From: Dimorphilus gyrociliatus
Lineage: Eukaryota > Animalia > Annelida
NCBI GenBank assembly: GCA_904063045.1
Contig: CAJFCJ010000002.1
Location: forward strand, 2,785,891 to 2,849,890
Direction: 5' to 3'
DNA length: 64,000 bases
The notes below the pieces were generated by a model. The model had not been told where the DNA came from, made no database searches, and saw nothing but the letters and a program-made list of their open reading frames with translations. Shown here piece by piece: positions 1 to 64,000 of this stretch (position 1 is its first letter; each line of letters begins with the position of its first letter). The position numbers and the translations under genes are program-made.

Positions 1-738
1 ATATAATCAATAAATGCGCCCGTAAGTGTGAGGAGGTGGCTAAGGGAGAGGGAGAATGGGGGAGGGGAAAAATGCCCCTAGTATAGATTATTAATGACCA
101 GTTGTTTATTCGACTTTCTAAGCGTCCTTGCATAATTTACACTATTCTCTTTTTACATCGGAAAGGTTATTGATTTTTCGAGTACCTGCTAGCATTCGTC
201 AATTAACTTACCAATCGTGAACAGCGTTAAACGACTCCTCATTCGTGATATCATACATAAGAATAAATCCCATAGCCCCCCGATAATAGGCTGTCGTTAT
301 TGTTCTGTATCTGCAAAGATTAATTTCAAATTGTACTCGTTATTGATTACTGAACTAATAAAATATTCAAAATCAAGGTATTCTTCTCAAAACCAATAAA
401 TAAAGCCATAAAATTGTCTTTCCTGTTTTCATGGAAAATAACATACAACTATAAAATTATAAAAAACAAAAGTACTCAATCAAACTCTGAATCAATAATA
501 CGTTTGCTTTTTGAATAGATCATACTCGAGTAAAGAGTTTATAGTATTAGATTAATATATCTAATTATTAAGATGTATAAAATCTTGTTATATAAAACAA
601 GGAAAATTTAATAAACGTATCAAGATGGCGGAATACGAAAAATTAATTAATCACCTGATGATTTCAAAATATACTGTAATATACCTTGATTATTCAGAAT
701 GAGTTGGAAAAGAGCATAAACACTAATAAAAAGCTCAC

Positions 739-983
739 CGTTCTTGTCCAGCTGTATCCCATATTTGCAGCTTTACCCTTTTATCTTGCCTGAAGACGGT
801 CTTCACCTTAAAATCAATCCCTACCGTCGAAACAAATGCCGATGTGAAGGAATCATCCGCATATCGGAATAAGAATGAGGTTTTGCCAACGCTTGAATTG
901 CCGATTATGAGCAATTTAAACATATAATCGAAATTCTGGTCGGCTGCATCTTTGGTCCACTGACTACTGTTCGATGAAGCCAT
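739..983 (-). CDS. Rab3: Ras-related protein Rab3, first coding exon (gene continues beyond the left edge of the window)
   Basis: Translation [82 protein letters not shown] is the Rab3-specific N-terminus with G1, G2 and G3 motifs. The acceptor tttttttgcag abuts the ATG at 983. The donor CG|GTGAG at 738 is phase 2. The ORF-track start at TTG 989 lies in the intron. Confidence 0.96.
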
Positions 984-1289
984 CTGCAAAAAAATGCAGT
1001 TGATGCAGTAACTGTTGACACTCCTGACATATGGGAGAGTCTATCATATGTATTTACTAAAATTGATACATTTTCAGTCTTTAAATTTATTTTTATAAAA
1101 TTGTATTTATAACAAGCTTCCAGCCTTCAATAATTTAAATAATTATCTGATTTAGGTTTAATTCGTTGGAAATAGCCCTTAATAAAGATTAACAGATGTT
1201 AGTTTTTAAAGAATAGGTTAATATACCTTTTACTTCGTTTGGAATGTTTCGAAAATTATGAGAGAAAGTGTAATCAAAGAGAAAAAACG

Positions 1290-1482
1290 TCTAATCCTTC
1301 GTAAAATCCTATAGTTAATCAACTATGCCGCCATATTTACTAGACAGTGGACTCGTCCTCATTAACAAAAACCTTTTCTGACCAATCACCGTCGACTACG
1401 CTTTGGTGGATGTATTCTAGACAAATCGGCAATACTACGGGTTTCATTTAGAACGCAAATACACCGCTCATTACTATTCAAC
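1290..1482. promoter_or_regulatory. Bidirectional promoter region shared by Rab3 (minus) and the POU2 gene (plus)
   Basis: The two ATGs (983 minus, 1483 plus) diverge 500 bp apart. YY1-type motifs occur on both strands: GCCGCCATATT 1327-1337 and AACATGGCGG 1480-1489. CCAAT box at 1382-1386. Candidate Rab3 5' UTR donor AAG|GTATAT at 1226 (minus). Confidence 0.6.
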
Positions 1483-4455
1483 ATGGCGGAGCCATCAAAT
1501 ATGGCGAATGAAAATCATCAACTTGGTAAGATTTATTCCATATTCATAATTACGAGTTAGCATAATGAGTTACCTGTAATGTCGTTTTTTAAAGTTATTA
1601 CTAACAAATCGCTAGTTTTTCTTATTTATAAAATTTAAAAATGATTATTCCTTTTTAAACGCTATTCTTTTCTATTTCCGCATTACAATCCTTACCGAAC
1701 TTTGTGAAGTTGTAAACAATGCATAAATATTATCTTTTTTAAATATTTTACAACTTGTAAGTTGATATTTTAATTTATAAAACCGATCTAGCGTGTGATA
1801 TTTCGTGTTTAGTTGCTAGACAACATGTACACACACATGACTTACATATTCATACACGCAAAAACATGCAAATGCGTTTCATTATGTAGTCTATACATAA
1901 TTATATTCTTGGCGCTTTCTCATCATTTCTCAACAAATCTTTTTAGTTATTTATCATAATTTAAATATTAGAACAAAGTTTGTTCTGATTGCATCTAAAA
2001 TATGACTAATTAATACGTTTCGTTTACTACAAGAATATTTTACTTCTCATTTGCAATTCACATTTACCCAAAGGCGTTCTTATATATGGAAAAAGTATGC
2101 AGCATAGTTTACTTAAATATTTATGTATGCAAAGTAAAGCAAACAGCTTATTGAATTAAAAATAATTGCTTACGCTACAGGCAATGCAGACCACGGAACT
2201 CAACATCTTATTCAGCCTTTAATACAGGTAAGTTAAACATTACGAAATTTAATGAAACAACTATTTAATATTCATTTATTTTTTCAAAGGTAAACGCCAA
2301 TGGTAATCCAGTTCAAGGTGTACAATCTCTTATACAGGTGCCTGCAAATAAGTATTATTGATCAGGGGTGTGCTTTTCGAAAGAGATTGTTAAAGATTAG
2401 ACTAGACCAAAGGAAAATCTTTTTTTATGTGTATAAATAATTATAATATATTAATATTATTAACTCTGAGCTTCAAACATAACCAGAACATTTTTTTTTA
2501 TACTCCCTTAAGAAAGCTAGTAAACAGTTATAACATTTAGCTATCAGTTAAAAGGCGCGCCCACCACAATAAAAAGAACAACAATAGTTTAATTTGTATT
2601 TATTTCATTGTATAGATTCCTGTTGGAACACCTCAAGGAAGCCATATTCAAATATCTACCCAAGAATTGCAACAACTGCAGCAAGCCTTGACTGTTCAAC
2701 TCCTTCAACAACAGGGTACAAGTGTCGTCACTCAGCAAACTCAAAGTGCACCCCAATTGAGTACCACCGTTGCCAACAGCAATATTAATACCACTTCAAA
2801 TAATTCAAACTTAACAGCTGCTTTGCAGGCGGTAAGTTGATGCTAAATTAATCTTTGGAAAGTTTCATTCTCCAAATCATTAGAAAAAAGAAAACTGTTA
2901 CTCCCTCTGGTATTAGGTACATCAACGAAGTTCTATTTGCTACATAACTTAATACTAGAGGATTTATTTTAAATTTAAAGTATAATTTATACCACTAAAA
3001 TGTAAAAGAAAAAAAATGCTAATAATATGAATATTCATTTTTGCATTAATTTATTTCATCTCAAACTTTGTTTTTTTTGAACAAATTATTAAGCGCGACG
3101 TTGGCGCCAGCATAAATATCGCAAATTATTCTTATTCGCTTATTTCATTATACAACACGCGCTTGATAATGAGATGAATTATTCATTAGGCGTTACGAGG
3201 CTTCATTTTTATTTACGATGCTGCTTTCGCAGGCACAGTTCCAGACGCTACTCGCTGCTTATCAGCAAGTTCAAGCTCAGGTAAAAACTCTTTTGATTTT
3301 GCTTATCAGTTAATGTTTAACTTTTATATTCATTTTTATTATCAGTAAAATCTATGTAATAAACATATGCAAATTTAAAAATCCCCTAATGAATATTCAT
3401 TAACAGCAATTGCAACAAGACAATACGCAACAAAAAATTCAACAACCTTCACTGCAGCATGCTGTTAATATTTTATCCCCTCAAAATGCTCAGAATACTG
3501 TCAATCAGGTTGGTTTATTTTTGATTTATTGTATTTCTCTATATAACATTGGATAAAAACGTGAATAGGAACTTAAATCCAATATTGAATTAATTGGCTA
3601 TACTTTTTTGGGGGTTATAACTTTGTAACATTTATTCATGAAAATTATACAAATAGTCTGTGCCATTTCCAACAAAATTTTATTGACATATAAGAGATAT
3701 TGGGAAGGAATTTAGTGCATATCTAGAAATCAACATTTCTTCAAACAGTATAATATTACTTCAATTTAAATAAGTGATTAAATTACACAAGAAAGGACAA
3801 AAAAGGTCAAAATATTTATAATAAACTGGTTGGAAAATTTCCCATGTTTATCGTTAAAACAGACTCCGATTCAAGTTATCCTTTGATAGTAAGTCCATAT
3901 TTTTATATTAACTTACTTTTTATTATATTGCTATAAATGAAAATAATCTTGTTAAAGAAGATTAATGGGCCTAATGTCCAGATGTACTGTATAGGATGCA
4001 AATGATAATAACAAAAAAGAAATATACTTCTCTCAATTAAGACATAAGCAAATTTCTTATTTATAAATTATTTTATGTTCAATCCTCTTTATCTAACAAT
4101 GAATAGAGCATATGGTTAGTTTCCTTCTCAATATACTATGATTCACATTTTTAAATATAAAAATTACATTTTGATATTTATATAAAGTAAATTAAAAACT
4201 ATCTTGCTCAAAATTAAAGAATCACAAGCCAATCGGTAAAGATTCTTTAATACTTTGTTGTTACTTGAATATAGTTATGGTCAATTTGTCCCTATAGGCG
4301 ACCTCCACAGTTGGAGTGACCCCAACAATTGTTCAAGTAACCTCATCGCCACCCATAGTACTTTATTCGATTCATTCGAATCAGCCAAGCAATACGACGA
4401 CAACTACTTCCAATGCCACCGCACAACAACAACACCAACAACACCAGCACCAACA

Positions 4456-4487
<32 letters not shown>

Positions 4488-5676
4488 AGCAACAACAGCA
4501 GCAGCAACAACAACAACAAATTCAATTAGCCTCCGGTTTGTTCCTAAGTCTTTGCGACATTTTCTAATTCATTTTCTGATCATATATTTTTACTCTGACA
4601 GTAGCGGCCCAGCCATCGCAAGGCCAGCAGTTTTTACTTATTCAACCACCTGGTGGCGCACAACCGCAACTTGTTCTCGCCACTCAACAAGTTATCAACG
4701 CTGTACAGACCGTCCAACAGGCATCCCAAATGGTCTCTTCGACTCAATCAAACACACAGGCAACACCAGTCGCTGTTCTGCCAACAACACCACAACAGAC
4801 ACCAGCCTCTCCATCTACTCCCAGCTCTTTAAGGAATCTACCTCCGGTAGTAAGTGTTTTTCAAAAAGAAAAGAGTTTTTTTAAGAATTTTGTTTTTTAC
4901 AGGAAGAGAACATTGATTTAGAAGAACTTGAGCAATTCGCAAAACATTTTAAAAGGCGGCGAATTGAACACGGTTATACCCAAGGAGATGTTGGAATCGC
5001 TATGGGAAAAATGTATGGGAATGATTTTTCCCAAACAACCATTTCCCGATTTGAAGCTCTTAATTTGAGTTTTAAGAATATGTGTAAATTAAAGCCAATG
5101 TTACAGAAGTGGTTACAAGATGCCGAAGCTCTGAAAACAGCTCAGTCTGTTCAAATAGCCAATCAGAATCAGCAAAATAATGTAGTTAGTATGGATGCTG
5201 ATCAGCAAAATGCCGTCTTTCTTCCTGTATCAAGGAGGCGGAAAAAAAGAACGAGTATCGATACAGCAGCCAGAATTTCTCTAGAGAAGCACTTTAATGG
5301 AAATCCGAAACCTACTGGTGAACAAATTCAACAAATAGCTGATCTTCTTGGTATGGAGAAGGAAGTAGTCAGAGTTTGGTTCTGTAATAGGAGGCAAAAA
5401 GAGAAGAGAATTAATCCCCCGTCCCAATTAGCTGCCGCTGTTGCTGCTAGTTTGGCAGCCAACGGTAATAGTTTCACTACAAAATCGGAGTCTTCCAATA
5501 CGCAACAGGGGGGAATGGGTGCAGCATCGCAACTTGTCTCCCAGGTTGCAATCCAAATACAGCAGCAGCAACAACAGCATTCGAGTTTGGATGGACAGTT
5601 ATCCTTGCCGGTCGTAGTTTCTTCCGAAAATTCTGATACAAAACTTTCGGCACTTTTACATTCGCAGTCCGCTTGA
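1483..5676 (+). CDS. POU2F: POU domain class 2 transcription factor (Oct-1/Oct-2/nubbin-pdm-like), about 587 aa, 9 exons
   Basis: Phase-consistent exons 1483-1525, 2181-2227, 2290-2337, 2616-2831, 3233-3280, 3407-3508, 4298-4535, 4602-4849, 4903-5676. The last exon encodes the POU-specific domain ([10 protein letters not shown]...[27 protein letters not shown]) and homeodomain (RRRKKRTSI...[15 protein letters not shown]); GNDFSQTT and KEKRINPP are class II signatures. The N-terminus is Q-rich. The exon 3 donor (GTGCCT) is weak. Confidence 0.93.
4424..4519 (+). repeat. Coding CAA/CAG repeat (QQQHQQHQH followed by Q23) in POU exon 7
   Basis: Mixed CAA/CAG codons read directly; 23 consecutive Gln at 4451-4519. 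Confidence 0.95.
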
Positions 5677-8600
5677 AAGACTATTGTTTTTATTATTACA
5701 TTAATAATTTAATTATTTCGATTATTTTGACAATCTGATACATGTATTATACTTGTTTATTCGGCTGCGTTTTATGCAAGTCAACGAAGACTGATGGTTT
5801 TTGTAAATAGACTTCTGTTTTTTTTTTTTTTGGCTATTTTGATAACGAATCGTTTTTGTTTGACGTGCTCTTAAAAATACAGTTTAAAATATCATCGAAG
5901 TAAATTATACACATATTCTTACATAATTTGTTAAAAGAGTATTTGATGTTGATATGGTCAAAGGAAAAAAAAGCCTACTTTACTTTTTATCCTACCACAA
6001 ACTCATATTATATAAAACAATAGATGGAGACACTTGTTGCCCAGTTGTAGTATTTAAGAATGAACTCGTATGATAAGTGAGCTGAAGAGAATAATTAAAT
6101 AGGTTTTCTTAGCAATGAGAGATGGAGAGATATAGTTAAAATAAATAAAATGTTATGATAATAAGATTCGTATAGATAAAAAATTAAATTATATCAAAAG
6201 GAATATAATATTTCAGAGTTATTGCTTTGTCTCAGTTAACCAATAGCCAACGATTCCTCCATAAAGAAAGAAAAATGATTATTTGAATTTAATGCGATCT
6301 CTTAAAAAACAATCGAGATTGGTATTAAGAGAATGAATGATGAGAGAAGATAATAAGATAACTACCAAGAGCTATTGTAACTTTAATATTCATTGATGAG
6401 GGTAAACAATCAAATTATATAATAGCTGTAAATTATATACTTTAAACGGTAAATCTACCAGTCGTTAGTAGGTATTATTGTAGTTGATCAATTTATAATT
6501 TCGGTAGTAGCACACATAGCTCTGCTACCAAGGTTTTATAACATGAGTATTATAAATTAGCTTCTAAGACATTTTCTGATGTATAATCCTTGTCTTTAGA
6601 GATCTGTAGGCAGTGAGATGATCCTTTTGGAATAAAAGGGATAAGGTAGCAACCTCTAAGAATTTTACATTTTATCATAATGAAAGAAATTTACGGTTAT
6701 TTTCAAATAAATAGCAATATTTTCTAAAATTGCCATTGATTTTTCTTAGAAAACAAATTTGTGATAACTCTTAGTCCCCTCCCTCACTTCCTTTTTTTAT
6801 ACATTCTTTTATTAAGACTTTTTCCTAATTCTTCTTCTTCTTCCCCTTATTACTTTCTCTTCATCTGCTTCTATACATATGTGCCTTTTGTTTAAATGAA
6901 AAAATCTACCCTTTTCAATTCGTCAGTACCTTCCACTAAGAATTTCGTCAAACTTCATTTGAGCACGAGGACAAAAATAACCAATAATTTACCCAATCTT
7001 GCAAATCTCGTTTCCTTGGAAATATTTATTGGACTATTCGTGAATTGTTGATAGAAACTCAAGCATAATGCTATATATAACTATTAAATATATATGTATA
7101 TATTAGTATGTATTAATAGAAAATAGGCTTTTCTATAGATATTCTTAGATGTGTAAATTTATTGCATGTTTTATTCGTTTCGGCTTTATAGTTAGATTCA
7201 AAGCTTAGTAAGGGATTGAGATATATCTACAAGCAAACAAAATTGCTTTGTTACAGTATATTTTACAATTTAACATACATCATTATGTTTTAATATGACT
7301 AAAGTTTCTTTTGTTTTTATGTATTAAGGAAATTTAATCAGCTTAGATTGTTTATTATTTAAGTTTTTAAGAAAATGTAAATCAAATATAATGGTAACAC
7401 TAGAGATTTGTCGATACTACCCTAGAATTGGGTCTAAAGTCTACAAATTCTACAAACGTATTCATAGGGCAAATGCCACCAAATTGTCGTATTCTACTGT
7501 TAATTCCGTTATTGTCTGCGGACCAAGGCTAATAATTATCATCTTTAAACAGATAGTCTAACCTCCTCTTTATCTTCTTTCTCTTTTTTTATTTACTAAT
7601 TTAGAAGATAAACACGTTCTCAGCTCGTATTTCTTTCTCTTTTTTTTTATAAATTCATCACCCCAGTCCGCTTCACCAATCTAACCAAGTTAAATACAGT
7701 CAAGTCATGCGATATAATAACGCTTCTCTAATTCCTCGACAGAATTGAACTAATTATGGATCATTTAGCAATAAAGTTACCATGTCCTTTTTTTATATTA
7801 TTCTGTATTATATATTTTTTTTAAACAATATACTAAAATTAGTATTAAATTAGTATCAATAATTGAAAAACAAAGATTAGATATATAAATAAAACCACAG
7901 AGGAATAGATTTATATAAAAAAAAACATCTTCCATTCCTTACGGATTCACAAAGCTATCAAAATACGCATAAGTAGAATAAAAAAAACTATAGTTAAACA
8001 CTAGGCACTAACTAGTTAAATACTATATTCGACTGAGGCATAAGTGCTGTAATAATAAAACATGAAACCCATTTCCTTTTCTTAACATTTCTAAAAAAAA
8101 AACAGTATTCATGAATAGGCTGTAGGAAAAGTCATATTGTTTAATCCATAGGCGACTTTTTCTTAGCAGTTCCTTTTTTTTCTTTTTTTTTAACAAAGAC
8201 TGACATTTTTGCCATTGAGAAGCCATACACAGAATATATACTGCATTTGTTATATATATAAATTTATATAAAGTATATATTCTATTTAAAAATTCAAAGT
8301 AAATATTAAAAATGCATATACTTAATGATTATTCTTTTTCTTATATATTTATAGAAGAATCCAGAATTTAACCACCTACCCCTCCACACACACATACACA
8401 CACACACGCACACACTCCTATTTATCTGCTTATCCCTTAAACATAGATTCTTTTGCGTCTTAGGTTCCCTTATCTTTATTCCGTTACTACTTGCGTAAAT
8501 CACATTTTTACACATCCTGGTTAAATAAAAGATCATCTAGGCCTATAGCAAAGGAAATCTGCACTATAATTGCATTGAGTTGGCTATAAATCGGTTAAAA

Positions 8601-10599
8601 AGCCAATAAGATATTCTGATTAAAAAGATTGAGTTTGTAAGGATTTCCCTCTTTTAGATATAAAAATTCATTTCTGCTTTAGTTTCCTCTCTTGCTATCC
8701 AGAGACTACTTCTGGTGACGTTTTCTTTTGTAAAGAGCAATAGAATTCATATATATGTTAGCCATTAGATTCTCTAATAGACCTGCTAACAGAAAGTCCG
8801 GTTCTTTAGGCATGAATAATAAACTTAAGCGGAACCATGCCGTAACAGCTCCTATACGCGCTCCCACTGATTATTACGTAATCTGTGAATGGCTACACCA
8901 TCTACTCGTAACTGTTATTCTAAGAAAGATCAATTCATCAACTAAAACTGACAAATCGAAAACGAGATCGAATACCATTTTTTTAGGATGACGCAAATAT
9001 ACAATATATATTAAAATTTAAATTTCTGTCAATATTCATGCATGTATTGAAGAATTTTTGATAAGTCATACAACTCATATTGCTGATTCACTAAACCATA
9101 CCCCCCATCGATTCATTTAGGTCGAGTAGGCCTACCACTTCCTCTAAAAGCCAATGAAGGCCGGTTATTATTCACCGGTTCTCCTACCGGTCTCTAGATT
9201 GTTTGCATTTTAGGGTAGATACTTTTGGGTGCGGGATAACATACCAGTCGATTCTTGTTCCAGTATACCTTGACTATTTTCTCTAGCGAATACTGAATAA
9301 CTACGTGAAACATTACTATTTCGTTCGAAATACTTTACTACACTAGGAAACTAAAATGTTACTTAGATGGTTTGTAATCTTTAAATTTTCATTTAAATCT
9401 ATAAAAACTTAGGCTTACAAGGAATGCATTAGTTTTACAATATGGCGGTATATTTTTGTTAAAGCGGTAGTTTTTTAAACATGAAATTTTCTCCAGGTGA
9501 GAAGGGTTAGAATAATAGAGATTTGATTTTTCATTTATCTAGCATGTCCTAAAGCTCTATTAATTATTGCCAGAGGTTAAAACATTCCATTGCTTGCGAA
9601 CTATTATTTCGCTTGAATAGGGGAATTTTTTTACCTAGTCAGATTTAAAAATGTGTTACTAATACGAAAGGTTTTAAACTAGAATACTATGCGGATATAA
9701 TGGAATATATAGTTATTGTATAGCGACATTTTCACAAATCTAATGAAAAAGTAGTGTTATTTGAATTGTTTGAATTTCGTATATATTTGCTATATACCTA
9801 GGCATATTTGAATTGGTAGTCTGTAAAGATAAAAACAATTGAAATTGACTAGGAAGATTTCGCTCCTATATAAGGAATAGACCTTGTATCTTTCGTATCG
9901 TCCCGTTTTACAACTTTTGGCAGGTTGAGAAAAGCTGCGTAAATATTATTATAAAAATCTTTGTTTTTTATCATTTACACATATCATTTATCATTCTTTG
10001 GGGCTACTTGGTGTGATAAAGAGCGTGATCTAGCGCCTTATCTCTTAACAACTGTTTAAAGTGTTCTCAACTTAATCTATGCATACGTATGTTAACAACT
10101 TTTTGATGCCATCATTGTTTAATGCCCGGAAATCTTTTTATTAATTGGTAGAAATGTAATTAACAGCGGCTAGACAGTTTGAAAATATCTATAATTTGTA
10201 TTGGATTTGTACGCTCAAATATTAAATAAAAATTGATAAAAATATTAATGCTGGCTGATTAGACAAACTGACTTAAATTAATAAAAGTGAATAGCTTTAA
10301 AAGGTGTTGTTTTCCAATAATTGCCATATATTTCGCTTAGTAAAGCTCTAGTACTGTTTGAGTCAGATGGAAAATGATTCATTGTTTTCCACTAAATAGC
10401 ATGAATTTTATATGTATGTGTAATTGTAAAATAAGCTTACTGTGGAATTCTTGTATATCTTGAAATTCTAGATTGATAAATTTCTCTTTTGAGCTTAGTA
10501 TAAAAGTTACATCAATTTCCCTATAATGATATTTATTGAACATGTACGATAACTTATTTTACCATATTTGCAAACAATATCATCTATACTAGCTAATAA

Positions 10600-13500
10600 A
10601 TGACGCTACTGTATATTTATAGTACTTTATTTTGTTTCAGCTTAGTGAGTTTTGCAATGGTGATTACCATTCGTAAGTTTTTCTATTATTAAATGAAGAA
10701 TATTCTAAAAGATCGCCATTATTATTATTTTAGTGGCTGAAGGCCCTATAGCACCTACCATTAAATCAAATTCTGATGAAGTTATTATGATAGACAACGA
10801 CTCAAAGTTGAAATGTTCACTCGTTTGGAATCAGCGTAATGCTAGAATGGATGCAAGGTATATTCGATTTATTTTGTCTTATAAAGCTTTTAAACATTGA
10901 ATTTAACTTCAGAACTGGAATTTATAAAATAGCTTTTAACTATGACGCACCTACCATCGATCCTGTCAGAAATAAAAATAAAATTCACTTGGATGAAAAA
11001 GCGTCTAATACGTTTGAAATTGAAAATAAATTCGAAAATAAAGGTTATGCTTGGTGTATGGCTTCCTTTGGGGTATTTGGTCAAGTTAAATATTTTGTAT
11101 CAACAACGAAAATTCGAGTTTTACCCAGTGGTAAGTCATTTACTCGGCCGTAAATTACTGATAGGGAAGAGGGATTATATACATATTTTATTTAAATTAC
11201 AGCTTCTAAACCGGGTCAAAAAATGCTGCTACCTGATAAAATTACTAACATAACGAGAAATCAATTTGTTGAAGCACAGATTGACAAATATAATTGTGCA
11301 GCCGCTACAGGCTGTATTTTTCAAATTCGTAGCGAAAAGTTTGTAAATTCAGAACTTGTAACTGTTAAATATGAAGACAGTGTTGCCGTTGATCCCACAA
11401 GTAAGTTTCAAAGTAAAATGACAGTGCTTTTACTGAATAACACATGTTTTTTAGCTGGAAAAGTCTATATCATACAAGCAGATTTCGCACATGTCAAAGC
11501 TACAGATTTCGTTTTGACAATTGTATATAAACCAATAGGAACTCAAAGCATTCTCGGATTTTTAAAACTTGGAGTGAAATACCATAACGATATCAATGCC
11601 AAATCCAAAGACCTCGAACTGCTTCCCTCGGAAGGTGATAGTGTTGATAAACTAGTTTATAATGGACAATATGGTGTTCCGCTAGTCTGCATTCCCACTG
11701 AGAAGTATATATTTTTATTTAGATTGTGAACATTAATAATACCTCGATAATCCGATAGAGTTGCAGTTGAATGGTACAACTCAACCGGCAAATTAGCTAT
11801 TCAAAATTCAGATTTATACACTTTCGATAAAAGTGGCTGGGTTATGTACATAAGTAAGTTTAAATTAAAAATTGAAATATTTTATTATATTATAATTATT
11901 ACAGATAAAGTAAGCAAAAGTACTGCCGGTAAATACGATTGTAAAGTTCACAAAAATAACAAGGTTTATGAAAAGCCTTTTGTCGTTCGAATTTTTGGTG
12001 GGTATACACTTTCCTTATAAAACCTGAAATATATTTTTTTAATAAAAATAGAGCCTGTGAAGATTACCACCAAGCAGCAAAAAGATGTTATTGTTAAAGT
12101 AAAGGAATATGACGCTGCTATCGATTGCAAAGCTAAAGGGACTAATCAAATCAAAATGTATTGGAGAATAATAAAATTTGGTTCAGGTTCAAGTCCGTAT
12201 GTTTCAGGTAATTTCTAAATTTGTTTGTAAGCTATGATATATTATTCTGAAAATGATGTTTGCAGATGAGCAACCAAAGGAAAGTTTTGAATCAGGAGAA
12301 ATAACCTATAGAAAACGTATAACTGAGAGCACAACCATTATATGCTATGCTGAGAATATTTTGCAAGGATTTGATGGTAACAAGAAGAAATTTTTCGTCG
12401 ACTCTTATGCTTATACTATCTACATTATCCGTTAGTGTTTTAATTATGAAAATGGTTGATAAATTAACTTTTTTTGCTGTATAGGCAATATGATAATTGA
12501 AAATCAACCTGAAGATTATAGCCTTGCTCTGGGAGAGGACACAACTATAAAAGTAAGATTAAGACATGGAAATCTATTTGAAAGGAATTGCCAATGGTTT
12601 AAAGATGGAGAGGTAAATTAAATAAGAATTTATAACATTGTGTTGCTTTTTTTAATAACAATAATTACTACAACAGAAAGTCTCTGAAGATAGAGAATAT
12701 AAGCCTACAGTTGACTATTATGAGCGTGATGTAATAGATTGCATCTTGAAAATCGAAAAAATTCAGTTTGAGGATGAGGGAAAATATCACTTGGAAGTAA
12801 ATGATGGGGTGACAACATTGATATCAGAATCGATGACATTATCCGTTTTGGGAACGACTAGTAAAGAGCCAGGAAGTAAGTTGTAAAAAATTATCAAATT
12901 TATTTTTCTTGAGAATATACCTAGACACAATAATAAATCTTGTAAGCTTTCTCTAGTAAACATTCTTTACATCTCTATCAGTTCTACTTTCTTGCTATAC
13001 TAAAGTAGCGTATCAATTTTCTTAAACAATACTCTTCGTAAACAAATAGTTCAGTTATTTTTAGTAGAAATATAGCAAGTTGTTGATTCTTTCTAACTTT
13101 TTTCACGGTACATTTCGATAATCTAATGTTGTAGATTTATTGAAGGACTTGTTTTTCATTGATAAAATTCTTTAACGTTTGTTGTTTGATATTTTGCTGA
13201 GCTATGTATATTGCATTTCAGAGATAGCGGAATCTAGTTTGGCTAATTTATGGTGGATTCTCTTAGTGATCTTGTTTATCATAATTGTGGTCGTTGTTAT
13301 CATTGTTATCTGCTTGTACCTGCAGGTAAAAGTCATTGAAGTCATAGGTTTTAAATCTTTAAGCAATAACGTTTTTCGTTGTCTAAATAGCGAAACAAAG
13401 GAGATGAGTATAATATTGATAAGCTCGAAAGAAAACAAGGTCTTGATCCAGAGAAGGAATTGCGAGATGAAGAGTTTAAACATTATCAAAGAGCGTAAGT

Positions 13501-13728
13501 TTTTAAAGAGTTGTCTTGATAGTTGCATAAAATAGTTATTGCTTTAGTGAGGAGCCTCGAATGTCCTCCAAGGCTTCTCTCAATTCCACTGTTAGTCTGG
13601 GAGAAGATGATGATAGCTCAATGCTGGAATACGGTGAACCAGATTCCTCTAAATTTAATGAAGATGGCTCATTCATCGAGGAGTATGGAACTGGTCGAAG
13701 ACGTGGTAGAAACGATACGGAAGTGTAA
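10600..13728 (+). CDS. L1CAM/neuroglian-like Ig-superfamily type I membrane protein, isoform A (about 695 aa; signal peptide, about 5 Ig domains, TM, L1-type cytoplasmic tail)
   Basis: Phase-consistent exons 10600-10672, 10734-10857, 10913-11130, 11203-11400, 11455-11704, 11759-11853, 11905-11997, 12052-12207, 12266-12430, 12485-12612, 12677-12875, 13222-13325, 13391-13494, 13548-13728. Signal peptide MTLLYIYSTLFCFSLVSFA. Ig motifs include WYN...GKYDC and WFKDG...DEGKY. TM is LWWILLVILFIIIVVVVIIVICLYL. Tail RNKGDEY...SMLEYGEPDSSKFNEDGSFIEEY...DTEV* matches the L1-family KGGKY and FNEDGSFIGQY motifs. Confidence 0.85.
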
Positions 13729-14541
13729 AACTGCGAAATTGTTCACTCTACGGTTTTTCAGTACACTCCTTTCTTTACTGAAACACTGCTTGTGTTCAAA
13801 TCAGTTGAATTGTAAAGTATTACGTGGGTCTACAAAAAAATATAGAGTAGTATGCAATTTTTCAAAGTTGAAACTGTTTTCAACAATGTTATACTCATTG
13901 TGTGTTTAAAATTTGAGAACGTAGCTTTGTTTCTTACATGTGAAAAGCTCATTATTGTTTTCCAGCTTTCTTTGGAACTTTTCGAATCATATATCTATTG
14001 CTATTTTTAAAATTCATATGTTGAAATATTACTTCATCTTTTTTTTTGCAAGCTTGCCATAAGCATACAAAAAATGCATTGCAGTTATGTATATAATAAT
14101 TTTACAAATATGTGTGTATATATACACACTATATATACTGTATATATACATATATATATGTATTGTTCCTTATTCAATAACTTAATTTTTTTCTAATTTC
14201 TAATGTTGAGAGGCTTTAATTATTTTTTACTACTGAACATGGCGTTTAGAAATTAAATAAATATTTTTCAACTATTAAAAGTTACAATTTTCCTATTGTG
14301 TTGATCATAACTGCATCTCATAAACTGCTCTAGAAAGTTGGCGCTTAGATTCAAATTCAAGATATTGTTCTGTTTTAAAATATAACTCTTTGACTTTTAA
14401 TAATTTCTACTGTTTGTTCGTTTTTAGACGATCATTTATTTTCTATGAGATAATTTGAAATGTATCAGCTATCTCAGGTTTACAATACAACGCATTAAAA
14501 ATAGTCTTGTTAATTACTCTAAATCTTTTACTATTATACAG

Positions 14542-15181
14542 CTAAAACTAAAGATGGAGAGTACACATCACTCTGGTGGATTATTCTTCTCTCTTCTGTG
14601 ATTATATTGATATCTATGTCGATAATTATTTTCTATTGCTATTCCAGAAAGGTAGACTTTCCCTTAAGGAATTTAGTGAATTGTAAGAGAGATTTCAATT
14701 TAGATAGACGACTTATTTATATATAAGTATGTATTGCCTATATGTATATAAAGGCAATAAATACAGAGATGAAGTGTGTGTATATATATATGTGTGTGTG
14801 TGTGTGTGTGCGCGCGCATTTGTGTGGTATATAGAGGCTAATATATAAATATTTTTCAGATGTCTGGGCCCTATTTAGCTCCTAGTCATTATTCATTCAG
14901 TGTAAGAATATAGGATAAACAAATCCAATCAGGAATATTTTTTCAATTTTATTCAATTGATTAGATTTATTTTAAAGATATTTTTTTTAAAAAAAAAAAA
15001 ACATACGCTAAATTTTTCTAGATAATCTAATTTTGTTTTCACTAAAAAAAAATAATCTTAGACATCTAGAGTACCATCGACAATTTCAAGGCTATCAACG
15101 AGAAGCGGCTTTCCAGTTGTCGATTACGAACCAGGATTCGATGTTGTTGAAGAAGTTTACAACACCTATCCATATCTATGA
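14542..15181 (+). CDS. Alternative transmembrane plus cytoplasmic cassette (isoform B) of the L1-like gene
   Basis: Exons 14542-14651 (phase 1 in; KTKDGEYTSLWWIILLSSVIILISMSIIIFYCYSRK), 14860-14901 (MSGPYLAPSHYSFS) and 15062-15181 (TSRVPSTISRLSTRSGFPVVDYEPGFDVVEEVYNTYPYL*). All have canonical AG/GT sites, and phases are compatible with the donor at 12875. Confidence 0.7.
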
Positions 15182-18100
15182 TTGGGTATAAAACTTTTAT
15201 AATTGATTAGAAGAAAATAATTTACTAATCTATATTACATTGACAGATAAATTGATTTTTATATGATGATTTGTCCAAACAAATATTCCAGTTTATATTG
15301 CGAATAAGTCGATTTTTAAAGATTTTTTATAAAATAATTTTGATAATCGCTGAAGTTCATGTAAATTTTTATTTATTACTTTGCAAGGAAAGACATACTT
15401 AAGTGTTAATTATTACTATTAATCTTATTATTATGACAATAGCTAAGTTACTGTTTTTTTTAATTGTACACACTTTGATGAAAATGTTAAAAATGTCTAA
15501 TAAACATCAATAAATTGATTATAAAATAGATGGCGCCATTTGTCTTTCTTTCTATTTGAAAAGGTAGAAATAACATCTAGCAACCACATAATACTACAGT
15601 ATTTATGATAAACTTGCAAGAAAGATTATGCACGCCAACAATTGGTAAACAGGCCAAAAAAAATATAACTAGTCGTTTAAGATGATAAAATATTCAAGGA
15701 ATAATCGAGTTGATCGATTTTTTTCTAAACATTTTTCCCTCATCTCTCTTCTTTATTTCATATGTAAACTAAAAATATACGAAACAAATGGGAGTAATAA
15801 AGGGCAATAGAGAAAGAATTCTTTGCAAAAATTTATACCCTATGTCAGATAAGATAAAGGTCAGAGGATGGTCAGTAAAAAACAGGATAGAAAATTCCCC
15901 ATCTCCCTAACCTACCTTATCGTATTGAAAAAGGAAGGAAACTCTCTTCAACAGCGTATATACAAAACGTAGAGGTAGAAATTCTCTAAATTCCAACTTT
16001 CTGCAGTGAATTTCTACATCCATCAATCTAGTGGAATGATTTTTCTAATTTGAAATAGAAAAAAAAACATCTTGTCATCTAATTGAAAGGTATAATATAA
16101 ACATTATCAATGTCTTTTATTTATCACATTTACTGTAACTTTCAATTTCTAGTTGAGTAAAAATTTTGCAAAAATATATTAGTTTTTCATTTTTTTTTAA
16201 AAAAAAAGAGAGAAATATATCTTCAATTTAAAATATTTAAAGATCGTAAGGTATGAATATGTAAATCTCTTTGGAGAGCTTTTTTTTTATATATACTCTG
16301 GTTTACGACTGTCTTTTGATCTAGTCACCACATTTTTCATCATCAGAATGTAACGACGATTAGCTTTTGTGGTTAAAGGAAATGGGCTTATTTTCTTTAT
16401 CAAGTAAACCGAAACTGAAATACTGCGTTCAAACGCTTTAAGCTAACATTTGCTGTTAGCTATGGTTCCAGTTATGAGGAAATTTGTCCCAAGAATGTAA
16501 CAAATCAAAATCTATCAGGAGATGGCGTTGCTCTACGTGACTATTACTTTGAAACATATTAACATATTTTATCAACTATTTGCAGAGGTAACTTTGAAAA
16601 AACACCGATATTCATTTCAAATTGAGGGCAATGCGTAAAATAAGAAAGACTGGATGAAAAAAGAGTTCGACTGAGAGAGAGAGAGAGAGAGAGGGAGCAA
16701 GAATATCAGAAAGTAAAGATTTAAAGTAAAATTTTACATTAATCAATAATTTTAAAAAATTCTAGATAACCTCGTCAATTAAACATCCAAATATCTTAAA
16801 TATTTAATAAATTTAAAACAGTTGGTTAATATATAATAAACACTTATTGTGCAGTTTGGAATTTGTTAGCGTATGTAAAATTATCATATATTTTAGTATA
16901 TATTCGTAATTTTACTTTCTTATATTTAATCACACTGTTCTTTAATCTTCGAAAAGAATAGATTTCAAACGAAGGTCGAAATGATAAAAGAAAGCAAATC
17001 TTTCTCCTCTCCAGCAGACGCTCTATAAATTTTAATTTCAACCTACTAAAATGAATCTATAGACATTTTCTGTAACAACATTTGCATCGATTTTGTTAGT
17101 GAAAAAAAAAAGAAGAAGGAATTTAAAAAAAAAATAGACGGATAGAGAAGAGAAAAAAGTTGAAAAAGAAGATGGAAAAAGTAAGGAAAAAATATTCTTC
17201 GCTGATATAATTTGTTATTCTTTCATCATGTTTTCATATATTCTTAGATAAAAAGAAGAAGGGTAAACAAATAAAAAATTAAACAAGCAGCAGACCTTCT
17301 AAATACCTATTTTCCTTCTTTTTATTTTCGTCTATTGCTCCCTTGACAGTCAAACTAGTCGTTCTTATAATTTAGCTTCCTATCTTTATAACTTTTTTCG
17401 TTTTTTCTCTTTCTCTCTCTATCTCTATCTCTAACCTTCAACGAAAATAGTTTGACTTTTTGCATCCAGAACTCGTTTCCGGCCCCAACTCCGATTTGCG
17501 ATTGGCGGAAAGATGAAATAGTTTTTCAATGTTTAATAAGAATGGCTTAGTGAAAACTTCGGAAGGTTAGTTGGTTTTGGAATACCATTCCATCCACCTC
17601 CTTTTTTCTTTAAACCGTAAACTAATTGTTACGTTAAGCAACTCTCGACCTTTTAACAAGTAAACGGTGTTTATAAAATAAATATCGGGAAAGGGGTAGG
17701 GGGGAGGGAGAGCGAAGAGTTTCTGAAGAGAAATGGTGCTAAAATTTTCTTTCGGCAATATAGGAGGAAAGGGAATAGGAGACGAAGTATGAAATTCGTT
17801 CCCTGGTGATTAATAAACGTTCCATTTTCCTAAAAGCAAATTAAGTAATTTTTCCTGCGATTGTTGACACTACTTTTTCTCGCTGTAATAAACAATCTAT
17901 TCACACATCCCAGTTACGTCTTAAGTTATGGGAATATAAATTTCTTTCAACCATAGATCTTTTCTTCGGTGGTTAGTTATTATTACTGTTTTATCACTAT
18001 TATTATTACTTTAAAATGGTTTAAAATTTCAAACCATCTACTTTTTATCTCACTCATCTAACTCTGTTTAGGAAGTGAAGAGAGGGAAAACATGAATGAG

Positions 18101-19093
18101 ATAATCTGAGGAAAGAACCAAGGAGGAACATATGGATCATCACCAAAGCGTTTTCCTTTTAGCCTCTGTATTTAGTCTTTTGAGAATATATGAAGTGCTC
18201 AAACGCATAATTTTAATTATTCCATTTATTTCTGAGAGAAAAATAGAATTTTTATTCTTGGATAGATGAAAGAATGGTAGGATAGAGAAAGATACAAGAG
18301 AATAAGATAGTAAGAGATAAAAAGAGATTTATACAGTATATATATACTGTATATTAGTATATTTATCTATATGTATGTATGTATGTATAGACAGATAGAG
18401 GGAGGGAAAGAGAGAGAGAGAGAGAGAGAGAGAAAGAAGGAGAAGGAGAGTGGATGAATGAATGAGTAACACTGTTAAAGGGAAAGAGGAGAATAAAAAA
18501 AGTGATAAAAAGAACGAAAGATAAACATTCTTAGTGATTGCAAAATTGGCTTTAAAAAATTGTAGCAGTTAAGCAATCGAGAAGATATTTCCATATTCTC
18601 CAAAGACTTTTTAATTGAACTTCTTATCACAAAAAATTGTCTGTATGCTTGTTACTAAAAATAGATATTTCTATTATTAAAGCTTTTTTATTATAATTAT
18701 AAAATGCTGTAAGAATATTTTTTAACTATTAGTAATCAGATATGAATATGCATCCTTTTCGTCCTCGTCTCCCTTTCTCTTTTACTCAACAAAAGCCTTG
18801 TTATGAATTATGAATACAATAGTTTGTATTTATTAAGACATCTAAGTTCTTTCCTGAATTAAAATACATAATAATTTACAATGTAAACTATACTTTGAAC
18901 TTTTTAATACATTTTTTTATACATTCTGGAATGAATTCAAGAGTATTCATAAGATAAATAGATATTTTTACAATATTTTTAAATCTATCAATATTGTTGG
19001 CATATAAAAAAATGTAAATTGAATCGTTCTTTCAATTTCATCAAATAGGCTGAATATTAGTTTAAATACTGGTTATAAAGGAGAATGGAAGAT

Positions 19094-19134
<41 letters not shown>

Positions 19135-19839
19135 AAGAAAGAAAAAGAAGAAAGAATGGTGCAAAAAAAAAAACAAAACATACACGTGTATTTTACAAAT
19201 CCTTTACAAATACAGCTTTTTGATACATGTACATATACAATATATATATATATATATATATAGACGATATACATATAAATATATATATATATACAGTACA
19301 GTATATAATAAAGTATATATAAATAGAAGAGAAATTCCTTTCTGCTTTAATTAATTTAATTTCTCCTTTTTCCTGAATGAATAATAAATAAACAATGGAT
19401 AGTTCAATTAAATTTTTGTTTCCTTTTCTTATTTATATATTTTTGTATGAAGTGTTAATGTCTAAAAATGGAAATATCGAACCAATTTAAAGAGATTAAT
19501 GATTGAGTTTAATTGGTGTTTTAGGCTATTTCATTTGTTGAGGAGATCTGTTAAAGTACAACTTTACCTACACAACAATCGCAAAAATCGTATCTTAGCT
19601 TTGTTAAACTCATGTCGCGTTTGACAATGATGTCTTTTATAAGCTCGATCTATAAGGAATAAATTCTAAAGAATAAAAGTACGACAATGTAGGGTGAAGA
19701 GGAAAAGAGCTAAGGAGAAAAGAGAATGGGAGGATTGCACAGCTAGAACGAGACGAGTTGTATAAAAATTGATAAAGAGACAAAGACTAGGAAGAGTAAT
19801 AATAAGGTTAAGTTAAAGAGATTGAATATTTTTACTTTG

Positions 19840-19872
19840 GAAGAAGAAGAAGAAGAAGAAGAAGAAGAAGAA
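19840..19872. repeat. (GAA)11 microsatellite
   Basis: Read directly. Confidence 0.9.
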
Positions 19873-21782
19873 AGTAGAAAAAATATTGTTGAACATTTTC
19901 AATTTTTCTTTCCCTCTTTCATTCTATCTCTTCTTATTTCTTCCCTACCGGATTGCCAGTTAATTTTCAGCACGCAATAGCTCATTTAACCGTATTCGGA
20001 AATTGTCTTAGTAAAAATTTCATGAGTCTGATAAAAACCGTTAAAATTTTTACATTTTTCGTATTCAATCAATCAATAAAAGGTTGTAAAGATTTTAAAG
20101 AATAGAAAAAGAAAACATGAATAGAAGACACAAAAAAGGATGAAGTAAATAGGGAGAGAGGAAAAACAGATACGATAGAAAGGCATCTATCCCGCCACTT
20201 CGACAACAAAACGGAATTACAGACTACTTAAATCTCCTTCTCTATAATTTTTCCTTTTTCTGTTTTATAATACCATATATAACTTCCTCTTCTTTCTATA
20301 TTTTCTCTTTCTCTATCTTCATTTTTATTCTTAGTACCTATCCTCCTTTCTCTATTCTTTTTCTTTCATTCCTCACATCATGTTACTTACTTAACTATGC
20401 AATTTTATTAAACCGTCACGCTTATAATGTTATTTACGACCTAGAGAGTTTTAGGCCTAGGCAGTCACTATTCTTCCCTCTTCTTTTTTTGTATGACTAC
20501 TAGTAGAAAATTATTTGAACGGGAGGAGAGAGAAATATGGCATACATATATATACTGTAGATATATTGTCATGTGATCAAATTTGAAAGGTTTTGTCCCT
20601 TTTGGCATTTCAAAATTACGTGCAGCAGAAATCATATTGAAACTCGACTCTTTGACTATACAGGAAAATAGACATTATATTAGTTAATATAATATATATA
20701 TATAACAACAGACAGAAATATACATATATATATATATATATATATGTATTTATGCGAAAACTTTCATTTATAACATCTACTTAACAACGTAAAAAACTCT
20801 TTTTTCTTAATTTTTCGTAAGTTTTTGATTTTTTTTATCATTTTTTTCCTTCTTTTATTTTCTTTGATAAAAATTCTCTTTTTAAAAAGAAAATAAAAAA
20901 AATAACAAAGTAAACGTGGAAAAGTTTCTTAGTTCATTAATACAAGATTCAGTGTTATACTGTATGTATAGTAGTCTTGTACGTAAATGGCTGGTATGGT
21001 TGAGTGAGAGAAACAATGCAAAATATGGTGAAACATGTTTTTTTTTCTTCATCATACGTTATAATACGAACGTCGTTTAGTTATGTTTACGAAATTCTGT
21101 ACACGAGCGTTAATGCACTACAGGTTATAGGAAACGAGAACCAAGGAAGTAAGGAGTTTGTCTAATATATCATCACGTGACGCGTATAGTTGTATTATCT
21201 TTTATAAATGAAGAAAATAAATTCTTTTTAGTCTGTTTAGAAATAATTTCAAATTTTGTCATGTCTGGCAGGCTTTTTGTCCTTATAAAGGCAACATGGC
21301 GACGTAAATATAGAAAAGGGAAAAAAGCTATTGGTCACGTGTTTATGATCTTTTGTTAGGATGCTTTGAGAGTTGGCTCTAAAATAGAATGAATTGGGTG
21401 CGCGTGTAAGATCGCGTGGTGTTTAAAAGAAAAATTTAAGTGCGACAAATATCAATGTATAAAATTGTGATTGAAGCCAACATAGCTTCACGTGACTGGT
21501 TTAGATGTTCAAATGTAGCCCTACTTCACACGCTCTTGTCACAACAACGCTATTTATGACGCTTTTATTTTATAACGTATTAGAATAAAAATATGTGAAC
21601 CTTCTTCTTTTTTATACTAATAAAAATATTTAAGATAAGAAAATTTTCTTCCCTCAATAACCTACTAATATTTACAAAGAGAACCCATCACTACCTATCC
21701 CTAGGCTAAATGATAAAGAGTGGCGGGAGAAAACAGCCTCGGACTATAGTTTTTCTATTTATACGATAGAAAAAAGGGTTAA

Positions 21783-21817
<35 letters not shown>

Positions 21818-23004
21818 CATGATTGGGAGGGGGTAAAGAGTGAAAAGGGAAGAGAGAGAGAGGAAGAGAAAAAACCTACAAATTTACCACAAAATTCGAC
21901 GAACCGTTAATGACGAAGCAGAGCGATAAATACCGATAAGGCGGGACAGTTTTATCATTATTCGGCATTCCTCTGCCGTAAACACATAGTTTTGAGAAGA
22001 GCGAAGAGGAATGTTGCCGGTTGTTTATATAACGAGTATGATTATAATCATACACTCATATTTTGCAGATTAATTTATTAATTAAACGCAATCCAAAATC
22101 AAGCACAAATTTAATTAAAATGTTTATAATTATAGCAATATACTTTTTATATGTATTACTAAATTGGAAGAGCTTGTTGTATATACTATGTACAAGTACA
22201 GACAAAATAGGCGAGAACTAGTTTTCCAGAGCAGAATCCTGCCGCCAATTCGTACTCTGTTTATTTGCGGTGTTAAGTAGCAAAATGTTTACGCCGTAGA
22301 ACATTTCGGGTGAAAGAAGCGCCACCTCGTGAAAGGTTTGTCGTCCTTTTCCGCCAGTTTGTAGACGAGGAGCGACGAGTGAACTATTGTGAAAATTCTC
22401 TCTACAAATAATTACATTAATTTCATCTTATAAGGATTCAGTACGAATAGATAATAATCAGGCAACGTATTCTCATAGCTATTAAGCTAAATATCTACCA
22501 TTCTCGGCAATGTTCTAAACATATTCCTTTAAAAAATTGGATAATATTGGAGCTATTAAAGAGTTGTTTTTTAAAAAAAAAAAAGAAACAACGATTGATA
22601 ACGGTAAACTGTATGTTTCTTTTTTATTATTATATTTCATTTATTTATTAAAATTTCACTATTTCTACTAGTTTTTTAGTGTTAGTATTTTTTTTAAAAA
22701 AAACAATTATGCCAAAGAGAAATAGAAAAAAAAATAGTTTAATTCTAAGAAGCTTAATATTTTCACCGGATTTTATTCACTTTCTTTGTGTTCCTGCATT
22801 AATGCTATTAAGCAAGAACAAACCGAGAATCGGAAGTGACGTGTAATAATAACTATTACGAAATATAGCTTGAAAGAAGAAATGGAAAGCCAAGTTTGTT
22901 TGGAGAAAAAAATAAAAAAAAAGTTTCTTTTTTTATCATTTAAGAAGATTTAAAAGCAAATGAATAAGATTCCGATTGAAATAGTAAAAAGAGAGAAGAG
23001 ATTG

Positions 23005-23009
<5 letters not shown>

Positions 23010-23039
<30 letters not shown>
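23010..23039. repeat. (AG)n microsatellite; many similar tracts (e.g. about 16672, 18409, 19097, 21784, 41426, 54887, 58022)
   Basis: Read directly. Confidence 0.9.
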
Positions 23040-23042
<3 letters not shown>

Positions 23043-23489
23043 TCATGATAGGAATTCTGTATACATAATTATCTTTTACCTAAAAAAAACCTCCTTGTAA
23101 TCGTTATACTCAATTCATCATGTTATTCAAATAAAACCTGGTAGGATTTTTATGCAAATATGTGACTTTGTACTGGTTCGTCATGAATTATCATCACAGT
23201 TGCATTCATCTTTAGAGTTTAGAAAGACCATGCCTCCATATGTAATGTATTTGCGCTGAACCCGTAAATCCTTATAGATCTTATATATCCAAGCCGTTTA
23301 CCCAATTTTATGTAATTTTCTATTACTCTATTTTATAAGTATAAAAGATATGTTTACTATCCACTAATAGATAAAACAGGTAAGAACATATAGGTTAATT
23401 ATTTGAGTGTAAATTGATGAACGTTGTATAACATCTTGACAGAATAAGGATTTGTCGACAGGTTGACGTCGTGAATATTAATTAAAGAG

Positions 23490-26400
23490 ATGAGTGTCGT
23501 CTACTGGAAGATCGTCAATGGAACCCTAGTTCCGATAGCAGCCGGAAGTCCGTTAACGCCGTTAATTACTGCTCAAATGACTGCCGGATGGCCATATTTG
23601 GCAATGGCAAATAGATTTTTGGTTTGTATATTTTGACTGTTTGATTAGCTATATGTAGTTTTTGAAGAGTTCCTTCCATAATTTTTAAAATAACCTTCGG
23701 ACTCCCTCCTGTATTCTGCTGATTGATAAAGCTGGCTAATACCATTCCCACCCTCATTTCTTCCTGCTTTTAATCGGTTTTTATTCGTATTACTCAGCTT
23801 TTTCCTTTACAAAAAACAGTGGATGGAATCGGACTATCCGATTACCTCGACTACTGAATAGTAGTAATCTACATGACTTTTCGCAAACTACTTAAAACTT
23901 ATTTATATTCACCATATACTGTAACTATAACATGTGTACTGTATATATACATTTATAAAACATATCTGTAAATTACGTTATAAAAAACGGATAAGAATAT
24001 ACCCCTAACCTTTTACTTTTCTAATTGATTATTCATTACTCATCCATCGGTGAAGCGTATCTTTTTTGAAATACAACCAGGCCTAATCTATCCAGCAGGG
24101 CCGAGTATATCTTAAATATAAAAACATGGATGGATGGATTCTCAAAGAAGGAAGGGTACAGGAAAAACTATATGATTTGTTATGATTCCGTTACCGATTT
24201 ACTATAGATTGTTTTCAAAACATTTGGTATTCAATTGCACTTTGTGTTTACAAACTTGCCGATGCGCCAAATTTTTATTGTTCTTCTGCACCTACTAATG
24301 CTAAGTTCCCTGTCTTTATTTACTCATTCCTCATACGTTGTATCCTGTACATATATTTGTATCTCTCTACGCAGTATATATAGTATATACAGCATATATA
24401 CGCCTATTTTTTTTTATATGTAATAATCATATAAACAGCCTTTATATTTATTTATTGGTAATTCTCTTGTAGTGATAACTTATGCTTTAGTGCATAAAAT
24501 GTACGTAGTATTTTTTAAAGAAGCCTCATAAATTTGGCACTGAGCCACTCAAATTCCCTAAGATGACGAATAGCGGGTGTTCATTTATTAAAATTTTAAG
24601 CAACAAAAAAAAAGAAGTAGAGAAGAAAGGGTCAGGAGGGATACAAAAAAAAAAGATAGAGAAAAAAGTGTGATAGAATAGATTGAGTGAACTAGAAAGA
24701 ATGTTAGCAAAGAGAGTGTTATAATATAGAAAAGAAATGACACTAGATAGATTTGTTTTTTCATAATCCGTCACCTTTATATGAAAATTATACGGTTGAA
24801 AGAACATTGATTTTCTCTTCTTATTTTTATACCTATATTTCTGATCCAATTACAAAACGCGATCTTTACAGATTGTAATTAAACTAATGGAAGACATGCG
24901 AACTATCCTGGGGCCATAAATAAATATTTAGGGTGTAAAGTTTAAAAAAAAAGGGAAACTTAAAACTGCAAAAAAAATCAAGAAAAAGACAAAGACGCAT
25001 ATTCGTTAGCTAATAAAAACGAATTTAATATATAAAAAATATGTATAAATACGTAAACATTGTAAATATATTTATATATATATAAGAAGCCGATGCCAAA
25101 CATTTATTACAAACATATGCCTACCGAAGATTTATTAAGCATTTCTACTGCAACAGCATTAAAAGCGATAGACTACATGGATGAGTTTCTTTTTTTATGA
25201 AAAGAACCAAAATTATTTGTTATAAATTTTATTGCTACTCCTAGTTTCTAATTAAGACTAACCAGGAAGCCGCTTGACCGCGTCTAATTAGTGAGGAGTA
25301 AAAATTGTGTAATTGGCTCCTAAAAACTCTCTGTCGTCGAGTGGTAACGTTTTATGTACTTGAAAAAAATATTGTCCTCGCTTCTTCCCCCTCTCCCTCC
25401 CCTCCTTAACCTTTTTTACGCATGCGCAAAGGGAAATGGAGGGAAATGAACTGGATTTTGATGAGTAAAATAGGTTAATGTAAAATTGAATACTATACGA
25501 CAGAGAGAGAGAATAGCAGAAAATAACCAGCAGAAAAGATAAAGAAAGGTTGTAGAAGGAGAAACACAACGTAAAGATTTATCCTTCGGGCGTCTGATAA
25601 TTATTTTATTAATCTGGGAGTATAAAAAAAATCGCGTTTCCTATAATATATACTTTATAAAGGATATCGCATCTATTGAGGTGTGTTTAACTCATTGTTC
25701 CTTTAAATATGGGTGTACATTAAAATTTTAGAGGGTTTAACGATCCTTTTACGTATTAAATATAACTAAAAAACAAAGAGTACAATGGACAAACATTTAA
25801 GAAAGAAGATTATTAGAAGCGTAATGTTTGTTATATTTACTATAAATATACATTGTATCTCATATTTTTTTCTAAAGATTATGAATATAATAACAATTAT
25901 TGAACAGGATTTAATCTAACAAAAAGTATATTCGTTTCAATTACAATATTTGTTAAGTATAAAATATCTTGAGAGGGAACAATACGTACTCGTGTCAGAC
26001 TTTTTATCTCAGACTCTGCTCTAATCTTCTAATATTTAAATTGAAATCTTCTTCTCTCTCGTACACCTTTCCTCACTCTCCACCCCCTTCTTTTTATCCT
26101 CTATGAAACAAGCTAAATAACGATAAAAAAAGCAGACTCAAAGTAATGACATTATGTGATTGTTATATGAAAATTACATTATAAATTTAACTTATATATA
26201 GTAATATATATATATTTACAAAATAAAATTCATTACAGCAAGAGAGTTAGTAGTTATACGAAGAAACAGTTATATTATAGGTCTGTTTACGGGCTTACAT
26301 CTGAAAATTGGTTTCTGTCAACGTTAAAGCAAGTCAATTTGTTATAAAAACTGGTATTTAGGTTGCCAATGACTTAAGGCGCCATGTAGCATTTAAAGCA

Positions 26401-27126
26401 TGATTGACCAAACTCTATACATCTTAACTAGAAAAAACTAGATAAACGAATAAATTTTAAAGGTGAAAAGATGAAAAATATCTTCTCTACAATAATAGAA
26501 TGTAAGAAAAATTATATCCGATTATGACGTCATGCTATTCCTTTGTCTTTTAATCAACAACAGCGATGCGTAAGTTTGTATAGCTTTCGCAGGCGAACGC
26601 GTCTTTCGAGTAAACATTTGTATTCGATTTTCGTCTGGTCCGACTTGATTTATCTCGGTTGAAAAAGAAAAATTTAATGATGTATACGTAGGAATGTTAC
26701 TGGTTGTGACGTCATCGAAATGAAAATAATTGTTACTATGTATCTTTTAGACTAGAAAGGGGAGGCAATAAACTAATGTAGTGTTACCATATGATGCAAA
26801 AAAATTGAGATGTGAAAGCTCTAGTTCAAAAAAAAAAACTAAGAGAATAAAAGAGGAGGTGCTGAAGAAAGATATTAAGAGGAAAGAGAGAGGGTGAGGG
26901 ACTTATTAGTATGCAACGTAAAACATTGATGAATATGTATTAAGAACCTTACGAATATGCGTCTTCTATCGTTTTCCCAGAAGAATTAACTCGAAGTTTT
27001 ATTGATAAATCAAATTCTTGAAGCTCCTTACATGTCTTCTATTAAGTTTATCTAACAAGAAACGATTTTTCTCTTAGTCAAATAAAATATGTACCATTAA
27101 TTTTTATCCTTATACAAATATTTATA

Positions 27127-27171
<45 letters not shown>

Positions 27172-30100
27172 TGTATATATATTTTCTTATATCTTATCTT
27201 TCTCACAGAAGGCTCCGAGTAACGCTAAACCAGTAAAATGTGAAGCTTGCGAAATTACATTAAATTCCGAACGTCAGGCCAAACAACATTTTGAAGGCGT
27301 CAAACATTTGAAACAATTACAAAAGAAAAAAATGCCTTTACCGCCCGAACTGGAAGAGAAATTGAATAAATACAACGAAAAGAATTGTAAGTTTATTAAG
27401 ATTTTTTTCTTCCGTTTTCTCCTTTCCTCCTTTCTTTATTAATTAATGGCTGAGATATCATCTGCTTTCACTCTTTTCTCTTTTCTCTCCCATACTCGTT
27501 AAGACTTTGTTCATTTACTACACGAATAATCTATTCGTTGATTTGCGGTCTTAGATCTCTACGCCAGTTAAATATATTAAGAAAGAGATTAATGGATAGA
27601 TAAACTAGGTGAAGAATAAGGGAGGGAATGGGAGAAACAAATGATAGAAGAGGAAAAAAATGAAGAGGGGGAGGGGGTTAGAAACAAAGTAATAAGAAAG
27701 ATAGAGAAAAGGGGTAAGGAAGGGGGCAGAAAGAAATGAGGTAGCGAATGAGAAGCCAGTGTAATTAGACTGCGAATGTCAAGTTTATAAGCTGGTAGGG
27801 CAAAACGCGTTGGTCTACTGAAAAATTCTTTTGCACGAAAATGCCAGTTTGGGCAGTTCTACTCCGTCGAATTTGACCTTTAGCTAAGAGCGGTGAAAAG
27901 CTTAGGCCAGTATCGAACGATTAGGATAAGCTTTAAATAAAAAAAACGCTTCTCTTATCCCCTGGACGGTCCTACCGGTTTTATTTGGGATTCAGTAACC
28001 CAATTGGGACGATACATAGCTCAAGAGGTATCGAGGAAGATGGATTTTATAGCTCATAAACATCTTGAAGTCATTTTCCTATGAGTTTTACCGAATTTTT
28101 CCAACTACAGAGCTGCTACATTCATTTTCATTTATCATCTGTCAAGGATTAGTTTGCATCTTTCTCAGTTCTGTTACTTTTTTGATTAGTTATAAAATAA
28201 GACGAAATGAAAAAAAGAGAAACAGCGAATTTAAGTAAAAAAAACCACTTAATCTTCGTATCTTAAAGAGAAAAATAGAGCAAAAATAATTAAACAATTG
28301 ATTTTCTATCCTTCAGTTTATTAAAACTAATATTTTATTAAAAAAGGAAGAATAAGGTGACCTCACGAATAAATTTTTTATAGACAAGGCAAAAAAATAA
28401 ATCTCAGCAATATACTAAATGTACAGGAACTGTCTATATAGAAGTCTGTAAAAGTTTAATTAAACATGTTAGCGTTAATAGTTCACAATGGCTAGACAGA
28501 GTTTTATAAGAAAAACAGATATATTTCTTCTGTATGGATCAATTTGTTGCGTTTTTATATTGTAAATTTGCTTTTATTTATACATTTTAATTTAAATGAA
28601 TGTCAGTCATTCTTCTTTTTTGTTTTTCCTTTAGTTTACACTCTAGACTAACATTCTCTCTTTTGCTATATTCAGCCGAACAGTGACTTAGGTTACGTAA
28701 AAGCTGCATATGAATAATTATATGAATAAAAGTAATAGACTCGAATTTTTCGGCTTGATAGACTGTATATAAGTCTTAAATTTGATCAGTTGCCAAGGCT
28801 ATGATGTCAGTCATTCAAATGAACAATAGTTTTCATTAATAATTACGCATATAATCATAAGGATAAAATTTCACAAGCAAAAATAAAACGAAACACGAAA
28901 TTGTACAGTTCTATTGCTTTGTACGAAACTTAAAGGTTTTCCTTTCATTATTTCCATATTATACTGCAAAAGATAACGATCCATTATGCAGTCCACCAAA
29001 TGTTGCATATAGTACACATAGAGATGGAATGATCTTCTGAGAATTGCAATGACCTATATATGTAGTCGCAGAATATATACATTTTCCACAGTAGATATTT
29101 GTTTCTATTTCCCTTAATTTTTATTGACAATCTAATTATTTATATATAGAGAGTAAGCGCCGTAAAAAAGTATTAATAACCTAATTTATGATTTTTACCT
29201 GGTGTTTCTACTCCCCTCTCCTCCTCCCTCCTCTCATTCTTCCATCACTTCAATATTATATAGGCATAAGCTACATAATTCTATTATGCAAGTTTTAATT
29301 TTATCCATATAGTTAAATTACTAATATCACTTTAAAAAAGGTATAGTATTAATAATAATAATTGAAGAAACAAAAAATGATAAATAACAAACTTTTAATA
29401 GTTCAAGATTAAGAAGGTTTTCATTATCTTCTTCCCAATTCATTATTCATTAGTAAAGAACCCCAGTACTAAATCATGTATTCTCTTTCTATTTCTCTTC
29501 ATCTAACTTTATTCAAAGTAGAAATCTTTTCCTCTTTTTTAAAGGAAAGAAATATTTTTCATTTTTTGTTTACTTGCCAAAAAATACTGAGGGGGGAAGA
29601 AAGAAACTCTTTGCGAGGTGTCACTAGCCGTTTGCCCTGCCTATAAGACAAGACAAATCTGCTAAAAAAAATCTTTCTGGTTGTTTAGGCCAAGAAAAAA
29701 AATTTAAATAGCTCTTTTCAACTGAAGTAGTAGGCGAAGCAGCCTTCGATCATAATAGATTGAAAGAATGGACACAGTTGCTCTAAGCCCTTATAGTTTC
29801 TTTATTAAAACATTGTCGGTGTTTCTATAAGAGAAGAGATAAGGTTTTCACTCACTACTTTAAAGTTTTGAACTATAGATGGCGTATACTGTGCGAGTGT
29901 TACTATTAATTAAGATACTTCATTCAATATTACTTAATTTCGTACAGTAAATTATCATCACACGACTTGTCTAAAATGTTTCATCACCAACATAAATTCT
30001 TGTTTTATTACATAACATCTGTTTTCTTTTTTTTTCAAATTTCTCAGCCAAACGCCGGCGGCAAGAATCCAGACATAAAGGAAAGCCTATGGAAGAAGAA

Positions 30101-31599
30101 GAGGGAATCAAGGACAGAAAGCGAGAGGAAAAGCTTCTCTCAAAAGATGAAAATGAGAATAGCGTATCGGAAGTAGCAGAAACGAATAAAGAGATTGAGG
30201 AAGAGGAGGAAAAAGCCGTCGATAAAGGACGCCTAATTACTTGCATCGATGGTTCATTTGACACTGAAAATTGTAACGAACTCCGAACGAAAGATAATAA
30301 TTGCAAACTTCGCCTTTCTAATAACACTGCTGGGAACTTCTATAGCGCTCTAGAACAGGTTAGATGACTTTTTGAATAAATAAATACAGAAAAGAAAAAA
30401 CCTTTACCCTTCTTCTTTAGTTTTTTTTAAACTCTGATTGTTTTTCAGATTGCTGCCAAGAGAATCAGATTAGATTACGAAATAGGTAAGCCAAGTCTTG
30501 GCGATTCCTAATGGTTGTACTAATTCGGTCCGGCAGACGGCGCACTTTATTTTTTTTTGAAAGTATCCTGCAGATGGCATAAAGTACTATTAAGAAGAAC
30601 CTTTCAGATAACCTTAACTGTTCAATAAACTGATTAGGATACTCGGTTAGAAGGGCTTAGAATAATATTCAAAAAAAGACATTTTTTGTGTCTAATTATT
30701 GAAGCAATTAACACTAATAACGAATCTAATCTTTAATAAGTAATCATACAATCAAGAGAGATAATTTAAACCAAATTTTTCCTTACAATTTTTGATTTGT
30801 TCTAGGTAATATATAGACAGTATATATATAAATTATATATATATATATATATACTATATAGTTGCTTTATCGATAACCTATTTCACATTTTTTAAAATTA
30901 TTCATAGAAAAAAAAATCCAGAAAAGTGTTTGACAGAAACTCTGCCCACTCCAATTACATGCATATAAATTAGACCTAATTAATTTTTTTTGGGTATGTC
31001 ATGTGTTGTTTTTATTCTTTTATATATATATATATACTGTATATATGCACTATATATTATATAAGATATATAAAGAGGAATTAAAACAAACTGTACAAAA
31101 CCTAAAAAATAATAATAAAATGTAGGCTGAAGTTTCGAACATATAGGAATTTGTAAAAAAAAAAAAAAACAGAACTATACATATATATATATATTTAATT
31201 AACTTTCTAACAATTTACAACTTTTGGGGGAATCTATGCTAAATCTGTGGAGTAAAGGAATAAAAAAAACCATATATAAAACAACATTTAAAGACAAATC
31301 TTTGTATATATGGTTTTAATTAATTAATCGCGTTATTAATTAATTACAATTTCTTTATTTATTCATTAATTAATTATTATTTCTTTGAATGTTTCCTATA
31401 ATTTAATTTATTTATTTATAGTTTCTTTTTTATTTTAAATTTAATTCATTCTACAAAAAGAAACGACAATTACGTCTTTGTATACAAATGTATTACTATG
31501 TGTATTACTATATTTATAAATTGATATCTATTCTTTAATTTTTCTTTTCTAGGTGCTACAGAATTATCAGAACAAGCATTGAACGAAGCTATAGAATAA
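23490..31599 (+). CDS. Matrin/U1-type C2H2 zinc-finger protein (ZNF385/ZMAT-like), about 234 aa
   Basis: Exons 27209-27386 (CEACEITLNSERQAKQHFEGVKH, which fits the C-x2-C-x4-NS-x2-Q-x3-H-x2-G-x2-H matrin-type finger), 30048-30358, 30449-30485 and 31553-31599 are phase-consistent with strong splice sites. The proposed first exon 23490-23621 (MSVVYWKIVNGTLVPIAAGSPLTPL...) fits phase but is less certain. Confidence 0.72.
27129..27170. repeat. (TA)21 microsatellite just upstream of the zinc-finger exon acceptor; other long (TA)n tracts near 19238, 20725, 47690, 48997, 50456
   Basis: Read directly. Confidence 0.92.
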
Positions 31600-32569
31600 T
31601 AATATAAAACTTAAACGGAGAGAAAACTTTTATCTCGCAAATATTTCTATTCTTTTTCTATTATTATTAAAAAGGAAAGAAAGAATCGAATTGTAAATAT
31701 AAACATTTTCATAAATAAAAATTTGATCGGTACAAGCCTTCTTGTCTGTCTAAAAATATATATATATATATAAACAGTATATAACATATATGTTTGTGGT
31801 TTTTTTTTCTATTCAGGCCTAATATTTCGCTTCTGAAACAGGCGTATTTGCGTAATAATTTTGTTATTGTATAATTTCTACCGCCTGTAATTTTTTACTA
31901 GGATTATATCCGGATATTCTACTGTAAAAAAAAACCAGCATGAATAACAAAAGGTATTAAAATTTGCGACATTTGCAGATGTTTGTAGGGAAATCTTTAA
32001 GAAATAAATCTTTTATACAAATAGTAAGAGAAGTTTCATAGTTGAAATATCTTTTTAAAAGTTTCAATTTCAACAATTTGTTGTTAAATTTTTTCTTTCT
32101 TCTCGTGAAATTAGTTTTCGTTAGTATAGGAGTATTTTTAATTAAAGTATAACAAAAAATGATGAAACGTATTTAGAACTTCTATTTTAATTACTTTCAC
32201 TTTCTTTATACAGTATCTAAAAGTAATAAAGTATATCAGGAATGAATACGATACATATAAAGACTGTTTTAATTAAATATGACTTTCATCTACCTATTGA
32301 TATTCGAGAGCTTGAGTAATAGTGTGTAGTCGTATTTATTATCTTTTGTTTTCAACGATTGATAGAGTTTATAAGACAAAGAGCTTTGCAGGAGTTTCTT
32401 AAATATATTTAAGAGAGGGAGGAATGACAAGTCTAATAAATAAAGTTTAGTTTACACTTGATTTAGCCTAAGCAAAGAGGCCAAACTTCGAATCCTTGAA
32501 AAAATTGTAATCTTATTTAAAAACCAATATTATGAAAGGAATCTCTTTCTTATTTTTTACAGCTTTTCA

Positions 32570-32641
32570 TTTATCTATCTATCTATCTGTCTGTCTATTT
32601 TATTTTCTATTTATCTCTGCGTCGCTCTGTCTATCTATCTG

Positions 32642-32703
<62 letters not shown>

Positions 32704-32707
32704 TCTC
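32570..32707. repeat. Compound (CTAT)n/(CT)n microsatellite
   Basis: Read directly; source of the spurious LSLSLS ORF 32532-32825. Confidence 0.9.
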
Positions 32708-33289
32708 TTCCCTTTTTTTTCCTTTTCTTTCTTTTCATTCTTTACCAAGAATAAGAAATCTCATAAAGATTCCCTTTAAACTTTTTCTCTTATATATAAC
32801 TAATCGAATTCGGCTGAAATTGTAAACTTTCTTAGACTTTAGAGATGGCGATAAAATCTTTTAAATGAAAGGAGAGGAAGAGTAAATTTTTTAGTGCCAT
32901 TTAATTCTTTTTTGTTAAACGCGAAAGCCTGTAAGATGAAGAGAGTAAGAGAGAAGGGGGCAAGAAGAAAAAGAAGAAAGCGGTACTTTCAAAAAGAAAT
33001 AATAATAAAAAAGAATGGAGAGGCTATAAGGTGGAGGAATGACTTTTTTGTCCATCCCTTTTGCACTCTTCAGGGAAGAAAGGCAGACAAAGATTGTCTC
33101 TTCTAACTATTTATTCAAGTCATTAGCTTGTGAGAATTCTCTTTAAATAACCTATTTTTAGTATTCTCATTGTAGATATAGGTGTCGCTGTTGTTTATTA
33201 TTTCTAAATAGCTTTTTTCTAAAAACGGTTTAAGTGTTTCCTTAGTGAAAAAAATTCGTATATGGTGTGGTGATATTATGTAAAAGTAT

Positions 33290-33467
33290 TCGTTAGATGG
33301 CGTTGCTAACTAATAAAAGAAGGGCGGAGAGATGAATCAATGATCGTATTCCCGGGAAAGCGGCCGTCACGAACAGTGAAATTTCTAACTAGGAGTTCTA
33401 ATAGCTCGATTTAACGATTATTCCTTCGAAAACTTTTTATTGAACGGACCGGAAATCGACTTTTCAG
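33290..33467 (+). promoter_or_regulatory. Probable promoter / 5' UTR exon of the FAM110-like gene
   Basis: Locally GC-rich patch with CTCF-like TAGATGGCG (33294-33302), a GC box GGGCGG (about 33321) and an ETS core CCGGAA (about 33449), ending at a CAG|GTTTGA donor (33468). Confidence 0.4.
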
Positions 33468-33705
33468 GTTTGAAAATAATTATGAAGAAAATTATCCAAT
33501 ATTAAGGTCATAGTGAATGTATCATAAGGGCGATAATATAATGTAAAATTTCTTTTATCTCTTTTTAAAAGCCATCTAAGAGGACAAAGGAAAAAATGTA
33601 CTCTATTCTTTTTTTTTTCATTACAAATGTAGGTTTTAGATGAAAAATGACGCATCTTATTTATTGCTAAATTGGTTTATTCATAGATGCCAAGTCGGTT
33701 GTCCG

Positions 33706-36700
33706 ATGAACGCCAGTGACGATGAACGAAACGGCGCAGCTAGTTTGAAACCAAAACCGACTATTAGGTGAGTGACCTTTAAATGCTTCTATGTATTTAT
33801 TATTTGACGTCTGAAATAAGGGGATTAGTGAGCGAACGAGGGAGAAAGAATGTTTAACGGCATGGAAACAGTTTTACGGTCCTCCTTCATCTAGGACAAT
33901 TATTATACATTTTTCATTATTTCGAAATAGGTGATGACTAAGAGCATAGGGGAACATTCTTTACGATGATTTTAGTACTCATCGACAGTCTCATCATGCT
34001 GGTTTTCGTAGGGGAAGCTGTAAGACTTAACAAACGTGTTGTACATACGAAAAGAGGCCAAGTAATAAATCTACATAAAAAAGAGAAAAAGGTGTAATAT
34101 ATCTATAGTATAATCCTCTACCAATAATGATTTTGTTACCAACTGAAATCTCTCATTTTGCTTTCAATCTTTCTTTCATTCTATCATTCATAGCCATTTA
34201 TCTAGAGAGGGGTGAAAGGAAGAGACAATAACAAATGAGAACAAACCAAAGATACGCATTGTATTCATCTTCTAAACAACACTAAAAAGCGTAACTTTTT
34301 AGACTAGTACATTGCTCGATATCTTCGTTGGTGTAAATTTCTATACTTGTATGATATAACAAAAAATACTATCAAATTCCCTTGACCTGTTTGTATGTGC
34401 ACAGAGACAGAAAAATGCAATTAGTTTTATTTTTTTTTCAACCTGTTATTTTTTATTTTTTTAATACAGTCCAATAGAAATCTCAAAGGATTATAGTAGT
34501 TTAGAGGATCTAGACTATATGCTAATATGTTTACACAGTGAAGTATATGTTACATTTGGTATTTTTTCAATTTTTACAAACTAGCTTAGCTATGGTTTAT
34601 TCTATCATAATAAAACAAAACTGTCATGAAGCTAACATACACTTACTTTTATACATACATGTATACACAACAAAACAACACACACTAATGAGGATCATCA
34701 ATTAACTTTCTATTTTTCCCTTTGATTCTCTTTGAAATGAATATTTATTCATAAAAGTTATTAGAGGATAAAATACAAAAATATTCTTGACACGTGACAG
34801 TCATATAGTTAGTAATATCCTATCACGTTCAGAGAAGCAGTCTTATTAGACAGAAAAACTTGTTAAGCCCTTTCTCATTGATTTGCATTCCTCTTAACCA
34901 AATGGTAATAAGGATTGGGGAATTAAGCATCTTTGTGTATTAATTACATGGTGGAAATGTTTTTATAAATATATTGCTAAAGTTTTGACGAGTATATTTC
35001 CCCAACAAGAGATATTCGCATCCGATAGAGAAAACAAACTCAATTTGTTACGATTTTACAGGATTCTCTCGTTTTGTTTACTTTTGATGCTGTCACTCTT
35101 CCCTATTTAGAAGAGAATTATTAGTCAAATAGTAATCGTAATTCTATTCAAGTTTCGTTGCCCTGCTACGGGTCATGGTGTTAGCCTTAATTAACTTTAT
35201 CAACCTCAAAAAGACTATATTTAGTAGCACGAAACTAGTTAAGGAGGAAAGAGGTTAGTAAGCCCGAAGTCTAAAATGGGTCACGTGATACGTGCAAAAA
35301 AAAGAACTTACGCCTTTTCGCGAACATCTGTGAGTTATGTAGTGATGGAAGAGAAACGAGAAAGCATTAAACACTTTATGTTTATTTCTATAACAAATGT
35401 TAGCCGACCCTAAACTGTTTAAAAATACAGTTTTAATTATACCATAATAAAATGTAAGTTATAGACCTGCTATAAGAAATGTTTTATATTGTTTATCTAC
35501 ATTATATTTATGTGTAAAATAAAAATAACTTGTCCACCTCGATAACAAATAAAAATTGCGTGCCAACTCTCATTAGGCGATATATTCTCTGTTTATGCTG
35601 CATTGGAGGAGAGGAGAGAAATCAAATACAGATAAGAATCAACGTTAGGTCGTTGAAGGACGATAGGCCTAAAGAAATTATAGAAACTGGATAGTTCTTT
35701 GAAAACTTTCTAGGAAAAATTTCGGTTATTACAAGTCTATTTTTGGATTCTTTCCTGTTACGGATAGATATAAAAAAATTGGAAGCATTAGTAGAACTCT
35801 TACATGTGTATTAGTCTATAAATAAACACAGAACGTGGTCAGAAGACGATATTTAAAAGATATAATCCTCCCCTTCACACGTTTATGCTTAATATTTAAT
35901 ATAATGATTTGCTCTTTTATTTCAAAGTTTTATGAGTGATTTTGCTCTTTCTACAAAAGTATTTCTCTTTTAAGACCAGTTGATAGTCCTATACATTTCA
36001 GTTTATATCTAAAGAAATACGAAATTTATTTTTACGCTCGTATCACTAGACAACACTTTACTTGTCCCCCGTGGATAATTTTTTTTTTGCAAGGGGCAAG
36101 TAAGAGGAAGAAGAACGAGGGTGAGAGAGAGAGAGAGAGAGTGAGAGAGAGTAAGAGAGATCGAATGGATGGGTGGAAAAGAGGAGGGGGGCGAAGTAGT
36201 CAGATTTATCGTTTACAGTATGTTTGTTTGCCAAAAAAAAAGAAAAAATGCGAATTTTATTCTTTAACTGACTACTGCTCTTATCCGTAAACTATCCTAG
36301 TTTAGGACCACACGCATACAAGCTTGAAAGGTTTCAGTGTTTCCACTATTCTATAATTAAATACGTATTAAATTATTAATTATAGTTGGTCTGTTTCTCT
36401 TAATAACAAAATTTCCGATTTAGCTTGTAAGATATATGCTATTTTCAAAGTATATAGGCCTTATCTTAAAATCATAAATTCTTATAATTACTTTTTACTT
36501 CAGATGCACGGGTTGCGCTAGCGCGACGGATTTACGTCAAATAGGCCGTACCCAACCGGCAGAAAAAAGAGAATCACAGGACGATACAGTGGTGAGGAGA
36601 CGACCTACAAAACTGAATACATCATCGAATATTAGGTATTCAATGAATATTAGCGAAAACGCCCGGCTTGATTTTTTTGTCGAGAAAAATGTATTAGAGC

Positions 36701-36954
36701 AGGTGGCTGATGGACTGCCATCAGCCTCTACCTGCTCCCTATTGGAAACTATATCCCTATTGGATTCACCCGCCGTACAAAATAGCAACTGCAGTGACTG
36801 TGGTCAAAGTGCACCAAGCGATACACCCGCTATTGCTCCATCGACGCCGGCTAAAACCGTTGAAGAAAAAGAAATGGCTCGTAGATGTTCGGTTCAGGAG
36901 AGGAATGAACGAGTTTTAAAATGGCTGGACGGCATGGAAGAATCACAAAGCTGA
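33706..36954 (+). CDS. FAM110: FAM110-family C-terminal-domain protein, about 170 aa
   Basis: Exons 33687-33767 (ATG at 33706; donor AG|GTGAGT) and 36504-36954. The C-terminus CSVQERNERVLKWLDG resembles the FAM110 motif VSVVERNARVIKWLYG, and the upstream LDFF resembles LERFF. Family assignment is from recalled motifs; the start codon is uncertain. Confidence 0.65.
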
Positions 36955-39900
36955 TGGTTTTTTTTGTACCCTTTCTTCTTCCTGCAACTCTATCGACTGT
37001 ATAATCTGAAAAAATTAATATTTAAAAAAACAAAAGCCTATGTATCAACTAATAAAAAATTACGTAATACATTTATAAAGTAAATAAAATAAATTCCCGG
37101 ATAAAAATCAGAAGAGCAATACTTTTCGTAACGAAAAGTATATTGCGTAATTTTCATATTTTACATGGAAAAATTTTTTAAAGCATTTAGAATAAATAAT
37201 TAAAAAAATTTGAATTATTTATGTTCGTTCAATATGATTAGCGTCCCTATCCATCTGAGCCAAAGAGTTGCATAAATTAAAATCGATTTCTATATTAGTA
37301 TATACTGTATATATATATATGTATATATATATAGACAGTATATACATGTATATAAGTGTTTTTACTTAATCCAGGTAGTCTCTTATTTTTCGCTTTGAAG
37401 AAAATTGAGATATAAATACTAAATCACGTGACAAAAAAGTGAATTAAAACGGCATAAACTCACGTTAAGTACGTATTTAAAAAAAGGTTGTATTATACAT
37501 GGATGAAATATTTAATATAGTTAATGCAAATGTACTCTAATTTTACTCGCTTTGCTGAATAAGCAAAAAAAAAATTTCCCTCTTACTGTTTATGTTGAGG
37601 GCGTAGATCGTTAATCAATCCCTTTTCTCTAGTAATTATGGACGATTGTTGCTTTTTGCTCATTAAATTGCTTTAGCAATCTTAATTGGTCTGGTGCTTA
37701 AGGCTATTAAGGAGATTGCTTTCCTATCCTTAATAGTTCAATCCTGGAAATCCTGTAATTTTTAAGCGTATCTATTTCCATTATAAAAATATATAGATTA
37801 ACTAATCTATCTAAAAGAAAAATAAAAATAATAGGAGTACTTGTCTTTGCAAATATCAAAAGAGGAAAAAGGGACGATAAAGCAGAACGAAAACATTTAT
37901 ATCCTTTTTGCGAAATCTATAGTTTGCTAAGAAAGCAAACTAAAACAGTGATATTGTTAAAGTTTATCAAACTCTTTGTAGAATATATACAATATTTATT
38001 AATATATGACAAACGCAATGACCGTCAGAGAAAGAAAGCTGGTATGACACAACTTAATTTTGTTTATATAAATCAGAGACATATGTTACGTTCTCCCGTT
38101 ATTAATATACGTTTGTCGACCTTGTTTGTCATATTAATTTTTCTCTTCTTCTTTCAATCTCTCTATCTCTTTCGTTACGAGCGAAATGATATAAAATAAG
38201 AAGAGCTGTCTGCTAATTCTTATATGAAATTATATAGGAACAAAAAAGAAGAAATTAATTCTATATTTTTCCTTTTCTTTCCTTTTTTACGATCTAAAGT
38301 TTTATTAATAAGATATTTAAATGATAAATGAGTGTGAATGTACTACTATTTGTCTTTATACTACAATTGTTATAAATAGTACATTATATATTGCATATAA
38401 AGTTGTTATTACATATTCTTCATGCTTATAAAATATCTTTTTATGTAATATTTCTTGTGTTCTTTTGGTAAAAGTGATTTTTTTCTCTTCTACCAATCAA
38501 TTAGAAATAATCTGTTCTGTTCACAGAACAGACAAATTGCATCTGATAAACTACAGATAATCATTTCCTTCCTCTCTCCTAACATGAACGTATTATATGT
38601 TACATTCATTAGCAAAATTGGCCAAGAAAGGCGTAAGACTGGAGAGACCAGGCAATAAAATAACATGAAAAAACAAAAAATTCAGTAATTTCCCTTGTGC
38701 CAAAAGAGCAAGCTCCACCATTTAATACTACCAAACCAGTAAGGGGAACGAGGGAAAAACAGAGCGATGGAGCGGTTAAGGGAATACAGCCGATAAGGGA
38801 AAAAAGGGCTTTCCAAATAGTGTCAAAAGACAATAGAAACTAGACATTTATCAAATATTTAAATAGTTTAAAGGTAGTTTGCATATATTTGTTAGCTCTT
38901 GTCAATTATTTCAATTTATAATACTTTAAAAGAGGAATTAGAAAAAGACCTACATATAGCCTTGTCTCCAGTTTATTTGTTCTAGCTGTTAGGTGCAGAC
39001 AAACAATACGAATAGGCCTTCATTCACCAAGAGAGCAAAGCAGAAAGAGAGAGAGAGAAAGAGTATGAGGATGCTGAGAAAAAAGGTTGTAAATTAGAGA
39101 ATACCAAAAACGAAAACAGCCAAACTAGATAACTATATGACAACTGTCAATTTTCTTTAATAATTTGACGTCTATATCAAAGTTTAAGAAGATTACAGCA
39201 ACTATTTATCTTTTCCTACATTTATTCATAAAGATAGAATTAGCCTCTTTTCTTTTTCCCTCACTATGCTTCTGGCTTTCCCTCTAACTCTTCGTATCTT
39301 TTACACATACAAATATATATAGCAAGTAAAAATACATATACGCACTTCTATAGTATATTGTACATATACATTATGTATGTACACCGTATACATATATATA
39401 TATATATATTTCCTTACTCTTTATTTTAGCATAATCTACTAGAGTAGTAATTACAATAGTAGGCGTAAACAAATATATATATATATATATAAGTCTAATA
39501 TATGGACAATACAATTAAGCTACCTTTAACGATCAACGTTTTTTTATACAAAAGAGAAAAAGTATAAGGTAAACGTTAAAACTGAAGCCTATAAATTCTA
39601 CTTAAATGGAAAGATAGAAAAGAAGAATAAAAGGAAACAATATAAAAATGAGGGGAGGAAGGAGAGAGAGAGAAGAGGATGTGAGGGAGGGAGGGGGAGG
39701 GGAGCGAAAGGGGAAATGGTAGAAGCAAGGGGGAAAATAATAAAGTAGCACTGTGACAAATACGAAAAACATAAATCTAGACGTATTATTCATTCTGAAC
39801 AGTCTAAATAGTAATTCGTTTCTTTCTTTTTTCTATTATGAGCTTTTTTTATGCTTATATTTTGTCAATTTAAGTCTTTATAGGAAAAAAAGAAGGACGT

Positions 39901-41618
39901 AAAAAAAAGAAAGGAAAAAAAGAATCTACTTTATTCGATTAATAATCGTTGAATTGTGATCGAATTTCTTTCTTAATCACTTCAAGTTTTATGTTTTATC
40001 GACGTAAGAATAATGATTAAACAGTATATCCTATAGTTTTTGCCCTCTTATGTACCTTTTTTGTAATACAAACTAATTCGTCTCTAAGCTTGTTATTATA
40101 GTGTGAGAAAATTGGGAAAGGGAAAAAGGTTTCCTTCTTTTTCTCACTCTCTTTCTATTATGCAAATTTATGATGAAATATTAATATTTTTTCTTTATTG
40201 TAAATTATCCAAACTAATTTCCATAGTATTTAAAGAAAGCGGATGAGCGTTGAAATTAAGCATCTAATATGATTTCTCTTTTATGTCCAACAGGTACTCG
40301 TTTACTTTTACTGCCCCATTTTCAATTCTCAAACGTGGTAAACGTTTAGTTCTTGCTTTTTCTCACACTTTTTTATTTCTAGTTGCCTCTTTTACACACA
40401 AAATAGTAAACTTGCGAAAAGCACTTAAATCTCCATATTTCTATTTCCTATTCCATATAAAAAGTCCTAAAGTATATAGGGAAAGAAACACTCCTTGGGT
40501 AGATGCAACTCAAACATTATATTGACGGAGAGTAATATTTTCAGCCCAACGGCTAAAGGGGGTAACGAATAAATTTCCTTTTCAACTAGAAACGCCATCT
40601 ATAGTGTGATGTTTATCTCTTCCTTCTCTCTCTCTCTCTCTCTCCATCAATATATTTTATATATGATATATGCTGGAGAGTATGATAAATTAGCTATATA
40701 TATATATTCTGTTTTATATATGTAGTTTAATATGATAAAAGCGACGATTCAAAGTTAATTTCTTTATATTTTATTTATAAAAATTATTTATGACATTCTT
40801 GTATATTTAAAAAGAAGAATATAAAATTTTATTCTATTAAAAGAAAAGGAACATTGTATTAGATATATAATAAGAATGAGAATGTAATAAGTGAAAAAAG
40901 AGGGATAGGAAGAAAATAGATTGTAAAAAGCATATGAAGAAGAAGCAGAAGAATAAGTGGGAAAAAGAAGGAAAAGAAAAACACTTGAAAATGTAAAGAA
41001 ATAAAGATAATAAGGAATTATAAAAAAAACTCTTAATAATAAATTCGCGTCACACGAGCGATAATAACAAAAAAAATTATATCATAATTATGATAAACAA
41101 CGTTCTTTTCGTATTTTATTTATTTTGCATGTACAAAACTTTTTCTCTATTCTTTTTTTTTATTATTATTTTATATCTTTTCTTAACAAAACAAAAATCA
41201 TGTGAACCATTTTCTTATATCTTCTTTTCGGTTGCTATTTTCTTGTTTTTTAACTGTTCGTTTAATTCAATTTAGAATAGAGCGTATAGAGAACCATGGG
41301 ACGTGTTATCAGATCGTTAATCAATGGATTTTCTGTGGCATATATTCTCTTTGCTAAAATTCCCTTAGTACAGAATCTGCAGACAGAAAAAAAATTCTTC
41401 CATACTTTCTTTTCTCTTCTTCCCATTTTTCGTCTCTCTCTCTCTCTCTCTCTCACTTTTATAAAAATTCTTTTAAATGAGAAATTTTATGCAGAGTATT
41501 CGAAATTTCCTTGAAATTTCCTGTTTGTGAAAAAACGAATTTAGATTAGACCAAGAGATTAAAGGGGAAAAAATTGGCTAATAGATTATTTCCATAAAAA
41601 ATAATAAAAACTTGAGTT

Positions 41619-41634
41619 AGCACTAGATGGCGCT
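41619..41634 (+). promoter_or_regulatory. CTCF-consensus site (AGCACTAGATGGCGCT) downstream of the MPDZ-like 3' end
   Basis: Close match to the CTCF core CCASYAGRKGGCRS; one of about nine non-coding matches in the window. Confidence 0.5.
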
Positions 41635-41949
41635 TTCTTTTTTTTGCCTTTTATTGTAAAGATTTTGTACTGCAGAATTTTTCATTAAAAATTCTTTCCT
41701 GTACTTAAAACTTACTTGATTTTGATTAAAAAGATAACGCTTCTAAAGGCCTTAAATTAATTTGGTCTATTTTTTTTTTAAATTCTCCAACTTGCTTGTG
41801 TTGTTTGGAAAATTTAACATCAGATAAAAAAGGTATCTAGGCTTGATGAAAAGATGAAGGAGAGGTAAAAAATTGGCTAAAGATAGCCAATTAACCTACT
41901 TTTATAACAAGCAATCAAGTATTCCTCTTTTTTTTTTAGTAAAAGTTGT

Positions 41950-44900
41950 TTAATCGTCAAGTATCTTTGATTTAATATCTTGCAGTTCGATTTTTTCATC
42001 ATATTTAGACGCCTGGCAAGAATCGGAATTTACTAAGGGCGTCGCTTGGAAGAAATCAGCAAATTGTAAATTGTCCAACGATTCAGTTAAATCATCCGTT
42101 TCTTTATTCCCTTCATTTTCTTCTTTTCCTTGGCCAATACTACGAACGAGGAGCGTAATAGGCGATTTAGCAAATTTGATAGCTTCAACTGCCTGTTCGT
42201 GCCTTGCATTTCTAATATCCTGACCGTCTACTTCCAATATTTGATCTCCCTTTTTCAGTTGTCCAGCCGCCGGCCCACATTCGGCAACTTGTTTAACAAA
42301 TATTCCAGATTTAAGCTCATTCGGAAAGATTTCGCTATCCATTTTACCGCCGACAATATTTAAGCCCAGGGACTCGTCATCCTTTCTATAGAGTAATGAA
42401 GAAACAATACATTAAAAAAATTAAAGAAGGAAAAGAAGGAAGACGAAGAAAAAAAAACTCTATCTATTTTTCAATCGATAAAAGTCTATTCCTTAACGAA
42501 AATCGTTAGGTTTACGGCGTTAATTTTGCTAGATTTCCATGCGGGAATGCTCCATTTTTAGACTTATCAATTTGAAATTTGTTCTATTTTGAACTATCAT
42601 ACATATTTGATAATAATAAAAAAAATATCGCAGAGTAGAAAACGTTAAATATAAATAACGAATATATAATGGATTTTCGTATAAAAAACGAATTTAATGG
42701 CTTTGGTAAATTTAGATCGATATCAGTACTCTATTAGTTATTAGCGTGTATGAGAATAGGTGCGATAAATGATTCTAATTCATCATATTAATATATTAAC
42801 AATACTAATGCCTATTATTGTAAAGGTGGAAATATTATAATAGATCATAAAACAATAGCCATACCCTTTTACTTTCATCGATTAAATCAATTTACTATTT
42901 TCGTTAATTGTCTTTAAAAATAACAAAAATTAAAAGAAAAAAAATGGAGAAGAGAGTGACTATTAAGAGATAAAAAAAAATCTTTCCTTATTAAAGGACA
43001 CGGCCTGTATATTCTCAGCACCATTTTTAATTATATAAAGTCTTTTTATGACCGGAATAACATTTGTTAAATGGAACAAAATATAAAGAATAATGTATAA
43101 CCTGTGAATTGTAATTCTTATGGGATCGTTAAAGAATAAGGCCTGATCTATTTGGCGTTTAATAGATGTTGTCGATGTGCTGGCGTGAAGGGTTGAAGGT
43201 TGGTTTTCCTGAGTGGTCGGGCTCCTATTATTTTAATTTATTAGAATGAATATGAGATATATCAAGTGTGTATAATAAATATATTAGTAGGGTAAAAGTT
43301 ATTCCAAATCACTTACTGTGATGAAAGACATGGTTCTGCAGTTGAATTATTTGCATCCCTGAGTAGTGAATTAAACTCGGCAGATTGTTCTAAAGACTTA
43401 GTACTACCGCTCACCACCACCTAAAGTAAGAAAGAGATAAAAAAATATTATTTATTAGCCATTTATTATTCATATATACATGCTAAACCTCATTGGAAAT
43501 TATGGAAGAAGTATCTGTGCATATATTGACAAATTCTCCAAACTCAATGTGTTCGTAATTTTCACTTATATCGTCCATTGAACTTTCTGGTGAATTTGGT
43601 GACAAGGGTTTGATCAAACCTATTCTAGTTTGACCAGGTGGCGCCTCTGTGAAAGATAAAAAGAGTTAATTGTTTAATCTAACAATTAGCTAAAAAGAAG
43701 AGAGGTGTCAATAACATTCATTAACGAACCTTTGAGTGCCTTAACGGCGTCACTGACACGGCCATTTTGCAAGGAGATATCGTTTACAGAAACAATTCTG
43801 TCACCCGGTAAAACTCTTCCGTCCGCTTGAGCTACTCCGCCAGGAACTAATGACCTAACGATAACTATCCAATCCCCTGGCTTCAAGGGATCTTCATAAT
43901 CTATCATAGAGAAACCCAAACCCTTATTGGTTTTTGGTAGAGTCACTTCTGTGACGGCTTTGTTCCAAACTGTTACGGCTGTTAGAGGTTCAACAGAACG
44001 CCACCTAGCAACTGGGTAATGTCGATCCATCACTAGGCATGCCTCTGATTTCGCTTTGAACAGCTTTTCTGACGTCACAAATGCTTTCCTGCGGCAGACT
44101 ATTCGAACGTTAAGTGGCAGCTTTTTTAGTATGCTTAAGACGTTCTTGTAATTCTTGCCAAACAAAATTTCATCATTAACTTGAAGAAGTTCATCTCCTT
44201 GCATTAATATACCATCTTGGCCGACGGGTCCTTCTTTGAGAATACTTCTGATATAGTGATGAGGTCGGACTTCTACGCCGTCCTCTATATCGACAGTACC
44301 TTCGAGACCGACCCCTAATCCCCCACCATCCCTGAACTTTGAAACGTGTGCTATTATTATTTCGCCCTTAGGGCAATTTAGCCTATTTTCCCAATTCCTG
44401 ACTAGCTCATCTTCCGGGTTAGCCTCGATGGGCAGCTGATTGTCATTATCATCTTTTCTTGGATCAATTTTATCCTGATTAACGTTTAAGCTCTTTGAAC
44501 TATTTTCCTTATTGCCTTCGCTGTCCTCTCTGATATTTAATCTAGCCAATTTCATTGTAACCATTTTTCCAGTCGATTTCAGCACCTCGACAGCTTGAGC
44601 GTTCGTAAAACCTTCTAAGCTCTGTCCATTTACCTGCAAATATACAAGATGATTGGTATACTCTACTCACGTGAATGTGAAATAATATAAAGAGTATTAA
44701 ATATGTGATATATGATGAATTTTTTTATAGCCACATCAAAGTTTTAGTAAATTATGCATTCGAAAAAAGACGATTAATAAGGTTTGTAAGGTTTCTCTTT
44801 GCCTAATAAAATTTACCTCCACGATCCGATCATGCGGCTGAACTCGACCATCTAAAGCCGCCGCACTTCCATCGAGAACGTGCCTAACGTATATTCCGCA

Positions 44901-45663
44901 GAGTTTCTCGTTAGCCGAAAAACCCACAAGACCGGCTATCTTTATGCCCAAGCCCGACTCGTCTTTAACTAGGTCGACGTCGAATACTGTTTCTACAGGC
45001 ATAGACTCGATTGTTTGCTGGGTTTTATGCAACGTCGGAGGCGTGAAAATTTGCTCTTTATCTTTTAGTTCCTTATGAAATGTAGCGTTCGTATAATCTT
45101 TAATAGGGCTTTCATAGTCTTCCTTTTGCTTTTCGGGTGTTTGGAAACCTTGAGAGTCATTTGTAAAGCTCTCTGTTAAACCTAGTGCGTACAATTGATG
45201 TAAATGTTCTTCTAGACGCTCAATTGGAACAGCTTCTGAATATGGAGGATTCCTAGCAACTTCTGAGGACTCTGATATTGATCGAGCAACTACCAGCCTG
45301 ATATGACTTCCCGCCTTCCTCAAAACAAAAGCTACCTGCTCTGAGCTCATTCCCCTAACTGACCATTGGCAAATATGAAGTAGATGGTCGCCAATCTTCA
45401 AACGGCCGTCGTTGTCCGCAACACCGCCTGCTATAATCATTTTTACTGCAACACCCGTTGATTTTCCGCCCATTATTCCAAATCCCAGGCCGTTACCGTT
45501 GTTTATAAGATCAATCACTTCTACTGCTACAATATCGCTGTTTAACTGCAAAAAGAAAAAAAGTGATTTATATAAGATTTATACCCTCTTAAAGCCTAAA
45601 CTCAATAAGCGTCTCGAAAACTTGTTTATGGCATTTGCTCGCAACACTTATTTTCACCTGCAT
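41950..45663 (-). CDS. MPDZ: Multiple-PDZ-domain scaffold (MPDZ/PATJ-like), about 819 aa with five PDZ domains
   Basis: Minus-strand exons 45663-45658 (MQ), 45545-44817, 44633-43730, 43646-43489, 43420-43317, 43224-43102 and 42385-41950 are phase-consistent. PDZ loops GLGFGIMGG, GLGIKIAG, GLGVGLEG, GLGFSMID and SLGLNIVGG resemble MPDZ PDZ2, 3, 4, 5 and 7. The two-codon first exon is inferred from ATGCAG|GTGAAA. Confidence 0.88.
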
Positions 45664-47683
45664 AAAGCAATAGTACGATTCAAAAATAAAAGAGAAAGTG
45701 AAAAGTAACCCTGCTCGGTGAAACTATTAAGAAAAAGTAAAAATAATATAGTACAGAATATATACTATATATACAGTATATAAAGTGTAATTAGACAGAG
45801 AGGAAAAGTAGAACAAGAATAAAAGAAAAGGAGAAATCAAGATCATTCATAATTAAATTCTAAAACATATTTCTTCGTTGACGTTCGTTTGCCTTCAACA
45901 TTTTTCACTTTTATAATTAAATGCCTTTACGAAAGGCTTCTTTATAAAAAAAAATCCAATTTTAGTCGTTGGTCGGCTTCATCTATTGATCTATTTGCAA
46001 GGATATAAACAATGAGGGTACATAATTTCCTTATTCTCCTTTGAAGGTGTCGTTGGTGAATAAGAGAAGAAAATTAGAGAGATATTCCAATTAGTATAGA
46101 CCAAATATAGATAGTTAATTATTAAATCATTTCGTTTATTAATTAAACAGAACATTTGCTCAACATATACGTTTTCTTATCCTATGCATTAAGCGTATAA
46201 TCTAACTCTACTATTGTAATAATATACTGTGCGCAACCAGATAGATATATGTCCCATGTTTTATATTATATATATACAGTGTACATTCTAGATTGTTTGT
46301 GAGCAATAGCTCATTAAAATGACTGAAAAACTAGTCGTGATTATTATAAAGACAGGCTGAGAAAGGCAAATTGATAGGCATTTAAAGTAATTGATTGCAA
46401 AAAAATAGCAAAAGAAAACTTATAAGATAAAATATACTAGTTATATTTTTTTTTCTTTTACGAAAATAAGTAGAGTTTATACAGTAAACAACAAAGTTTT
46501 TTGATTTTCTATACAAAATCTATTTTTAATTCTTTAAAAAAAAAAAAAAGGAAAATCAACTTACAACCATCCTTCCGAACTTGGTTGGAAAGTGTGAGTT
46601 CAATTGTCCAAAGAAATTCAACGCAATATCGATTAAGTTCTCTCTCTCACTCTCCCGCTCTAGCAAATTGAAGCGAAAGAAGATAACAGGCCTATGTTAA
46701 TATTAATTATAAAGTATCCATCCGTACTCTATAACGAACTTCTTTCATGTTATATTTTGTCAATCTGAAAAATATATATTTGAAACTCTAAATAATCTCT
46801 CTCTTAAAGTATAAAAAAGGGTTAGTAACTTTTAATAAGATATAAATGAAAAGCAAAGTGGAGATAAATAACGCTCTCAGCAAATCGAATAATAACAAAA
46901 GAAACGTCGATAAGCTGAATAAATTCAGTTATGGATAATATATCTTGTAGATAGTACTTAGAAATCGAAAAAACGTGGACATGTCAGACTATTATATACA
47001 CGTATAAATCAATTAATCGACCCCCTCCGTCCCTCCCTCCCTCTCCTACTTCTGTAAAATAAATATTCTAACTATACTGCAATAATTTCTTTTTCAAATT
47101 AAGAATTTTCTTTTATATATGTAGTTATTTACTGTTAGGGATGTGTGTGGTTTATACGTATAGATTGATTAGAATTATATAGATATATAGAGAATATCTT
47201 GTACCTGTTGAACAAAAACTTCAATGCAAAAGATTTATTTATATATTGTGTATAGGTTTACATGTAAAGAATATATGTTATATATACCCTGTACGGAGTA
47301 TGCTGTGTATTTGATGGAAAAAAAACCCTTTTGGCTAAACCTGTTTTTCCCTTTAGCCTATGATCCGATTCTGTTACATCCAAACGGAACCATGAAGCAT
47401 AATATATACAATACAGAATAGCATACATTTTCAGATATTACACTATATGTGTTTCAACTACAAGTCCAATACTAGTCTTATTCGTTGTTAATATACTGAT
47501 TCCCTCATATATTTTTTAAAGGTTTAATAAATTAGAATTTCTATGAACGGATTAATTTTCACTAATTAAATAGAATATTCAGTTAGGGCGTAAAACGTTT
47601 CTTTTCAGTCTAATTTATCAAAACATACCTACGAAATATAAATATGTCTATTGGAAGGGTAGAAAATATTTATAGTATATACA

Positions 47684-47714
<31 letters not shown>

Positions 47715-48989
47715 AATTAATATGTATAGTCAATACATCAATATCCTTTTCTTTATATAAACATATATGTACAACATAAGCTGTAGGACCAGAAATTTGT
47801 ATATCTGGTCTCGTGTCTTTATGTTGTAGTTAGCTATTCTATAAATCACGTAAATTGGACGGTGTGACCATTGTGAGTGTGGTAGTTCGTGACTTGAAAA
47901 ATTATAACGTCTACACAAGAAAGATTTAGAAAAATTATTCTATTTATCCATTAAAGGAAAGACTAAATAACTAAAAGCCAAAGAATATTGCCAAGTCGGT
48001 TTGAAATTAGATACACGAAGAGGGAGGAAGTAAGCTCATTCTGCAAAAGGTTATCCTACATTGGTATTTTATACTTTAGACGTTGATAATTCACATGAAA
48101 TCCTTATAAATTGATTTAACGGTTAATTTTGGTTACTATGTGTATCAGAACCAATTCAATTGAGGTCAGTGATAAAAACGTCTTTTTTGTTAGTGAATGA
48201 AAAAAGGAGAGAAGGGAATGACTAATAAGATCATATTTTTTATCCTAAAGGATATAAAAAGGCGATACAACTTGAGAAGAAATGGAAAGATGGAAAAGAT
48301 TAATATTGCTTATATGGGCGTTTGTAGGTTAAATAAAGGTACTGCTATAGATTGATATTTATCTCCGATATGAAAAAAATATGAAACTATCTCGAGGCAA
48401 AGGCACTTAATCCTAACTCGTTTAACATGATAAAAATATAGTATAGACATATAAACAACAAATAAGATATCTTATAGAGAGAGAGCATATAAATTTCCTA
48501 TATCCTATTATTATTTTATACATATATATGCAATATATATATATATACAGTATATATATATATATATATATATTATAGCCTATATATTATAAATTTTATA
48601 TGAAAGATGTATATATTTTCCACTATCTGATTTCTCCAAATAGTGAACAATATGATATATATACAGAATATGTATAATATACCCTAAAACTATATTTGTA
48701 CTGTACACATACTACATAGCATTTATGACTATACATTCTTTTATAAAACATATGAACTATTTGCAGATTATAGGATATCTTATGATTACTTAAATAAGCA
48801 AATTTTATCATTAAAAAAATAATAAATAAATTTTCTACCCTTTTTTATTCCTGGATTTTACATCATTATAAAGGTAAACAAGAACTGGAGAGATACATCA
48901 CTATGAATTATTTAAGGAACGAATATATATATATATATAAATTTATATATACTCTAATATACATATATATAAGTATTAATTTTTATATA

Positions 48990-49039
<50 letters not shown>

Positions 49040-50451
49040 GCTAAATACTAAAGTTTTATTAGCATTTATTAAGTCTTTAACGAATCGTTTGTAAAATATC
49101 TGAGAAATATAGACGATAGCCGAAAAAGGAGAAAAAATTGCTTTCTATTACATATATACTGTCTGCTAACAGGCCTCAAATCAATAAAGCCCCAGCAGCA
49201 GCACGTGTGTAGGACGTCGATTTTTCCCACTAAGCGATGAGAATATACGGAATACTAGCTATAAACTCTATAAAAATATATAATTTTACCAAAAGCAAAA
49301 TAACTCGTCTTCGTCATCTTCTGTAGCCTCCATTAAAAGAACAGTTTTTTTTCAAACCAACTTCAAACATTACTAAGAGCAACAGCTCGCAGTCAGCAGG
49401 CGCATCCAATGAATGATTCGTCGTATGGCTCATGAATATTTAGTAGGACTGGCGCTAATTCTACCGACCTTGACTACAAGATGGCGCCCTCCCTCATAAA
49501 AGCGAATCTACCCCATTACCCCCTTCAAGAAAGTTGGATAAAATAGTTATAACTATAACTTCTGGGGTGTAATTGGGTAAGTGAATACTGCAATGGACTG
49601 AGAAAACCTTTGCTATATGACACTAGGTAGGGGAAAATGAAATGGTTATGACGGCTTTCAACAGTAGAATTAGACTTGAAATAAGAACAAAAAGGAAAAC
49701 AGTTTATTTAGCACTACGAAAAGCGTCGGTGATACATAATTAATATCGGCTTTCATCTCCGAGTGGTTCTCATTGATTGCTTTCTTTCATGATATGGCGG
49801 TTCGGAATGATTAAAATCAGGAAATTGATTATGCAAATTAATTAAGAAATGGTGTGAAGAGTCTTTTAAAAGATCTCTACCTTTTTATCCAGCTCTTGAA
49901 CTAATAGGTCCAATAATAGGTCTAATTGAAAAATCTTTCAAATACAACAGAGCTAAAGAATGAGGAAAAATCATTCACTCCTTTACTCATAATCCATTCA
50001 CTTGTTTTTACATTAAAGCAATCGTGCAATATAATTGCATTTTGTATAATTGTATCCAACACTTACAAAGGGGAAAGTGTAACTGGGTAAAACTACAATA
50101 AACTTTAACAAAAGTAAAACAAAGGGAATAACTAAACTTTTTAGATAGTTATACTAAAGTCATGCAATCGTAATATCCAATAAATTTCTTTTTGCTTTTC
50201 TCTCTCTCTCTTTTTATTTTCGTTGTTTTTTTTTTAAAACAAGCTTTGAATAAAATGACAAACAAAAACAATGGATACTAGCGTTGCGCTTTGAGAGTAA
50301 ACTCGGTCTAGTTAATTTAATCTTTATTTATATATGCAAGTATTCTAGATTACATCTTTAACTCTATAAATATCATAATAAGTGGTTTAATAATGAACTT
50401 TATTCATATTTAAGGATATATATATATACATATTTATATACTGTGTATATA

Positions 50452-50498
<47 letters not shown>

Positions 50499-53400
50499 AG
50501 TATCAAATTAAATACTAATATATAAGTGAGCTGTTCAAGATTGTTGACAATAATGACGGAAATGTCGGAAATTTAATAATAAAAGTACAACTTTTCAGCA
50601 TTAGCATCAAGTAAAATTTTTAGCTGGTCTAAAAAGGTGTCAAGCTAGTTAAGTCACGAATCTAATTTCAGATTAACTTTTACTTTTAACTATTTGTTTT
50701 TATCGTAGTGACGTCTCCCATCAATATAGATTGTGGCGTCTACAACGCAATACAAGTAGTTTTTATTGTATGTAAAAGAGGCATTTTCCCTATTTTATTA
50801 GATGGCGTTACTGTTGCAGAGGGAACGATTTTTCTAATGTGATGGGAAATAGGAGGACGTTTCTAAAGCAGTAGAGGGCGTTTTTCCTAAGGCAATAATT
50901 GTTATTAATATGTATTCTTAGATTTTTAAGACTTTTATTCATCCAATCATTAGTTGTTCGTAAACTCTTCCAACAGCAAATATTTGAACTTACGTAATTG
51001 ATTAAAAATTAGCAATACTCTTACTAAATAGAACATTTTGGAGAAACCATAAAAATTTAATTCAAAGAGTAGTTTCTCTCTGAAAAACAAATAAACATAG
51101 AGTGAGACTCGGAATAACATTCTTAGGAGAACGTAAAACACCTGAAGAATTTTAAAATAATTTATACTTTCTCTCTAGATGATGATTTGATCAGGGAGAG
51201 AGAAACGAAGCGAGGGAAGGAACGCAAGAGAGTGTGTGTGAGAGAGAGGGGGAGGGGGAAAGGAAAGAGAGAGTATTAAATAATCCTCCAAGAAAAACCT
51301 GTGATTAGACTGTTATTGAGCGAAAATAGATGGAAAACTCTCACGAAGGATAAAATCTCGTTTAAATTACAAATTATACGTAATTAGAATACCTGCTATT
51401 TTATTTAGACAGAATTCCGGAAATGATAGAAACATAACGAATATAGAGCGTAATCTACTAAATAATATGGAAAAATATTTGCATCTGTATAGATGTTTGC
51501 CTTTAACCAAAGCTTCACTTAAATAACAATATTGATGGCCTATGTCAAAACTGTCGCTGCATTGGTGAAATCGTAAAGTGTAAAGTGATTAATTATAAAG
51601 AATCGATGAAAGTGTAATCGTAATTGTGATTCAAGGGAATTCCATAATCTACATATCAACAAATTATTCCCAATCTGGTCAGGTTAATTCTGTCAATTAC
51701 ACAAAAAGGAAATAAAATAACGCATAAAAGACACACAGTCAGATATATGGTTGAGAAAACAGACAGACAAACAGTAGAGGGAAAAGAAAGATAAAATAAA
51801 TAGATATAGATTTTTCAAGAAACCTTATTATAAAGCTAAAAATGATGTGGAGGAAATAAAAGAGATAAAAAAAGAGATTTATAAGTGTAAGGAAATCAAC
51901 ATCTTCATGAAGACAAAGGAGATATTGATATGTGAAAATTGATTGTAATAATCTTATTAATATAGCATAGAAAGGAAAAGACAGATATAAATTGGTACAA
52001 GTTGAAAAAAAATAAAAGAAAAAAAAGTCTCTCTCTAAAATCTTTAGTTAGAGAAAGAACTACCACAAAAGAAAATCCCTAATTTATTGATTTTCAAGCG
52101 TCAAATGTATGAAGACCAATTGCGGTCAAATAGAGTAAACGTACTCCTCAGTATAGATAGGTAAACTAGAAATAAAATAAATGATAATTTAGTACGCAAC
52201 ACTCTAAATGACGTCTTATTGCAGATAAGGTAAAAACTTCTCAGTGACAAAAATTACACGTCTAGTTTATATATATAGCGTGAACAACACCAATGTCTCT
52301 TTTTTTAGAGTATTTCTAAAGACATAATATCTCTATATTATTTCATAATGTAATCATGAAGAGAGAGACACAGACAGACAGACAGAGAGACAGACAGACA
52401 GAGAAATAGAGTCAGAGAGGTTAAACCAAAAGCCTTATCTTTAGACCTGTTATTACTCAGTATACTGTTAGTTTTTTTTTTCAAGGATTAAAATAAGAAA
52501 GCGTTTATTATAATCGGCAAATTTAATTATAAAAAAATGCTATTTCTCTCTACCCTTTGGGCTGCAGAGGTCTATTAATTATGTACTATATTTTGCCTAT
52601 TTCTGCCATTCTTTATATACCTTCAACTTATCCTTATACTTGGCTTTATAGAAGTTTTCATCATTGAAAAGAAAAAAAAACATATAATCACTTAATTATA
52701 AAAAAATATATTACTTTTCTTTCACTAAGATTTTATAGATGTTTTCTTTCTTTATTTTCTCTCGCTTCCTTGACGAAAAGTCTATTTCTATATTAGACTA
52801 ATAGACGGTGTTATACTACTTTCACTTAATTCGTACACAGAAGACAGACAAGACACTAAAAAATAAACCTCTGATGGTTAAAGATTGTAAAAGAGAAATA
52901 GAGATGCTAAGGCGATACTACCCAGATAAGAATTAAATATTAGAACTTAGTATTTAGAGAAATTGGGCCAAAAATATTTATTTAGAATAAACTAAAAATC
53001 TAATTTGGCAGCTAATACGTTCTACATTATTTTCGTATTCTTAAGGAAGTATATGTTACTTTTTTATCATGTTTCTTCACTTGACCTTAAATATGTAAAA
53101 TTTGTGTTACACTATATGAAAATACTCTTTAAAAATTGTCAATTCACCACTGTGACTTGGATTAATAATTTTTTCTCTATTCAAGTGATAATACTGTAGA
53201 AGCTATTTCCTTGAAATTATAATAAGCTCAATCTTACTTAAGATAATTGCAACTCTAATAGGTAATAATAAAAAATAATTTTATTGTTTTTTTTAATTTC
53301 CCTCTACACCTGTTAATGCATGCCGTTTGCCACTCATTACTTTGGAATGAAAAACCTCACGTTTTATACTAAGAGCCCAATTTCTTTGCAAGACTTTGTG

Positions 53401-53995
53401 TATATTTAGCCATTAATATTACTGCTTACTTGACAAAAAAATATATCTCTTGTTTCTTTTAGTAATAAATATGGCTGAAAGATGGCGAAAGATAGTAATT
53501 TTTTCTTTAGAAGCATGTATTATTTTAATATTTTTTTGAAAAGTATTATTATACTAATATTTTTATCTATTGCATACTTTTCCTATAATTTTCTCATTTG
53601 ATAACTCTTTTAATGCTTGTGAGTACCTTACGACGAACTCTAAGGCAATGAAAAATGCTATTCCTGTTTACGTTTTTGTATGTATTGTCTGTATTTCTAT
53701 CTCTCTCTCCCCTCTCTCTCCCTCTGCATCTCTGTCTCTCCTTTCCCTTATCCTCTTATTCTTTGTTCATCTAATCTCCCGTCAAATTCATTTTATCTTA
53801 TTCACTCTTAAAAATGAAAGTTTCTTTAATTATTATTCAAAAAGATTCTTTATTTCTGTAAAATTCTTTCCTAAGATTAACAAATAAATCTTTTAAAGAA
53901 ATGAGATAAACTTTATACAAAAATAGATCGTCAGGTGGATTTCATCAAGATCATAGTTTATGGATAAAGATTTTTGCGATATTATCGGGTTTGAA

Positions 53996-54507
53996 TCATG
54001 AAGGTAAATATTTCTTCTGGCTATAAGTACCAATAAAAGATCCGTCCTCATTAAACTTGCTGATATCCGGTTCACTGTATAAATCTGAAGCTTGACTATT
54101 TTCTAAAGCAGATTCAAATGAAGATTCTTCCGGATTGTATGGATACCTTATGGAAAAATAAAAACATCTATTCTGGTTACTAAATCGTAATAAGAAGTTC
54201 TGAAATTTTTCTTGATATATTCAAATTCCTCATAGAATCAACTTACGAATCCGACAGGCCTAGTAAATCATTGGGGGTAAATATTCCGGATCTTCTTTCC
54301 GCCTTTTCCACATGATATACGGCTCCTTTTGACTGTAAAGCGATGACATATTAAAGAATAATTAAGTATGAACTTTATATTTCTTTGAGAAATGAATTAT
54401 CTTAAATAAGCAATATTAACACAATATCTATAGCAGCAATATACTAATATACTGAGAGCAATGATAACCAAGGTAGACAATAAGACGGTTAAAATAATCC
54501 ACCACAT
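53996..54507 (-). CDS. Small L1CAM-type membrane protein: TM helix plus cytoplasmic tail only (107 aa), absent from the ORF track
   Basis: Exons 54507-54421 (MWWIILTVLLSTLVIIALSILVYCCYRYC), 54332-54247 (SKGAVYHVEKAERRSGIFTPNDLLGLSDS) and 54146-53996 (YPYNPEESSFESALENSQASDLYSEPDISKFNEDGSFIGTYSQKKYLPS*). Intron phases 0 and 2 are identical to tail A of the L1-like gene. The exon 1 donor (GTTAAT) is only moderate. Confidence 0.8.
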
Positions 54508-54883
54508 TGTTTGTTTCTACGCGATCGGAAGGCAACCAGCTATTATTAACAATATCGGCTTACACATGAACAGTTTGAACGCAATACAGATGTTTTATAG
54601 GGAAAAAAATGTTTTATTGATTTTTTTCCATTCATACAACGTGGTACGATTAGAAAATTATAGGGTATGTTGCATGGGCTGTAAAATTAACGTAAAAAAT
54701 AAAAAAAAATTAAGCTATTTATTCCATTTCAACCAAAATAAATGAGGTAAAAGTGCATTTCTATTTTCTTTCATTCATCCATTCATCCCTTTCTCTATCT
54801 TCCTATTTCTGTCACTGTCTTTGGCTCTCTGTTTCTGTTTCTGTCTTTCTCTGTCTCTTTCTCTCTGTGTTTCTGTCTCTCTG

Positions 54884-54922
<39 letters not shown>

Positions 54923-57467
54923 GTTTTTGCTTTCTCTTTATACACATCTCTCTCCCTGCCTGCTTCTTTCTCTATATATGTTCATTAATTCTTTTCAAAT
55001 ATCCTTTGCTAGAATGCTTATGGATTGTCCTATGCAAATTAGCCTATAGTTTTTCATATATATTTATAGTACAAGAAAAATTTAACTTTAGTCGTCAATA
55101 GTTTTTATAGATTTTTTATCCTTATCAATGTACTGTGCAACATGTATTGTTTAAATTTGCACGTACAGTGTTTATATACATATATATATATAGTATATGC
55201 TGCATGTACTAATATAATTATTAACAATCAATCTAGAAATTAAACTTGAATGAAGCTAACGCAATAAGAAAGAATATTGTTACCCTCATTCTCTTATTCT
55301 TTATATTTTTACTTCCTACCTTCAACGAAAGTACAAAACAAAAAATAGGATATTTTATATCTATTTCCAACTCTTGTCACCTTCAACTTTACTAAAAATA
55401 ATCAAATAGTAGAAAAGTAGAATGAAGAAGATAAATGAAAAAGAAAAGAAGGATTCGAAAATTATAGACAAAGTATTGTCAAGAAGAAGGATTTATAAAA
55501 GAGAAACTGTCTGAAAACGAAGACGAGGACTGTCTCTTTTTTTTTCTACAAAACTACTTTATGAATTTATTCTATTACATGTGTTTTCTTTTCGATAAGT
55601 ATATTTCCGTTAAATGTAAATTGAAAATAAATTACAACGGTAGAATATACAGAATGTAGAATCCATTAATATAGCTTTTCACGCTTATGCTAAATTCTCT
55701 AACCACACTAGAATTAGTACATAGTAGTAAGTGAATAAAAAAGATTCTCATATCATTTTTCTGTATTTTGTCTTCCTTGTAAATTGGACAAGAAAAAAAC
55801 TAGAACTAGTTTTAAGAACGACATTTTCTCTATTAATTAACTTTTAAATGTTAATTTTCGAAATGTTTTCAATTATCCGATTCGATAGACAGCTAAGTGG
55901 AGGGGATGCATGAAAATCGGATGAATGGAGAGGATAGAGCGAAAGAGAATATATAAATAATACAAAAGTGGACTAAATACACTTAGAATAAATCTATATT
56001 TGTAAAAGAAAGAAAATTTTATAATCACACAACATACTAATATATTTATAATTGGAAAAATTGAAAAAAGGAGACATTTTTTCTTGAATTAATACTATTA
56101 AATATTTTAAAAGTAAAAAGAATTGGCTATAAGTTTAAAGCGAATTATATTACTATATTATAACTTTTATATGCAATGACATGTAGATCTTTGTAGGAAT
56201 CATGCTTCACTTGTAAAAGAAAATCTTTCCATCTTTATAAATTATTTATTGCTATTTTTTTTTCTATTATATTTCATACTTTCGTTTTAAACCAGGTACT
56301 ATTTATTATATTAACGATATACAAACCAGAAACGTAAACGGATTACACTATTTGTCTTATTATTCTTTGTAATATTCAATATTTTCGTCCTATTAAGTGT
56401 TTCCTGTCTCTTTTTTATAGGCTTAAAATATATTGTTTAGACGCTAAACTTTTGCTATAATAATAATATGTACTGCTATAAATTATATGTACATTAATAT
56501 ATGACACTACGCCACAAAGTAAATAATTTAAATATATACCGTAATTACTTGGTTGTGTTTAATTCCATCTCCGAAAAATTTCTCATTAGTATGCACTATA
56601 CAACTTTCCTCTATGCTTTCAAATGCTTGCATGATATTGCTTATATATTAGAGTCCGTTAACAGGAAATTTTTGAATAATTATCCTTCTAATTAAAGGTT
56701 CAGGTATCATAATTAGAAGCAATAAGAAAATTAAATATATTGTCAATAGATTTCCTTAAATACTTGTTTTAGCTATTTTATACGTTAGTTTTGTTATTTG
56801 TCATCTTTAATAGTCATATTTACCTTTAATCACTAGTATCATATATAAGAGTTTATAGAACAAACATCAAGAACAGCAGCATCATTATACAATATATTTT
56901 TAAATGTTAATTCTCAATAGATTATAACTTATTCAACAAATTGCTACACTTGCTATCCAATCACATTTTAGTGTCACTTCTTTTAACAATAGCGATGCCA
57001 TTATATTTGATACCTATTTTTTAAGAGATTCTTCTTAAAAATAGAATCTATAATAATTTAATAACACGATCGACTGCAATCCAATATCCACCGATTTATG
57101 GTCAGTATAAAATAGAAGCCCCGGGGAAATGGCTCATTTTTCCAATTTTGTTAGAAATGTTGATTAATTGTTTGTGGCGGCAAAATAGAATGTTTAAAGA
57201 TTATATGAAAAACTTGCCATAAAAATTATAAAGTAATTGACAGGATATTAAAAGTGGAATTTATTTCATTAACGTTAACTTTAACTTTTATCTCATCTCA
57301 AATATCTAAGATATTTTACGTCCTATTTTCTTTTCTCTTTCACTTCTCTTCACTTATTTCTTTTTATAAATAAAATATAAAAGAAAAGACTTCAGAATAT
57401 ATAATCAGAATAAAAAAGATTGTTTCAAGTTGATAAATATATTTATTATCTAATTTGATCCATACCT

Positions 57468-57502
<35 letters not shown>
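57468..57502. repeat. (CTAT)n tetranucleotide microsatellite
   Basis: Read directly. Confidence 0.9.
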
Positions 57503-57503
<1 letters not shown>

Positions 57504-60500
57504 ATCTCTCTCTTTCCTTCTGCTATATATATATATATAAATATATTACCACCATTCCACCCCTCTTCATCTTTTTCATCTTGGCTTTCTTCCTCTTTTT
57601 CTTTAATTAATTTTTACTTACTTGCCCTCTGTTTCCTTCTTCTGTCCATTACCTCTGGTTCCTTATTCTTTCTATCTATCTAACTATCTGTCATTATTTA
57701 TCATACACTTTTACTAAAGTTCCTTTTCTTTCATAACAAAAGAAATAAATCATGACAAATATAAATTGTAGATATTATGACTAATTATTATATCTCTTAT
57801 TCCTTTTTCACAAAATACTTAAAAAGAAAAGAATGATATTTATATAGTATAAAAAAGCATATTTTAGCTCTTTAAATTGGTTATATAGTATATCGCTCCT
57901 CATTTGCTAAATTGGTTTAAAACAATACGACTGATTAAAAAGAAATGGAATTAGCTGTAGTAAGATACGTAATATTTTTTAACTGTAGATCAAACATGAT
58001 TTTTGTAGAGAACTATTAGGATGAGAGAGAGAGAGAGAGAAAAAGAAAGAGAAATAGCAGGGTCGCGGAAGTATGGCCCAGTCATAGGAGAAGTGAAGGA
58101 ATGGAGATATTTAGATCTACTCTAAATTTCTAAGAAATAGTAATTTAGTAGGAGAAACAATTAAAACCTTAGCTTTGAATATCCAAACTATTGTTAAATG
58201 ACCGACCGGTAAGATATATCTGTTCGCTATCAATTATTTTCCGCATGTTGAAAGGTTTAGAATTCTCTGTCGTTTCCTTTGCTTTTTTCAACTTTAATCC
58301 TTAAAAATAGATCGAAAAGGCCGACCTTATCTAACCTCATCCTACGCTTCATATTGTTTGATATGTTTAAAGAGAAGGAAAGGGGCGGGGAAACATTTTT
58401 AGATGCTTTAAAAGGCCATCTATTTTATGAAAAAAAAAGTGCTGTAAACTGTTACAAATATATCTATATATTGACATAAATATAATATACTATATGTAAT
58501 TTTAAAAGCTAAATAACATATAAATTAGCCAATTTTTACAAAATAGAGAACTATTGAGAAAGTGAGAGTGATAAAAGTTCTCAAAATGCAATAAAATCTT
58601 TGGAACTAAATAAATTTTCAATTACAGATGCGCTCAATCTCTCAAAATGATATCGGATAAATCTCTTTACGTTAATCTCATAAAAAGCTACAGTAATCTT
58701 TTCAGCAAAGATCACTTGGATAAATTTATTCCGAATCGAAATATTCTTAAGCTCAGTCGTCATATTCAGCAAGAGAATATAAAGATATGTTTGATTAATA
58801 AATATTCTTTTCTAGTTTAGACTTTTTAGTATTATATGTTGAATGTGTGATAGAATATCATTCTATTTCATATATTATACTATAGAGATTGAAGATATAT
58901 GTAGATCTGAATAAAAAGTAGAGCCTACAAACAGTATATATCTTAATAACCCTTGTTATTTTTCTCTTTCTTCAATCCATCTTTTAAACCTTCGTTATTA
59001 AATCCCTTAACCTCCCTCCTTAATTCTATCCCCACTCCGACATTTCAATCATCCTTATGTTAACTTCAAACAAATGTAACAAATATGAGTGATATGTATT
59101 ATTTATTAAGAGAATATCAAATTTAATCAAGATAATTTTTAATGTTTAATTTAACGAGAGTTCAGTCGTTTATTCTTTTACAAAATTTTCGTTTTTTTAT
59201 GTTATAAATATGTTACTTTCTCTTTTCTTGTTCTCTCTCTCCATCTCTCTCTCTTTTTTTTTAATTTTTTTCTTTTTCTTTTTCTTCTTGTCAGTGTATT
59301 ATGCTTTTTAAAAAATTGAAATAATAAAATAAAAGGACAACTTTAGCTTCCTTTCTTGAGTAAAAAAAGAATAAATTCATTCTTTACACCTAGCAATTAT
59401 AGCTAGCCTCTTTAAAGCAAATAAAAGCGACAGTTGTTTAATTCTATTGATCATGATACGAATTATAAATTTCGTTCTTATATATCAAAATATAGAAAGG
59501 AATACTTCAGTATTTTAACAAGAAATACCGTTTTAAGCAATCTACGTAAACTGCGCCAATCTTTTCCAGTTTTTTGTACATTCTTAGAAATATATTTTTA
59601 TTTAATATTTATTATTTAAATAGGACAGCAGTATCAACATATTGCCCTTAAGAGAAGAGGAAAATCACGAATGAAAGACTTTAATTAGAAACACTTACGT
59701 GTTACCTCCCTTTTACTTTGAAGAACTACAAACAGCGATCTACCAGCACGTTTCCTTAACTATTCCCGTTTCATTAGGAGAAAATGAGGAAGAAAAGATG
59801 ATAAAACTGAAAAAATAGGTGTATGATAATTATTAAGATTACAAACTTTTGATTATCTTAATAAGGACAAGTTTATATCGTTTTGTGTAATAATATTCTC
59901 TTTCTTGTTTCCTTAGCGATTAGCAAACTAGTAAATTAAAAACCTTTTAACTAAAGTCATTTTTTTTTAAATTTTATCTACTACTTAAGGAAAAGAGGAT
60001 TCAGGACTTTTTCTATCTGTCACTCTCCCCTACCCTTCTTTCCACTTTACCTCTCAGTCTCATCTTCTGCCTCATCATCTACGCCATCTTTCCACATTTC
60101 CTTGCTTTAGTAGCTAACTCTTCAGCTGGTTATAACTCAAAATGAATTGGCAAGCAAATTATCATTTCATTGTCTATTTGGCATAACACCTTGTTAGCTG
60201 GTATGCATGGAAATGTTGAGTCAAATATTCTCATATGTTAGATCTAGCAACCACTAACAGCTGCGCCTATCAGAGTTTAATTCTCATTGTTTTGTCCGAA
60301 ATCTTTTCGTTTGCCATTCCTCCTCCTATTCATATAAACTGAAACTAAATGAACTGAGAATTAGGATTCCAAAGCAGTCTCAATTATCCATCTTCATCGG
60401 TTTTAGATATTTGCTCTTATTATTTAGGTCTTTCGTAACCTTTTAAATCAGACTTCTTAATCTCTTTGTATAATGATGGACTCGTGTTTCAAAGCCCCTA

Positions 60501-63196
60501 GACAATTCTTTAGCTATAATCATTAAGAATACAGACTATAGTACTCTTCGTATCATTATTTACCATGTAAAGGAAAGAGTTTAAGAAAACGTTCTGAGCA
60601 TTTCTCCTTAAACTCTGGAAGACTTTAATAATTTTACCCTCGTTAGATTATTCATCTTCAAGTAGGTATGTTCCCCTCACCGCTATGCTTACTTTTATAC
60701 AAAATCATCAATTAAATTCATAATTATCCGAAAATATATTTTAATAAAGCTGATATCAAAAACGAAGACTGATAATTCTTAATATTGATCAAATAGGTAT
60801 ACAAAGTATACAATTACGCTTATATAGATATGTTACAGTTACTTTTTAACTATATATATATATATATATAAACTATTTATAAGGTATAATGTATATTTAT
60901 TCTAAAAATAAAAAAGAAAAGAATTAAAAGGATATCGAAAGAATTGTTTAGTATTTTGAATTATTATTATTAATTATTGGACGTTATAAGTAGTGGTGAG
61001 AGTCAAGTTTCCTATCTATCATTTTGGGTCAATCTTGATTATTTCTAATTAAAAAGACATAAAGGTATATTAAGTAATTAACAGTTGTTTTATGAAGGTA
61101 ATATACAATTTATTATATTTGCTTTACATTATAGATGTCTATATATCTTATTAAAATAAATAGTTATTTTATAAAATAATGTTACGAAAGTAGTTTCATC
61201 TGCATTCCCTATGATATATACCTATATATATATACAGTATATAAATATAAATATATACTGTACACTGTATATAAATTATTAGATCTTTTCTAACAACGAA
61301 GTAGTGACAATTGCTTATCCTATTCTCCTTCCTCCTTCTTTTCCTCTGCTCCTCTACTCCTCGCCCCAAGCTAATGATTCATCTTTCTGATAAGATACAT
61401 ATTAAATTTTTAGAAAATATGGTTCATTTTACGTATATTTTATCGTTTACAGCAACGTCAATTGCTCAATTACGTTGTCCTTGCCAGACACCTACGAAAG
61501 ATCTCTCTAATGTTAAATTGTCAGTAGTTTCTAAAGGCTTTTAAAAAAATGAAATGGCATTTATTCGGTTATGTAATTTGAGAAGCTGCGGAACACCTAT
61601 ATAGCTTACTAATAAATAATTCACATGATCTATCTTTTTTGCGGAATATCTTCTACAAACGACTCAGAATGTTAAAACTCCATTTAGATATCAATAAGTG
61701 AATATGTACTGGAAAAGAAAAAAAGATGCAACGAAATTTTTTGCTGGCCTTTTGTAGCGAATACGAATATACTTCTACTTGGTCACGTTATTAGGTCACT
61801 TACCTTTAGCAGCCTTCATCTTTTAGTTTGGAAATTAAAAAGATTCTCTATGATTAGTTACAAAGAGGAGAGAGGAAAGAGGAAGAGAAGTTGAATAAAA
61901 ATAAACTTTAAGCCCTTATTTCTTTTATGTTTATAAAACAAGAAATAAGCTAATTCTGAGAGTTTATATAGAAACACACAATATATAATTGTGATATATA
62001 TATACATTTACTATATAAATAAGGTTTATGAAATGATGGAAAGAAGCAAAACAGTTTCATATTCTTAGTGTTGATCACTTCTCGGAGCGCTTGCTAATTA
62101 TATTAAAATCATAATCTACTTTCTTGTAAACTTATATAAAATATGTTTTAGAATAATTATTGTTTAGGTATTCTTTTTAATAACCCTTGTTTATTATAAT
62201 ATTATAGATCGGTTGAAGATATAAACTCCTTATTTCCTATTAAATTTATTTGTTCATACTTATATCAATTATTTAAATGGATCAGCGTCTAAGGCAATAT
62301 TGGTCTTCCAGCAGACATATTGTTCTAGCCGATGGCAAAGATAAATATTATAATCTTGATCAATACATCGTTAAGTACCAAGATCGAAGCTAAGAACCGA
62401 TCAAAATATAATCTGTCCTATAAGATTCCCTAATTTTTTTAACCGCACAGCTACATAGACAACGCTCTTTACGAATATTATGCTCCAAATTGAAAACGAA
62501 TCCATGTTTACATAGTTGGAGAACTATCATGGAGAAAATTCTACTGGAGGCCACTAATTCGATAATACTTTATGCAAAATACGATCTATGGGTGATTTAC
62601 CTTTTGAAATGCTTTCAAAGTTAACAGGCTTTAGCATAAAAACTAATTAACAAATTACCTCAGATGCTACCAGATTTTTACTCAGACTTTAGTCGAATAT
62701 AAGACGTTCTTGTAATTAAATAACTTAAATTTAACATCGGAAATTTTACACTAGTTGAAGTGAAAGTGGAAAAAGATACATCGACTTTATTGCAAGATAA
62801 ATTTTTGATTTAAGAGGAGTAAGAGTCACTAGAAAGAAATCTTCTAATACGAGACAATACGTTTGGAGAGGACAAAATGAAAGACACACTATCTTGTCTC
62901 TGTTCCCGATAGAAAAGTGTAGGTACTTCAAGTTTGGCTTCTTGCGTGATAGTAAGAAGTATCAGTGACGTCATAAAGACCACAAACAAAAGTACGGATT
63001 TTATTGTTGTTCGTTGACCTACCCTAATGAGCTGTCATGGAAAAGGCTATTTTTTCTTAGTCGGCTTAGAAACAACATAATTATTTCATATGTTGCATAG
63101 AAAAAAATCACAAATAAGTTACAGGTGGCGCTTCTGTAACAAAAAGTGCTAGAGAGCAAAAGGAGGCAAAGGAAATCGCTTTCTCTCATTCCAACC

Positions 63197-63455
63197 ATGA
63201 ACAACGTTTCGAACGAATCAAACTCAGAAGTTCCGGTATGGAAAGCAATGACGGCTTTAAAAATATCTGGAATTTGTGCCTACATAACAGTGTTTACAGT
63301 GGCCGTGGTCAACAATTTAATTGTTCTAACGGTGATAGTTACCCAGAAGAATATGAGGAATAGTACTAATTTATTCATTGGAAATTTAGCTGTGGCTGAT
63401 TTAACTGTTGCTTTTCTGGTTCAACCGTTCACTTTATTTCACGAGCTTTTGATGG
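63197..63455 (+). CDS. Class A (rhodopsin-like) GPCR, probably a neuropeptide receptor; first coding exon (N-terminus, TM1, TM2)
   Basis: MNNVSNES (two N-glycosylation sequons), TM1 ICAYITVFTVAVVNNLIVLTVIV, MRNSTNLFIGNLAVADL (TM2 LAxxD motif) and QPF. Phase 1 donor G|GTATTA at 63456. ACCATG is a good start context. The rest of the gene is not found in the window. Confidence 0.88.
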
Positions 63456-64000
63456 GTATTAATCTTTCACTATAAACAAATTCTTTTCTTTTATCAGGCT
63501 TTAAATGCGAAGTGTGAATTAACGTAAGACTACAATGTCTCATGTATACTTTTAAGACTACTATATTTTCTTAGCTGTCATTTTACTTTATGTAATACCT
63601 ACTATAGATTAAAAGGAAAATACATCCAACATTAGGCTTAATTTTATATTGTCTTTATTGTATTCTTTCTTAAATTTGAAACGTAGTTAAACTTGTTTTA
63701 GCTGTGCAAGTTGTCAATATCGTTCTTACCTTTTCCTTATTTACGATCTAACGATTTCTCATTGAAAGTTAAAATTTTTTTTCCTGTTTTTTTTTTTCCA
63801 ACAGAGAATTTATATTATAGACCTTACTCTTTTCCTCTAAAACAATTAAATAATATTAAATGAATAAGAGACAGAAAATATCTAATATTTAATATTAAAG
63901 ATGTGTAAAGTGATAATGAAGTATGAAAATGAACAGTGATAGAGAAATGCATTTATGACTGGATCTATTTATTGTACATACATTTTCTCTTACGTACGCT

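Follow-up and report, generated by a model that had tools for sequence, protein, structure and literature searches.

A minus-strand locus at positions 54507-53996 of the window, i.e., the whole 64,000-nucleotide stretch of Dimorphilus gyrociliatus DNA analysed here, is probably (with a rough probability of 0.7) an independent, expressed, protein-coding gene for a headless L1-type tail, consisting of a transmembrane helix and a cytoplasmic tail only. As read from the sequence, the locus comprises three exons with canonical GT..AG introns and encodes 107 amino acids in total, compared to the roughly 1100-1300 residues of typical L1-family members. The three minus-strand exons, the 107-residue product, the N-terminal helix and the L1-type tail that an initial annotation of this DNA had described were all present. 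Assembled contigs of four public runs containing part of the stretch, and carrying three organism labels, were placed on positions 53700-59650, leaving out the simple repeats at 53700-53740, 54816-54934, and 55165-55199. Run X4 stems from the same organism, X1 and X2 from a relative (organism A), and X3 from a relative designated organism B. The parts of the gene are, in 5' to 3' order:

54517-54567, minus strand: upstream open reading frame (uORF) of 16 codons, in frame, from ATG at 54567-54565 to TAG at 54519-54517; hydrophobic and signal-peptide-like
54508-54582, minus strand: 5' leader, transcribed at least this far, containing the gcgtag acceptor, which is unused (its AG is 54518-54517), as well as the in-frame TAG (54519-54517)
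54507-54421, minus strand: coding part of exon 1, ATG at 54507-54505, 29 codons, ending in phase 0
54420-54333, minus strand: intron 1, 88 nt, GT..AG; the joint in the X4 contig skips 88 nt (54332/54421, CT..AC), with an equivalent joint in X1, X2, and X3
54332-54247, minus strand: exon 2, juxtamembrane SKGAVYHVEKAERR (begins SKGAVYHV) with the KGxxY motif, ending in phase 2
54246-54147, minus strand: intron 2, 100 nt, GT..AG; the contig joint skips 100 nt in all four runs
54146-53996, minus strand: coding part of exon 3, acidic linker and ankyrin-binding-type segment YSEPDISKFNEDGSFIGTY, TGA at 53998-53996
53849-53995, minus strand: 3' UTR, with a candidate AATAAA at 53854-53849 read from the sequence; the X4 contig reaches 53975

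The first exon encodes a methionine leading directly into a 23-residue hydrophobic helix (mean Kyte-Doolittle value of residues 1-23, 2.41), followed by YCCYRYC. The initial annotation was right in placing YCC after the helix, but the exon does not end immediately behind it, as the donor lies after Cys29 in phase 0. The in-frame TAG reported 9 nt before the ATG was found at 54519-54517, inside the gcgtag sequence. With this stop codon in the leader just 5' of the ATG, the protein must begin at the membrane helix. At the other end of the frame, exon 3 includes SKFNEDGSFIGTY, and its acidic stretch is followed by YSEPDISKFNEDGSFIGTYSQKK and then by TGA.

The X4 contig (420 nt, depth 97 in a 60-Mb assembly) was 100% identical to the window (0 differences) and fell on 53975-54143, 54244-54332, and 54421-54582. 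As it lacks both introns, it is RNA-derived, and the orientation of its splice sites places the transcript on the minus strand. At 54517 the contig was unspliced: it continues across the gcgtag acceptor and the TAG as far as 54582, 75 nt 5' of the ATG. The contigs of organism A (X1/X2, 737 nt) and organism B (X3, 443 nt) shared all three exons with the window, at an identity of about 90%, and in both the likeness to the window ended at 54512, 5 nt upstream of the ATG. Beyond this point the organism A leader has 76 unlike letters in place of the 68 of the window, and then 28 letters that match 54581-54608; this renewed match shows that the leader is collinear and not spliced in. In organism B, 30 loose leader letters share TCCGATC with 54529-54523. 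Read by eye, these letters apparently lack the gcgtag and, provided that the final aligned bases agree, would place a TAA 3 nt 5' of the ATG. On the 3' side, the organism A contig was collinear down to 53919 and continued for a further 222 letters. A low-depth X1/X2 contig retained intron 2, as pre-mRNA would give.

All three assemblies hence point to a short mRNA, spliced in at least two lineages, in which coding conservation begins at the ATG. Across the gcgtag acceptor, where RNA data had been proposed as a check, no contig had a joint at 54517, X4 reading through and organisms A and B being collinear; the short, collinear contigs support the earlier claim of a stand-alone gene without ectodomain and not of the terminal exons of a longer one. 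The contigs mark a lower bound of the 5' extent (at least 54582) and not the transcription start, and rare variants drop out of contigs. A retrocopy as the source of the spliced contigs was ruled out by the locus-specific collinear leader and the accompanying contig that retains intron 2. Trans-splicing onto the gcgtag acceptor was shown by no contig; according to the Dimorphilus gyrociliatus genome paper, spliced leaders or trans-splicing were not found (PMC7854359).

The leader contains the in-frame uORF listed above, which is probably non-coding or regulatory, given the lack of leader conservation in the relatives. It may be a translational brake or a remnant, and may dampen translation of the main frame. 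The 28-nt island at 54581-54608 (minus strand), which includes CTATAAAA, has two mismatches in the transcript contig of organism A, where other letters stand in place of the 68 nt between island and ATG. The island possibly serves as an element of the leader or the promoter. We rejected the TATAAAA at 54598-54592 as a core promoter, since the X4 contig reaches 54582 and the organism A contig contains the element. Low-depth contigs were also placed farther upstream, at 54620-54745 (X3), 54683-54712 (X1/X2), and 55075-55581 (X4), and could come from an extended leader, from a different RNA, or from carried-over DNA. The gene may accordingly have a longer leader, a start farther upstream, or a rare, longer isoform. 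The last of them, 0.5 kb upstream of the gene, is 507 nt long (depth 8.6), identical to the genome and unspliced. It may lie on either strand; none of its open reading frames gave a Pfam match, and it may belong to an extended leader or to a non-coding RNA of its own, or else stem from carried-over DNA. X4 contigs were absent from 55.6-59.65 kb, short repeat matches excepted.

We also searched for an ectodomain. A tblastn search against 16-64 kb with all ectodomain ORFs of an Ig-bearing L1-like paralog, which the window likewise contains, matched only the transmembrane and tail exons, and ten ORFs with 46 aa or more on the minus strand of 54.5-63.3 kb yielded no Pfam domain. The two scans agree with the initial annotation that no Ig or FN3 exons lie upstream in the window. 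One marginal tblastn match (56862-57062) was discarded as an ectodomain candidate, being full of stops. In the surroundings, the first exon of a rhodopsin-family GPCR (63146-63475, plus strand; 7tm_1, E = 2.9e-10) is divergent from the tail gene, with about 8.5 kb between them, and a multi-PDZ scaffold gene (41953-45578, minus strand; ORFs of 153, 326, and 280 aa, intron of about 72 nt) follows downstream of the tail gene on its strand. The window also contains a POU-homeodomain gene (2616-5673, plus strand) with long poly-Gln, poly-Thr, and poly-Ala runs at 4240-5673, the first exon of a Rab3-like GTPase (738-1040, minus strand), and an ORF with a U1/matrin-type zinc-finger-like motif, C-x2-C ... 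H-x5-H (27101-27439, plus strand); the stretch from 16 to 41 kb is otherwise gene-poor and rich in microsatellites.

The KGGKY-like juxtamembrane motif of L1 proteins binds ERM proteins, and the FIGQY-type segment mediates ankyrin binding, which in neurofascin is regulated by tyrosine phosphorylation. Scanned against Pfam, exon 3 matched Bravo_FIGEY (PF13882) with 31 bits (gathering score 23.8, E = 5.8e-07) over profile positions 56-86 of 86; the exons were scanned singly, so that the match covers just the C-terminal half of the profile. Of the 107-aa product for which the HMM check had been proposed, exon 3 by itself thus exceeded the gathering score, and exon 2 by itself gave no match to Bravo_FIGEY or any other Pfam family. 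Among solved structures, the sole match to exon 3 was the neurofascin segment fused to ankyrin-G in PDB 7xce (7xce_A), in which FNEDGSFIG is identical and FNEDGSFIGQY aligns with FNEDGSFIGTY here. Residues F1202, E1204, and Y1212 of the neurofascin FNEDGSFIGQY are essential for AnkG binding (PMC9396398), and the equivalents of all three are present in the tail. The juxtamembrane KGAVY aligns with KGDEY of the paralog, K, G, and Y being invariant. Judged by these matches, the tail is an L1-family Bravo_FIGEY tail. The gene itself is set apart from the L1-type adhesion molecules proper as a tail-only derivative, because of the TAG in its leader, the unspliced upstream AG, and the lack of Ig and FN3 exons in the window.

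The Ig-bearing paralog lies 40 kb from the tail gene, on the opposite strand:

about 10.7-15.2 kb, plus strand: Ig-bearing L1-like paralog, with transmembrane cassettes at 13222-13325 and 14542-14652 and tail exons at 13391-13494 and 13548-13728

Its two alternative transmembrane exons both have phase-1 acceptors, fitting the phase-1 donor at 12866; the first leads to the KGDEY and FIEEY exons, the second to a different tail ending near 15181. Exon 3 of the tail gene was 65% similar to the paralog tail exon over 23 aa (E = 3e-09), and exon 2 shared an invariant K-G-x-x-Y...K-x-E-R..G with the exon at 13391-13494. The transmembrane exon was 34-40% similar to both paralog cassettes; the WWI core is invariant, and the Met here corresponds to a Leu there, before WW. 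Intron phases are common to both genes, 0 after the transmembrane exon and 2 before the last exon. The low per-exon similarity (29-65%) indicates that the duplication is old and that the frame has survived. On these likenesses in sequence and intron phase, the gene is an old, diverged derivative of the 3' cassette of an L1-type gene, i.e., of its transmembrane helix and cytoplasmic tail. While in the paralog Ig-type ectodomain exons feed the phase-1 transmembrane acceptors, the tail gene has a start codon in place of the Leu and a stop just upstream. The two genes also differ in the ankyrin-binding segment, which reads FIEEY in the paralog and FIGTY in the tail gene.

Comparing the coding sequence of the window with organisms A and B, we counted 10 synonymous and 4 replacement differences. 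Organisms A and B share every listed difference, and the 14 changes are therefore effectively one lineage comparison. At the sites where differences could be listed, pS was 0.286 and pN 0.031, giving a pN/pS of 0.108 (one-sided binomial test, p = 7.9e-05). Three of the four replacements (T12I, L13F, and I15V) are conservative changes within the helix, and the remaining one is an E-to-G change in the linker. Of the 89 letters of the transmembrane exon 17 differ in the relatives, and the ankyrin-binding segment is the most conserved. The coding sequence is under purifying selection, and a neutral relic is rejected. The initial annotation had looked for a dN/dS below 1, which agrees with the pN/pS of about 0.11 in this one lineage comparison; the absence of expression combined with neutral divergence, named there as the outcome that would speak for a pseudogene fragment, did not occur, as the gene is expressed and shows 10 synonymous versus 4 replacement changes.

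Could the three exons nevertheless be the end of an ordinary long L1-type gene or isoform, whose Ig and FN3 exons lie beyond 64 kb and are spliced in phase 0 onto the acceptor at 54517? A usable AG with a modest pyrimidine tract is located exactly 9 nt before the ATG and would open a phase-0 frame (KQT-M...), the low-depth upstream contigs could represent the intron of a rare pre-mRNA, and rare variants could have been lost from the contigs. We nevertheless consider this improbable, since three assemblies are collinear past the acceptor and have the joint in none, and their contigs total only 420-737 nt. Moreover, the organism B leader apparently lacks the gcgtag and seemingly has a TAA 3 nt before its ATG, and the transmembrane cassettes of the paralog use phase-1 acceptors about 10 codons farther upstream, so that this AG is not the ancestral acceptor. 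Coding potential is absent from 54.6-63 kb, and the GPCR on the opposite strand starts at 63.1 kb. An intron of more than 9.5 kb feeding this exon would be unusual given the median intron of 66 bp in Dimorphilus gyrociliatus (PMC7854359). Even less credible, and in our view very improbable, is a transcribed relic of a partial duplication of the neighbouring L1-like gene that is spliced but makes no functional protein. The Ig-bearing paralog at 40 kb on the other strand, the in-frame stop and uORF before the ATG, and the lack of an annotated counterpart in the protein collections searched would fit such a relic. However, replacement changes are strongly depleted (4 vs. 10 synonymous, p = 7.9e-05), a lineage at about 10% divergence has preserved the frame together with both splice sites and the FNEDGSFIG core, the contig reaches a depth of 97 in the 60-Mb assembly, and the 29-65% per-exon similarity to the paralog speaks for an old duplication with a surviving frame. 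Having spliced contigs in four runs, an intact frame, and a pN/pS of 0.108, the locus does not look like a pseudogene.

Returning to an independent tail-only gene, its helix is predicted to insert N-out/C-in as a reverse signal anchor, as no charged residue precedes it and an Arg and a Lys (R27 and K31) follow, the layout of a type III protein. The tail would then be cytosolic, as in normal L1. At 23 residues, the helix would be too long for a typical cleaved signal, and the three cysteines at its cytosolic end are candidate palmitoylation sites. By analogy to the known L1 motifs, the FIGTY segment could dock ankyrin at the membrane, an interaction that tyrosine phosphorylation would probably abolish, and KGAVY is a putative docking site for ERM-type proteins. 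The initial annotation had proposed a type III adaptor of this sort, possibly palmitoylated, that could cluster or sequester ankyrin; the F, E, and Y of the ankyrin-binding segment and the KGxxY sequence would agree with such a role. Without an ectodomain the protein cannot sense adhesion. It might act either as a contact-independent tether of ankyrin and spectrin to the membrane, or as a competitor that takes ankyrin from full-length L1-type proteins. Neuroglian in Drosophila S2 cells attracts ankyrin solely at sites where it is rearranged by adhesion, regardless of the ectodomain it carries (PMC2133023); a headless tail that is not clustered might for this reason be a poor ankyrin binder. 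A weak, diffuse ankyrin binder would suit a role as competitor or buffer as well as that of a contact-independent anchor.

A different fate of the protein has a precedent in human cells, where gamma-secretase cleaves L1-32, a product of ADAM10, and so releases L1-ICD, which signals in the nucleus (PMC2782312). The gene might accordingly encode a ready-shed stub, a type I protein with nearly no ectodomain that is constitutively cut by gamma-secretase into a soluble, signalling L1 intracellular domain. The predicted protein, with 0-1 residues outside the membrane, equals such a stub. What suggests its cleavage is this layout, but conservation is highest in the ankyrin-binding segment and not in the helix (17 of 89 letters of the transmembrane exon differ), and we regard this fate as rather unlikely. 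Taken more broadly, it is a tentative idea that this separate conserved gene provides an "already shed" L1 stub regulating the L1-ankyrin axis, whether as a competitor that uncouples L1 from spectrin, as an adhesion-independent anchor, or as a gamma-secretase substrate.

The tails of L1CAM, neurofascin, NrCAM, CHL1, neuroglian, and SAX-7/LAD-1 share with the tail gene a single transmembrane helix, a candidate KGGKY-like motif (KGxxY), an acidic linker, and FNEDGSFIGxY. Unlike these family members, the tail gene has no signal peptide, Ig or FN3 domains, starts at the first residue of the helix, and has FIGTY instead of FIGQY. The L1-32 fragment and L1-ICD, produced by ADAM10 and gamma-secretase (PMC2782312), are the same kind of product, a transmembrane helix and tail with little or no ectodomain; however, L1-32 arises by regulated shedding, whereas the tail gene encodes such a product directly. 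Neuroglian constructs engineered to carry another ectodomain (Hortsch et al., 1998, PMC2133023) likewise present the tail apart from its own ectodomain, but these chimeras kept an adhesive ectodomain and their ankyrin recruitment was adhesion-dependent (PMC2133023), while the natural tail gene has none.

Searches for further genes of this kind returned no counterpart within their scope. A word-index protein search with the 74-aa stop-to-stop ORF at 53999-54220 (residues 26-74 scored) gave no candidate of 41-130 aa, longer kin being outside its scope. An exhaustive HMMER search with the 49-aa exon 3 against 1.84 billion representatives, which has little power at that size, returned neither a self match nor canonical L1CAMs; its only matches were four bacterial or low-complexity repeat proteins, which are spurious. 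No usable match was obtained with exon 3 in a feature search of the ESM Atlas. In the literature search, no description of an ectodomain-free L1-family gene was found, and mentions of Bravo_FIGEY were confined to generic annotation names from flatworms. Micro-genes of this kind may escape gene predictors, and the protein collections searched may lack the annotation of the source genome.

What the tail does alone, whether in coupling to ankyrin, in binding ERM proteins, or in ICD signalling once L1 has been shed, is a long-standing question in work on L1. The function of the L1CAM, neurofascin, and neuroglian tails has so far been studied with engineered truncations and proteolytic fragments. 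The locus would also be an example of how a micro-gene originates from the 3' cassette of a large gene, by a Leu-to-Met change at residue 1 of the helix and a stop just upstream. A protein of 107 aa would be a simple object for probing adhesion-independent recruitment of ankyrin, or competition for it. A natural, selected tail-only gene would mean that the L1 tail is worth keeping even without an adhesion domain.
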